Source of the DNA: an uncultured Oscillospiraceae bacterium
GTDB lineage: Bacteria > Bacillota > Clostridia > UMGS1810
Assembly (NCBI GenBank): GCA_964423705.1
Contig: CAYRGA010000001.1
Coordinates: 15,788 to 59,492 of the forward strand
Direction of reading: 5' to 3'
DNA: 43,705 nt
Shown: positions 1-43,705 of the stretch, piece after piece
Layout of the letters: each line of letters begins with the position of its first letter
Numbering within the stretch: the first letter of the stretch is position 1
Position numbers and translations under genes: made by a program
Notes under the pieces: generated by a model
Database searches by the model: none
Told to the model about the DNA's origin: nothing
The model's input: the letters and a program-made list of their open reading frames with translations, nothing else

Positions 1-2
1 TG

Positions 3-344
3 TTTTTCGGACAGGGGCCATGGACACCGTGGCAGATGTTTACCATGGGAATTGTGGGCTTTACAGCCGGAGTATTATTTAAAAAAGGTTTTCTGAGAAA
101 AACCAAAGCTTCACTGTGCATTTTCGGATTTTTGGCAGCGCTCGTAATATACGGAGGCATTATGAATCCGGCTTCGGTCCTGATGTATCAGCCGAATCCC
201 ACATTGAAAATGCTTCTGGCTTCGTACCTTCCGGGACTTCCCGTCGACTTGGTTCATGCCGTTTCGACAGCGTTTTTCCTATGGTTTGCCGCAGAGCCCA
301 TGTGCGAAAAGCTTGAAAGAGTAAAAGTTAAATACGGTTTTTAA
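3..344 (+). CDS. ECF-transporter S-component-like integral membrane protein, C-terminal part (5' end lies outside the window)
   Basis: The frame is open from base 3 (..FFGQGPWTPWQMFTMGIVGF..), so the listed ATG at 36 is internal. The sequence is made of consecutive hydrophobic helices. Stop codon at 342-344. Confidence 0.55.
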   Translation, partial: FFGQGPWTPWQMFTMGIVGFTAGVLFKKGFLRKTKASLCIFGFLAALVIYGGIMNPASVLMYQPNPTLKMLLASYLPGLPVDLVHAVSTAFFLWFAAEPMCEKLERVKVKYGF

Positions 345-382
345 GCGCACCGAACGGCTTATCGGATTATTAATAAAAACTA

Positions 383-411
383 TTGCCTTTTTACGGTTTC
401 ACATAGATAAT
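383..411 (+). promoter_or_regulatory. Sigma-70-type promoter candidate for the 1489-aa wall-protein gene
   Basis: TTGCCT (383-388), 17-nt spacer, GATAAT (406-411). An AAGGA ribosome-binding site lies upstream of the ATG at 436. Confidence 0.4.
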
Positions 412-435
412 TTACACACGAAAGGACGTTATAAA

Positions 436-3400
436 ATGAATTGTAAACAAAGATTTTTAAGTACCGTTTTGGTTCTGACAATGATTTTCAGTGCTATTCC
501 TATGGTATTTGCCTCAAACGGCGAACTGAGCGGGAACGATTCAACGGACACACCGTACATCATCGAAGACAGTGCAGACCTCATTAAATTCTGCGAAATG
601 GTGAACGGTACAGATTCGGCAGAATTTTGCGCGGAGCTCACAAATGACATCACGCTTACCGCCGCATGGGTACCATTCGCATCAAAGAGCGGATATCCCA
701 CGACGGCATATAAGGGCACCTTTGACGGTAAAGGTCATAAAATAAGTGGTCTTAATATAAACAGCAACACCTCAAATACAGGACTTTTCAGTGTCATAAA
801 CGGAGCTACCGTTAAAAACCTGCGTGTTTCCGGTACTGTAAGCTCGACCAACAATTACGTGGGCGGTATCGTAGGTAAGGTTCAGCAGGGAACTATTGAA
901 AACTGCTCATTTGAAGGGAGCGTGTCAAGTACCAAAAGCGGTGCATATGTAGGCGGAATTGCCGGATATATCGGAAACTCAGCCACTCAGACAGCGAGTG
1001 TATCAGGCTGCGTAAACAAAGCTACGGTATCGGGCGGAACAGTCGGCGGTATCACCGGTTATTCAAAGTTTTCCCACATTTCCGACTGCTATAACACGGG
1101 AAACATTACCGCCGCTTCAAATAACGGAGGTATTGTCGGCAATCTTCAAAACAAAAGCACGGTTACAAACTGCTACAGCACAGGAACTTTAAGCGGCGGC
1201 ACTAACATAGGCGATATCTGCGGCTTCAACGGTTCTACCATCGACAACGATTCCTCCGTTAAAAACTGCTGTTACAAAAACGAGGTATGCGGCGGCGGTA
1301 CAGGCACTTCAAAGGACTGTGAGAAAATTTCCTCACCAGAAGGACTTGCCAAAAAGCTCGGAAGTGCTTTTACAGACGACACCAATTCTATAAACGGCGG
1401 ATACCCCATACTCACCTGGGAAAGCGGTAATTCGTCCGAGCCTAAGGAACCTTCCGTAAAAATAAGCGGTAATCCCACGATTAAAACAGACAACAGCGGC
1501 ACACCGTCATTTACACAGCTTACAGCCCAAGCAGAAAACATTGACGATGAAGTCAAATTTGTATGGTCTGTAACCTCAGGCGACGGCATCATCAGCATAC
1601 AAGCACCTGAGAACTCCGACGAATCAAACAGTAAAATGCTGGTATACGGTGATAATCCCGGAAAGGCATGCGTCACAGTGTCAACCGAAGACGGTAAATA
1701 TACCGACAGCATTGACATCTCTGTTTTACCGTTTATAACTACCGTTGAAATTGACGGCAACGTCGCTGTCGGCAGAACGGTTAATGCTAGGGTAAACATT
1801 CTCGGCGGCAGCGAATACGACTATGATAGCTTCCCCGAACTTAAATTCCAATGGAAATACCTTTCAAGCGACGACTACAGCTCAGGAAATACAGGCTACT
1901 CGGCATACTCAGACATAAGCGGTGCCGAAGAACGCGAATTTACGATTCCGTCGGATATGGAGGGTGACTATCTTTCCTTTGCCGTCACCTTCGCAGGCGA
2001 AATAAAAACCCCGTCAAGCCCCGCTAAAATCGCTTCGGCTGCTGACGGATATGCTGCCGAGGATGCATCGGCACTTACAATCGATACATCCGACATTAAA
2101 GCGGAAAAATACATTACACTTCCGTCAACGGGTAAAAACGGTTCTGTCATTTCATGGGCGAGCAGCGACGAGAATGTCATAGACCCCTCTAACGGAAAAG
2201 TCACACTCCCGTCGAGCGGTATTTCCGATATAAAGCTTACCGCAAGCCTTCAATACAACGGCACATCGGATGTGAAAATTCGGGTATTTACCGTGAAAGT
2301 TTACTCGGAAATCGAAGCCGAAAAGGAAAAAAATGACAATCTTTCTCAGCTTGAAAGCATAATAGGCGACTTAGACAGCTATAAGATTGTACCGGTATTC
2401 GGCGAGGATTCAAACGTAATCGATATGTTAAAATCTGATTTAAACAGAGATGACATTTCGGTGTCGATTAAAAATACAGAGGAAGTATACGGAGGTGCCG
2501 ACATAAAAGCAGACGGTACCATAGAATACTATTACAAGAACCCCAACGAGGAAGCAGCCGTACATTTCGGAAGCTTTAACGTTACATTTACCTTGGCGAT
2601 TGACGATGCACGGAAGGATTTCACCGTACCTATAATCATTTACCACGATGCCGACAAGGTAAAGGAAGCAATACGCACGCAAATAATATCCGAAACGACA
2701 TTGTCGGCAGACGGAAAGATAATCGCCGAAGGTGATTTGACCTTGTCGAAAATCGCACCCGAAAAGAAATGGACACTTATATCATGGACAAGCTCCAACG
2801 AGGACATTCTCAGAATAAGCAATGAAAATCAGCAGACAGCGGACACGCTCTTTAACCCCTATGTGGGAAAGGTAAGCCGCGGCATAAAAGACGAAAAGGT
2901 TGAGCTTACGGCTTTGTACACATATCAGTATACAAACGATGTGACAGGCTCTGAAAAGCCGATTACCCTTGCGATGACATACGAAGTCACCGTAAAAGCA
3001 CTTGACAGTGAAGGCATCGCCGCCAAGCGCGCCGAGCTTGCCGCAAAGCTTGAAGAAGGATTCGCTACGGCAGGTCTGCGTGATACGGTAAGCGGTGAAA
3101 AACTGACCGACATAAACGGCTCCTACAGCGTATCAAATGACATACTATTCCCCACCACAGGTGACTTCAGAGTAGACGGAAAGTACACATCGGTAAGAAT
3201 CACTTCGGACAACAGCGATGCAGTCTATACCTATGATGTGAACAACGCCGCACGCATACAGGTCATACGTCCCGCACCGGGCAAAAGTGATGCTGTGGCA
3301 AGAATTACAGTTTCACTGTCCGAAAAAGGAACGGGAATCTCTGCCGAAAAGACCTTTAAAATATGCGTAAAAGCTCTTACCGATGAGGAAATAAATGCCG

Positions 3401-4905
3401 AAAAGGAGCTTATGCAGAGAGTTAAAGCCGCTTACTTCGACGGCATTAAGGGAGATAACCTCTCTCAAAGCAATATTTACACAAATCTCTCCCCATTCTG
3501 TGAAGTATACGAAAAAGGCGGCGAACTTGTGTGGGTAAGAGCAAACGCCGACACGGTAAACCACGGCATAATCCCTGTCGCTCTCGATAACTGGGAGGAG
3601 CTGGAAGCTTGGAGATTGTTTAAATCAAGTAACCCATCGGTGATTTCACACGAAAATCTCCTGGTTACACTTAAGAAAAATGCCAAGAGTGTCACTGTTT
3701 CCTCGGCATTATCAAGTGAAACTCTGGGCAGATACGGCGAGCTTTATCTCAGCGATACCGAAAAATACGCAGATTACAAGGATTTGGCAGACCTTTACTA
3801 TCAAGAGGTGTCGGCAGACCTTACCGTAAGAGGAACCTCTACGGGCAGATACGACATTCCTCTGGCCACCATAGAAACCATCAATGTTTCATTCACGCTC
3901 AACGGCCCCGACGGCACATATATTTCTGAAGTTAATCTCAGCAACTTGCCCGAAACGACAACAGCGTATGACGTATTTAAAAAGGTTACCAAAGATAACG
4001 GTTACACCTATAACATCAACGGTACCGGCTACGGTGTGTACATCACCTCAGTCACCACGCCCAACGGCGAAACTATATCGGAATTTTCCTACGGTAAAAA
4101 TTCAGGCTGGATGTACAAGATAAACGGTTATTTTGCCGACGTTGCCATGACGGCATGCGGTCTTAATGACGGTGACAGCATAGAAGTATTTTATTCAAAG
4201 GACTATTTGAAGGAGGACTATTCAAAGCCGGGCGACGATGATAACGATACCTTCGGAAACGGTTCTTCATCAGGCGGTTCGCCATCAAAAAAAGATGACA
4301 CTACCGTCACGGACACTGACAAAGCTACGGAAAACAATAACGAAAGCACTGTTTCCGTAAGCTTTAATGACATCAAGGGTCACTGGGCAGAGAAGGAAAT
4401 AATCGAGATTTGCAAAAGAGGAATATTGAAGGGTACCGATAACAATAATTTTGAACCCGATTCCACCCTTACCCGTGCCATGCTTGTAACAATTCTTTAC
4501 CGTTTGGAAAACGAGCCTTCGGTCGCATCGGCGAAATTCACGGATGTAAAGTCTGATGAATGGTATTCCGACGCAGTTGCCTGGGCAGCCGAAAACGGCA
4601 TAGTAAACGGCGTAAGCGAAAACGAATTTGCCCCGAATGACTCCATAACACGCGAACAGCTCGCCGTTATGTTCTACAGATACGCAAATTACAAAAAATT
4701 TGACACAAGTATTCAAGCGGAATCTTCTTTATCCTACAGCGATGCCGACAGCATTGATGAATATGCAAAGGATGCTCTGCGTTGGATTTCCGAAAGCAAA
4801 ATCATGTACGGGAAAACAGACAGCACCATAAATTCGAAGGATGGTGCCTCAAGAGCCGAGATAGCTGTAATAGTGTTAAGATTTTTAACAAAGCATGATA
4901 TGTAG
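436..4905 (+). CDS. Giant SLH-anchored cell-surface protein with signal peptide, GLUG-motif repeats, Ig-like (Big_2-type) domains, a transcobalamin-like DUF4430 domain and three C-terminal SLH repeats
   Basis: N-terminal signal peptide (LVLTMIFSAIPMVFA). Repeated GGIVG/GGIAG/GGITG GLUG motifs at about 718-1306. DUF4430 signature NSGWMYKINGYFADVAMTACGLNDGDSIEVFYSKDY within about 3880-4206. Ser/Gly/Asp linker. SLH repeats start at FNDIKGHWAEKE, FTDVKSDEWY and YSDADSIDEY (4363-4902). Confidence 0.9.
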   Translation: MNCKQRFLSTVLVLTMIFSAIPMVFASNGELSGNDSTDTPYIIEDSADLIKFCEMVNGTDSAEFCAELTNDITLTAAWVPFASKSGYPTTAYKGTFDGKGHKISGLNINSNTSNTGLFSVINGATVKNLRVSGTVSSTNNYVGGIVGKVQQGTIENCSFEGSVSSTKSGAYVGGIAGYIGNSATQTASVSGCVNKATVSGGTVGGITGYSKFSHISDCYNTGNITAASNNGGIVGNLQNKSTVTNCYSTGTLSGGTNIGDICGFNGSTIDNDSSVKNCCYKNEVCGGGTGTSKDCEKISSPEGLAKKLGSAFTDDTNSINGGYPILTWESGNSSEPKEPSVKISGNPTIKTDNSGTPSFTQLTAQAENIDDEVKFVWSVTSGDGIISIQAPENSDESNSKMLVYGDNPGKACVTVSTEDGKYTDSIDISVLPFITTVEIDGNVAVGRTVNARVNILGGSEYDYDSFPELKFQWKYLSSDDYSSGNTGYSAYSDISGAEEREFTIPSDMEGDYLSFAVTFAGEIKTPSSPAKIASAADGYAAEDASALTIDTSDIKAEKYITLPSTGKNGSVISWASSDENVIDPSNGKVTLPSSGISDIKLTASLQYNGTSDVKIRVFTVKVYSEIEAEKEKNDNLSQLESIIGDLDSYKIVPVFGEDSNVIDMLKSDLNRDDISVSIKNTEEVYGGADIKADGTIEYYYKNPNEEAAVHFGSFNVTFTLAIDDARKDFTVPIIIYHDADKVKEAIRTQIISETTLSADGKIIAEGDLTLSKIAPEKKWTLISWTSSNEDILRISNENQQTADTLFNPYVGKVSRGIKDEKVELTALYTYQYTNDVTGSEKPITLAMTYEVTVKALDSEGIAAKRAELAAKLEEGFATAGLRDTVSGEKLTDINGSYSVSNDILFPTTGDFRVDGKYTSVRITSDNSDAVYTYDVNNAARIQVIRPAPGKSDAVARITVSLSEKGTGISAEKTFKICVKALTDEEINAEKELMQRVKAAYFDGIKGDNLSQSNIYTNLSPFCEVYEKGGELVWVRANADTVNHGIIPVALDNWEELEAWRLFKSSNPSVISHENLLVTLKKNAKSVTVSSALSSETLGRYGELYLSDTEKYADYKDLADLYYQEVSADLTVRGTSTGRYDIPLATIETINVSFTLNGPDGTYISEVNLSNLPETTTAYDVFKKVTKDNGYTYNINGTGYGVYITSVTTPNGETISEFSYGKNSGWMYKINGYFADVAMTACGLNDGDSIEVFYSKDYLKEDYSKPGDDDNDTFGNGSSSGGSPSKKDDTTVTDTDKATENNNESTVSVSFNDIKGHWAEKEIIEICKRGILKGTDNNNFEPDSTLTRAMLVTILYRLENEPSVASAKFTDVKSDEWYSDAVAWAAENGIVNGVSENEFAPNDSITREQLAVMFYRYANYKKFDTSIQAESSLSYSDADSIDEYAKDALRWISESKIMYGKTDSTINSKDGASRAEIAVIVLRFLTKHDM

Positions 4906-4940
4906 TATTCCCGATATTAAAGATATATCGGCATACTTAA

Positions 4941-4966
4941 ACAGGCGACCTCGCAGGGTCGCCTGT
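4941..4966. terminator. Hairpin between convergent genes, possibly a bidirectional terminator
   Basis: Perfect 10-bp stem ACAGGCGACC / GGTCGCCTGT with a 6-nt loop. Short T-runs follow on both strands. Confidence 0.55.
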
Positions 4967-5137
4967 TTACATTAAAACCTGAAATTTTTATTTTACTTTA
5001 CAAAAAGCTGTGTAATTTTAATTTATACCATCGCTGTAAACAGAATGTGCTTTTTGTCGATATATTCCCCGTTTTCATTCAAAGCCCGTTTTAAAAAGTT
5101 AACGTAGGATTTAAGCGGCATAATACTAAAATCATAC

Positions 5138-6664
5138 TCAAATAACTATCTCATTTTCTCCGGATTTAATTGCATATTTTTTTTCGTTTATTTCAAGCGT
5201 GTATTCTTCATTTGATGTAATACGACATACATTGCCGTTTGCGACAATATCGGTTACAACATTTCCGAATCTGAAATTTTTAATGCCTATACTTCCCTGC
5301 GTATCGCTCGGCTTTGCCCACTTTACAACCTTATCAAAAGCATTCACATAATAAAATCCCAAAACAAATTCTATGTATATGGAAATCGGTCCCAGGGCAG
5401 ACCAACCGCAAAAGTCTTTTCTGACAATTTCTTCATCATCGACTTGTCTGCCGGGCATGTGCTCCTCCGGATTGTAACATTCCCAAATAGTATTTGGTGA
5501 ATATTCCTTATAGGTCATATACATATGGTGAAGTATTTTAATAGCCGCATCGTGTGCAATGTCAAAATATCCATAATTTATGAGCCCCTTAAGCGCCACA
5601 TATGCGGTAGGAAGCCAAAGCGACCCTCTCCAATATTTTCCCCTCGGCGAATAATCGCTGTCATTTCTTGCTAACGACAGCAAAGGCACATTGCCGCCCA
5701 GTGTTTTCGGATTTACGACTTGCTTAACAAGGGCGTCCGCCCTTTCCTTTGTAGCAATTCCGGCAGTCATTGTCCAATAGGATGCCACCGTCATAACACG
5801 ATAAAACTCATGCGTGTCACAGTCAATGTCATAGTAAAACTCATCATTGTCATCCCAATAATACTTATTTACAATTTCCTTTTTTTGCTCATATTTAGAC
5901 TTCCACAGCTTTCGATTTTCTTCATCACCCATAATTTCAAAAAGCTTTGATATCATATCCGCCGCCATCGCTTGCTGACAAATCGCATCAAGCCATAATG
6001 CCTTTGGGTTATTCGGTCGTTCCGCTGTCGCACTGTTTCCCACTCTTCCTCTGGGAGTGTTATCCATGCCCGAACGGCCTCCTTCCCATTTATATCCACA
6101 TTCATCAGCTATCCAGCACGTTTGGTTGAAAACATTTTTAACCTTTAAATTTTCCTTGAGATTCTCAAGAAAATCATAATGCTTCTGCAGAACCTGTCTA
6201 TCTTTAAGCAGCTTACCGATACGCTCCTCATCTCCGCTGAACAGAGCATTTTCATATTCTGCCCAAGCAAAAAGCGGAGGATTATCCGCTATATGAATCT
6301 TCATTTGAATCGGCACACCCGGAATTGCACCAGTCCAATCCGGCTCATTCTCGGAAGGAATAATATGCGGTAAATCCACACCTTCATAAAGCGGCTTATA
6401 AAAATTATCGAATGTTTCCACACCCGGGAAAACATTATTTGCATATTTACAAAAAAGCGACATAAAACAGCTGTCCCATATCCATATATGAGTTTCGCAA
6501 AAAGCCTCATCCATATACGGAGTCTGCGACATTCCCTTAACATTCTTAATATGCTCAAACGCCAGCTCCCACGCCTTATTATAAATTTCGGCATATTCCT
6601 TTTTTTCATCAAAAACAATCTCCGGAATGTAATCTCTCCAATTCTCGGCGCCAAATTTTTTCAT
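5138..6664 (-). CDS. Cytoplasmic (alpha/alpha)6 glycoside hydrolase, GH63 / MGH1-like (trehalase-superfamily)
   Basis: 508-aa ORF with no signal peptide. It has a GGRSGMDNTPRG motif typical of GH63/GH37-type six-hairpin glycosidases and a CGWSALGPISIYIE tail. RBS AAGGGTGG lies before the ATG. Confidence 0.7.
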   Translation of the reverse strand: MKKFGAENWRDYIPEIVFDEKKEYAEIYNKAWELAFEHIKNVKGMSQTPYMDEAFCETHIWIWDSCFMSLFCKYANNVFPGVETFDNFYKPLYEGVDLPHIIPSENEPDWTGAIPGVPIQMKIHIADNPPLFAWAEYENALFSGDEERIGKLLKDRQVLQKHYDFLENLKENLKVKNVFNQTCWIADECGYKWEGGRSGMDNTPRGRVGNSATAERPNNPKALWLDAICQQAMAADMISKLFEIMGDEENRKLWKSKYEQKKEIVNKYYWDDNDEFYYDIDCDTHEFYRVMTVASYWTMTAGIATKERADALVKQVVNPKTLGGNVPLLSLARNDSDYSPRGKYWRGSLWLPTAYVALKGLINYGYFDIAHDAAIKILHHMYMTYKEYSPNTIWECYNPEEHMPGRQVDDEEIVRKDFCGWSALGPISIYIEFVLGFYYVNAFDKVVKWAKPSDTQGSIGIKNFRFGNVVTDIVANGNVCRITSNEEYTLEINEKKYAIKSGENEIVI

Positions 6665-6907
6665 ATTGTAACCACCCTTTTCTTAAAACAATTTATCATG
6701 AACTTTTATCAAGCCAAAAACAGAAGTTTTTTAATTTTTTCAACAAACCGACAGAGGTATCCTTATCGACATGATGTACCTTATCACCTTGAAAACATCG
6801 ATTTTTCCCTTGCGCAAACAGCTTTCGGGCACTCTCCCACACTATTTCCACTATCTCTCTTTCGATTCCAAAAGTCCTTTTTCGTATTTCATGCTTGTTA
6901 CCTATGC

Positions 6908-6936
6908 ATATTACTATATTTTGTAGTAATTGTCAA
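6908..6936 (-). promoter_or_regulatory. Strong sigma-70-type promoter driving a ~235-nt leader plus the GH63-like gene
   Basis: On the minus strand: TTGACA (6936-6931), 17-nt spacer, TAATAT (6913-6908). Confidence 0.55.
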
Positions 6937-7057
6937 TATTTTTTAGAGATTTAAATCCTAACTGTATGTTTCTCAAAAAGCCAAATTATATTAACATTTT
7001 AAGATAGTATAAAAATTAAAAGCCCGACTTTTATCGGAGTTTTAATACAATCATACC

Positions 7058-7407
7058 TTATTTTACGATTTCAGCATTACAAAGTGGTTTTAGACCTGTA
7101 AAGCCATTCCAAACCATAATTTTTGCTTCTGTATAAGCTTTGATTACATTGAATGGAATTGCGACACCGTCGTATATTTTGGATTGCATTTCAACGAAAT
7201 TCTCATCCCATGTTATGTCTGTATGATAGTAGTTTCCGTCTGCATAAACTACATTCCAAGCATGATTCATAGTTTCACTTGTCACTGTAAAACATTCAAT
7301 GCCGATTTTTCCATAATATGTTTAAATGCAAGCGCGTATGCGTTACACACAGCATTAGACAATGTTGCTGAAATTAAGCAAAACATTATAAAGAGCAATT
7401 TTTTCAC
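7058..7407 (-). pseudogene. Frameshifted small transglutaminase-like (papain-fold Cys peptidase core) gene
   Basis: GGGAG RBS followed by GTG at 7407. Frame A reads VKKLLFIMFCLISATLSNAVCNAYALAFKHIMEKSALNVLQ* and contains the catalytic-Cys context. The His/Asp part continues in another frame (..YYGKIGIECFTVTSETMNHAWNVVYADGNYYHTDITWD..). The frame switch is near the A5 run in GGAAAAATCGG. Confidence 0.6.
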
Positions 7408-7536
7408 AGCCGACTCCCAAAAAAATTTATGCATACGAATGAGAAGATTTTTATGGCAAATTTAATTTTTACCGTAGCAACAATCATATGTACCGAGTTT
7501 TCGCACTCTATGATTACAGATACCGTAGTTTCGATA

Positions 7537-8385
7537 CTACTTTAATATCCCGAAAACATCACGTTCTATACCGGCAAGGTCTTTTACAATGCGGATATCG
7601 TCAAAGTCATTTACCATAAAGTCGGCGACTGCATCATGCAGACCGCACCCCACCTCAAACGCAAGCGTGCCGCCGCATTTAAGGCACGAGCGGATATTTT
7701 TGATAATCTCCCTATAAAAAATCAGTCCATCATCACCGCCGTCCAAAGCGAGCTGCGGTTCATAATCCCTTACATTTTTATTGAGCGAAGCGATATCACC
7801 CGACGGAATGTACGGCGGATTTGAAACCACACAGTCGGCAAGTGCGCCGCCGAAGGGCTGCATCACATCATGCCGCATGAAGCTGCACTGCTCACCTGTG
7901 CCGTTAGCACGTGAATTTTTTTCGGCGATTTTAAGAGCCTCGGAGCTTATATCCAAGCCGATTACCCTTGACCTCGGAAGATACTTGGCAAGAGAAACAG
8001 CTATCGCACCGGAGCCTGTACACATATCGACAATAAGCGCTTCACGATTTTCAAAGCACCTTATTACCTCCTCGCATAGGATTTCCGTATCCGGGCGCGG
8101 GATAAGGACATTTTTGTCAACATAAAAATCAAGCGACATAAACTCACGTTGGTTTAATATATATGCCGTCGGTTCACCTTCCGCACAACGGCGGAGCATT
8201 TTTTCGTACTTTTCTGCCTGCGGCTCGATTAAATTTTCACTGCCGTGCACCGTAAGGTACAGAGTGTCACATTCCAGCACGCTGCACAAAAGCGCCCTTG
8301 CGCTTATACCGGCGGCATCTATTGAATTTTTATTCAGCAAAGCGATGCCCTCTTTAAGAGCATCGCCGATTGTTTTAATTACCAT
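7537..8385 (-). CDS. prmC: Peptide chain release factor N5-glutamine methyltransferase
   Basis: NPPY motif (VSNPPYIPSGDI), SAM-binding motif VDMCTGSGAIAV and a HemK-type N-terminal domain. The start overlaps the stop of the DUF1385 gene. Confidence 0.9.
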   Translation of the reverse strand: MVIKTIGDALKEGIALLNKNSIDAAGISARALLCSVLECDTLYLTVHGSENLIEPQAEKYEKMLRRCAEGEPTAYILNQREFMSLDFYVDKNVLIPRPDTEILCEEVIRCFENREALIVDMCTGSGAIAVSLAKYLPRSRVIGLDISSEALKIAEKNSRANGTGEQCSFMRHDVMQPFGGALADCVVSNPPYIPSGDIASLNKNVRDYEPQLALDGGDDGLIFYREIIKNIRSCLKCGGTLAFEVGCGLHDAVADFMVNDFDDIRIVKDLAGIERDVFGILK

Positions 8386-9341
8386 TTGTCATCCTCTTTA
8401 TTGTCCGTAAGCACTGCCTTAAGCGAAGCTATGGCAACCTCAAGCTGTGAATCGTCGGGCTCGCGGGTGGTGATTTTCTGCAGCCACAGTCCCGGCTGAA
8501 TCAGCAGAGCCACGAATTTGTTTTTACTTCTTCCGGCAATTTTTATCATCTCATACGAAAGTCCGGCAACCACCGGCAAAAGCAGAAGCCTGTAGAGCAT
8601 GTTCTGCCACATACTGCCCCAGCGTAAAAGCGAAAATATGATTATACTTACTACCATTACAAAGAGCAGAAAGCTCGTTCCGCACCGTGGGTGAAGTCTG
8701 GAATGACTGCGTGCATTCTCCACCGTAAGCTCGGCTCCGCTCTCATATGTCGCGATAGTCTTGTGCTCGGCACCGTGATATTCAAAAACTCTCTTAATAT
8801 CCTTCATCCTTGATACCAACAGCAGATACCCGAGGAAAATCAACATTCTGATAACGCCTTCGGAGATATTGAGAATCACATGGCTTTCCGTGAAATTCTT
8901 TACCACGGTCGCAAGGGCGTTCGGCAAAAGCATAAATAATCCCACGCTGAAAATCAGCGCAATCACCACCGAAAAATATATGGCAATATCCTTGATTTTA
9001 TCGCCCAGCTTATCCTCCAGCCACTGCTCAAATTTAGAAGGCTTGTAGCCTTCATCCTCCTCGATGTCCATCTGGTCTGCGGAATACATAAGGCACTTCA
9101 TACCTGTTATCATAGATTCAAAAAAAGATACGACACCGCGTACAATCGGTATTTTATTCAGCTTGTATTTGGTTATTACCGAGTAAACAGGCTTTTTGTC
9201 TATTACGATGCTGCCGTCCGATTTGCGCACTGCTGTGGCGATTTCCTTCGGTCCGCGCATCATTACCCCCTCTATAACTGCCTGTCCGCCGATGCTTGTT
9301 ATATGCTTGGGAGCTTTATCATATGTTTGCTTATTTTTCAT
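8379..9341 (-). CDS. DUF1385 (YqhQ-like) membrane protein
   Basis: [13 protein letters not shown] and EYHGAEHK motifs plus several transmembrane helices. It sits in the usual position upstream of prmC. Confidence 0.85.
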
Positions 9342-9398
9342 TTAATCAATCCTTTCGGAATACACTTATGCGGCATATGCCGCAGATATCTATTATCT

Positions 9399-9427
9399 AT
9401 TATACAACTGTACACGATTATAGTCAA
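9399..9427 (-). promoter_or_regulatory. Consensus-like sigma-70 promoter for DUF1385-prmC
   Basis: On the minus strand: TTGACT (9427-9422), 17-nt spacer, TATAAT (9404-9399). The 16-nt perfect palindrome TGCGGCATATGCCGCA (9369-9384) lies in the resulting leader. Confidence 0.55.
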
Positions 9428-9466
9428 CCACAAAAAATTAACGAATTGTAAATTATTGGCATGTCA

Positions 9467-10147
9467 CTACTTGTTTATGACATCGCATACCTCCAGAACC
9501 CCGTCGGCAACGGTAAATTTTATCTCCAAAGATGCATAGCACACCGCATACACCCTGTCGCCGTCAGGCTTATAAGACGGTCTGGGGTCGTTTTTTAAAA
9601 GTGCATAAACAGCATCCAGATGCTCCGAAGGTATTTTGTCCGAAAGCTCCGGTGCTATGCTCACCTCAAGCGCATAGCCCGATTTTTCATCAGCGAAGCC
9701 GCAAACGGCATCGGTGTGGCTGTCCGTAAAAGCGATATACGGCTTAATATCGAATATCGGTGTTCCATCAAGCATGTCCGCTCCCGATACATGCAATACC
9801 GCTCCTTTTTCCTTGGTATATTCTATTCTTTCCAGCTTAACCGACGAAAGGCCCAGCTCATTCGGGCGAAACGGCGACCGCGTGGCGAAAACACCCACAC
9901 GTCTATTGCCACCCAAACGCGGCGGACGTACCGTTGGTGACCATTCGCTGCGCACGCTTTTTGAAAAATGCCATATAAGCCAAATGTGCGAATACCCCTC
10001 CAAGCCGCGAACCGCATCACGGACTCTGTACTTCGGTTCAAATACTATTCTTCCACGTGAGGGCACAAGCCCGCTCTGCCTGGGTATTCCGAACTTTTCC
10101 CTGTAATCCGTTTCAATATGTGCTATTACCTCAAGCTCTGTTTTCAT
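9467..10147 (-). CDS. trmO: tRNA (N6-threonylcarbamoyladenosine37-N6)-methyltransferase TrmO/TsaA family
   Basis: YaeB-like motifs GIPRQSGLV and VFATRSPFRPNELGLS. ATGA start/stop overlap with nnrE. Confidence 0.85.
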   Translation of the reverse strand: MKTELEVIAHIETDYREKFGIPRQSGLVPSRGRIVFEPKYRVRDAVRGLEGYSHIWLIWHFSKSVRSEWSPTVRPPRLGGNRRVGVFATRSPFRPNELGLSSVKLERIEYTKEKGAVLHVSGADMLDGTPIFDIKPYIAFTDSHTDAVCGFADEKSGYALEVSIAPELSDKIPSEHLDAVYALLKNDPRPSYKPDGDRVYAVCYASLEIKFTVADGVLEVCDVINK

Positions 10148-10959
10148 ACTTCCGCTCCGTTTTCAAAAATATACGTTTCCGTGCCGTTTGTAAGCACGCT
10201 GCCGCAGTCAAGCCATACGCCCTTTTGCACCGCAGCTGTTCTGAGCTTTTCCACCGCGTCAGATTCCTTCGGCAGAACAGCCTTTTCCGCTTTTATTCTT
10301 TTATCGGCAAGGTCAAGCTCATCGTCATTTTCCACAAGTGTATACGCATCACCGACTAATTGTATACCGATATCACAATTCACAATGCGCTTTGACGCTC
10401 TTGGTGCTCCGCCTACATAAAATCCGGTCTTTAAAAAGCCTATGGAAACCGTCAGATCAGAGTGTACGCACTCACCCTGCACTCCGAAGTCACCGTTTAA
10501 GCCACTGTTTATATCTACGCTTATAACGGTTTTTCCGCTTAAATTTATTTTGCTAACAGTGCCTTTTATATCCTCCGAAAGCTCTCCCTTAAAGCCTGTA
10601 CCCAGGATGCAATCAACAATTTCACTGTAACCGCTAAAGTCCGTATCGTCATTAATATACGTACTCTCTATATTTTGCTCCATGCATTTGCCGTAGTAAT
10701 ATCTGCCATCAGTTGAAAACTTATCCTTAATCAAAAACAAAGTACAGTCTATATTATGTGCTTTCAAAAAAAGTGCCAGCACATAGCCGTCACCGGCATT
10801 GTTTCCGCTGCCGCACACAATGGCAGTCCTGCCCTTCCACGGGTAGCTTTTAAACACACCCTCACCCGCTCTGTACATCAGCTCCTTGCTGTCAGTGAAA
10901 TTTTTTATGGTATATGCATCGCTTTCACGCATTGTTTTAACGGATATAACCTTTTTCAT
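10144..10959 (-). CDS. nnrE: NAD(P)H-hydrate epimerase (YjeF N-terminal domain) with a short dehydratase-like remnant tail
   Basis: GSGNNAGDGYVLA and VDINSGL motifs. I chose the ATG at 10959 (MKKVISVK), 9 nt after AGAGGTG. The listed GTG at 10971 lies inside the RBS. Confidence 0.8.
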   Translation of the reverse strand: MKKVISVKTMRESDAYTIKNFTDSKELMYRAGEGVFKSYPWKGRTAIVCGSGNNAGDGYVLALFLKAHNIDCTLFLIKDKFSTDGRYYYGKCMEQNIESTYINDDTDFSGYSEIVDCILGTGFKGELSEDIKGTVSKINLSGKTVISVDINSGLNGDFGVQGECVHSDLTVSIGFLKTGFYVGGAPRASKRIVNCDIGIQLVGDAYTLVENDDELDLADKRIKAEKAVLPKESDAVEKLRTAAVQKGVWLDCGSVLTNGTETYIFENGAEV

Positions 10960-10978
10960 AATATTATGCACCTCTTGT

Positions 10979-11017
10979 AAAAAAATGCGGAAAACATTTG
11001 ATTTTCGTTTTCCGCAT
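10979..11017 (-). terminator. Rho-independent terminator ending the cps-like operon
   Basis: 11-bp perfect stem ATGCGGAAAAC / GTTTTCCGCAT (10985-10995 / 11007-11017), followed on the minus strand by T7. Confidence 0.85.
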
Positions 11018-11027
11018 TAAATATTTA

Positions 11028-12125
11028 TTAAAGACTTTCTTCCAGAATGTCTGCAATTCTTCTGCACGCGAAGCCGTCGCCGTACGGATTGCTTGCCTTG
11101 CTCATTTTATCATAAGCAGCTTTGTTTTCAAGCAGCTCCTTGAAATTTGAATATATGGTTTCCTCATCCGTGCCTACCAGCTTAAGAGTTCCGGCAGCTA
11201 TACCCTCCGGGCGTTCCGTGGTATCACGCATTACAAGTACCGGTTTGCCCAGTGACGGTGCTTCCTCCTGAATTCCACCGCTGTCGGTCAGTATCATATA
11301 GCTGTTTGCGAGGAAATTATGAAAATCCAAAACCTCCAAGGGCTCTATGATGTGAATCCTGTCACATCCGCCAAGCTCCTGCTTTGCCGCCTCACGTACA
11401 ACCGGATTCATGTGTATGGGATATATAGCCTTTACATCAGGATGCTCATCCATTATGCGGCGAATCGCTCTGAACATATGATGCATGGGCTCGCCGAGAT
11501 TTTCACGTCTGTGCGCTGTGATGGTTATGAGTCTGCTGCCCTTCGCCCATTCAAGCTCCGGGTGTGTATAACCTTCACGTACAGTGGTTTTAAGCGCATC
11601 GATGGCAGTATTTCCCGTAATAAATATCGTACTTTCATCCTTGCCTTCTTTTATAAGATTATCACTTGACATCTTCGTAGGGGCGAAATTATACTTCGCT
11701 ATTATGCTTACCGCCTGGCGGTTAAATTCCTCCGGGTACGGAGAATAGATATTATATGTTCTGAGACCCGCCTCCACGTGACCTATCGGCACTTGCATAT
11801 AAAAGCAAGCCAATGCCGTCACAAAGGTTGTGGATGTATCGCCGTGCACCAGCACAACATCCGGCTTTTCAGCCTCTATAACGGTTTTAACCTTTTCAAG
11901 TATGCTCACTGTTATATCAAAGAGTGTCTGCTTATCCTTCATTACCGCAAGGTTATACTCGGGCTCCACCCCGAAAACCTCCAGCACCTGAGCAAGCATC
12001 TCTCTGTGCTGACCGGTAACGCAGACAACGGTTTGCAGATTTTTCCTTGTTTTCAGTTCGTTTACAAGCGGACACATTTTAATCGCTTCCGGTCTTGTGC
12101 CGAATACAAGCATTACCTTTTTCAT
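11028..12125 (-). CDS. wecB: UDP-N-acetylglucosamine 2-epimerase (non-hydrolysing)
   Basis: 365 aa. Family hallmarks include MKKVMLVFGTRPEAIKM, VHGDTSTT, HVEAGLRT, ILTDSGGIQEEAPSLGKPVLVMRDTTERPE. Confidence 0.9.
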   Translation of the reverse strand: MKKVMLVFGTRPEAIKMCPLVNELKTRKNLQTVVCVTGQHREMLAQVLEVFGVEPEYNLAVMKDKQTLFDITVSILEKVKTVIEAEKPDVVLVHGDTSTTFVTALACFYMQVPIGHVEAGLRTYNIYSPYPEEFNRQAVSIIAKYNFAPTKMSSDNLIKEGKDESTIFITGNTAIDALKTTVREGYTHPELEWAKGSRLITITAHRRENLGEPMHHMFRAIRRIMDEHPDVKAIYPIHMNPVVREAAKQELGGCDRIHIIEPLEVLDFHNFLANSYMILTDSGGIQEEAPSLGKPVLVMRDTTERPEGIAAGTLKLVGTDEETIYSNFKELLENKAAYDKMSKASNPYGDGFACRRIADILEESL

Positions 12126-12140
12126 AAGTTATATTCCCTC

Positions 12141-12938
12141 TCATTTATTTTTGCTGCGAAATTTCGATATGATTTTATCAATTACATTCTTTTTCTCGTT
12201 TTCATAGCGGTGACCGTAACCGTAGCCGCTTCCATAACCGTAGCTGCTTCCGTAGCCATAACCATAACCATAGCCATAGCCGTAACCGTATCCGCCATTT
12301 TTCGAACCCTGACCGCATTTATTTAAAATGCATCCGAGTATCTTACAATCAGCCTTTTTCAGCTCCGCAATTGTTCCGTTTACGATTTTACTGCTCATCT
12401 TACCGGAGGAAATAACCACGATGACACCGTCTGCCGCAGATGAAGCCAGAACTCCGTCAACCACAAGACCCGTGGGCGGTGTGTCAAGTATTACATAATC
12501 ATATTTCTCACGAAGGCAGGAAATAAGCTCCTTATATGCATCCTGTGAAAGAAGTTCACTCGGATTCGGAGGGAAAGCTCCGGCAGGGATTACGTCCAAA
12601 TAAGGATTTTGAGTTTTGGCGATAACCTCATCAAGGCTGTTTTCACCTACCAAATAATGTGCCAAGCCCTTTAATTCCGTATGAATATCGTGCTTTGTAA
12701 GGAATGTGGAATTTCTCAAATCCGCATCAAGATACAGGGTTTTCTTTTCGGTTTCTGCCAGTGACCACGCCAGCTTAAAGGAGATTTCTGTTTTGCCCTC
12801 GTTGGGAACTGAGCTTGTAATGGCGATAACCTTCATTTCCTTTCCGCTGAACTGCACATTGGTTCTTAACTTTTTATAGGATTCACTTTCCAAAAAGCTT
12901 TTGCTTTTTTTCGGTGCTACAGTTATAACTTCAGCCAT
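12141..12938 (-). CDS. CpsD/CapB-type bacterial tyrosine kinase (BY-kinase) with an extreme (GY)n C-terminal tail
   Basis: Walker A SSVPNEGKTE, Walker A' YLDADLR, Walker B YVILDTPP. The C-terminal tail is GGYGYGYGYGYGYGYGSSYGYGSGYGYG. Confidence 0.9.
   Translation of the reverse strand: MAEVITVAPKKSKSFLESESYKKLRTNVQFSGKEMKVIAITSSVPNEGKTEISFKLAWSLAETEKKTLYLDADLRNSTFLTKHDIHTELKGLAHYLVGENSLDEVIAKTQNPYLDVIPAGAFPPNPSELLSQDAYKELISCLREKYDYVILDTPPTGLVVDGVLASSAADGVIVVISSGKMSSKIVNGTIAELKKADCKILGCILNKCGQGSKNGGYGYGYGYGYGYGYGSSYGYGSGYGYGHRYENEKKNVIDKIISKFRSKNK
12213..12296 (-). repeat. Imperfect 6-nt (GGN-TAY) tandem repeat encoding the Gly-Tyr tail of the BY-kinase
   Basis: The plus strand reads ACCGTAACCGTAGCC...ATAACCATAACCATAGCCATAGCCGTAACCGTATCC. 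It is in frame within the CDS. Confidence 0.85.
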
Positions 12939-13686
12939 TTTTCTTACTCTCCTTTACTGCGGATTTTTTGACTTTTTCCTTTATCGGCTTGGAACTCTCA
13001 TTCTCCGAAGCACTGTCGCCGCGATAAGGTATCGACGAAAATACTGTAAGTCCCAGCAACCTCTCGGCATCTTCCTGAGTGGTAATCTTTTTATTAAACA
13101 TAGATATCAAAAAGCAAACAGCAGCCGTCAGAAACGCTCCTACCATGCCGCCCAGCAGAGTATTTTGCATTACATTCGGCGAAGACGGTGCGATAGGTGT
13201 ATTCGGCACTTCAAAGGTTTTAATGGAGTCAACTCCCACATAGTCACCGGTATACTCCTCCGTCGTTTCGCATATAGTTTCGGCTATACTCTTGGCGATC
13301 TTGGGGTCCGGACTTAACACCGACAGTTTAAGAACTCGTGTATCCTGAGGAACACTTATGTTTACCGATGACAAAAGCTGCTCCGGCGTACATTCAAGCT
13401 CCAGCTTATCTATTACCTTCTGCATAAGCTGACGGCTCTTTATTATTTCCACGCAGTCATTCACCAAGCCGACCGCAATCTGTACATCGCTGTATGTCGT
13501 GAAGGTTTCGCTGCTTATAACCTTAATAACCATTTTGGCATCCGAGCGATAAAGCGGGGTAATGCACAGTTTCGTGTACGAAAATGATATAATCGCGGTT
13601 ATAATTCCCACTATCACTATCTTCGCTATATTGTTTTTAATTATATTGAATATATCTATAATGTTTATCTCTTTTTCAGTATCCAT
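12931..13686 (-). CDS. Wzz/CpsC-type chain-length determinant and transmembrane activator of the BY-kinase
   Basis: An N-terminal transmembrane helix (IVIVGIITAIISF), a periplasm-like loop and a second helix (LLGGMVGAFLTAAVCFLI). The stop overlaps the kinase start. Confidence 0.85.
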   Translation of the reverse strand: MDTEKEINIIDIFNIIKNNIAKIVIVGIITAIISFSYTKLCITPLYRSDAKMVIKVISSETFTTYSDVQIAVGLVNDCVEIIKSRQLMQKVIDKLELECTPEQLLSSVNISVPQDTRVLKLSVLSPDPKIAKSIAETICETTEEYTGDYVGVDSIKTFEVPNTPIAPSSPNVMQNTLLGGMVGAFLTAAVCFLISMFNKKITTQEDAERLLGLTVFSSIPYRGDSASENESSKPIKEKVKKSAVKESKKNG

Positions 13687-13688
13687 TT

Positions 13689-14408
13689 TTACTCTCCTTC
13701 ATTGGTAAATATTTTTTTAGCATTGCTAAACATTATTTTATCTGCATATTCCTGAGAAGAAAACCTACTTATTACTTCAGCACAGTGATTCAGCTGAAGC
13801 TGAGTATACAAGTCACAGTGCACATCTCCGGCAATAAAATCCACGATCTGCTTTTTTAATACCTTTTTTATAAAACGCCGCATAAAAAAGTCACTTGAAA
13901 TTACCGAATTGATATTAACCTGAACCAAAGCTCCGAAGTGCTTTATGTACTCGATATTCCCGATTTCCTTTACAAACGGTCTGTAACGCTCAACATGAGC
14001 TATAATCGGTATATAACCGATTTGGATAACACGGTGTACGGCTCCGAGTATGTCATCAAACAAAGCATACGGTGCAAATTCCAGCAATATATATTTTGTC
14101 CCACCGAGTGTCTGTAGCTTGCCGCCGCGCAGCATGCGCGGAATAACACTTGAATACTCGATTTCACATCCAAGATACAGATTTATTCCTATGCCGTTTT
14201 GACTGCATCCGTCCTTAAGCATATTAAAAGAAGAAGTTATCTTTTCATTAGAAAGCTTATATCCTCTCCTAACGGAATAATGCGGCGTAAGCACAACATC
14301 ATTTACACCCAGGCTCTCCATAGTGTGCAAAATTTTAAGTGATTCGTCAAGTGTTTTGGAACCGTCATCAATTCCGGGAATTAAATGCGAATGAATGTCA
14401 AATAACAT
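13689..14408 (-). CDS. CpsB/CapC-type PHP-family protein-tyrosine phosphatase
   Basis: MLFDIHSHLIPGIDDG N-terminus and AHVERY and GDVH metal-ligand motifs. I chose the start at 14408 because the listed GTG at 14444 sits about 4 nt from the predicted transcription start. Confidence 0.8.
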   Translation of the reverse strand: MLFDIHSHLIPGIDDGSKTLDESLKILHTMESLGVNDVVLTPHYSVRRGYKLSNEKITSSFNMLKDGCSQNGIGINLYLGCEIEYSSVIPRMLRGGKLQTLGGTKYILLEFAPYALFDDILGAVHRVIQIGYIPIIAHVERYRPFVKEIGNIEYIKHFGALVQVNINSVISSDFFMRRFIKKVLKKQIVDFIAGDVHCDLYTQLQLNHCAEVISRFSSQEYADKIMFSNAKKIFTNEGE

Positions 14409-14454
14409 GTAAAACCACACATCCCCACTATAATTAATTATCACTATCTAAATC

Positions 14455-14483
14455 ATTTTATCACATTTAAAGTAATTAGTCAA
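14455..14483 (-). promoter_or_regulatory. Sigma-70 promoter of the cpsB-wzz-kinase-wecB operon
   Basis: On the minus strand: TTGACT (14483-14478), 17-nt spacer, TAAAAT (14460-14455), preceded by an extended -10 TGn. Confidence 0.55.
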
Positions 14484-14527
14484 TACCGCGTTTTCGTAAT
14501 ATCACCAGGTGTTTTAAAAGATTTTTA

Positions 14528-14556
14528 TTGACACCGTGAGCTTCGTGTACTATACT
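14528..14556 (+). promoter_or_regulatory. Sigma-70 promoter of the secreted nuclease gene, divergent from the cps promoter
   Basis: TTGACA (14528-14533), 17-nt spacer, TATACT (14551-14556). Confidence 0.55.
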
Positions 14557-14613
14557 TCTGATATAGCATGCATCCTGTCCGATGCAAAGAAAAGATTAAT
14601 TGAAGGTGATACG

Positions 14614-15873
14614 ATGAAAAAGCCAAAAATTCTGTTGCTTGCAGCCGTGATTGCCGGCACGTTTTCCTTGTCGCCCCATACCTTAGCAAGCAATATGCCC
14701 GACATTGTCGTAAAAATGCAGATTGACAATCCCCTAATGGAAATAAATGGTGTAAAAACAGAGATAGACGTCGGCCTGACTACAGCTCCCGTAATCAAAA
14801 ATGACCGTACTTTGGTTCCTATAAGATCTGTAGCCGAAACCTTCGGCGGTAAAGTCACCTGGAATGAAGATACACGTTCCATTCTCCTTACCATGGATGG
14901 TGACGAAATCGAACTGACTATCGACAGTGATATCGCACACATAAACGGAAACGCCGAGGTTCTTGACACCGCTCCGACCGTTATAAACGACCGCACAATG
15001 CTCCCGCTTCGATTCATTGCGGAGAGTTTTAAACTGGGAGTGGCATGGGATGAAAGTACTCAAACCGTATCTCTGATACGAAATTCCTTCGACGATAACG
15101 AACACAATGCGCTTGAAAGTGTACTGATCGAATATTCGGGTCAGCCATACATGCAGATTAACAATAATATCCCATTTTTCAAAAGCTACGAAATTATAAA
15201 CGGCTCCTTTGAATACTACAGCAGACTCGATGAGCTCGGCAGATGTGATGTATGCTTTGCATCCGTAGCGAAGGACACCATGCCCGCAGCCGACCGAGAG
15301 AGCATCTCCGCAGTAACACCCACAGGCTGGATAAATGCCTCATATGATAACATAGACGGCGGATATATTTACAACAGATGTCACTTGATAGGCTTTCAGC
15401 TTACGGGCGAAAACGCCAATGAAAGAAACCTTATTACAGGTACAAGGTACTTGAACATAGACGGAATGCTTCCTTTTGAAAATCAGATAGCAGATTACGT
15501 AAACAAAACCGAAAATCATGTGCTGTACCGCTCAACCCCTGTTTTCACAGACAGCAATTCGGTCGCAGACGGTGTTCTTTTGGAAGCATATTCGGTAGAA
15601 GATAACGGCGGGGGAATATCATTCTGTGTATTCTGCTACAATGTACAGCCGGGTATCACAATTGATTATTTAACGGGAGAAAGCAGTTATTCGGGTCAGG
15701 CATCCGTACCGATTAATGACAATACCGCTTCGAAAATTTATCGAACACCGAGCGGTAAAAAATATCATTCAAGTGTCGAATGCGGTGGCAAAAACAGTTA
15801 TGAAATATCGTGGGATGAAGCAGTAAAATCAAAGCTTACACCATGTTCAAAATGCATCGGCTCATCAAAGTAA
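14614..15873 (+). CDS. Secreted DNA/RNA non-specific endonuclease with an N-terminal copper-amine-oxidase-like (stalk) domain and a Cys/His-rich tail
   Basis: ATG at 14614, 5 nt after AGGTGA. Signal peptide MKKPKILLLAAVIAGTFSLSPHTLA. Two repeats of the form NDRTLVPIRSVAETFGGKVTW / NDRTMLPLRFIAESFKLGVAW. Nuclease core RCHLIGFQLTGENANERNLITGTRYLN. Tail KYHSSVECGG..TPCSKC. Confidence 0.8.
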   Translation: MKKPKILLLAAVIAGTFSLSPHTLASNMPDIVVKMQIDNPLMEINGVKTEIDVGLTTAPVIKNDRTLVPIRSVAETFGGKVTWNEDTRSILLTMDGDEIELTIDSDIAHINGNAEVLDTAPTVINDRTMLPLRFIAESFKLGVAWDESTQTVSLIRNSFDDNEHNALESVLIEYSGQPYMQINNNIPFFKSYEIINGSFEYYSRLDELGRCDVCFASVAKDTMPAADRESISAVTPTGWINASYDNIDGGYIYNRCHLIGFQLTGENANERNLITGTRYLNIDGMLPFENQIADYVNKTENHVLYRSTPVFTDSNSVADGVLLEAYSVEDNGGGISFCVFCYNVQPGITIDYLTGESSYSGQASVPINDNTASKIYRTPSGKKYHSSVECGGKNSYEISWDEAVKSKLTPCSKCIGSSK

Positions 15874-15899
15874 AAGACAGATTCATAAAATGATTATTT

Positions 15900-15935
15900 A
15901 AACAGCGGCTGTGCATATCGCACAGCCGCCTTTAA
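15900..15935. terminator. Hairpin copy A, a probable bidirectional terminator between the nuclease and GH genes
   Basis: 10-bp perfect stem GCGGCTGTGC (15905-15914) / GCACAGCCGC (15920-15929) with loop ATATC. It is nearly identical to the element at 17691-17726. Confidence 0.6.
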
Positions 15936-16047
15936 TGTATGTTTCTTTGTCGTCGGCTCAAAGAAACCTCACAAAATCTGATACATTTTTATCACATTTT
16001 CGTTCCAAATCAACTCCAATCACCGACAAGGAACCGTCTTTTTATTT

Positions 16048-17451
16048 TTAAAATTCGCCCATAACCAACAATAGCGGTGTATCCTTAACAGGCATATCCT
16101 TTATATGATACACCCCATTTCCCTTGTTTTCAATCATCCTGTCCGGTATTTTATAAACTGTACCATCCATGATATCGATTATTTTGAATTTGTCATATTC
16201 CGTGAAGAATGTCATATCTGCGACGGTTTCAACCGTGGTCGTCAGTATGTTTGAGGGATACCAATATACAAAGCATTTTCCGTTTTCCTTTTCAAATGCA
16301 CCCGTTATCAGTTCCTTTCGAACAACACGATTTTCACCGACAAATTCGGAATATCCGCCGCAAAACATCAGTGGAATTTTACACGGCTTGAAATCCTCTG
16401 CAAAAACCGAGCAAATATTCTGCAAGGTGTAATACGACGGCTTTTCATAATATGTTCCTACTGATTTTCCATTCTCGTCAAAATCCGCTCCCAATACACC
16501 GAAATAGCCATAGTCAAGGTATGAGGCAGTATTGTCTACCGCACCGTTTAATGCCTCTATCATATCCATGCATGAAAAATACGAGGTGAAATGCACACCC
16601 GAAATTAAGTCACAGAGCATATGACGTGCAAGCTGTTTCGCCTGAATTTCTTCCGTCCAGCCCATACCACACACAGCACCGTGACCGCCGGTTCGTGACT
16701 GCGAACCGGATTCGCCTTGTATTATTTCAATACTCGGGTTGTAAAAATGTGCCAGCTCCCTGTATGCCTCAACCGTTTCAAAAACGCTTGTTTCGTCGTG
16801 AGTGTATTCGTGAAAAGAGATGAAATCGATGTAATCTCCCATCCCCGTCTTTAATGCATCGTTCAAATACGCCAGGTCGCGCGTACATACAACCCCGCCG
16901 ATAACCTTTGCATCAGGCTTTATTTCCTTTATGTATCTTCCGGTGTCACGCGTAAACATTCCAAGCTCGACGGCGTTGGGACCAGGCTTCCAGCACCACT
17001 GCCCATCCGGTTCGTTCCAAACTTCATAATAATTTATTCTGTTTTCAAAATGTTTTACGAAGGCTTTTACATAGTTTTCCCATCCGTTTTTTTGTTCCTC
17101 GGTAAAAATCGGAACACAGCCGACAGCTCCGAATACATTCTTCGCCTCTTCGTTATATAGTTCATTTCCGTAGCACAAGCAAACCCATGGCTCAATGTCC
17201 CTTTTCAAAAAATTGTCAACTATTTTATCAATCCATTCAAAATCGTATACACCCTTTTTCTTTTCGGTTCTCGCCCAGCCGCTCTGTATTCTCGCAAGCT
17301 TAACTCCGATTTTTGCCACCTTATCATATGCCTTTTCCGGGTCGAAAACATCACGGTCAAGTTTTTCAAAGCCCAGGCTGATTCTTGAAAAGCCTATATC
17401 ACACGAACTTTTGGGTATTACCTTTCCGATTTTTTCAAGCTGTCGTATCAT
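16048..17451 (-). CDS. Cytoplasmic clan GH-A (beta/alpha)8 glycoside hydrolase, GH39/GH5-like
   Basis: YYEVWNEPDG (acid/base NEP motif) and IIQGESGSQ (candidate nucleophile). No signal peptide. ATG at 17451 (MIRQLEKIG), 8 nt after GAGGAGG. Confidence 0.7.
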   Translation of the reverse strand: MIRQLEKIGKVIPKSSCDIGFSRISLGFEKLDRDVFDPEKAYDKVAKIGVKLARIQSGWARTEKKKGVYDFEWIDKIVDNFLKRDIEPWVCLCYGNELYNEEAKNVFGAVGCVPIFTEEQKNGWENYVKAFVKHFENRINYYEVWNEPDGQWCWKPGPNAVELGMFTRDTGRYIKEIKPDAKVIGGVVCTRDLAYLNDALKTGMGDYIDFISFHEYTHDETSVFETVEAYRELAHFYNPSIEIIQGESGSQSRTGGHGAVCGMGWTEEIQAKQLARHMLCDLISGVHFTSYFSCMDMIEALNGAVDNTASYLDYGYFGVLGADFDENGKSVGTYYEKPSYYTLQNICSVFAEDFKPCKIPLMFCGGYSEFVGENRVVRKELITGAFEKENGKCFVYWYPSNILTTTVETVADMTFFTEYDKFKIIDIMDGTVYKIPDRMIENKGNGVYHIKDMPVKDTPLLLVMGEF

Positions 17452-17487
17452 AATAAATCCTCCTCGCATTTACATTATCATACGACA

Positions 17488-17522
17488 ATTTTATCACACA
17501 ATCATTTTGATTCCTATCAAAA
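17488..17522 (-). promoter_or_regulatory. Extended -10 promoter candidate with an overlapping palindrome upstream of the GH-A gene
   Basis: On the minus strand: TGATAAAAT (17496-17488). Perfect inverted repeat TTTTGAT-N4-ATCAAAA at 17505-17522, over the -35 zone. Confidence 0.35.
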
Positions 17523-17684
17523 TATTAGCAATTTTGTTAGAAATCTTATTAACAATAAAAGATTTAGACGTTGTCTTATTTTTCCGTCACCGACAATACC
17601 AAATTTCATAGAATGGCTTAAGTTTCTCTATTCGACTTTACCCCGACTGTTGACAAAGAACCGGCATTGATGCCCGTTATAGCA

Positions 17685-17721
17685 TAAAATAAAACAGCGG
17701 CTGCGCATATCGCACAGCCGC
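17685..17721 (-). terminator. Rho-independent terminator of the hydrogenase operon (hairpin copy B)
   Basis: Stem GCGGCTGCGC (17697-17706) / GCACAGCCGC (17712-17721) with one C-A mismatch and loop ATATC. On the minus strand it is followed by TGTTTTATTTTAT. Confidence 0.75.
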
Positions 17722-17734
17722 CTTAAATTTACTA

Positions 17735-19471
17735 TTATTTATTTGCACTTCTGTCAACATAGTGAGTATGGAGAAGCTCATGTGCCTTATGACTTCCGGG
17801 CTCACCGAAATACTCTTTATACATAAGCTGTATATTCGGGTTCTCATGAGATTTTCTGAGAACAGAAGCTTCGTCCTCGCTGTAAAGAGCTCCTGCTCTT
17901 TTAGCTTTAACGTCAACCACAGCCTTTGTACGTGAATCGACTATCGGCTGTCCGCCGCCGTTTATACAACCACCGGGACATGCCATAATCTCAACGAAGT
18001 CATATTTCTCACCGGCTTTAATCTTATCAAGAATAACTCTTGCATTCTTTGTACCGTGAGCAACCGCAACCTTAACATCCTTTCCGGCGATTTTAAGTGT
18101 AGCTTCCTTAACGCCTTCAAGACCTCTTACCTCGGTTATATTCAGGTTATCGAGCGGCTTCTTTTCCAGAATCTCATACACTGTACGGATTGCAGCTTCC
18201 ATAACACCGCCTGTCGTACCGAAGATAACGCCGGCACCTGTAGCAGCTCCGAACGGCTGGTCAAACTCTTCGTCCGGAAGATTTGCAAAGTCGATACCTG
18301 CCTGCTTAATCATTCTGGCAAGCTCTCTTGTGGTGAGAGAAACATCGATATCCTGTGTTCCGTCGGTTGAAAATTCATCTCTGCTTGCTTCAAATTTCTT
18401 TGATGTACAAGGCATGATGGCCACAGAATATATCTTATTCTTATCGATACCCGATTTCTCTGCATAATAAGACTTAATAACCGCACCGAACATTTCCATA
18501 GGCGATTTGCATGAGGACAAATTACCCAAAAATTCCGGATAGTAGTGCTCACAGAATTTAACCCAACCGGGTGAACATGAAGTGATAATCGGGAGATTTT
18601 CCTGTTTGGTGAATCTCTCTATAAACTCTGTACCCTCCTCCATAATGGTAAGGTCGGCACTTGTATCTGTATCAAATACCTTATCAAAGCCAAGGCGTCT
18701 TAAAGCAGCTACCATCTTTCCGGTAACCGGTGTTCCCATCGGAAGACCGAATTCCTCGCCGAGAGCGGCACGAACTGCCGGAGCAGTCTGTACAACCACG
18801 TGCTTTTCGGGGTCGTCTATAGCGCTTATAACCTTCGGGATATCATTCTTTTCGGTAAGAGCTCCTACCGGACATGAAACTATACACTGACCGCAGAATA
18901 TACATCCCACATCCTTGATATCCTTTTCAAATGTAGATGTAATGTGTGTTTTAAATCCTCTGTCAGCACAGTCGATAACCGAAACTGTCTGATTCTTACA
19001 AGCCGCTATGCAACGACGGCAAAGTATACATTTGTTGTTATCTCTCACAAGTGAAGTAGACGTATTATCGAGCGGATAGCTGATATTTTCGCCTTCATAT
19101 CTGAGCTCGTCGATACCAAGCTCCTCAGAGAGCTGCTGAAGCTCACAGTTTCTGTTTCTTACACAGGTAAGACATTTCTTTTCGTGGTTTGAAAGGATAA
19201 GTTCCAGTGTGTCGCGTCTTGCCTTTCTTACCTTAGCCGAATTTGTATAAATCTCCAAGCCTTCCGAAACGGGATATACACACGCAGCCTGAAGTGCTCT
19301 GGCTCCCTTTATCTCTACAAGACACATTCTGCATGCACCTATCTGATTGATATCCTTGAGATAACAAAGCGTAGGTATGTGAACATTTGCATCTCTTGCA
19401 GCATCAAGGATGGTGTAAGATGCAGGAACGCTGTATTCTTTATCATTAATTTTAATATTTACCATATCCAT
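17735..19471 (-). CDS. hydA: [FeFe]-hydrogenase catalytic subunit, HydABC/Hnd (NADH/ferredoxin-linked, bifurcating-type) class
   Basis: N-terminal plant-type 2Fe-2S domain and several 4Fe-4S motifs. H-cluster motifs are ITSCSPGW, IMPCTSKKFE and EIMACPGGCINGGGQP. RBS AAGGAGGG. Confidence 0.95.
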   Translation of the reverse strand: MDMVNIKINDKEYSVPASYTILDAARDANVHIPTLCYLKDINQIGACRMCLVEIKGARALQAACVYPVSEGLEIYTNSAKVRKARRDTLELILSNHEKKCLTCVRNRNCELQQLSEELGIDELRYEGENISYPLDNTSTSLVRDNNKCILCRRCIAACKNQTVSVIDCADRGFKTHITSTFEKDIKDVGCIFCGQCIVSCPVGALTEKNDIPKVISAIDDPEKHVVVQTAPAVRAALGEEFGLPMGTPVTGKMVAALRRLGFDKVFDTDTSADLTIMEEGTEFIERFTKQENLPIITSCSPGWVKFCEHYYPEFLGNLSSCKSPMEMFGAVIKSYYAEKSGIDKNKIYSVAIMPCTSKKFEASRDEFSTDGTQDIDVSLTTRELARMIKQAGIDFANLPDEEFDQPFGAATGAGVIFGTTGGVMEAAIRTVYEILEKKPLDNLNITEVRGLEGVKEATLKIAGKDVKVAVAHGTKNARVILDKIKAGEKYDFVEIMACPGGCINGGGQPIVDSRTKAVVDVKAKRAGALYSEDEASVLRKSHENPNIQLMYKEYFGEPGSHKAHELLHTHYVDRSANK

Positions 19472-19486
19472 CTTATGTACCCTCCT

Positions 19487-21280
19487 TTATTTTATAATAG
19501 CATTCTTAGGACAGTTATCCACGCAAACGCCGCATTTAACGCATTTTTCGGAATCAATGTAATGAACCTTCTTGATTTCGCCGGAAATAGCACCGACCGG
19601 ACAGTTTCTCGCACACTTGGTACATCCGATACATTTATCCTGGTCAATCTTATAGGAGATAAGCGCCTTACATACACCGGCAGGACATTTCTTGTCCACA
19701 ACGTGTGCAACATACTCATCTCTGAAATATCTCAACGTACTGAGAATCGGGTTCGGTGCAGTCTGTCCCAGACCGCAAAGTGCGGAATCCTTTATACTGT
19801 AGCAAAGCTCTTCGAGCTTGTCAATATCCTCAAGTGTACCCTCGCCCTTTGTAATCTTATTGAGTATTTCCAAAAGACGCTTTGTACCTATACGGCACGG
19901 AGCACATTTACCGCAGGATTCATCAACGGTAAATTCAAGGAAGAATTTCGCGATATCAACCATACAGTTATCCTCGTCCATTACGATAAGACCGCCGGAG
20001 CCCATCATCGAACCGATGCTGATGAGTGAATCATAGTCAATCGGTGTATCAATAAGGGATGCCGGTATACATCCGCCGGAAGGACCTCCCGTCTGAGCTG
20101 CTTTAAACTGCTTGCCATTTGGAATACCTCCGCCTATATCATATACGATTTCACGAAGCGTGGTACCCATGGGGATTTCCACAAGACCGGTATTGTTAAT
20201 CTTACCGCCGACAGCGAATACCTTGGTACCCTTACTCTTTTCTGTTCCTATTTCAGCAAACCATTTTGCACCGTTATTTATAATAGCAGTGATGTTTGCA
20301 TAGGTTTCAACGTTGTTAAGCAGTGTAGGCTTGCCGAAAAGTCCCTTGACAGCCGGGAACGGCGGTCTCGGTCTTGGCTCACCTCTGTGACCTTCGATAG
20401 AGGTCATAAGTGCTGTTTCCTCACCGCAGACAAACGCACCTGCACCGAGTCTTAATTCAAGTTCAAAGTTAAAGCCGGTATCAAATATATTTTTACCGAG
20501 CAAGCCGTACTCTCTTGCCTGCTTTATAGCCATATTAAGTCTGTTTACAGCTATCGGGTACTCAGCTCTGATGTAGATGTAGCCCTGGTCTGCGCCTACT
20601 GCGTATGCAGCAATGGCCATAGCCTCTATAACAGAGTGCGGGTCACCCTCCAAAACGCTTCTGTCCATGAATGCACCGGGGTCACCCTCGTCGGCATTAC
20701 ATGCTACGAATTTCTTGTCACCTTGTGAGTTAGCGGTAAACTGCCATTTAAGTCCGGTCGGGAATCCGCCGCCGCCGCGGCCTCTGAGACCGGATTCTTT
20801 AATTTCATCGATTACTTCCTGCGGTTTCATCTCGGTAAGAACCTTTCCGAGAGCGGTATATCCGCCGAAAGCTATGTATTCGTCAATTGCCTCAGGGTTT
20901 ATAACACCACAGTTTCTGAGTGCGACACGCTGCTGCTTTTTATAAAAGTCAACCTCGTTAAGCGACTTAATGTTGTCCTCGTCAACCACAGTTTCCTTGT
21001 AAAGCAATCTTTTAACGATTCTGCCCTTTAAAAGATGTTCTTCTACGATTTCTTCAACGTCGTCCTCCTGAACCATGCTGTAAAAAGCACCCTCGGGATA
21101 TACGATGACAATCGGACCCAAAGCGCACAGACCGAAGCAACCTGTCTGAATAACCTTGATTTCCTCGGACAGACCTTTTTCTGCCAAACTGTCTTCAAAT
21201 TTCTTTATAATTTTGCCGCTTCCCGATGAGGTACATCCGGTACCGCCACAGACAAGGACATGAGCTCTTGCTAATTCCAT
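19487..21280 (-). CDS. hydB: NuoF-like flavoprotein subunit (FMN/NAD(H) binding) with an N-terminal thioredoxin-like 2Fe-2S domain and a C-terminal 2x[4Fe-4S] domain
   Basis: VLVCGGTGC..TGCFGLC; GRGGGGFPTGLKW; ESCGKCAPCR; C-terminal CIGCTKCARNCP and CVKCGVCVDNCP. Confidence 0.95.
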   Translation of the reverse strand: MELARAHVLVCGGTGCTSSGSGKIIKKFEDSLAEKGLSEEIKVIQTGCFGLCALGPIVIVYPEGAFYSMVQEDDVEEIVEEHLLKGRIVKRLLYKETVVDEDNIKSLNEVDFYKKQQRVALRNCGVINPEAIDEYIAFGGYTALGKVLTEMKPQEVIDEIKESGLRGRGGGGFPTGLKWQFTANSQGDKKFVACNADEGDPGAFMDRSVLEGDPHSVIEAMAIAAYAVGADQGYIYIRAEYPIAVNRLNMAIKQAREYGLLGKNIFDTGFNFELELRLGAGAFVCGEETALMTSIEGHRGEPRPRPPFPAVKGLFGKPTLLNNVETYANITAIINNGAKWFAEIGTEKSKGTKVFAVGGKINNTGLVEIPMGTTLREIVYDIGGGIPNGKQFKAAQTGGPSGGCIPASLIDTPIDYDSLISIGSMMGSGGLIVMDEDNCMVDIAKFFLEFTVDESCGKCAPCRIGTKRLLEILNKITKGEGTLEDIDKLEELCYSIKDSALCGLGQTAPNPILSTLRYFRDEYVAHVVDKKCPAGVCKALISYKIDQDKCIGCTKCARNCPVGAISGEIKKVHYIDSEKCVKCGVCVDNCPKNAIIK

Positions 21281-21299
21281 CTGAAAGTTTCCTCCTTAT

Positions 21300-21671
21300 T
21301 TATTTGTTCGCACCGATAGTATATTCAGAAACGACTTTTCCGTTTACGACCGTTTCATTTACCATCTTCACAGCTTTTTCGGCAGTCATCTCAACATAAG
21401 TGATTTTCTCACTGCCCGGCATATAAACCTCAACAATCGGCTCATATTTACACATACCTATGCAGCCTGTCTGTGTAACATATACGCTGTCTGTGAGATT
21501 TCTCTTTTCGATTTCGTCCATTATTGCCTTAAGTACAGGTCTTGCTCCTGCCGCGATACCGCAGGTTGCCATTCCCACAACTATGCGGATGCTGTCTTCG
21601 CTTTCTTTTCTGAGATTTACCTTTGCCAAGGTCTTATTTCTCAATTCCTCCAACTGAGCTAAGCTTTTCAT
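21300..21671 (-). CDS. hydD: Small thioredoxin-like ferredoxin subunit (HydD/HndB-type) with only three Cys
   Basis: 123 aa. Motifs GMATCG....TGCIGMC. Positioned between the ATPase gene and hydB, as in Hnd/Hyd tetrameric clusters. Confidence 0.8.
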   Translation of the reverse strand: MKSLAQLEELRNKTLAKVNLRKESEDSIRIVVGMATCGIAAGARPVLKAIMDEIEKRNLTDSVYVTQTGCIGMCKYEPIVEVYMPGSEKITYVEMTAEKAVKMVNETVVNGKVVSEYTIGANK

Positions 21672-22226
21672 TTATAAAGCACCTCCATATAATTTTTGTG
21701 TTTCTTCCCTAATATAGTCCTCAATCCATTTAAGAACATCGATTTCACTCAGTGCAATATCACTGCCGAGTACCTTCCGTATCTCTGCGGTGGAAAGTTC
21801 AAAGGCTTCACCGTTACAGGTGTGCCTGTACACATAATCGATTTTATCGTTTCCTCCGATAAGTGTACTCATGGTGGAAGCCATGTCACCGAGCGGCTGA
21901 CGGTCGATACTGTCATATATCAAAACCGCCGTAACCCTTGTACCGACACCGCGCTCCGACTCGACCCTAAAGTTTCCGCCCGTAAGCTCACACGCATTTT
22001 TAAAGAGCGAAAGTCCGAGTCCCACCTTGCGTGTCGTCCTCGTAGTTCTGAACGGATTTACCACATCACTCAGAAATTCCTTGTCCATACCGCAGCCGTT
22101 GTCATTTATCACTATTGTAAGAGTATCCGCGCTTACATTCTCATCAACCTCAATCTCTATAAGCGTTGCTTTGGCTTTTACGGAATTTTGAGCAATGTCC
22201 AAAATATGCAGTGATAATTCGGTCAT
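21672..22226 (-). CDS. Stand-alone GHKL (histidine-kinase-like) ATPase domain protein embedded in the hydrogenase structural genes
   Basis: ATG at 22226 (MTELSLHILDIAQNS), after GGAG. N-box HILDIAQNS, G1 DNGCGM, G2 GLGLSL. No DHp/His phospho-acceptor region. Confidence 0.8.
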   Translation of the reverse strand: MTELSLHILDIAQNSVKAKATLIEIEVDENVSADTLTIVINDNGCGMDKEFLSDVVNPFRTTRTTRKVGLGLSLFKNACELTGGNFRVESERGVGTRVTAVLIYDSIDRQPLGDMASTMSTLIGGNDKIDYVYRHTCNGEAFELSTAEIRKVLGSDIALSEIDVLKWIEDYIREETQKLYGGAL

Positions 22227-22353
22227 AATAATCTCCGTATATAATTTAAGATATATCAGTATGCTTTTTTTGCCATTTACACAAAGCACATTCGGTATTA
22301 TAATTATTGATAGTGGATAACGCCGTCCATGCGTGCCGTAAATCAGCTATGTA

Positions 22354-22845
22354 TTACATATATTTGGCAAGAATGTCATCGACATCGTCCACGGTAAGTC
22401 TGCCGTAAACCTCATCGTTGACAGTGAGTACCGGCGCAAGACCGCATGCACCTATACAACGAGTGGCATCAAGCGAGAATTTTCCGTCTGCCGTACATTC
22501 GCCGACATCAATACCGAGTCTCTGCTTGATTCTTTCGATTATATCACCGCTGCCCTTAACGTAGCAGGCGGTACCGAGACAGACTGCGACCTGATACTGA
22601 CCCTTTGGATAAATTGAAAACTGCGTGTAAAATGTAACAACGCCGTAAATCTCCGACATCGGTATATCAAGTCCGTCGGAAATCTTCTGCTGTACTTCCT
22701 TCGGGAGATATCCGAAGATATCCTGTGCCTCATGAAGAACAGGTATAAGTGCGCCTTCAGTGCCCTTATACTTCTCAATTACATTTTTAAGTTTTTCGTC
22801 TTGTTCTGCTGTGCTTACAAAAGCCGGAGCTTTTATTTCACTCAT
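22354..22845 (-). CDS. hydC: NuoE-like 2Fe-2S subunit of the hydrogenase
   Basis: 163 aa. Motifs CLGTACYVKG ... CIGACGLAPV. RBS GAGGGGG. Confidence 0.9.
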   Translation of the reverse strand: MSEIKAPAFVSTAEQDEKLKNVIEKYKGTEGALIPVLHEAQDIFGYLPKEVQQKISDGLDIPMSEIYGVVTFYTQFSIYPKGQYQVAVCLGTACYVKGSGDIIERIKQRLGIDVGECTADGKFSLDATRCIGACGLAPVLTVNDEVYGRLTVDDVDDILAKYM

Positions 22846-22944
22846 GCGTAAACCCCCTCATAATTTGTTTTATATTTGTTTTATAAAAATTAACACACAA
22901 ACTCATAATAAGTATAACATATTTTTATTTATTTCGCCATTATT

Positions 22945-23700
22945 TTAATCACTGTTATACAAATTCGTCGTTTTGCATAATTGTTTTGTTTTTTTACCTT
23001 CTAGTTTTGTGATTATTTGCCGTAGATTGTTGCTCTCCACATCGATATAATACTCTTTTTCATGTATATCCCACAGAAAATGTGCATCGGAATCGTGTAT
23101 CATCATATATTTGTCGATTCTGTTTGTAAGCGAAAGCCTGTTTATGCTTGACGGATTCTTTATTTCAACCGTTGAAAGCTCCAATTCCTCGGGTATTAGA
23201 CCGAGATTCGATACAAGGCTGTAGGAATCCTTGTCAATATGTGCCGGAATTATAACTCCGCCCAGACCTCTGACACATTCCGCAGCACGGTATACGTCAA
23301 GCTTTGAAGCAGTAATCAATAAATTTTCAAGTGTGCCCACCGCATTGTCATTTTCATCCATAATTATCTGTTCACCGAATATATCGGCTCGGTTTTTGAC
23401 CGGCGGCATGCTTGATGTCACTATATCGTCAAGCTCCTCAAGTGCCTCCACATTATCAAACAATGCCAGCATGTGAACCTCCTCGGAGGTTTCAAGCTCC
23501 ATTCCGGGAATGACGATAAGCGAAGTTTCCTGTGCACACTTCATGCATGCACGCACATTTTTCGCCGAATTATGGTCTGTGACCGCAATGGCATCCAAGC
23601 CCTTTAACAATGCCATGTTTACTATGTTGTTCGGTGTCATGTCATTGTCACCGCATGGTGACAGTGCAGAATGAATATGAAAATCATAATACAGTTTCAT
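22945..23700 (-). CDS. PHP-domain (polymerase/histidinol-phosphatase fold) metal-dependent phosphoesterase
   Basis: YDFHIHSALSPCGDNDMTP, AVTDHNS and a later HDSDAH motif. ATGA overlap with the upstream DRTGG gene. Confidence 0.85.
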   Translation of the reverse strand: MKLYYDFHIHSALSPCGDNDMTPNNIVNMALLKGLDAIAVTDHNSAKNVRACMKCAQETSLIVIPGMELETSEEVHMLALFDNVEALEELDDIVTSSMPPVKNRADIFGEQIIMDENDNAVGTLENLLITASKLDVYRAAECVRGLGGVIIPAHIDKDSYSLVSNLGLIPEELELSTVEIKNPSSINRLSLTNRIDKYMMIHDSDAHFLWDIHEKEYYIDVESNNLRQIITKLEGKKTKQLCKTTNLYNSD

Positions 23701-24023
23701 ATCAGCTTACCTATTTCAACACACAGCTCATATGCGGGAAGCTGAGTTCTCAAAATGGTGACATTTTCGCTTTTTGCCTTTTCGGCAACTGACTCATCCA
23801 CGCTCATACCCTGTGCAATTATTATACAGCTGGGTTCCGTAAGTACGGCTATTGCCGCAATGTTGATATTGGTCTGAACGGTTACCCACACGTTATTACT
23901 GCTTATATTCGACATACAGTGGCTCAGTAAATCCGAGCAGTAGCAGCCCTCCGCCGTTACCGACATATCACCCTCGGACACCACCTCAAGCTTTAATTCG
24001 TTTTTCAGTTCTTCTACCGTCAT
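23697..24023 (-). CDS. Single-domain DRTGG protein (copy 2)
   Basis: 108 aa. Shares the pattern of copy 1 (CSDLLSHCMSN.., VWVTVQTNINIAAIAVLTEPSCIIIAQG, ILRTQLPAYELCVEIGKL). Overlaps the genes on both sides by ATGA. Confidence 0.7.
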   Translation of the reverse strand: MTVEELKNELKLEVVSEGDMSVTAEGCYCSDLLSHCMSNISSNNVWVTVQTNINIAAIAVLTEPSCIIIAQGMSVDESVAEKAKSENVTILRTQLPAYELCVEIGKLI

Positions 24024-25312
24024 TTTTTATCACCGCCATTATCGGTATGCATTACGTCATTTGCAAACCTTAATATTTTCTCTTTAAATTTTATTATGCA
24101 GTCATCCTCCGCAGCATATCCGCGCACGACATCCTCTGCCAGCGAACGGCAGGTGGGCGAACCACAGGAGCCGCAGTCAAGCTTCGGAAGTCCCTCATAG
24201 ATTTCTTCAATTTTCGCGAGCTTCTGCATTGCGACAAGCATGTTGTCGTCCAAATTGAGCTTTGATTCAAAGGGAATGGGCGAGTCCCACATAAAGCTAC
24301 ACGGTGTTTCCTCATCGAAGTCGACACCGTTTTCATTGGTGCTTTTGAGCGCAAGATTTTTAACACGTCTTTTCGCCACAAAACCGTTTTCTACATTTAA
24401 AGGACCTCCCACACAGCCGCCGGTACAGGCGAGAAGCTCTATGAATTTTATATCCTTTAATCGATTGTTTTCGATTTCGTCCAGTATCTTGAGTACATTG
24501 TGTATGCCGTCCACTGCGATGTAATTATCGCCGCCGTTTGCAGCCGCCTCACCGCCGCTGTTTGCCCAGCATATCCCCGAAAAGCCTGCTTTTGAAAGCT
24601 TTTCTATATTATCATTATCCTTGAGATACGGCAGAATTTTAAGATATACATCCTTTACGGAAAAGGTACCGTCTATATTCGTCATTGACAAACCAATCGG
24701 ATAACGTGCACAGGTTGCCTTTGCGGCACAGGGCGTTATGAAAATCAAGCCTATCTCCTCACTTTTAAATCCTGTCTTTTCCATCGCCTCTTTTCTTGCA
24801 AGCTTGGCTGCCAGCTGCATGGGTGATATAAGTGGAACCACATTATTTATAAGGTTCGGAAATCGCGTAGCTATGAGCTTAACCACAGCCGGGCATGCCG
24901 AATTTATAGCCGGCGTTTCCAAGTGCTTTAAATCCATGAGCTTTTTCGTTTCACGTGTAATCATCTGGGCCGCATATGCGACCTCGTACACATGGTCAAA
25001 GCCAATCTTAAGCAAAGCATTTAATATGACGTCGATATCCTCCGCCTGCGCAAACTGCCCATAAAAGGTAGGCGCGGGCAGAGCCACCGTGTATTTGAAA
25101 TCCTTTAGCCGCTCCAAGCTGTCCGTCACGGCTTTTTTCGCGTGATACGGGCAAATCCGTATACATTCGCCGCAGTCAATGCACTTTTCTTTTAAAATTT
25201 TCGCCTTTCCGTTTTGAACACGTATCGCCTGTGTCGGACAGGTTTTGATGCAGTTCGTGCACCCCTTGCACTTATCTCTGTCCAACAGCACCGAATGTCT
25301 GATATCTTCCAT
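24020..25312 (-). CDS. HydS-like (putative sensory) [FeFe]-hydrogenase paralogue with a 2x[4Fe-4S] domain, H-domain and C-terminal CX2CX4CX16C Fe-S domain
   Basis: CKGCTNCIKTCP and CIDCGECIRICP. H-domain motifs NSACP, ITPCAAKATC and ELLACTGGCVGGP. Tail CGSCGSPTC-X16-C. I chose the ATG at 25312 (MEDIRHSV), after AAGGATGGTGA. Confidence 0.85.
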   Translation of the reverse strand: MEDIRHSVLLDRDKCKGCTNCIKTCPTQAIRVQNGKAKILKEKCIDCGECIRICPYHAKKAVTDSLERLKDFKYTVALPAPTFYGQFAQAEDIDVILNALLKIGFDHVYEVAYAAQMITRETKKLMDLKHLETPAINSACPAVVKLIATRFPNLINNVVPLISPMQLAAKLARKEAMEKTGFKSEEIGLIFITPCAAKATCARYPIGLSMTNIDGTFSVKDVYLKILPYLKDNDNIEKLSKAGFSGICWANSGGEAAANGGDNYIAVDGIHNVLKILDEIENNRLKDIKFIELLACTGGCVGGPLNVENGFVAKRRVKNLALKSTNENGVDFDEETPCSFMWDSPIPFESKLNLDDNMLVAMQKLAKIEEIYEGLPKLDCGSCGSPTCRSLAEDVVRGYAAEDDCIIKFKEKILRFANDVMHTDNGGDKK

Positions 25313-25461
25313 TTCTTCACCATCCTTCAAAAAGGAATTTTAAAAATATAAACTTAACGAAAATAACAACCGCCCATAGTCTAATCTGCGTATTCAACCG
25401 CAAATACCCATTGCCGTGCAATAATTATGTAAACGCAGTTGCAGCGGATTCAGTGTTAAGC

Positions 25462-25887
25462 TTATTGGCTGATATTTACTATCATTTCGACCGTGGTTCC
25501 GACCCCGACCTCTGTTTCTATATTAATATAATCTGTGTATTTTCGCATATTCGGAAGACCCATACCGGCACCGAATCCCAGCTCTCGAACTCGGTCTGTA
25601 GCTGTGGAATACCCTTCTGTCATGGCAAGGTCTATATTCTTTATACCCGGCCCGCGGTCACGCAGAAACATATGTATTTTCTCCGGCGAAATCTCCACAT
25701 CTATAACTCCGCCGTTTGCATGAATTACCATGTTAATCTCACCCTCGTACATTGCAATTGTCGCTTTTCTGGCTATCTGCGGGTCTATGCCGAGCTGCAC
25801 GAGCACTTTTTTTAAATTCCGTGATGCCTCCCCCGCTACCGTGAAGTCATCTCCGTCCACATTGTAGCTGAGCTTGTATCCCTCCAT
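25462..25887 (-). CDS. SpoIIAB/RsbW-like anti-sigma-type Ser/Thr kinase (GHKL ATPase, 141 aa)
   Basis: N-box MYEGEINMVIHA, G1 DRGPGI, G2 GFGAGMGL. RBS AAGGAGGG. Confidence 0.8.
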   Translation of the reverse strand: MEGYKLSYNVDGDDFTVAGEASRNLKKVLVQLGIDPQIARKATIAMYEGEINMVIHANGGVIDVEISPEKIHMFLRDRGPGIKNIDLAMTEGYSTATDRVRELGFGAGMGLPNMRKYTDYINIETEVGVGTTVEMIVNISQ

Positions 25888-25966
25888 GCAATCCCTCCTT
25901 ATTTCAGTGTAAGACTAAAACGCAAGCAAAATAAACCGCCTTAAAAAAGACAGTGTCCGCTTTTTG

Positions 25967-26305
25967 TCAATTGTAAAGACCGCTGCCGTACAGCTTGCCG
26001 CATGCGAGATAAAGCGGAAGCTCCGTGGACATTATAACTATGTTTGCGTCCTCCGCCAATTTCAAAATTTCCTCCGCCGGCTGCTTGCCCCTTACAAAAA
26101 CGATGGCCTTCATATCCATCATTTCTGCCGTCCTGACAACCTGAGGATTTATAAGACCCGTAAGCAAAAGAGCCTGGTCCTTAACAAATGCCAGCACATC
26201 ACTCATAAGGTCACAGCCGCACGCCGCGAAAACCTCCTTGCCCATTTTGTCCTCTCCGCAAAGCACCTGCGCGGAAAGAATCCCCCTTACTTCATCAAGT
26301 TTCAT
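25967..26305 (-). CDS. Single-domain DRTGG protein (copy 1), first gene of the hydrogenase operon
   Basis: 112 aa. Motifs CGCDLMSDVLAF, ALLLTGLINPQVVRTAEMMDMKAIVFVRG, IMSTELPLYLACGKL. RBS GGGAGG. Confidence 0.7.
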   Translation of the reverse strand: MKLDEVRGILSAQVLCGEDKMGKEVFAACGCDLMSDVLAFVKDQALLLTGLINPQVVRTAEMMDMKAIVFVRGKQPAEEILKLAEDANIVIMSTELPLYLACGKLYGSGLYN

Positions 26306-26319
26306 ATTAACCTCCCTGC

Positions 26320-26350
26320 ATGTAATTACATATTTTAAATTATAATATCA
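26320..26350 (-). promoter_or_regulatory. Promoter -10 region plus a palindromic operator candidate of the hydrogenase operon
   Basis: On the minus strand: TGATATTATAAT (26350-26339), containing overlapping extended -10 TGnTATTAT and TATAAT elements. A 12-nt perfect palindrome ATGTAATTACAT at 26320-26331 lies between the -10 region and the RBS. Confidence 0.4.
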
Positions 26351-26478
26351 TAATTGCACAAAAAAGTCTATAGCAAAATCGGATTTTTATTCAATTTTAT
26401 CCTAATTTATGTGAGTTTTTTGGATAATATGCTTTTTATATTTTGCGATATACCTGTCGAAAATCCTTTTCCTGTCAC

Positions 26479-26513
26479 AAAAAAAGGACAACGGCACACT
26501 TAACCGCTGTCCT
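26479..26513 (-). terminator. Rho-independent terminator ending the long glycan-utilisation operon
   Basis: Stem GGACAGCGG / CCGTTGTCC (one mismatch; 26504-26512 / 26486-26494), followed on the minus strand by T7. Confidence 0.8.
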
Positions 26514-26551
26514 CTTGGGAATTTTTGTAAAAAAACGCTGAATTCTTAAAA

Positions 26552-27418
26552 TCAAAGCTCATTTCTCCACGGTACGGAGCTTGCGGCACCGTATCTTGAC
26601 ACAGCCACAGCCGCGGCGCATGATGCCAGTCTAAGAGCATCTTCCTGCGACGCTCCCTGCGAAATCGCATACAGGTAATATCCGGTAAAGGTATCTCCGG
26701 CTGCCGTGGTATCCTTGACATCGACAGATACGGCACTTACCTTTACAAGGTTCTCCGAATCTATATACATCGAGCCTTCCGCTCCCAAAGTCAGCACATA
26801 ACAGGCGTCATAGCAGCCCGAACTCATTCTTCTGACAGCATCCTCTGTACTGTCTGCTGAGAATATAACCTTGGCCTCATGCTCATTTAATATAAAACAG
26901 TCCACCGCATCGTACGGTATATCTAAGTTTTCGGCAGGCGAAGGATTTAAAACCACATACATTCCCTTTTCATGTGCCCTTTGGATTATGTAGCCTACAT
27001 TGCTTATCTCATTTTGCACAAGCAGCATATCACCGCTGTCAAAATTCTTTAGAACACGGTCAGCGAAGCTCGCCGTGACGGCATCGTTGGCACCACCGTA
27101 CACCATAATGCAGTTCCCGCCGTCGGCATCAAGTTGAATTATGGCATGTCCTCCGGGCAATTCGCAAGCCTCTACAAATTCGGTATTTACATTGTTTTCG
27201 TCCAGATAGCTCTTTAAATCTGCTCCGTCCGCACCGATTTTCCCGGCGTGGTAGACCAAGCCTCCCGCACGTGCGAAGGCTACGGATTGGTTAAGGCCCT
27301 TGCCGCCTATGCTTTTATTCATATCCAGAGCTTTCACAGTTTTCCCGCCGGTCACAAATTTTTCTACAGAATATGTATAGTCTGTGTTGAGTGAACCGAA
27401 ATTCAAAAGCCTCTTCAT
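26552..27418 (-). CDS. PfkB-family sugar kinase, ribokinase-like
   Basis: ATG at 27418 (MKRLLNFGSLNTDY), in an ATGA overlap with the aldolase stop. Motifs GGKGLNQSVA and TTAAGDTFTG. Confidence 0.8.
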   Translation of the reverse strand: MKRLLNFGSLNTDYTYSVEKFVTGGKTVKALDMNKSIGGKGLNQSVAFARAGGLVYHAGKIGADGADLKSYLDENNVNTEFVEACELPGGHAIIQLDADGGNCIMVYGGANDAVTASFADRVLKNFDSGDMLLVQNEISNVGYIIQRAHEKGMYVVLNPSPAENLDIPYDAVDCFILNEHEAKVIFSADSTEDAVRRMSSGCYDACYVLTLGAEGSMYIDSENLVKVSAVSVDVKDTTAAGDTFTGYYLYAISQGASQEDALRLASCAAAVAVSRYGAASSVPWRNEL

Positions 27419-28377
27419 AGTGCACCTTCTCCTTCGGTTAAAAATTTTCCGGCAAACTCCGAGCACAAATACCGCATTTGCTCCGTACACTCCTTCACGT
27501 AATCCGTAAGCTCATCGAAGCTTCTGTTTCTGGCATGGTTCACCGTGGGTATACCCTCAAGACACATGTGGTATTTTGCGGTAAGCGGATACGGCAAGCC
27601 AATCTCGGTAAAACCCACAGTTCCTATAAGCGACTGAAGCAGTTCGGCTTTCTGCGGCTCGTTTTTAAAATTGGCACAGAGCCAGACATACAGCTCCGGA
27701 TGAAAATTACACATTATACCGCAGTATCCGTCACCGCCGCTTCTCAGTGACGACAGCAAGGTCTGACAATTTGCGTTTAAAAGCTTAAATGAGCTGTCCT
27801 TGAGCAATTTACAACGGTCACTTATGGTTTTTGCATTGCAACAGGTGTCCTTCATGTAGTAAAATCTGCCGCTTTCAAGACACCAACTGAGTATCCTCGG
27901 TGTCACAAGCCTTTTGTACGGCATGGGGCACTCGTAAAGTCCAAGTTTAACCCCGCTCGGCAGAGCCTCTGTCACTTTTTCGGCATTTCTGAGCCATTCA
28001 TCATCACCATCGTTGTTCAAATCAAACCTGTTCGTTATCAAAATCAGCGCATCCGTTCCCGATTCCGCAATTTTGTTAAGCTCATAAATCTGGTCATCAA
28101 TCTTGTCTGACACATGCGCCGAGGACACGACCGTCATTTTTCTGCCGTACTCCTTTTCAAGCTCCTTTACCCTTTGCCAAACGGTCTTATTAATTTTTAC
28201 TCTTTCTTCAAGTGTAAGATAAAATATCTCACTCGACTGGCACACCGCAAAGATGCCGTCCAAGCCTTTTTTGTAATACCAGTCAACGTATTTTTTTACC
28301 GCTTCGTAATCAACACCGCCGTCGGAAAGATACGGCGTTATCATAGTAGTGAATGCTTCCGCTTTTTTCATCGTCAT
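27415..28377 (-). CDS. DHDPS / N-acetylneuraminate-lyase family class I (Schiff-base) aldolase
   Basis: TTMITPY N-terminus, GIFAVCQSSEIFYLTLEER, and the candidate catalytic Lys in YYMKDTCCN. Confidence 0.8.
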   Translation of the reverse strand: MTMKKAEAFTTMITPYLSDGGVDYEAVKKYVDWYYKKGLDGIFAVCQSSEIFYLTLEERVKINKTVWQRVKELEKEYGRKMTVVSSAHVSDKIDDQIYELNKIAESGTDALILITNRFDLNNDGDDEWLRNAEKVTEALPSGVKLGLYECPMPYKRLVTPRILSWCLESGRFYYMKDTCCNAKTISDRCKLLKDSSFKLLNANCQTLLSSLRSGGDGYCGIMCNFHPELYVWLCANFKNEPQKAELLQSLIGTVGFTEIGLPYPLTAKYHMCLEGIPTVNHARNRSFDELTDYVKECTEQMRYLCSEFAGKFLTEGEGAL

Positions 28378-29873
28378 ACTTCCTCAAAATTATAATTTGT
28401 TTCTCTGAAATCAGAAAATCTGTGAAAGGTAATCATATTTGAATCATGATAGTTTGTGCAGTCGTGTAGAGCGGTTCTGCACACCGCCAGTATGTCATTT
28501 CCGTCGAAAACCCAGTCGCAATAGTACATTCCCGCCTCGCGGCACGATTGATACCAGTTCAAATCAAGTAAATTTATACAATCCCTTTCTATGCTCCAGC
28601 TGCACAGGTCATCAGAGCTTACCAGCGAAAGTATGTTCCTTTGGCAGCACATATTTCCGGTGGCTCTGCTCACAAGCGAATAATATTTTTTCGACTTATC
28701 ATCATAATTAACGGTAAACTTTGAAAGTCCACCTATAAAATGCTGCATCCGCACAAATTCAAGCGGTGCAGAAGGGTTTCTTTTGTCCGCCTTCATTACC
28801 ACGACCTTCAAGCCGTCATCGGAAGGCTCTATAAATTCCGCTCCGTAATTCACACTGTTGTAGCGTGCTATCACGTATACCTCATCGTCAGGTCCGACTA
28901 CGGCGTTCGCCTCCTCCATCATGTACGGCCACATACCATCCACCGTGCCGCTCCATGACTTGTCATAATACAAATACGGTTCTGTGACAACCCAGTTTTT
29001 ACCGTCCGTTATATCGCAGTTAATGTCGACACTGGCGGCTGCCATGCCAAAGCCGCTCTCGGGATTTTTCGGGGTGTCAAACGCAACCCAAAGCCTACCG
29101 TCACATTCGACCACGGGAGTTGCCGCCTTGTGAAAGCCACCCGTCCTCGCACCGGTAATGCTGCACGGCTTTCCGAAGGTGTGTCCACCGTCCTCCGAGC
29201 AAAACAGCATTATGTCAAGCCCGCTCTGTTTTATGTTGCTGTCACCTCTGCGTTCCTCCAGATTAAACGGGTCGGCTAATACCGCATCATCGGTTGATGA
29301 CAGCGCAATCATGCATAGCTTGTCCTTAAACAAAAACAGCTTTCCGAAGGTGCAGCTGTGTATGTCGCTTAAAAAGCTCCATGTTTTGCCGTTATCCGAT
29401 GATTTATACAGCTTCGTCACACAGGTTTCGTATGCGGTTTTATCTCTGAAATCAACACCGAATTTGTTGGGATAGGATTCCAGAAACAAATCATGACTTA
29501 CTATAATATCGCCGTTTTTCATTTTCACAATGCTCGGACTTCCCAGATACCTTCCGGCAGGATCAAACGTACTGTCGTACGGATGAAGATATGTCACGCA
29601 CCTTCCGGGAACATAATTCGGAATCAGCACTCTGGTATTGCTCTCGGCGATAATGTTTTCGTCTTTATCATACGCACGGGCGGTGACAAAGTATTTTTTG
29701 TTGTTTTCAAGACCGCTAACCTCCGCATGTCCGCGCCGTATATCATAATTTTCTTCAACTCTTCTGTTGTTTTCATCACATATTTCAATTTTCAAAGATT
29801 CTGTTTTTATTGGGATATCTCCCACAGATATCTGCGCCCCGGCATCGTGTGGGGCAATAATTTGTATAATCAT
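28374..29873 (-). CDS. Cytoplasmic BNR/Asp-box beta-propeller glycosidase (sialidase-like) with an N-terminal beta-sandwich domain
   Basis: Asp-boxes SSDNGKTW and SEDGGHTF. No signal peptide (MIIQIIAPHDAG). RBS AAGGAG 5 nt before the ATG. Confidence 0.7.
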   Translation of the reverse strand: MIIQIIAPHDAGAQISVGDIPIKTESLKIEICDENNRRVEENYDIRRGHAEVSGLENNKKYFVTARAYDKDENIIAESNTRVLIPNYVPGRCVTYLHPYDSTFDPAGRYLGSPSIVKMKNGDIIVSHDLFLESYPNKFGVDFRDKTAYETCVTKLYKSSDNGKTWSFLSDIHSCTFGKLFLFKDKLCMIALSSTDDAVLADPFNLEERRGDSNIKQSGLDIMLFCSEDGGHTFGKPCSITGARTGGFHKAATPVVECDGRLWVAFDTPKNPESGFGMAAASVDINCDITDGKNWVVTEPYLYYDKSWSGTVDGMWPYMMEEANAVVGPDDEVYVIARYNSVNYGAEFIEPSDDGLKVVVMKADKRNPSAPLEFVRMQHFIGGLSKFTVNYDDKSKKYYSLVSRATGNMCCQRNILSLVSSDDLCSWSIERDCINLLDLNWYQSCREAGMYYCDWVFDGNDILAVCRTALHDCTNYHDSNMITFHRFSDFRETNYNFEEV

Positions 29874-29917
29874 ATGAGCTCCTTAAATATTACAGATTTG
29901 TTTTATCCCTTACAAAA

Positions 29918-30763
29918 TCAACCCTTCTCGGCACCGGCTGTGATGCCCGCCACGAAGTATTTGTTGCAGAGAAGATATACCACCAAAACCGGAATTATGG
30001 AAATAACCGTTCCCGCAAGCATCAAATGCCAGCTTGCCGCAGCACCGCCCGATGACTTCAGCGCCATAAGACCGACTATCAGCGTGCGCTGTTCGGGACG
30101 GGTAAGCGTAAATACCGTAGGCATAATGTAGTCATTCCATGAGCCTTGAAAAGCCAGAATGGTTATGGTGGCGACTGTCGGCTTTAAAAGAGGGAAAATT
30201 ATTCTTACGAATCTTCCGAAAAAGCTGCATCCGTCTATCGTCGCCGCCTCCAGCAGACTGTACGGGATACCGCTGACAAAGCTCTTTACCAAATACATAT
30301 TCACTATTGGCACGCTGAACAAATGAATAAATATCAAGCCGTACAGATTTATCGGCAAATGCAAAAGCTCAAAAATCTCAAATGTGGGATATATCGATAT
30401 TCCGCCGAGCTTTACAAACATCAGAAACGTAAAGCAACCGAATATGATTCCCTTGAATTTGAATCTGCCCACCGCAAATACATAGCCCGACATGCTTGAC
30501 ACAACTATCGTTATAAGGACATTGCACACGCAGTACACCACACTGTTTAAAAACTGCCTGCCGACCTGAAGCTCACGCGAATTCCATGCTTCGACATAGT
30601 TACCGAATCTCGGTGTTTCAGGGAAAATCTTGCCGCTTGTCAGTATCTCCATCGAAGATTTAAGAGATGAAGTAAGTGTATAAAAAAGCGGAAAAACCGT
30701 GATTATAAACACTGCGATAAGCATCAGATAAATCACTGTGGTTGATGTATGTTTTTTAACCAT
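29918..30763 (-). CDS. Carbohydrate ABC transporter permease (MalG-type)
   Basis: Six transmembrane segments and an EAA-like loop (LEAATIDGCSFFGRFVRIIFPLLKP). Confidence 0.9.
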   Translation of the reverse strand: MVKKHTSTTVIYLMLIAVFIITVFPLFYTLTSSLKSSMEILTSGKIFPETPRFGNYVEAWNSRELQVGRQFLNSVVYCVCNVLITIVVSSMSGYVFAVGRFKFKGIIFGCFTFLMFVKLGGISIYPTFEIFELLHLPINLYGLIFIHLFSVPIVNMYLVKSFVSGIPYSLLEAATIDGCSFFGRFVRIIFPLLKPTVATITILAFQGSWNDYIMPTVFTLTRPEQRTLIVGLMALKSSGGAAASWHLMLAGTVISIIPVLVVYLLCNKYFVAGITAGAEKG

Positions 30764-30778
30764 TTTTCTACCGCCTTT

Positions 30779-31717
30779 CTAATAAACCGAGTTCATTTTC
30801 TTGCTTGCCTTCTGATATATCACCGAAACTATGCCGAAAATAATCGTAGTCATAAGCGATATGGCACAGCCGTAGCCCAGGTTCGGAGTTGTTTCCTCCA
30901 TGAATCCCGGTACAAACTTCGTGGTAAGATAGCTCATTACTGTACGCGTGGAATTTGCCGGTGCTCCGCCGGTTAAAACTATGATGTACTCGTTTACACC
31001 CAAGGTTCCGAGAAGCGAAAGCAGTATGATAGTCTGGAATACCGGAGCTATCATCGGAACCGTAATGCAGAAAAACTTTCTGAGTGCCCCGGCACCGTCA
31101 ATGGATGCGGCTTCGTACAGCTCCTCGGGAACATTTGACAGAGCCGCTATAAAATACAGCACATTTATGCCGAAGGTGTTCCATACAGAGCCGTAAACAA
31201 GCATGCCCATGGCAGCTGTCTTGCTGCCGAGCCACTCCACCTTTTCCATGCCGAACCTTTGGAGCATTTCGTTTACAAAGCCGTTTGTGGAAAACAGATT
31301 TGAAAATATCAATCCCACGATGGCTACGCTGATTACATTCGGCAGATAGTATGCCGAACGGAAAAAGCCCTTCATTTTGACAGACTTATTACATATAAAG
31401 GTCGCCATTACAAGCGCAAAGAGCATCTCTATCGGCACTTTAAGACATGTAAACTGTAAAGTATTAATCCATGATTTCCAGTATGACATATCCTCGGAAA
31501 ACAGCGTCGCAAAGTTTTCCGCACCCACAAAGCGCGTTTCAGACGGTATGCCGGTGTAGTTAAAGAACGACCATTTGAAGGTCCACAATATCGGGTATAC
31601 ATTGAGCACCAAAAAGCCTAAAATTGGCAGTAAAAGCATCAGATAACAGCTTATACTCTCTTGCCGTCCGACCGTCGATTTTAATTTTAAACCTTTTCTT
31701 TTCACTTTTTCGGACAA
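30779..31717 (-). CDS. Carbohydrate ABC transporter permease (MalF-type)
   Basis: EAA loop YEAASIDGAGALRKFFCITVPMIAP. I prefer the TTG at 31717, 8 nt after AGGAGG. Starts at 31741 (TTG) or 31705 (GTG) are also possible. Confidence 0.85.
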   Translation of the reverse strand: MSEKVKRKGLKLKSTVGRQESISCYLMLLLPILGFLVLNVYPILWTFKWSFFNYTGIPSETRFVGAENFATLFSEDMSYWKSWINTLQFTCLKVPIEMLFALVMATFICNKSVKMKGFFRSAYYLPNVISVAIVGLIFSNLFSTNGFVNEMLQRFGMEKVEWLGSKTAAMGMLVYGSVWNTFGINVLYFIAALSNVPEELYEAASIDGAGALRKFFCITVPMIAPVFQTIILLSLLGTLGVNEYIIVLTGGAPANSTRTVMSYLTTKFVPGFMEETTPNLGYGCAISLMTTIIFGIVSVIYQKASKKMNSVY

Positions 31718-31744
31718 AGCCTCCAACCTCCTCAATACCAATGC

Positions 31745-33127
31745 TTATCTCTTGATGTTCCAATCGGGATTTTTGTATATTTCGGGACTTTCATCGGGAT
31801 TATTCTTGTAGTAAAGCTTCTGAGCCTCGTACAAATCCGCCACATATTCGTCCGCTACCTGCTGAGGTGTCTTTTTACCTGTCCAGCAGTATTCGAGGAA
31901 TCTGTCTCCTATCGGTACCAGATTTGCTGTTTCCGTCTTAGGTTCGTGGTTGTACATATGACTTACTTCCAGCATTTTTGCAAATTCAGCCCAGCCCTTC
32001 GGAGCATCGCTGTCAAGCTTAACATCCTTTATCATATCGTAGTCGAGCGGGAAGGAGCAGCCCTTTTTATAAAGGTCGATGACATATTCGTCACTGAGCA
32101 GAAATTCAAACGCCGCTGCTACAGCTTCACCTTTGGATTCAACTGACTTTTTATTTATGTACGGAGATGTGCCGTAGGTCATTCTCTGGTAATAGCAGTT
32201 GTCACCGTCAAGCACCGGAAGAGGAGCTACACCCCAATCACATTTTGCAGGGAATTGATTGTTCAGCACACCTACGTCAAACGAATAGGCAATTTTCATT
32301 CCTATCTTACCCTCTGCAAACAATGCTCTTGCTGTGTCATTATCAAGTCCTTCGATATCGGGATATACACTTCCGTCCTTATAGATATCCAGGACGTACT
32401 GCATGATGTCGGCATACGCGCTGTAATCATACTCACCCGTTGTGGGGTCATAGCCGGTGTGACCTGCACTGGACTGTACGACTGTCGTTATATCGCCGCC
32501 GTACCAGCCTGTCCATTTCATGGGATATACCACACCGTAGGTACCTTTTTTCTTATCGGTAAGCTTTTTAGCATATTCTCGGTAATCATCAAAGGTCACC
32601 GGCGGCTTTGCTTCGCCGTTTTCATCCACTATTCCGGCTTCCTTGAACATGTCTTTGTTGTAAATAAGTCCTCTCAAATTTGTACCGTACGGAAGGGTAT
32701 ATGTTTTGCCGTCAACGCGATTGTTCTCATCGTCTATCACATCGGAAAATTTTTCTATGAGCTTATCGCCGCCCGGCAAATCGTCAACAGCCGCTATGTA
32801 GCCATTTTCCGCGAAGCTCTTCATAGAACCCGAATAAAATAAATCCGGCGCATTTCCTGCCTTTAACGCAATTTCGATATTCTGTGAAAGTGTATCGCCG
32901 CCCTTCAGCTGATAGTCAATGTACACTCCCTTTTCCTTGCCGACAGTGTCATTCCAGTTTCCTATAAGCTCACTGCATACGTCGAAATCCGATGAGCCGC
33001 CTGTCCATACACTGACTGTAACTACATCCTTGTTGTCGGCTTTTTTATTTCCGCATCCCGAAAATGAGCCGACAGCCATTACCGCACAAAGTGCCAATCC
33101 TGCAATTTTTTTGATTTTCATATTCAT
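31745..33127 (-). CDS. Extracellular sugar-binding lipoprotein of the ABC importer
   Basis: Lipoprotein signal with lipobox (AVMAVGSFSGC-GNKK). Family-1 solute-binding-protein length and composition. RBS AAGGAGAG. Confidence 0.9.
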   Translation of the reverse strand: MNMKIKKIAGLALCAVMAVGSFSGCGNKKADNKDVVTVSVWTGGSSDFDVCSELIGNWNDTVGKEKGVYIDYQLKGGDTLSQNIEIALKAGNAPDLFYSGSMKSFAENGYIAAVDDLPGGDKLIEKFSDVIDDENNRVDGKTYTLPYGTNLRGLIYNKDMFKEAGIVDENGEAKPPVTFDDYREYAKKLTDKKKGTYGVVYPMKWTGWYGGDITTVVQSSAGHTGYDPTTGEYDYSAYADIMQYVLDIYKDGSVYPDIEGLDNDTARALFAEGKIGMKIAYSFDVGVLNNQFPAKCDWGVAPLPVLDGDNCYYQRMTYGTSPYINKKSVESKGEAVAAAFEFLLSDEYVIDLYKKGCSFPLDYDMIKDVKLDSDAPKGWAEFAKMLEVSHMYNHEPKTETANLVPIGDRFLEYCWTGKKTPQQVADEYVADLYEAQKLYYKNNPDESPEIYKNPDWNIKR

Positions 33128-33267
33128 TTCTCTCCTTTATTTTTTATAGGAGCAACGCTCCCGTTTTGCACTCAAAACAGAGTTTATAACAATCCGCATC
33201 CTGCTGCCGAGTTTTTATTTCCGACGTGAACCTCTGCACCGCTAAGTTTTACCGCAACAGAAGCAAA

Positions 33268-36200
33268 TCACACCTTGTTAATTATAACGACAAATCTCAT
33301 ACCGTAGCCGTAGTTTTCTATGAGTAAAATTTTCGACGCTTCTTCGTTTGAATAGTCATACGCATTTTTTATATCGCCGTAGGTTCCGGTGTTAAACCAA
33401 GCATAATCGGTATCGGTGTCAACCTCGACCGTCACCGCTCCGCCCCACTTTCTCCATTCACTCACCCACCATGAGGCGCGTTGATATTCTCTTTTCGCCC
33501 CGTCTGTTATATTGCCGCGCTGTAGAACCAGGGTCTTTGTGTCCGCACCGAAATCATATGCCTCGTACAAGGTAGTATATAAATAGAAATCCGTTTCGGG
33601 TGCTTTATTCTTTGACTTTATCATAAGCGGTGCATCCGCAATGTCCGACTTCGCTATATCGATAACATTTCCCATGCACTCTGTTTCATATATTTCGTTA
33701 TTTCTGCCGCTGGCAAATATCACATCTCCTACCCTGACATTTGCCAAAACACTCTCCTCATCCGCCGGGTATTCCACATATCCGCCGGCACCGGCATATC
33801 CCGAAATCCATTTCTGCGTTTCGCTTTCGGCGTTTTGCTTGTAAAAAATCCTGTCAACCACGACTATAGGCTTTGGCAGATAGGAATTTTGCATTTTGGC
33901 ATACACCACTGCAGCACCGGGTGTCATGGTATCACTCACGTCGTACAGCTCTGTGGGAAACATGTCCGTGCTCTCCGACGGCCAGCCGTCATTTGCCGAA
34001 AACAGCTTATCATTATCCAACGTTTCCGTTTCGGGCACACAGAAAAATACCTCAGGCTCTCCCACATAATGTGTCATTTCAAGACGAATATTTTTCTGCT
34101 CACCGTTTTCCAGATAATCGGCATACTCGTATTCGACAAATGCATTTCCCCAGCCGGTCTGGTAAACCATGTTTTTCCGCTCATTTTCACGGTTCAAATG
34201 GCTGTCTTCATAGCCGTCAGCCACTCCCAGCGAATCCGTCACCGTTTCAAGCTCCGTGAGTAAGCCGCTTGGATTTACAGCGTATTTTATCATCTGCGAA
34301 ACGGTAAACTCAGCGTTTAATAGCTTCGCTGAATTATGAATATCTCTAAGAACATTGTCCGGATTATCGGTAGAAACACCGTTCATACGTATTCTTTTGG
34401 CACCGTCAAGGTGAATTATTTCGTCCTTTTCCGTTAGAATTTTAAATGTAAGCTTCGGTGATAAATCACCGTTTAATTTGGCATCTATCAGATATCCGTA
34501 TCTCAGAGTGTCATCGGATTTATCAAAGATACATGCCGCTATCTTCCCCATATAATCAAGGTAAAGCTTAACTACGGCACCGCACTCAAGCTTTTTATCC
34601 GCCTTTGAAAGGAAATTGTCCTCTGCTGCCTCATACTTCTCGGCGATAACCTTATCACCTTCGATTCTTGAAAGTCGTATCAAATCAATACTGCCCGATG
34701 ACTTGTACTTCACTGCATCTATCGTACCCTCGACACAGGCATTGTTTACCACAACGCGTATGTACCTCGCCTCCTTCGATGCGACCCTTCTGCCGTCTTT
34801 TTGCTCCGTTTTGTCTGCGAAGATACTCAAAAGCGAATTTGTCTGAACTGACGGCAGTGTCACACGAGTCTGCTTCACACCGTCACCGTCATAGTAATAT
34901 GAAGTTTCAATGCTTGCATCCATCCTTTTAGCACCGTCAAACATGTCTATAACCACATTTTCAATATCGTATTCCAGTGTCGGGACTCCGTGTTTAAGTG
35001 CCAACTTCAATACCGTACCATCGGCAGATATTCCCTCCGCCACCGCGTTATAATACTCCCACACAAGCATCGTGTCGTATTTCCCGCCGCTGTTTGCGAC
35101 CAAGGTAACGCTTCCGTTTGACGGCAGAACCTCGGAAGGCAGGCACTCCTTCACGGATTTTCCGTTTTTAATAAGCTCAAAATCGGCAGTCACTGCAGCT
35201 GTTCGTTTTTTGTTTTTTTCAAAATATGTGATGACATTATCGTCGTACGATATTATATCCTCGGAGCCGACGGTCAATTCCTTGACATCGGCTGCCTTTA
35301 GCATGTATACAAGCTCCGACCTTGTGCGGTGCGGCATTTCCTTATAGTAAAATTCCGTGCTGTAGCCGAAAAAGTCAAGCATCGATACATCGGTATAAGT
35401 ATATATCGTATCTTCTATCAAAAGCTCATTCTTTGACGTGGTGCGGAAATCTCTCAACGCTGTTGAAAAAGTCGCATTCACTCTGCCCTCGCCTATGTAT
35501 ATACCATGATACACTGAAAGAAGAGTTTTGTCATCACTTTTTTCATATGCCAATTCATAATTATCGTTTTCCCCTGTACGCTCTATGCCGACGGTATCAT
35601 TTACCGGCTGTTTAAGCGCATTGTACAAAAATTCCACTGCCTCGGCACGTGTAATCTTATCTGCCTTGTAGGTGATGCCGTAAAGCAAATCACTGCTTTT
35701 CGCCGTCTTAAGCACACCGTCTGTACCCTTTTCGTTTACCGCTTCGACAGTTTTTCGATATCCCATAACACACAGCATCGCATACAAAAGCTCCTCTGAA
35801 CTCACATCATCATCGGGTCTTATGGTATAATCATTAAACCTTGATATAAAGCCACTGTCGTATGCATATGCCAGCGGAGCATACCTCTCGTCCGTTTTCT
35901 CCACATCGTTAAACTCCGCATCCGAAGAATATCCGCTCACAGCGGTTATACGCTGCAGTGCAAGGCTCATGTCGTACCTTGTAAAGCTGTCCTTAGGTCT
36001 GAGCTTACCGTCCGTTACAGTCATAAAGCCAAGCTTCACCAAAAATTCCGCTCTTCTCGCCGAGTTAAGCTCCTCAACATCGTCAAAGGAAAGACTTACA
36101 GCCTCCGATGCGATATTATCCTTTTCAAACTGTGCCGAGCTGTCAAGACCGTAAATGTCATTATCCGTGGTGCCCTCAGGCTGAACAGCCGCTTCTTCCG

Positions 36201-36276
36201 CAAGCACCGCCGTATTGCACATCAAGGCAACTGACAAAAGCACACAGGCAATCGCCGAAAAATATCTTCTGCCCAA
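33268..36276 (-). CDS. 1002-aa secreted protein with N-terminal SLH repeats and about 750 aa of unassigned sequence
   Basis: TTG start with an upstream AAGGAG. Signal peptide ending AVLAEEAA. SLH-like repeats (FDDVEELNSARRAEFLVKLGF.., FNDVEKTDERYAPLAYAYDSGF.., ..ITRAEAVEFLYNAL). I recognise no motif in the remainder. Confidence 0.8.
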   Translation of the reverse strand: MGRRYFSAIACVLLSVALMCNTAVLAEEAAVQPEGTTDNDIYGLDSSAQFEKDNIASEAVSLSFDDVEELNSARRAEFLVKLGFMTVTDGKLRPKDSFTRYDMSLALQRITAVSGYSSDAEFNDVEKTDERYAPLAYAYDSGFISRFNDYTIRPDDDVSSEELLYAMLCVMGYRKTVEAVNEKGTDGVLKTAKSSDLLYGITYKADKITRAEAVEFLYNALKQPVNDTVGIERTGENDNYELAYEKSDDKTLLSVYHGIYIGEGRVNATFSTALRDFRTTSKNELLIEDTIYTYTDVSMLDFFGYSTEFYYKEMPHRTRSELVYMLKAADVKELTVGSEDIISYDDNVITYFEKNKKRTAAVTADFELIKNGKSVKECLPSEVLPSNGSVTLVANSGGKYDTMLVWEYYNAVAEGISADGTVLKLALKHGVPTLEYDIENVVIDMFDGAKRMDASIETSYYYDGDGVKQTRVTLPSVQTNSLLSIFADKTEQKDGRRVASKEARYIRVVVNNACVEGTIDAVKYKSSGSIDLIRLSRIEGDKVIAEKYEAAEDNFLSKADKKLECGAVVKLYLDYMGKIAACIFDKSDDTLRYGYLIDAKLNGDLSPKLTFKILTEKDEIIHLDGAKRIRMNGVSTDNPDNVLRDIHNSAKLLNAEFTVSQMIKYAVNPSGLLTELETVTDSLGVADGYEDSHLNRENERKNMVYQTGWGNAFVEYEYADYLENGEQKNIRLEMTHYVGEPEVFFCVPETETLDNDKLFSANDGWPSESTDMFPTELYDVSDTMTPGAAVVYAKMQNSYLPKPIVVVDRIFYKQNAESETQKWISGYAGAGGYVEYPADEESVLANVRVGDVIFASGRNNEIYETECMGNVIDIAKSDIADAPLMIKSKNKAPETDFYLYTTLYEAYDFGADTKTLVLQRGNITDGAKREYQRASWWVSEWRKWGGAVTVEVDTDTDYAWFNTGTYGDIKNAYDYSNEEASKILLIENYGYGMRFVVIINKV

Positions 36277-36305
36277 ATCAAATCACACTCCTTAAAAAGC
36301 TGTCA

Positions 36306-38612
36306 TTACACGCCCTTCTTATTCTTTAATCTATACAACAAAACCGCGGCTTCCGCTCTGGATATCTCCTTATCCTTCAGCACCGTTTTTTCTTCATAAA
36401 ACTTCGAAAACAAACCGTTGTGTATCAGTACCGCAAAGCACTCCCGCTCCCATTCGGTCAATTCACCTTCAAAATCCACATTGTTCAAAAGCTCCGATGA
36501 ACTATCCACATCATATTCGGAGGTATCACTCCTCAAGGCACGGCTTACCGCTGCGGCAGCCTCTCCCAGGGTTATACCGTCATTAGGTGAAAAGCTTCCG
36601 TTTCCGTCACCACGCATATATCCGCTTGCCGCGACAGCATTTACGCTTTTTTCATACCAGCTGTCATGCTCTACATCCGAAAAAGCCATTTCTCCCGAAA
36701 AATCCTCAAGCTTTAATGCTCTGCTCATTATCACGGCAAATTCCGCTCTGGTAATTCTGTCCTTCGGACAGAACAGATTATCAGATTTACCGCTAAGTAT
36801 ACCTTCTGCCGCAAGAAGATTAATTTCATTTTTTGCCCAGTGATTTTCCACATCATCGAACTGCCTCTCACCGTCATATACGGCATCTCCGCTGTCCGCT
36901 CCGCTTTCTCCGTCAAGCGACGCTATTGCCCTGTTACTTTTCAGAGTAAGGACGACCATTGATTTCGGCGGCATTCTGTACTCTGTAAATCCCGGTTCAT
37001 TCTTTTCGGTTTTCGTCTTTGTGAAAATCTCCTGCGTATCGGCAGAATACGGAAAAGAATATATATTCGGAGCCGTTAGAGTTTCCTCTCCTATAAGTGT
37101 GTACGAATTTCCGCTGTCAAAGCTGAATTTCAAAGCTATATCGGTATTCGGAGCTCGGTTCGCCATTATAAGCTTAAGCTCATTTGTCCCATTGCCCATC
37201 GCACATACAGAATAAAGCTGACGCGTAGAATTTATATCACCTATTTCGCTGTCATCCAGGGTCACCACATCCGAGCGGAATACTCGGTCACCCAGGTTAT
37301 CCAGATAAATGTTGTACATGTAGTCGGGACCCGAACGAACCAGCGTATCATCACGCGGGCTGCGTCTGAAGCTGTTCCACAGATTGTGACTGTGCCAGCA
37401 GAAATAATGAGCCGCATATGAAGTGAAATAATCCCACTGATACATCCTGTTTAAGAACTGACACGTGGCAAGTCCCGATTCAAGGGTGGTAGGTGCAATC
37501 CAGTCGGATGCCCACTTGGAATGTTCGGAAAAGAGTCCGCGTATTCCGTGTCCCTCACCGAGTATCTCATTTAAGCTGTCGATGCACACCTGTATGCGGT
37601 TCTGCGTGTACGCCATTTCGTAGCCGCTGTAATAGTGATGCAGTGATACGAAACGGTTGTTTTCATCGTATTTTTCCATTATGTACGGACCAAGCTCTTT
37701 AATCATCGGCACGTTCCAAACCTCGTGAGCCTCACCGTCCATACACATAAGGCATATCGAACAGCCTACCTCGGGGTGATATTGCGCTATGGCATCGGCA
37801 TGAGCCTTAAACATACGAGCATAAAACTCAACCTGTCTTTTGTCCTCCTCTTCGCCGTATGAATTTCGGATATACACCTCGTTTCCTATTTCTATGGAAT
37901 GAAGCTTTACAGGCTCCGGGTGTCCGTATTCGGCTCGCATCTGTCCCCATACGGATTCACTCGGGTCGTCCATAAGGAACCGCACGAAATTGGCGTTATC
38001 CTCCGGTGTGGCATACACAAAGGACATTATAAGCGTAAAACGAACATCGGGATTCATGGCTTCTGCCGCCTTTATCATTTCCAGCGGTCCCGTTTTGGCA
38101 AGCGTTTCTCCGTTAAGAGTTCTGTGCCGCGGCTCGACCGCCATGTATATTTCCTGATCCTCCTCTGACAGCACGCACTTGCCGACACTTCTCTTTTCCT
38201 GAGGGCCTACCATTTCCAGCATGTTTGCATTGTTTCCGTAACCAAGTCGCATCAACGGATATGAGGCCATGGATGATGCAAATTCCAAGTACTCCTCGGA
38301 AAGCTCATCTCCGACCGAACCGTTGAAAAGCACATCATCAAACGGAAATACCACACCGCTGCAGTTAGAGAGCATGTACGGTGAGGCCTCCCACAACGGC
38401 TCAGAATCGTGTACAGTAATGTCACATGCCGCCGTACTTTCGATGATACCGGTTTGGTCATCGTATATAAATTCATCTATTTTGCCGTAATCCTTGTCCT
38501 TAAACCAATCCATCAATTCGGGAAATTCATTTACACCGGCAAATGCTGTCGTCACCGAAAGGCTCAGAAGCAATACCGTCACAATCGCAATTGAGCAAAA
38601 GCCTTTTTTCAT
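36306..38612 (-). CDS. SLH-anchored secreted putative glycoside hydrolase (clan GH-A-like, distant GH51-type pattern)
   Basis: Signal peptide (..VTTAFA). IEIGNEVY (candidate acid/base) and LFSEHSKWA (candidate nucleophile). Three C-terminal SLH repeats (FDDVENHWAKNE.., FSDVEHDSWYEK.., ..ISRAEAAVLLYRL). ATGA overlap with the upstream gene. Confidence 0.75.
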   Translation of the reverse strand: MKKGFCSIAIVTVLLLSLSVTTAFAGVNEFPELMDWFKDKDYGKIDEFIYDDQTGIIESTAACDITVHDSEPLWEASPYMLSNCSGVVFPFDDVLFNGSVGDELSEEYLEFASSMASYPLMRLGYGNNANMLEMVGPQEKRSVGKCVLSEEDQEIYMAVEPRHRTLNGETLAKTGPLEMIKAAEAMNPDVRFTLIMSFVYATPEDNANFVRFLMDDPSESVWGQMRAEYGHPEPVKLHSIEIGNEVYIRNSYGEEEDKRQVEFYARMFKAHADAIAQYHPEVGCSICLMCMDGEAHEVWNVPMIKELGPYIMEKYDENNRFVSLHHYYSGYEMAYTQNRIQVCIDSLNEILGEGHGIRGLFSEHSKWASDWIAPTTLESGLATCQFLNRMYQWDYFTSYAAHYFCWHSHNLWNSFRRSPRDDTLVRSGPDYMYNIYLDNLGDRVFRSDVVTLDDSEIGDINSTRQLYSVCAMGNGTNELKLIMANRAPNTDIALKFSFDSGNSYTLIGEETLTAPNIYSFPYSADTQEIFTKTKTEKNEPGFTEYRMPPKSMVVLTLKSNRAIASLDGESGADSGDAVYDGERQFDDVENHWAKNEINLLAAEGILSGKSDNLFCPKDRITRAEFAVIMSRALKLEDFSGEMAFSDVEHDSWYEKSVNAVAASGYMRGDGNGSFSPNDGITLGEAAAAVSRALRSDTSEYDVDSSSELLNNVDFEGELTEWERECFAVLIHNGLFSKFYEEKTVLKDKEISRAEAAVLLYRLKNKKGV

Positions 38613-41602
38613 ATCATCTGCCTCCCGTCAATGAGCATTTCATAAATCATCTTCACAGCTTCCTCACGTGTGATTTCGTCATGAGGTCTAAAGGTCGAAT
38701 CCGAATAACCGGATATTATTCCCGCCTGCATAAGCTTAATAACAGGCGTGTATGCCCAGTCATCTATGGCTGAAATATCAGCTATGTCCAGCCTTCTTCC
38801 GCTTCCCGTTTCACGTCCGAGAGCACAAAAGGCTCTGTAGAGCATCACTGCGGCTTCCTGACGAGTAATCTTATCATTCGGCTTAAAGCTTCCGTCCGAG
38901 TAACCCGATACTATTTTTTGTGAATACCCACCGATCACATAACCGTAAAACCAATCGTCCATTTTGATGTCCGTAAATTCCGGCAGCTCGGCATTCTCCG
39001 ATGCGTCTGCTTTTCCATCATCTGTCACAAATCCGAATGCAGAGGAAATAAGCTTCACAAATTCAGCTCTTGTCACCGAATTTTCGGGGCAGAAGCTTCC
39101 GTTTTCATAACCGTTCACCACACTTTTGGCGACTAAATATGCGATAGCCTCGTGTGACCATCTGTCGTTCGACACATCCGAAAACAATACGTTCTTATCG
39201 TCCACACGATTTAAAGGATTAACATTTATAATGCCCGTCGATACGGATGAGGATTTTCTTGAGCTTGAACCACCGCCCGACGAAGAATCCTCTTCCACCT
39301 TTTCGTAATTATCTATATATTTTCTAAGCTCCCCTTTATTTACGAAACCACCCTTGGCATCCGCAATAGCCATATGCATAGACGAGCAGCGGTTTTCGGC
39401 ATAGTGCTGCTCGTTATAGCCTATTTCAGCCTTCAAATCCTCTATAACCACGGCAAGTGACGAATAGTTCACTGCATTTTTAACCGATGCCATAACAAGT
39501 GCATTTTTAAAGTCCTCAACCGACTGCGAAAGCTTTACGGCAGTATAGCTTTTAAAATACTCCAGCACATCGTCCTTATTGTTCTTATAGTAGGTGTTTT
39601 CGATATCAAATCCGAAATAACCGTTATAAGTATTTATCACCTCTTCGATTTTCACGGTATCTGTGAGGTGGTTCAACCTTCCGAGGGCAAACTCCTTTGC
39701 CAGTAAATCACCGAAATCAACCACATCGTCAATGTTGTCAAAAGTCGGAGCATCATAGTTTAAAAGCCTGTCTGCAAGCTCGGAAATCATTTCCGGTTCG
39801 GCAGCTTCAAGCTCCGTGGTGTCAATATCCCTTATATCTGAAAGACGAATCGCACCTGCACCGGTTATAATCGATATAAGTGCCTCCTTGTCATCAGTGG
39901 AAATCGCCGCGCTTACGGCATCTGTTATCGGTTTTTTCGCTTCCAGGTACTCCTGCTCTTTGCCCTGCTCTATCGCCGCAGAGATCTCACCCGCAACCGT
40001 CACGCTGACATCAAACACCGTACCGCCAAGCGATGCCGATATCACCGCATCACCGCTCTTGCAGCCGGTAATCACTCCGTTGTATACCTTTGCGACCGTC
40101 ACATCGGAGCTTGACCACGAAAATTCGCTCAAATCATCCGTACCGTTTATACGAGGATATATCAGTACCTTAGGCTCACGAAGTCCTACGGTAACCGCAT
40201 AGCCTTCATCCGCCTCAGTAAGTACTTCAAAGCTGTCACAGCCATTTACCTTAACCTCGGTGTATGGGCTGTCGCTTTCGTAGTTTACCCATATGCCCGA
40301 TGAATCAAATTCAGCGTTAAAAACCTCATCGAAACCGTTTTCGTCGGTTAGTGTTACCTCGGCTGCAGTGTCTGCAAGCGAAGGGCATATCACCCGTCCC
40401 ACTGCAGACGAAATGTCCGCCTTTCCGTATTTGGGAAAAATACTTTTATACAAAACAGTATCGGGCTCATAGGTTTTCTTCCACACTCCCTGCAATACGA
40501 CACTCTTTTCAACACTGTAGGACTCACCCGGCAGGTACATGCTCACTCCGTCAAACCAGCCGATAAAATCATAGCCATCCCTTTCGGGTTCTGCAAGGAT
40601 AATCGAATCTTCTTCAACCTCACATATTTCCATGTGTTCATTGCTCTCGCTGAAAACTACGATGTTTTTATCCGTCAATACCACGTTTTCCTCGGCGATT
40701 TCAAAATTCCCGTTTACCAAATAATCCTTAACCGCTTCGCTGCGCACGTACCATTTCGTGGGGGTGGATGCATTTTTCCCGGTTTGAATTTTGGCTTCCG
40801 TATCGAATACAAAATCATCACTTAAAATGTACACCTCGCGCAGCAGGTTCATGGTATTGCCCGTAAACTGGCTGACCTCGGATTTTTTCAGGGTACTCGG
40901 GAAAACAAGCGTTTCCATAAAATTAGCTCCGTAAATATTTCCGGCACTGCTTTTAACACCCTCATTTACAACCACGCGGGCACTGCGCATACTGTCCTGT
41001 ATCTGCATACAGCTCTCGAAAGATTTTATACTTGAAGCATCCGTTATATTCAGCACTCCTGAAAGCTTTTTTATATACGAAAAGGCTCTCTGCCCTATCT
41101 TACTAAGCTTAATAGGCAATACTCCCACAGAGGTTAGATTCTCGCAATAGCAAAATGCCGCCGTGCCTATAGACTCGACACTGTCGGGAATTTCGATTTC
41201 GCTTAAGCCGCGGCATGCGTAAAAAGAACCGTTACCTATCCTTTTCAAAGTGTTCGGCAGCGATAAGCTCTTCATGCTGTCGTTGTACACGACACTACCG
41301 CTTGAATCACGGTAACCTCCGAAGGGACTTTTGGTGCAATTTCTGTCGTTTACACCTTCACCGTCAGCTATATCCGTCACAAAATACGACTTTCCCTCCA
41401 GTGAAACCTTCCGCGGAATCACCAGGTTATATTCTCCGTCAGGCTCTGTTTGAAAGCCTGTAACAGTGACGGTTTTACCGTCACTGTTCACCGTATATGC
41501 CAGACTGTACCCTCCATCCGATGCCATAACGGGTATCTCATGCACATTGAAAAGCATAAGCACAAGTGCCGCCGAAATTATTTTTTCAAACAAACCTTTC
41601 AT
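38609..41602 (-). CDS. SLH-anchored surface protein with BspA-type leucine-rich repeats, a Listeria-Bacteroides (Flg_new) repeat and a Big_2-like domain
   Basis: ATG at 41602 (MKGLFEKIISAALVLMLF..), after GGGGA. LRR units (LPNTLKRIGNGSFYACRGLSEIEIPDSVESIGTAAFCYCENL). GYDFIGWFDG. SWSSSDVTVAKV..GDAVISA. SSSGGGSSS linker. Three SLH repeats. Confidence 0.85.
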   Translation of the reverse strand: MKGLFEKIISAALVLMLFNVHEIPVMASDGGYSLAYTVNSDGKTVTVTGFQTEPDGEYNLVIPRKVSLEGKSYFVTDIADGEGVNDRNCTKSPFGGYRDSSGSVVYNDSMKSLSLPNTLKRIGNGSFYACRGLSEIEIPDSVESIGTAAFCYCENLTSVGVLPIKLSKIGQRAFSYIKKLSGVLNITDASSIKSFESCMQIQDSMRSARVVVNEGVKSSAGNIYGANFMETLVFPSTLKKSEVSQFTGNTMNLLREVYILSDDFVFDTEAKIQTGKNASTPTKWYVRSEAVKDYLVNGNFEIAEENVVLTDKNIVVFSESNEHMEICEVEEDSIILAEPERDGYDFIGWFDGVSMYLPGESYSVEKSVVLQGVWKKTYEPDTVLYKSIFPKYGKADISSAVGRVICPSLADTAAEVTLTDENGFDEVFNAEFDSSGIWVNYESDSPYTEVKVNGCDSFEVLTEADEGYAVTVGLREPKVLIYPRINGTDDLSEFSWSSSDVTVAKVYNGVITGCKSGDAVISASLGGTVFDVSVTVAGEISAAIEQGKEQEYLEAKKPITDAVSAAISTDDKEALISIITGAGAIRLSDIRDIDTTELEAAEPEMISELADRLLNYDAPTFDNIDDVVDFGDLLAKEFALGRLNHLTDTVKIEEVINTYNGYFGFDIENTYYKNNKDDVLEYFKSYTAVKLSQSVEDFKNALVMASVKNAVNYSSLAVVIEDLKAEIGYNEQHYAENRCSSMHMAIADAKGGFVNKGELRKYIDNYEKVEEDSSSGGGSSSRKSSSVSTGIINVNPLNRVDDKNVLFSDVSNDRWSHEAIAYLVAKSVVNGYENGSFCPENSVTRAEFVKLISSAFGFVTDDGKADASENAELPEFTDIKMDDWFYGYVIGGYSQKIVSGYSDGSFKPNDKITRQEAAVMLYRAFCALGRETGSGRRLDIADISAIDDWAYTPVIKLMQAGIISGYSDSTFRPHDEITREEAVKMIYEMLIDGRQMI

Positions 41603-41630
41603 ATTCTTCCCCTTTTCATTAAAAGCTTTA

Positions 41631-43705
41631 TTACCACGGTACGGACTTAAAGGCTTTTGACAGCGGAATAAGGCTGTCTGAGCCTTGCCATAGAACAGCG
41701 GTGATTTTTCCCGTCTTCTCTCCGACGGAAATTTGAAAATCGGTAACATCATAAATCGCCGTGCCGCCGCTCATTCTGAGTGGCAGAATGTACGCACCGA
41801 CCATTTCCCCGTCTGCACCGTACTCCGCCAGAATAATCCTTCCGTCAATATCCGTCTGTGAATAAACAAATAGTTTTTTATAATGATATGCTCCGCCGGT
41901 AAGTGGTGTACCCCGATGAAAATATGAAATCACCGCGGGATAATCAATCCTTTTAAGCGTTAATCGCTTTTCACCGTCAACATCGCCTTCGTGTACGGCA
42001 GAAGCTCCGAATGCAGCTTCAAGAGCTGACTTCATGCTGTCCTTTGTGTAATAAAAATCCGTATTTCCCGTAAGTCTTTCCCCGAGAAGCGTGTCAGTGC
42101 GGTTCACAGCCGCCGTATTTACAAATTCCGCCGTATCACCACTGAAAATCACACACCTTAGTCTTGACAGAGCCAGGGTATTGCAGTCGATTTTTGTGAC
42201 GGAGCTCGGAATCACCAAGCAATTCAGCGATTTGCAATTATAAAAAGCATCCGTAATTTCCGTCATTCCGTCCCCGAACTTTACACTCTGCAAATAACCG
42301 CATTCGCGAAAGGCATTTTTACCGAGAACTTTAATGCTGCCCGCCAAGGAGGCGTATTCAACTCGTGAATCACAAAATGCATATTCGCCGACTTCCTCAA
42401 TACCATCACTTATTTCAAGCCTCGTAAACTGCTCGTTTTCAAAGGCGTGCGGTGCGATTTTCTTCACCGAAACGCCGCCGATTTTATCGGGAATAATCAA
42501 ATGAGAGCCTATCAATCCCTGCTTTTTATCCAAGCCGTTTACAGTAAGTCCGCCGTCTTCTTCCACATAATCAAATCGCTGTGCTTCTGTGCCGAAAATA
42601 TCGGCAGTCACCTTGTCTATGTATAGTCGGCTTTCGCTTTCGTTGCTTAAAGCCGAGCTGTCACGGTAAGCATAAAACCCAAAGGTCGATTTTATAAGCT
42701 CTATCCCGCCCTTCGGCGCATAGCTTCCGCACAGCGAAGTATTTATTCTTCCCGTGTCGGCATCCGCACCGCTCCAATAAATACCGTCTGAATCATATAA
42801 AAGCGATATTCGGCATGCGGCATTCTGCGGGCTTACACTGTATACACCGCATACAAGCTCCTCCGACGTTCCGTCCGTCACTTTGGACAAAACCCACTGT
42901 CTGTTTGTGGTAAGTGCCGAGTACTTCTGAATACCGAGCTGATAAAAGCTCCTGCTGTCCTCGGACACCAAAAACCTTATCCCATATTCGATATCACCGC
43001 CGCATCGTACGGCATTGAACGTTATACAAGCTCCTTCAAGCTCGCTTGTGCCGCTGTGGTAAACCGCCGCATAGCCTAAAGAGTCACTCGATGCTCCATC
43101 CGATACAGAAGTTAAAAACATGTACTCATCATCTACAAATGCCAAATCGGCGTAATCCTGCCGCGACGTGGCTATACCGAATTTAAATTTGTCGTTCCCC
43201 TCCGCCGAATACCACTCGTCATCGGCAAACGTCACATTGCAGCCGCTATGCTCCTCGGTCTGCATACCGTCAAAATCACATGTGATTTTTCGGTTTCCGA
43301 AATTGTCTGTTATATAAAGTTCATTTCCCCAGTACTTTCCGTTTGAACCTACGGCGGAAACGACTGCTTTGCCGTTAAGATTTATTTTAAATCTGCCCTC
43401 TCCGAAATTCGTAAGGCTTCCGTCCGAGCAAAAGATATCTGCATTTTTATTTACTGCTCCGTTTTCGATAACCGCCAAAGACAGGTAACCGTCGGCAGAC
43501 GAAACGTAATTTATATTTTCATCCGATAAGCGACTGTAAATGACTATTTCCGATTTATCGGCATTTTCCGCCTTAATTTTTTTAAAATAGCTGTCGGTAA
43601 ACTTGTAAATGCCGCTATCGGCTCCGCTTATTATCTCTGCGCCGCCAAAAACATTGTACGCCTTGATTTCAGTGCCTTCAGTCATTGTGCCGCAATATAT
43701 ATAAT
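41631..43705 (-). CDS. BspA-type LRR protein, probably 5'-truncated by the window edge
   Basis: LRR units (IEEVGEYAFCDS.., IKVLGKNAFRECGYLQSVKF, ITDAFYNCKSLNCLVIPSSVTKI). The frame stays open upstream of the listed ATG at 43685 (..YIYCGT-MTEG). That ATG has no RBS and is not followed by a signal peptide. Confidence 0.7.
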   Translation of the reverse strand, partial: YIYCGTMTEGTEIKAYNVFGGAEIISGADSGIYKFTDSYFKKIKAENADKSEIVIYSRLSDENINYVSSADGYLSLAVIENGAVNKNADIFCSDGSLTNFGEGRFKINLNGKAVVSAVGSNGKYWGNELYITDNFGNRKITCDFDGMQTEEHSGCNVTFADDEWYSAEGNDKFKFGIATSRQDYADLAFVDDEYMFLTSVSDGASSDSLGYAAVYHSGTSELEGACITFNAVRCGGDIEYGIRFLVSEDSRSFYQLGIQKYSALTTNRQWVLSKVTDGTSEELVCGVYSVSPQNAACRISLLYDSDGIYWSGADADTGRINTSLCGSYAPKGGIELIKSTFGFYAYRDSSALSNESESRLYIDKVTADIFGTEAQRFDYVEEDGGLTVNGLDKKQGLIGSHLIIPDKIGGVSVKKIAPHAFENEQFTRLEISDGIEEVGEYAFCDSRVEYASLAGSIKVLGKNAFRECGYLQSVKFGDGMTEITDAFYNCKSLNCLVIPSSVTKIDCNTLALSRLRCVIFSGDTAEFVNTAAVNRTDTLLGERLTGNTDFYYTKDSMKSALEAAFGASAVHEGDVDGEKRLTLKRIDYPAVISYFHRGTPLTGGAYHYKKLFVYSQTDIDGRIILAEYGADGEMVGAYILPLRMSGGTAIYDVTDFQISVGEKTGKITAVLWQGSDSLIPLSKAFKSVPW

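Follow-up and report, generated by a model that had tools for sequence, protein, structure and literature searches.

Part of the 43,705-nucleotide stretch of DNA analyzed here (the window) very probably encodes the signaling module built around a putative H2 sensor, a group D (M2e) [FeFe]-hydrogenase, joined to the A1/A6-type HydABCD operon of which such modules are the usual companion, as judged from sequence comparison. The gene cluster type is already recognized: a HydS-like sensor, together with kinase-like, DRTGG, and PHP proteins, precedes an electron-bifurcating hydrogenase. The most likely mechanism, we infer, would be an H2-responsive, partner-switch-like phospho-switch, and we give an even chance to the explanation as a whole, in which the group D sensor module and such a switch act together with HydABCD.

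Organization of the locus and identity of HydS

As originally predicted, the ten open reading frames all lie on the minus strand and run from 26305 down to 17735; coordinates and strand agreed when checked (Table 1). The genes had been described as joined by ATGA overlaps or short gaps, and we read two such overlaps in the sequence (HydS/DRTGG2 and DRTGG2/PHP), a zero gap at the GHKL184/hydD junction, and gaps of 15 to 149 nt elsewhere. The block is delimited by a promoter-like site and a terminator hairpin. The former consists of two hexamer pairs (TTGCTA-18-TATGAT and TAGACT-17-TATTAT, each with 9/12 consensus matches) situated past the terminator of a pfkB-type gene that comes before the cassette. 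The ATG starts of HydS and GHKL184 fit the lengths of their homologs.

Table 1. Features of the hydrogenase-associated block (window coordinates)
Feature	Position	Strand	Description
Promoter-like hexamer pairs	26342-26376	(-)	Consensus match only; upstream of first cassette gene
DRTGG1	25967-26305	(-)	112 aa; single-domain DRTGG protein; candidate switch/ligand-binding partner of GHKL141
GHKL141	25462-25887	(-)	141 aa; SpoIIAB/RsbW-type GHKL ATP-binding protein, putative Ser/Thr kinase
HydS	24020-25312	(-)	430 aa from ATG, 436 aa from upstream TTG; group D (M2e) putative sensory [FeFe]-hydrogenase
DRTGG2	23697-24023	(-)	108 aa; DRTGG/Hpr_kinase_N-like, paralog of DRTGG1
PHP	22945-23700	(-)	251 aa; predicted PHP-family metal-dependent phosphoesterase (from sequence)
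HydC	22354-22845	(-)	163 aa; NuoE-like [2Fe-2S] subunit; PF01257, E 2.9e-54
GHKL184	21672-22226	(-)	184 aa from ATG; histidine-kinase-type ATP-binding (Bergerat) domain; between hydC and hydD
HydD	21300-21671	(-)	123 aa; small thioredoxin-like [2Fe-2S] ferredoxin subunit; weak matches to NF041612 and PF01257
HydB	19487-21280	(-)	597 aa; NuoF-like FMN/NADH subunit; Complex1_51K, NADH_4Fe-4S, SLBB, Fer4
HydA	17735-19471	(-)	578 aa; catalytic [FeFe]-hydrogenase subunit, bifurcating type; NF040763
Intrinsic terminator after hydA	17696-17722	(-)	12-bp stem with 8 GC pairs, then T-run; strong hairpin

Profile scans against Pfam and NCBIfam upheld the domains proposed for the six nonstructural and four Hyd proteins. 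HydA scored 916 bits against NF040763 ("NADH-dependent [FeFe] hydrogenase, group A6"; cutoff, 765), HydB has a NuoF-type architecture, and HydC carries a 2Fe-2S_thioredx domain. At an E value of ≤0.01, no sigma factor, STAS, receiver, HTH, PAS, or HisKA/DHp model matched any of the ten proteins.

The original prediction compared the 430-aa protein only with PAS-bearing HydS proteins. We found it to be a textbook member of the PAS-less group D/M2e class, of which TamHydS is a characterized representative. The Pfam scan identified two Fer4 domains, Fe_hyd_lg_C, and FeS (PF04060), with no PAS, and the protein agrees residue by residue with the M2e criteria defined in PMC8163306. The H-cluster cysteines (Cys140, Cys195, Cys296, and Cys300) are invariant; A139, T193, and L294 occupy the positions of C299, M353, and M497 of CpI; the C-terminal motif is C380x2C383x4C388x16C405; and three accessory [4Fe-4S] sites are kept, with the proton-relay cysteine missing. 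Because genes of this class have already been reported to precede A1-type HydABC(D) operons and to lie "near protein kinases," we regard the cassette as a known association. The HydS-to-hyd spacing also matches that of M2e/A1 genes in C. thermocellum, Caldicellulosiruptor, Thermoanaerobacter, and C. phytofermentans. The missing output has likewise been raised in the literature, as a question of signal transduction from HydS, and published arguments for signaling draw on gene context. As stated originally, the literature searched assigns no role to the DRTGG, PHP, or GHKL partners.

Conservation of the cassette among relatives

Across a comparison set of 80 related species-level loci, the order DRTGG-GHKL-HydS-DRTGG-PHP was kept in 73, and contig ends truncate five of the remaining seven. 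Since the arrangement recurs in this way, and since lookups begun from DRTGG1 or GHKL184 independently reach an identical one, it is not due to chance. The neighborhoods of the cassette likewise favor a functional unit. The hyd operon (hydC-GHKL-hydD-hydB-hydA) adjoins the cassette in 47 of 63 informative loci (about 75%), counting as adjacent those lying downstream on the same strand, those that are divergent, and those in which hydC is relocated before the cassette; in the remaining 16, the two are not side by side. GHKL184 is present in every cassette-linked hyd operon of the loci compared, always with HydD directly after it, and a hyd operon with GHKL184 can also occur without the cassette, beside an HTH_3-cupin gene. 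No sigma, STAS, receiver, HTH, PAS, or DHp gene recurs as a neighbor across the 80 loci, so that the reported lack of such modules extends from the window to its relatives. The commonest flanking family, an ABC ATPase, was seen in 12 of the 80.

Natural fusions are rare: DRTGG2-PHP (P0355) and PHP-GHKL184 (P0406) are each found in one representative cluster and may be assembly artifacts. Partial cassettes are also rare, with one locus lacking DRTGG1 and GHKL141 (L042), another lacking DRTGG2 and PHP (L010), and a third lacking PHP (L005). Taken together, these fusions and partial cassettes suggest two submodules around HydS, with DRTGG1 and GHKL141 upstream and DRTGG2 and PHP downstream.

Of 46 related loci, 18 carry Rex-type operators ahead of hydC (background, 2.35%). 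Such boxes show that hyd genes are also controlled at transcription in these relatives, and Rex presumably exerts this control separately from the cassette in many of them. With these operators present, and with cassette and hyd genes apart in about one-quarter of the informative loci, the original preference for posttranslational over transcriptional control is not warranted.

Properties of the small partner proteins

GHKL141 matches PF13581 (HATPase_c_2; 33.5 bits, cutoff 27.4) as well as PF02518 (HATPase_c), and it scores 49.6 bits against the SpoIIAB equivalog model TIGR01925, far under the cutoff of 135. Its sole PDB sequence matches are SpoIIAB (1til, 1l0o, and 1th8; E about 2e-5), and the N-box (E..N), G1 (D.GpGI), and G2 (GFGAGMGL) motifs are kept in 79 orthologs. 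In spoIIAA-spoIIAB-sigF and rsbV-rsbW-sigB, an alpha/beta protein of about 110 aa is followed by a GHKL protein of about 140 aa and then by a third protein, an order mirrored by DRTGG1-GHKL141-HydS. GHKL184 (HATPase_c, 63 bits; HATPase_c_3, 38 bits) has a C-terminal alpha/beta subdomain and no DHp domain. Its PDB sequence matches are exclusively histidine kinase catalytic domains, which span only about 105 columns of its AF2 model (pLDDT 88); the best full-length folds are N-terminal fragments of MutL, PMS2, and MLH1 (TM 0.45 to 0.55).

DRTGG1 scored 29.2 bits against PF07085 (cutoff, 25.2), and DRTGG2 exceeded the cutoffs of both PF07085 (29.6 bits) and PF02603 (27.0 bits). DRTGG1, which always lies immediately upstream of GHKL141, is among the better-conserved regulatory proteins, about on a par with GHKL141 and ahead of HydS, DRTGG2, PHP, and GHKL184. 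DRTGG2 is predicted to be translationally coupled to HydS and PHP, given the ATGA overlaps at both of its ends. The two paralogs share 26% identity (E 5e-9), with S34 of DRTGG2 aligning with S35 of DRTGG1; invariant residues are D32, S35, D36, G50, N53, Q55, R58, T59, R72, K74, and T94 in DRTGG1 and D31, L33, S34, M37, T48, and N54 in DRTGG2. A derived D-x-[LM]-S motif is invariant in both and absent from canonical DRTGG proteins; AF1212, for example, has M..Q at these positions. The canonical DR and TGG residues, in turn, are substituted in DRTGG1. The AF2 model of DRTGG1 (pLDDT 90) resembles AF1212 (2ioj; TM 0.84) and places the invariant polar residues at strand C termini and helix N termini, forming a single crevice. 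S35 is close to a helix N terminus, in the region where the model's confidence is lowest. No STAS or receiver structure was among the fold matches of this model, and the STAS fold itself differs from the DRTGG fold.

The 251-aa PHP protein contains a PF02811 domain whose metal motifs (D.H.H, E..t.Ee.H, pAH.D, and SDaH) are kept in 74 orthologs; its relatives form 461 clusters at 50% identity (E ≤ 1e-30), nearly all of 230 to 250 aa. It is closest to the TrlF N-domain, CehA/McbA, RNase RNM, and pAp phosphatase families and, in the PDB, to 3e0f and RNase AM (7ug9). By sequence, the closest characterized relatives are phosphoesterases acting on nucleotides or RNA ends, not protein phosphatases, and the protein does not resemble the CpsB-type protein-tyrosine phosphatase that the window encodes at another site. 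The proposal that PHP takes the place of PP2C, to which it is not homologous, is an analogy, as is that of DRTGG as a phospho-target. Overall, the domain content and missing output modules of the original prediction stood; the PP2C analogy, the DRTGG target, and the level of control were overstated or lacked support.

Possible mechanism and output

In the mechanism that we favor, the slow H-cluster of HydS would be reduced by H2, and the C-terminal cluster of HydS, according to its redox state, would then alter the binding of small partners. GHKL141 with ATP might phosphorylate a DRTGG protein, or bind one in an ATP/ADP-dependent manner, at the conserved crevice, where S35/S34 or D32/D31 are candidate acceptors. 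The PHP enzyme, together with DRTGG2 and linked to GHKL184, may reset the switch. This would amount to partner-switching-like logic without a sigma factor, with an output either to an unlinked regulator or to HydABCD by contacts between proteins, perhaps with GHKL184 as intermediary. A phospho- or partner-switch employing the DRTGG proteins is a tentative proposal, and a direct posttranslational effect on HydABCD is doubtful.

A transcriptional output, with GHKL141 as an anti-sigma factor or kinase for a remote sigma factor or repressor, is unlikely. The cassette would then set the expression of hyd and other fermentation genes according to H2, as has been proposed for PAS-type HydS/HfsB. Anti-sigma F factors are the only structural relatives of GHKL141 found by sequence, and the gap before hydC, which often holds an operator, exceeds those within the cassette. 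A diffusible or transcriptional output would also more easily explain why cassette and hyd genes are apart in about 25% of informative loci. However, the 80 loci show no recurrent sigma, HTH, or STAS neighbor of the cassette, whereas classical partner-switch operons include their own sigma gene, and the operators found are of the NADH-sensing Rex type rather than cassette sensing. Deletion of the PAS-type hfsB does alter the expression of other genes (PMC5707799), but the "AraC regulator" reported to flank TamHydS has no counterpart here: neither HydS-flanking gene has an HTH match, and orthologs checked in two other genomes are named by NCBI as DRTGG, PHP, or ATP-binding proteins.

Quite unlikely, in our estimation, is a sensor of nucleotide or energy state that operates without protein phosphorylation. 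Here a small molecule carrying phosphate (an adenine nucleotide, dinucleoside polyphosphate, pAp, or NAD(H)) would be the ligand of the DRTGG crevices and the substrate of PHP, and the two GHKL proteins, as ATP/ADP-dependent clamps, would join HydS in adjusting the hydrogenase to the energy and redox state. The kinship of PHP with pAp phosphatase- and RNase AM-type nucleotide phosphoesterases fits this, as does the greater likeness of full-length GHKL184 to GHL ATPase fragments (MutL/PMS2) than to complete kinases. In the DRTGG1 model, the invariant R58, R72, and K74 lie alongside D, S, T, and N residues in a single crevice at the strand C termini, as is typical of a phosphate-binding site; DRTGG2, however, lacks these basic residues, the canonical DR and TGG residues of DRTGG1 are substituted, and GHKL141 retains the full SpoIIAB kinase-type motifs. 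Although a DRTGG insert correlates with the ApnA response of CBS-pyrophosphatases, the nucleotides are bound there by the CBS domains and not by the DRTGG domain (PMC7705103).

It is improbable that HydS is instead the regulated enzyme, a slow accessory hydrogenase or electron-input module (e.g., an H2-uptake valve) in the sigma factor position of a spoIIA-like operon beside HydABCD and under kinase-like, DRTGG, and PHP control; the gene order parallels antagonist-kinase-target operons, TamHydS is catalytically competent, though slow, and one Thermoanaerobacter survey classed an ortholog as "Fd-linked," but TamHydS activity is low, the proton-transfer pathway is missing and the active site altered, as in other putative sensors (PMC8163306), and the close association with hydABCD across taxa better fits a regulator.

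For the group D module that we favor, what is new here is the fixed gene order across loci, the rate of adjacency to hyd genes, the fusions and partial cassettes, and the motif shared by the DRTGG proteins; candidate parts of HydS signaling are now defined.

The ten-gene block and its relatives

All ten minus-strand open reading frames of the original prediction are present where it had placed them, and Pfam and NCBIfam scans of the ten proteins reproduced every one of its domain assignments. The modules that it had reported missing (sigma factor, STAS, receiver, HTH, PAS and HisKA) likewise gave no match in any of the ten at E<=0.01. The block opens with a cassette of five genes, DRTGG1-GHKL141-HydS-DRTGG2-PHP, in which two ATGA overlaps were confirmed in the sequence, and continues with hydC-GHKL184-hydD-hydB-hydA. 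HydB and HydC have Complex1_51K, NADH_4Fe-4S and 2Fe-2S_thioredx matches in Pfam, and HydABC(D) is, as judged from its sequence, of the electron-bifurcating type, with a group A6/A1 HydA, a NuoF-like HydB and a NuoE-like HydC. There is a promoter-like site 5' of DRTGG1 and a 12-bp GC-rich terminator 3' of hydA. The genes flanking the block concern sugar metabolism and capsule and are unrelated to it; a few genes outside the block are entered in the table as observations in their own right. An Rfam scan of the whole window returned no riboswitch or RNA leader at the gathering score.

Features of the window, with strand and the domain matches recorded for each
Feature	Position	Strand	Matches and remarks
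DRTGG1	25967-26305	-	PF07085, 29.2 bits (cut-off 25.2)
GHKL141	25462-25887	-	HATPase_c, HATPase_c_2
HydS-like	24020-25312	-	two Fer4, Fe_hyd_lg_C, PF04060; no PAS
DRTGG2	23697-24023	-	PF07085, 29.6 bits (cut-off 25.2); Hpr_kinase_N also above cut-off
PHP	22945-23700	-	PF02811, 37.9 bits (cut-off 26.4)
GHKL184	21672-22226	-	HATPase_c, 63 bits
HydA		-	NF040763 'group A6', 916 bits (cut-off 765)
Capsule-type tyrosine-kinase module	12141-14444	-	comprises the three genes that follow
CpsB/CapC PHP-type phosphatase	13689-14444	-	PF19567, 227 bits
Wzz chain-length protein	12931-13686	-	
BY-kinase-like AAA_31 ATPase	12141-12938	-	
Secreted-looking protein	14536-15873	+	Cu_amine_oxidN1 and non-specific DNA/RNA endonuclease domains
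499-aa ORF in sugar-utilisation cluster	28374-29873	-	no Pfam match at E<=1e-5

Related loci were collected by scanning one genome per GTDB species, and gene order was established with the ten window proteins as queries of iterated HMM searches in the best 80 of at least 559 confirmed loci (47-64% identity), mostly from Oscillospirales/Clostridia MAGs but including one Thermoanaerobacteraceae MAG and Harryflintia acetispora. The order DRTGG-GHKL141-HydS-DRTGG-PHP was found in 73 of these best 80 loci, a count that includes one (L042, 8660-12370) in which HydS-DRTGG2-PHP directly follows infC-rpmI-rplT and DRTGG1 and GHKL141 are missing. Five of the other seven are cut by contig ends, and two are truly partial, one lacking PHP (L005, 3439-6755) and the other both DRTGG2 and PHP (L010, 9152-12688). 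Look-ups seeded with DRTGG1 or GHKL184 homologues gave the same arrangement from precomputed Pfam labels, and NCBI gives the orthologues generic names ('DRTGG domain-containing', 'ATP-binding', 'PHP domain-containing').

The position of the hydrogenase operon is more variable. Of the 63 informative loci, 34 have hydC-GHKL184-hydD-hydB-hydA on the same strand immediately downstream, 13 have it upstream and divergent, and in 16 it was not found within at least 3 kb of the cassette; in three loci (L047, L050 and L066) hydC is placed ahead of the cassette. Where additional trimeric hydC-hydB-hydA copies occur close to the cassette, they have neither GHKL184 nor hydD. In four loci (L020, L027, L043 and L046) such a second set lies 1.5-2.6 kb upstream of the cassette, so that in some genomes a single sensor module is surrounded by two hydrogenases of the bifurcating type. 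Elsewhere we observed an additional GHKL184-like ORF some 0.9 kb upstream of DRTGG1, besides the copy in the hyd operon (L015, L017, L018 and L022). One further locus (L085:8756-14536) has hydC-GHKL184-hydD-hydB-hydA with no cassette within 10 kb, and a gene for an HTH_3 plus Cupin_2 regulator directly upstream of hydC.

When the 692 ORFs flanking the 80 loci were clustered, no transcription factor was found to recur; no family occurs in more than 12 of the 80 loci, and the recurring families are housekeeping genes. Since no DNA-binding or sigma gene recurs among these ORFs, none travels with the cassette. An 'AraC regulator' has been reported beside the sensory hydrogenase of Thermoanaerobacter mathranii (TamHydS), but no HTH-bearing counterpart of it is found in the window. 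For 18 of 46 loci the 300 nt 5' of hydC contain a match to a Rex-type operator (TTGTKAAN4TTMACAA with at most 2 mismatches), as do 11 of 74 loci in front of the cassette, compared with 2.35% of random segments. The window itself has no match beyond chance, and inspection by eye of its AT-rich stretch between PHP and hydC revealed no clear Rex-type box. Given the Rex boxes in its relatives, the hyd operon is in many of them transcribed as a unit of its own that responds to NADH. The earlier proposal that the complex is controlled post-translationally rather than transcriptionally loses weight accordingly. In a rival reading the output of the cassette is itself transcriptional, through an unlinked factor; set against the failure of any regulator gene to accompany the cassette, that reading seems to us doubtful.

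The DRTGG, GHKL and PHP proteins

DRTGG1 and DRTGG2 are paralogues (26% identity, E 5e-9). With mean pairwise identities of 0.59 and 0.58, GHKL141 and DRTGG1 are the best-conserved regulatory proteins, ahead of HydS (0.54) and DRTGG2 (0.40). The AF2 model of DRTGG1 (pLDDT 90) has the DRTGG fold, with TM scores of 0.84 to AF1212 (2ioj), 0.75 to the CBS-PPase insert (3l2b/3l31) and 0.6-0.7 to the HPrK N-domain (1ko7/1knx), and the Pfam DRTGG and Hpr_kinase_N matches agree. Unlike those domains, the window proteins stand alone, and their name-giving residues are replaced: in alignment with AF1212, GGDRSD becomes TGL.NPQ and TGN (TGG/TGN) becomes RGK. They have instead a new invariant D-x-M-S-D; D-x-[LM]-S is invariant in both paralogues (D32/S35 in DRTGG1, D31/S34 in DRTGG2), and AF1212 lacks the motif. 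In the model, D32, S35, D36, G50, N53, Q55, R58, T59, R72, K74 and T94 of DRTGG1 fall at strand C-termini and helix N-termini around one predicted crevice, which is also the region of lowest model confidence. This arrangement points to the crevice as a candidate phosphoryl- or ligand-binding site, a step from modeled structure to function that we infer. The order of D, T and K, each after a strand, recalls receiver domains; homology found no support in any search, and the 50 best fold matches of DRTGG1 include neither a receiver nor a STAS fold.

The bifurcating formate dehydrogenase cluster (hydD/hydB/hydC/fdhA) of C. aceticum is described as having, on its upstream side, a gene 'with similarity with a HPr kinase' (PMC7911925). 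Its product could be a candidate of the DRTGG/Hpr_kinase_N type and, if so, would be a hint that proteins of this kind are associated with further bifurcating enzymes of the HydBC type.

GHKL141 matches PF13581 at 33.5 bits (cut-off 27.4), and its N, G1 and G2 boxes are kept in 79 orthologues. A sequence search of the PDB related it to SpoIIAB only (E ~2e-5), but its scores lie well below the equivalog cut-offs (TIGR01925, 49.6 bits versus 135; NF003144, 16.7 bits versus 145). Genes for a cognate STAS antagonist and sigma factor are absent from the window and not recurrent in the 80 loci. By these sequence comparisons, GHKL141 is SpoIIAB/RsbW-like at the level of family, not of equivalog. In the model of GHKL184 a Bergerat fold is followed by an additional alpha/beta subdomain at the C-terminus, and a helical hairpin is absent; its full-length fold matches are weak (MutL/PMS2 fragments, TM 0.45-0.55). 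Pfam detects no DHp/HisKA domain in it, and a broader alignment (A4) contains no invariant His. GHKL184 is a histidine-kinase-type ATP-binding domain that lacks the DHp of two-component sensor kinases.

The metal-ligand motifs of PHP (D.H.H, E..t.Ee.H, pAH.D and SDaH) are kept in 74 orthologues. Among named families it is closest to the TrlF N-domain, CehA/McbA, RNase RNM and pAp phosphatase, and in the PDB to 3e0f and 7ug9. We also considered whether PHP might be a tyrosine phosphatase of the CpsB/YwqE type. It has no PF19567 match, and BLASTP against the window's own CpsB, which served as the internal reference, gave an E value of 2.6; PHP of the cassette is unrelated to this CpsB. Separately, in five Congzhengia-type loci (L045, L048, L052, L059 and L063) a CpsB/YwqE-like PHP gene lies 13-62 bp upstream of DRTGG1 on the same strand and encodes a protein of ~238 aa with the N-terminus MYIDFHSHILPGIDDG. 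A PP2C/SpoIIE domain was found neither in the ten proteins nor in the Pfam-labelled genes of the related loci looked up.

Natural fusions were surveyed in 150 PHP-family representatives (461 clusters, E<=1e-30). One protein (P0355, 373 aa) joins a DRTGG2-type domain through a 30-aa linker to PHP, and in another (P0406, 431 aa) a GHKL184-type ATPase comes after PHP. Each of the two fusions is represented by one cluster and may be an assembly artefact, and is therefore weak evidence. An apparent 511-aa 'HydS fusion' (P0153) was discarded, its extra part being a frameshifted, low-complexity tail. Taken together, the fusions and the partial cassettes suggest two sub-modules around HydS, namely DRTGG1 with GHKL141, and DRTGG2 with PHP (plus GHKL184). 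The ATP-binding domains, the crevice and the kinship of PHP with pAp phosphatase would also suit a nucleotide-sensing module that operates without protein phosphorylation. We think this unlikely in view of the SpoIIAB-like character of GHKL141.

HydS and the published group D loci

By the sequence features that Land et al. (PMC8163306) give for group D (M2e), the PAS-less putative sensory [FeFe]-hydrogenases, the 430-aa HydS belongs to that group throughout. Across 28 sequences the cysteines of its two N-terminal [4Fe-4S] sites (C15/18/21/25 and C44/47/50/54) do not vary, in agreement with the Fer4 matches. The H-domain (Fe_hyd_lg_C, E 1e-35) has the invariant H-cluster ligands C140, C195, C296 and C300, aligned to the DdH motifs. 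The C-terminal Cx2Cx4Cx16C is formed with exact spacing by C380, C383, C388 and C405, with PF04060 over residues 381-412; Pfam finds no PAS domain, and the protein ends at residue 430. In the L1 motif (S138-A139-C140-P141) Ala occupies the proton-relay position (C299 of CpI), and in L2 (T193-P194-C195) the hydroxyl residue T193 occupies that of M353, both replacements being common to group D. The PDB holds no close structure, the best matches being Desulfovibrio HydAB entries (E ~1e-24). The family is very large: clustered at 90% identity it exceeds 7,700 clusters, and all of the matches listed are 415-441 aa long. Within group D, the biochemical evidence for low-turnover, CO-tolerant, sensor-like catalysis comes from TamHydS, characterised by Land et al. 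(2020). In another rival reading HydS would be the regulated enzyme and not the sensor, which we consider very improbable given the replaced proton-relay position and the behavior of TamHydS.

As a member of the group D HydS / A1 HydABCD class the window's locus is unremarkable. It shows no substantive difference from the known group D loci (TamHydS, Tmath_0862; Cthe_0335; Athe_1292; Csac_1857; TTE0887; Teth39_1463; Cphy_3798), sharing with them HydS five genes ahead of an A1-type hydD/hydB/hydA and an adjoining kinase-like gene. Its identity to the GTDB species representatives is at most 64%, and its host is an uncultured, Clostridia/Oscillospirales-like organism. Carere et al. (2012) placed M2e exactly five genes before the hydD/B/A of every 'A1 TR(M3)' bifurcating hydrogenase in C. 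thermocellum, Caldicellulosiruptor, Caldanaerobacter, Thermoanaerobacter and C. phytofermentans, and Verbeke et al. (2013) found the same placement in all Thermoanaerobacter strains. This spacing fits the window order M2e, DRTGG2, PHP, HydC, GHKL184, HydD, HydB, HydA. The cluster is recognisable at once to a specialist, and the association of the cassette with it is already known. The sense in the original prediction that an output is missing was right, and the TamHydS authors had already published the route of signal transduction in group D HydS as an open question. The wording used for the group D neighbors is limited to 'a histidine kinase-like ATPase', 'protein kinases' or 'AraC regulator'; retrievable published accounts make no mention of the DRTGG pair or the PHP gene, and no functional study of the cassette was found in the literature on DRTGG-hydrogenase, HydS signalling, the locus tags or phosphoesterase-hydC.

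A possible partner-switch-like circuit

From a parts list and a conservation that are directly observed, we infer every functional step. The best-supported reading is an H2-responsive, sigma-free, partner-switch-like circuit, in which HydS would provide the redox/H2 input, GHKL141 would act as an ATP-dependent kinase or binder, the DRTGG proteins would be the switch elements and PHP the enzyme that resets them; GHKL184 may link the circuit to HydABCD, and Rex would act on transcription, apart from the cassette circuit. The specific form of this, in which stand-alone DRTGG proteins are the switch partners of an RsbW/SpoIIAB-type GHKL and, with PHP reset and HydS, gate the bifurcating hydrogenase post-translationally in response to H2, is one that we put forward tentatively.

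Three known systems bear comparison. The group C (M2f) HydS/HfsB proteins of Thermotoga maritima, Ruminococcus albus and Thermoanaerobacterium saccharolyticum are likewise slow-hydrogenase-like putative sensors with the same N- and C-terminal clusters and no proton-relay Cys, and they too adjoin a hydrogenase operon and a gene of the GHKL Ser/Thr kinase type. It is these PAS-type genes that the genetics of hfsB concern (PMC5707799). Group C, however, has a C-terminal PAS domain and a PP2C phosphatase, whereas the window has neither, and two DRTGG proteins and PHP instead. The [NiFe] system HoxBC-HoxJ-HoxA of Cupriavidus necator follows the same principle, with a hydrogenase of low activity that senses H2 and, via a GHKL kinase, controls a metabolic hydrogenase; yet the catalytic metal centre of HoxBC is unrelated, and the PAS and DHp domains of HoxJ and the DNA-binding response regulator HoxA are all absent from the window. 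The classical partner-switch modules are SpoIIAA-SpoIIAB-sigmaF and RsbV-RsbW-sigmaB, with the PP2C phosphatases SpoIIE, RsbU and RsbX. As in these, the gene for a small alpha/beta protein lies directly 5' of a GHKL gene of ~140 aa, with a hydrolase nearby; the doubled set in the window (two small proteins, two GHKL) recalls the two-tier RsbRST/RsbVW layout. Unlike these, the window has DRTGG and not STAS, PHP and not PP2C, no sigma factor, and a GHKL141 that falls short of the equivalog cut-offs.

What is new here is a full inventory of the conserved components, namely the DRTGG pair, the SpoIIAB-like GHKL, PHP and a second GHKL inside the hyd operon, together with candidate residues (S35/S34, D32/D31 and the crevice R58/R72/K74) and candidate pairs (DRTGG1-GHKL141, DRTGG2-PHP and PHP-GHKL184). 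The value lies in this sharpening, by which an earlier remark that the hydrogenase lies near kinases becomes a set of concrete, testable parts. Among the main routes by which fermentative Firmicutes produce H2 are the electron-bifurcating HydABC(D) enzymes, which therefore influence both the transfer of H2 between species, in guts, rumen and digesters, and the product yields of biofuel strains. If the proposed circuit is correct, its DRTGG proteins would constitute a hitherto unrecognised class of phospho-switch (or ligand-switch) partners, and the circuit would be widespread among fermentative Clostridia, in gut and rumen as well as in thermophilic habitats.

Follow-up and report, generated by a model that had tools for sequence, protein, structure and literature searches.

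Group D (M2e) [FeFe] hydrogenases were named in 2010, their biochemistry has been studied since 2019-2020, and the published view of them is that of slow, presumed H2 sensors that have no output domain and would signal through neighbouring proteins (Land 2020, PMC8163306; Carere 2012, PMC3561251; Schumann 2026, PMC13104023), a role that reviews call putative. TamHydS of the thermophile Thermoanaerobacter mathranii (Land 2019/2020, Cabotaje 2023, Schumann 2026) and enzymes of its type bind the [2Fe] subcluster and show slow, irreversible H2 turnover, with high H2 affinity and low CO sensitivity, and they shift their secondary structure on H2 exposure. The putatively sensory group C (M2f), including TmHydS, resembles group D in its pair of N-terminal clusters, in an H-domain from which the relay Cys and the Met residues are missing, and in the CX2CX4CX16C module that comes after this domain.

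Low-activity paralogues that report H2 to a kinase, and thereby control an energy-conserving hydrogenase, are established among the regulatory [NiFe] hydrogenases (HoxBC/HupUV with HoxJ). The concept is the one considered below, but their metal site and fold are unrelated to those of HydS, and HoxJ, a PAS histidine kinase, works with a response regulator, whereas the candidate partners here are a SpoIIAB-like ATPase, DRTGG proteins and a PHP phosphoesterase.

Comparing these systems with a 43,705-nucleotide stretch of DNA (the window) from an uncultured gut Clostridia lineage, we found that hydS, third among the ten genes of a minus-strand operon that finishes with bifurcating-type hydC-hydB-hydA (Table 1), encodes by its sequence an ordinary group D [FeFe] hydrogenase and an orthologue of TamHydS, a member of a group already described and not new. 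Its gene neighbourhood is conserved across species, and several of the neighbouring proteins occur naturally fused to it.

Table 1. Features of the hydS operon, in order of transcription (window coordinates)
Feature	Position	Strand	Basis
DRTGG-domain protein 1 (DRTGG1), 112 aa, first gene of block	25967..26305	minus	PF07085
Small SpoIIAB-like GHKL ATPase/putative serine kinase, 141 aa	25462..25887	minus	HATPase_c_2
hydS, group D (M2e) [FeFe] hydrogenase, 430 aa	24020..25312	minus	ORF, Pfam, TamHydS match, NJ tree
HydS F-domain, two [4Fe-4S] motifs CKGCTNCIKTCP and CIDCGECIRICP, aa 8-58	25139..25291	minus	Pfam, translation
HydS H-domain, aa 73-304	24401..25096	minus	Fe_hyd_lg_C E 1e-35, AlphaFold model match
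HydS motif 1, NSACP, aa 137-141	24890..24904	minus	Alignments
HydS motif 2, ITPCAAKATC, aa 192-201	24710..24739	minus	Alignments
Group-D-specific alternative proton path, Ser252, Glu255, Asp268 (with Glu292)	24509..24559	minus	TamHydS comparison
HydS motif 3, ELLACTGGCVGGP, aa 292-304	24401..24439	minus	Alignments
HydS single-[4Fe-4S] module CX2CX4CX16C (Cys380, 383, 388, 405)	24095..24190	minus	PF04060 E 2.4e-12
DRTGG-domain protein 2 (DRTGG2), 108 aa	23697..24023	minus	PF07085
PHP-family metal-dependent phosphoesterase, 251 aa	22945..23700	minus	PF02811
hydC, NuoE-like [2Fe-2S] subunit	22354..22845	minus	PF01257 E 2.9e-54; NCBIfam NuoE/HoxE
Second GHKL ATPase, histidine-kinase catalytic domain only	21672..22229	minus	HATPase_c E 3.9e-17
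Small thioredoxin-like [2Fe-2S] ferredoxin, HydD-like	21300..21671	minus	Domain and NCBIfam matches
hydB, NuoF-like flavin/NADH subunit	19487..21280	minus	Complex1_51K, NADH_4Fe-4S; nuoF_fam E 6e-152
hydA, catalytic group A [FeFe] hydrogenase, HydABC type	17735..19471	minus	NF040763, 916 bits vs cut-off 765
Terminator-like hairpin, 12 bp stem then T run, directly after hydA	17696..17722	minus	Sequence

HydS has the architecture and active site of group D

The hydS start was placed at the ATG at 25312, with an AAGGAtGG-like ribosome site lying 7-16 nt before it; a TTG in the same frame at 25330 was rejected as less likely, because the alignment with TamHydS begins at residue 5/6. HydS is nearly the same length as TamHydS (435 aa) and shares 53% identity with it over 417 aa (E 4e-161). 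For this comparison TamHydS was reconstructed from the published codon-optimised gene, and each of the 17 landmark residues that the paper names was confirmed. Pfam finds two Fer4 domains, Fe_hyd_lg_C and PF04060 'FeS' in HydS, and neither PAS nor any other output domain, which gives the three-part arrangement of group D and of TamHydS itself: an N-terminal pair of [4Fe-4S] clusters, an H-domain and a C-terminal Cx2Cx4Cx16C module, without PAS. The Pfam and PDB matches far exceed chance.

An earlier note on this DNA, made from the letters alone, had listed two ferredoxin motifs and three H-domain motifs, and all five are present in the translation. We set the columns of the latter by alignment rather than by pattern matching alone: phmmer against the Desulfovibrio desulfuricans hydrogenase pairs NSACP with TSCCP, TPCAAK with MPCIAKK and ELLACTGGC with EYMACPGGC, and a 131-sequence alignment returns the same columns. 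All four H-cluster cysteines (C300, C355, C499 and C503) and Lys358 are retained, as the note had claimed, in the form of Cys140, Cys195, Cys296, Cys300 and Lys198, and these residues and Pro141 are invariant among close homologues. The substitutions that it had pointed out, of the relay Cys, the two second-sphere Met and the motif-2 Glu, likewise hold in the alignments. The relay Cys299 position is Ala139, in agreement with A137 of TamHydS and with the commonest state among 122 group D sequences (A46, S22, F18, T11). At the Met353 position, Thr193 fits the hydroxyl residue expected of the group, where Thr (62 of 122) and the Ser of TamHydS (43 of 122) are both typical; at the Met497 position, which varies in group D, both proteins have Leu (Leu294 in HydS); and at the Glu361 position HydS has Cys201 and TamHydS has Ser.

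HydS also has the proton path that is exclusive to group D, Ser252, Glu255, Asp268 and Glu292 being identical to S249, E252, D265 and E289 of TamHydS. Of the eight charged TamHydS residues near the accessory clusters (R30, R32, K35, K58, D378, E392, D393 and D403), seven are identical in HydS, including the conserved Arg31, Lys36 and Lys59 of the F-domain and the acidic Asp379, Glu393, Asp394 and Asp404 that flank the C-terminal module. The exception, and the only group D signature position that disagrees, is Gln33 in place of the conserved Arg32 of TamHydS, part of a predicted set of salt bridges that join the N-terminal domain to the C-terminal one; Gln occurs there in 4 of the 122 group D sequences. 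The AlphaFold model of HydS is of moderate confidence (pLDDT 73.7, pTM 0.78), and its best matches are solved [FeFe] hydrogenases; among the PDB matches listed by Foldseek there are group A enzymes and CbA5H only, and no group C or D structure.

The C-terminal module reads CGSCGSPTC-X16-C, identical in TamHydS together with its flanking Asp residues. The C-terminal 74 aa on their own match the [4Fe-4S] region at the N-terminus of two proteins, the large subunit of the corrinoid/Fe-S protein (4DJD_C residues 7-43, E 5.9e-6) and RnfB (9ERI_B residues 41-77, E 7.9e-4), which bears out the likeness to these two N-termini proposed earlier. The further statement that the module stands "instead of PAS" has to be corrected, since group C combines the module with PAS, which is simply missing from group D.

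Placement among hydrogenase groups

The earlier note had called for an alignment and an H-domain phylogeny. In a neighbour-joining tree (402 columns, 71 sequences), HydS, TamHydS and 60 cluster representatives form one group D clade in 200/200 bootstraps, and groups C and D are split from A and B in 200/200; the outgroups are few, cover groups A to C only and had their identities checked by Pfam. Group C is the sister clade, and the group-C-like proteins that bear PAS (L061a) or GGDEF (L064) by Pfam stay separate from the HydS clade. Apart from the PAS, or the GGDEF of locus L064, that follows the module, group C differs from HydS in having Gly/Ala at Met353, a retained Glu361 and Ile/Leu where HydS has the proton-path residue Glu255. 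A group C identity was rejected, as HydS has no PAS match and merely 25 residues past Cys405. A prototypical or bifurcating group A identity was rejected on the basis of Ala139, Thr193, Cys201 and Leu294 and of scores far under the cut-offs of the NCBIfam group A/B models (TIGR02512, 120 bits vs 406; NF040763, 95 vs 765). Identity to HydA from the same window is 23%. The identification of hydS taken alone matters little, the protein being a typical member, in a typical gene context, of a known hydrogenase group.

The operon and its candidate signalling genes

The neighbours of hydS are DRTGG and kinase-like ATPase proteins by Pfam, as anticipated in the earlier note. The stop codon of hydS overlaps the start of DRTGG2, and that of DRTGG2 the start of PHP, each as ATGA, an overlap that couples the genes of each pair. 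DRTGG1 has the strongly conserved blocks DLMSDVL and LLTGLxNxQxxRTA, and its conserved Ser35, Thr49 and Thr59 are candidate phosphorylation sites. For the small ATPase, the best NCBIfam match is anti-sigma F factor, under the cut-off (TIGR01925), and its PDB matches are SpoIIAB only; a PDB sequence search gave no match for DRTGG2 and only weak matches to generic phosphoesterases for PHP. Conservation extends over 55 species for the N, G1 and G2 boxes of the small ATPase and over 52 for the His/Asp metal ligands of PHP; judging from these ATP-binding boxes and metal ligands, kept in more than 50 species, the partner genes appear competent. No His-phosphotransfer domain was detected in the second GHKL ATPase. 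The start codon of that gene is uncertain, its listed ORF extending to 22289.

Following HydS, the genes are DRTGG2 (+1), PHP (+2), HydC (+3), the second ATPase (+4), the ferredoxin (+5), HydB (+6) and HydA (+7), the last matching a model named 'NADH-dependent [FeFe] hydrogenase, group A6' (NF040763) and being the presumed regulatory target of HydS. The hairpin beyond hydA is likely the end of the operon. In published loci the M2e gene precedes the A1 TR(M3) trimeric hydrogenase genes by five genes, and, judged by locus-tag spacing, the window order fits those of Caldanaerobacter (TTE0887/TTE0892-0894), Clostridium thermocellum (Cthe_0335/Cthe_0340-0342) and Caldicellulosiruptor (Athe_1292/Athe_1297-1299) (Carere 2012, PMC3561251); at the level of this spacing and of the Thermoanaerobacterium loci L022, L024 and L026 no difference was seen. 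TamHydS likewise precedes a trimeric bifurcating hydrogenase and adjoins a kinase-like ATPase; unlike at its locus, an AraC-type regulator was not seen adjoining the window operon. Because no DNA-binding regulator or sigma factor adjoins the operon in the window, where the flanks hold carbohydrate and capsule genes, we recognised no output step for the HydS block. Scanning the full window with Rfam gave no RNA family, which leaves no riboswitch-type control to describe.

The HydEFG maturase genes are absent within the window, and the AlphaFold model has its lowest confidence in the cofactor loops (246-260 and 297-313). Both observations would fit a HydS that lacks the [2Fe] subcluster in vivo and serves only as an Fe-S scaffold or adaptor, in the manner of eukaryotic Nar1/NARF, which are hydrogenase-like proteins without this subcluster. 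We consider this highly improbable: the four ligand Cys, Lys198 and Pro141 are all kept, TamHydS takes up a [2Fe] mimic within minutes, and the operon also encodes the catalytic HydA, which requires the same maturases.

Conservation of the block and natural fusions

Across 60 group D species, the block of DRTGG1, SpoIIAB-like ATPase, HydS, DRTGG2 and PHP is kept in nearly all. Where a locus has enough flank, DRTGG1 and the small ATPase stand directly upstream of HydS without exception (54/54). DRTGG2 is present in 54/57 loci, and DRTGG2 and PHP together lie directly downstream in 52/57. HydB and HydA are directly downstream in 24/37 loci, and 4 more have one or both at another place in the locus; the HydS block does not adjoin HydABC in roughly one species in four. 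Some species have rnfCDGEAB after the block in place of hydCBA, and the second GHKL ATPase accompanies it even there.

Moreover, natural fusions are present in 10 of the best 150 50%-identity cluster representatives. DRTGG2 is joined to the C-terminus of HydS in seven (P0131, P0132, P0163, P0171, P0227, P0249 and P0268), DRTGG1 to its N-terminus in two (P0158 and P0201), and the small ATPase is fused to HydS in one (P0159), the fused parts being orthologous to the window genes. The ATPase-HydS and DRTGG1-HydS fusions and three of the HydS-DRTGG2 clusters are repeated in independent assemblies; three fusions are known from one cluster member each. In the open-access full-text literature we found no paper on the DRTGG/PHP neighbours of HydS, and the conserved five-gene block and its fusions go beyond the papers found on group D. 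The fusions likely point to the DRTGG and ATPase proteins as signalling partners of HydS, and, with the conserved neighbourhood, they support the proposal of the earlier note that it signals through protein contacts.

These patterns also bear on whether HydS might instead be a slow but genuine catalytic hydrogenase, such as a high-affinity H2-uptake or safety-valve enzyme, whose N-terminal clusters would exchange electrons with ferredoxin and whose neighbouring kinase/phosphatase genes would regulate HydS and not the reverse. TamHydS does catalyse H+/H2 interconversion, mutations in its proton path reduce activity, and HydS keeps a complete H-cluster site with a dedicated, conserved path; since a working path is retained, turnover could therefore be argued to matter. 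This is nevertheless unlikely, given the low and electrochemically irreversible rates of TamHydS-type enzymes, a gene that is tied to signalling-type proteins (in 54/54 and 52/57 species) and that several lineages have fused to them, and a fast catalytic group A enzyme already encoded in the same operon.

The exchange of hydCBA for rnf points to general control of the ferredoxin/NADH balance, and might suggest that what HydS senses is the redox state of the cell (its ferredoxin or NADH pool) and not H2 itself, with the accessory clusters as input and the H-cluster merely equilibrating them with H2. The three accessory [4Fe-4S] clusters, including the RnfB/CFeSP-type module, are consistent with such a sensor. 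However, the C-terminal cluster of TamHydS is very low in potential and stays oxidised under H2, and a pure redox sensor would not need the strongly conserved H-cluster ligands and proton path. We thus hold redox sensing to be improbable.

Proposed function and biological meaning

The sequence features, tree and gene order fit published group D, so the earlier interpretation of a slow, sensory-type enzyme agrees with the literature and its putative role for the group. Our preferred reading is that this TamHydS orthologue probably reports H2 to bound partners and thereby sets HydABC, or Rnf in some species. HydS would register the H2 partial pressure as a conformational state, which the directly bound SpoIIAB-like ATPase/kinase and the two DRTGG proteins would read; the PHP phosphoesterase would supply the opposing activity, and the second kinase-type ATPase may take part. 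The output would set how strongly the downstream HydABC is expressed or how active it is, with Rnf as the target in some other species. Several points weigh against this reading: H2 does not reduce the C-terminal cluster, whose disruption hardly alters activity; TamHydS does interconvert H+ and H2; no DNA-binding regulator or sigma factor adjoins the operon in the window; and the block lies apart from HydABC in a quarter or so of species.

How the partners would work together can be proposed more tentatively. A GHKL ATPase of about 140 aa that neighbours a phosphoesterase and small, roughly 110-aa proteins resembles SpoIIAB-SpoIIAA-SpoIIE, but the HydS block has no STAS domain, PP2C phosphatase or sigma factor. 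Membership in SpoIIAB-type partner switching was rejected, as only the kinase-like ATPase resembles that family, scoring under the TIGR01925 cut-off; the likeness is an inference, because DRTGG and PHP occupy the STAS and PP2C places. To our knowledge, DRTGG has no known role as a kinase substrate, and we know of no PHP protein acting as a protein phosphatase in partner-switching systems. It is conceivable, though rather doubtful, that DRTGG1, the SpoIIAB-like ATPase, HydS, DRTGG2 and PHP, with the second ATPase, constitute an undescribed H2-responsive phospho-signalling device that resembles partner switching. H2-loaded HydS would then bind or release the small kinase, DRTGG would stand in for STAS antagonists and PHP for PP2C, and the energy modules linked to ferredoxin/NADH would be under the control of its output, mostly HydABC but Rnf in some species.

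Reviews leave the signal transduction of sensory [FeFe] hydrogenases unexplained. The conserved block and its natural fusions name concrete candidate binding partners for HydS, which can be tested with TamHydS, already available in several laboratories.

Group D identity of HydS

The 430-aa [FeFe] hydrogenase paralogue HydS is encoded by the one open reading frame in 24020-25312 (-). Its ATG, the start chosen in the earlier note, is likely correct, since a ribosome site of the AAGGAtGG type precedes it and alignments with homologues begin at residue 5-6; the in-frame TTG six codons before it, listed by an ORF finder, is disfavored on these grounds. The translation contains the two ferredoxin motifs CKGCTNCIKTCP and CIDCGECIRICP, NSACP (aa 137-141), ITPCAAKATC (aa 192-201), ELLACTGGCVGGP as the third H-domain motif (aa 292-304), and CGSCGSPTC-X16-C (Cys380, 383, 388, and 405), confirming in full what that note had observed in the sequence. 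In a phmmer alignment, the H-domain motifs fall on TSCCP, MPCIAKK, and EYMACPGGC of the Desulfovibrio desulfuricans enzyme, and Pfam finds two Fer4 domains, Fe_hyd_lg_C (E 1e-35), and PF04060, "Putative Fe-S cluster" (E 2.4e-12). Searched alone, the C-terminal 74 residues match the cluster-bearing N-terminal part of two proteins, the corrinoid/Fe-S protein large subunit (4DJD_C residues 7-43, E 5.9e-6) and RnfB (9ERI_B residues 41-77, E 7.9e-4), verifying the proposed kinship of the CX2CX4CX16C module with the N termini of these proteins.

By definition, proteins of group D, the M2e subclass, carry two [4Fe-4S] motifs at the N terminus. Their H-domain lacks Cys299, as well as the remaining group A proton path, has Ser or Thr at Met353, and varies at Met497. 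A Cx2Cx4Cx16C domain lies at the C terminus, PAS is absent, and the gene adjoins an operon for a group A hydrogenase (Land et al. 2020, PMC8163306; Schumann et al. 2026, PMC13104023). All defining features testable from sequence are found in HydS, whose feature set corresponds to this definition word for word, and we regard its membership in group D as nearly certain. For comparison with TamHydS, the characterized group D enzyme of Thermoanaerobacter mathranii, we rebuilt that protein from the codon-optimized gene in the PMC13104023 supplement; the result is sound, because all 17 residues numbered in that paper sit on the expected amino acid (17/17). Over 417 aligned residues, HydS and TamHydS share 53% identity and 71% similarity (E 4e-161); with the HydA of its own operon, HydS shares only 23% identity.

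An alignment of 131 sequences (122 group D, 3 group-C-like, 4 group-B-like, and 2 group A) places the group D residue in HydS at all signature columns but one, including Ala139 at the Cys299 position, Thr193 at the Met353 position, and Glu255, Glu292, Ser252, and Asp268 for the group-D-exclusive alternative proton path (E252/E289/S249/D265). Asp379, Glu393, Asp394, and Asp404 flank the C-terminal cluster as in group D, and the N-terminal domain keeps Arg31, Lys36, and Lys59; the sole departure is Gln33, which is Arg32 in TamHydS and most group D proteins. A neighbor-joining tree (71 sequences, 402 columns; outgroup architectures verified with Pfam) likewise puts HydS with TamHydS: both fall in the group D clade in 200/200 bootstraps, and a sister clade of group-C-like proteins bearing PAS or GGDEF stands apart from it with the same 200/200 support. 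Group C is thus ruled out by clade and by the absence of PAS, and groups A and B are rejected, as their NCBIfam models score far below cut-offs. An AlphaFold model of moderate confidence (pLDDT 73.7, pTM 0.78) has only [FeFe] hydrogenases as structural neighbors, with no group C or D structure among the PDB matches listed. The family comprises at least 7,752 90%-identity clusters at E <= 1e-10 among 8,000 candidates scored, with the same architecture in all 120 listed, and 592 50%-identity clusters at E <= 1e-30. As such, HydS adds little to what is published on group D.

A conserved block with varying neighbors

In the window, hydS occupies third place in a row of ten genes that share its orientation, with a promoter-like site 5' of the first and a strong terminator-like hairpin 3' of hydA.

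Genes of the hydS operon, in order of transcription
Gene	Product	Position	Strand	Remark
1	DRTGG protein (DRTGG1)	25967-26305	-	
2	SpoIIAB-like GHKL ATPase (small ATPase)	25462-25887	-	
3	HydS	24020-25312	-	
4	Second DRTGG protein (DRTGG2)	23697-24023	-	
5	PHP phosphoesterase	22945-23700	-	
6	HydC/NuoE	22354-22845	-	
7	Kinase-type ATPase domain (second ATPase)	21672-22289	-	
8	[2Fe-2S] ferredoxin	21300-21671	-	
9	HydB/NuoF	19487-21280	-	
10	HydA	17735-19471	-	NCBIfam "NADH-dependent [FeFe] hydrogenase, group A6", 916 bits

ATGA stop/start overlaps of hydS with DRTGG2 (24020-24023) and of DRTGG2 with PHP (23697-23700) suggest translational coupling and a fixed stoichiometry. The second ATPase, between hydC and the small ferredoxin gene, has a histidine-kinase-type ATPase domain, with no His-phosphotransfer or sensor domain detected. 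Carbohydrate and capsule genes flank the operon, with no regulator gene among them in the window; a 499-aa ORF in the upstream sugar-utilization cluster (28374-29873, -) matched none of the Pfam families at E <= 1e-5. The nearest genome, with 87% identity, is a MAG of an uncultured Clostridia member recovered from human gut metagenomic data, and it carries the same ten genes.

Group D HydS, at 37% identity or more, is encoded in 60 of 79 species-representative loci. DRTGG1 and the small ATPase lie directly upstream in all 54 loci with enough upstream flank, and DRTGG2 and PHP directly downstream in 52 of 57. HydB and HydA come directly after this five-gene block (DRTGG1 to PHP) in 24 of 37 loci; another 4 have one or both of them at a different place in the locus, and in the remainder both are missing within 10 kb. 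In two Clostridia MAG loci (L057 1-9879 and L046), the block and second ATPase are followed directly by rnfC-D-G-E-A-B, without hydCBA. Therefore, the regulatory block is the conserved unit and the adjoining module varies, so that the block may control different ferredoxin/NADH modules. The second ATPase stays with the block where hydCBA is absent (L046, L056, and L057), and two HydABC loci without HydS (L067 and L068) yielded no HATPase_m match. In more than 50 species, PHP retains its metal ligands, and the small ATPase, related in the PDB only to SpoIIAB anti-sigma F kinases, retains its N, G1, and G2 boxes for ATP binding; conservation is strong in DRTGG1 and much weaker in DRTGG2. Published locus tags fit the same gene order by their spacing in Caldanaerobacter (TTE0887 versus TTE0892-0894), Clostridium thermocellum (Cthe_0335 versus Cthe_0340-0342), and Caldicellulosiruptor (Athe_1292 versus Athe_1297-1299), and on grounds of that spacing their M2e genes were classed as sensory (Carere et al. 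2012, PMC3561251).

At 18569-18583 (-), aa 297-301, the HydA of this operon reads ITSCSPGW, with Cys299 kept and Ser at the usual [4Fe-4S]H ligand position Cys300 before Pro301. In the fetched loci, TSCSP occurs in 31/31 HydA orthologues whose gene adjoins a block with a group D HydS, and TSCCP in the 3/3 without one. The active Acetobacterium woodii HydA1 (7Q4V) shares TSCSPGW, unlike Thermoanaerobacter kivui HydA1 and CpI, which have TSCCP. The only mention of this variant found in the literature is a remark in a Melainabacteria paper.

HydS as a putative sensor

The earlier note took the CX2CX4CX16C module to stand instead of PAS; in TmHydS-type group C proteins the module accompanies PAS, whereas HydS has it alone. 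In an Actinomycetota MAG (L064 9995-11746), a HydS-like protein (two Fer4, H-domain, and CX2CX4CX16C) carries a fused GGDEF diguanylate cyclase domain (E 1.8e-46); by its domains, it is a sensory-type hydrogenase with predicted c-di-GMP output in place of PAS. In L061 (9989-14260) and L062 (9983-14282), a group-B-like TSCCP hydrogenase has a group-C-like HydS about 1.2 kb upstream, with PAS detected in L061 only; this layout resembles the hfs-type arrangement described for Thermoanaerobacterium.

The sequence shows that HydS has the full H-cluster site, together with relay clusters and a proton path of the group D type. TamHydS takes up cofactor, its turnover is slow and irreversible with high H2 affinity, its secondary structure shifts upon H2 exposure, and its C-terminal cluster shows no reduction by H2 (PMC8163306, PMC13104023); HydS would behave likewise. 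Rival readings, each less probable, are a slow catalytic enzyme and a sensor of the redox pool; an H-cluster-free scaffold is unlikely. The earlier note's reading of HydS as a slow, putatively sensory group C/D enzyme that would signal through protein contacts is supported and agrees with the literature hypothesis, sensing being putative for the whole group, and we consider a sensory or regulatory role somewhat the better bet. In the mechanism that we favor, H2 pressure would set the conformation of HydS, and DRTGG and SpoIIAB-like proteins bound directly to it would read that state; PHP would supply the counter-activity, and together they would tune HydABC and, in some species, Rnf. That these proteins form a specific partner-switching-like relay is a tentative proposal that we hold to be rather doubtful.

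Natural fusions join HydS to its neighbors in 10 of the 150 best representatives of 50%-identity clusters: seven HydS-DRTGG2 (P0131, P0132, P0163, P0171, P0227, P0249, and P0268), two DRTGG1-HydS (P0158 and P0201), and one ATPase-HydS (P0159). Three are known from a single cluster member only; several were found again in assemblies independent of one another, among them an isolate genome (MCB6993385.1), and thus these recurring fusions are not assembly artifacts. A full-text search of open-access literature found no paper discussing the DRTGG/PHP neighbors of HydS, and a 2024 review called the signal-transduction mechanism of sensory [FeFe] hydrogenases unknown. The fusions and the conserved block offer a modest, testable lead on this mechanism.
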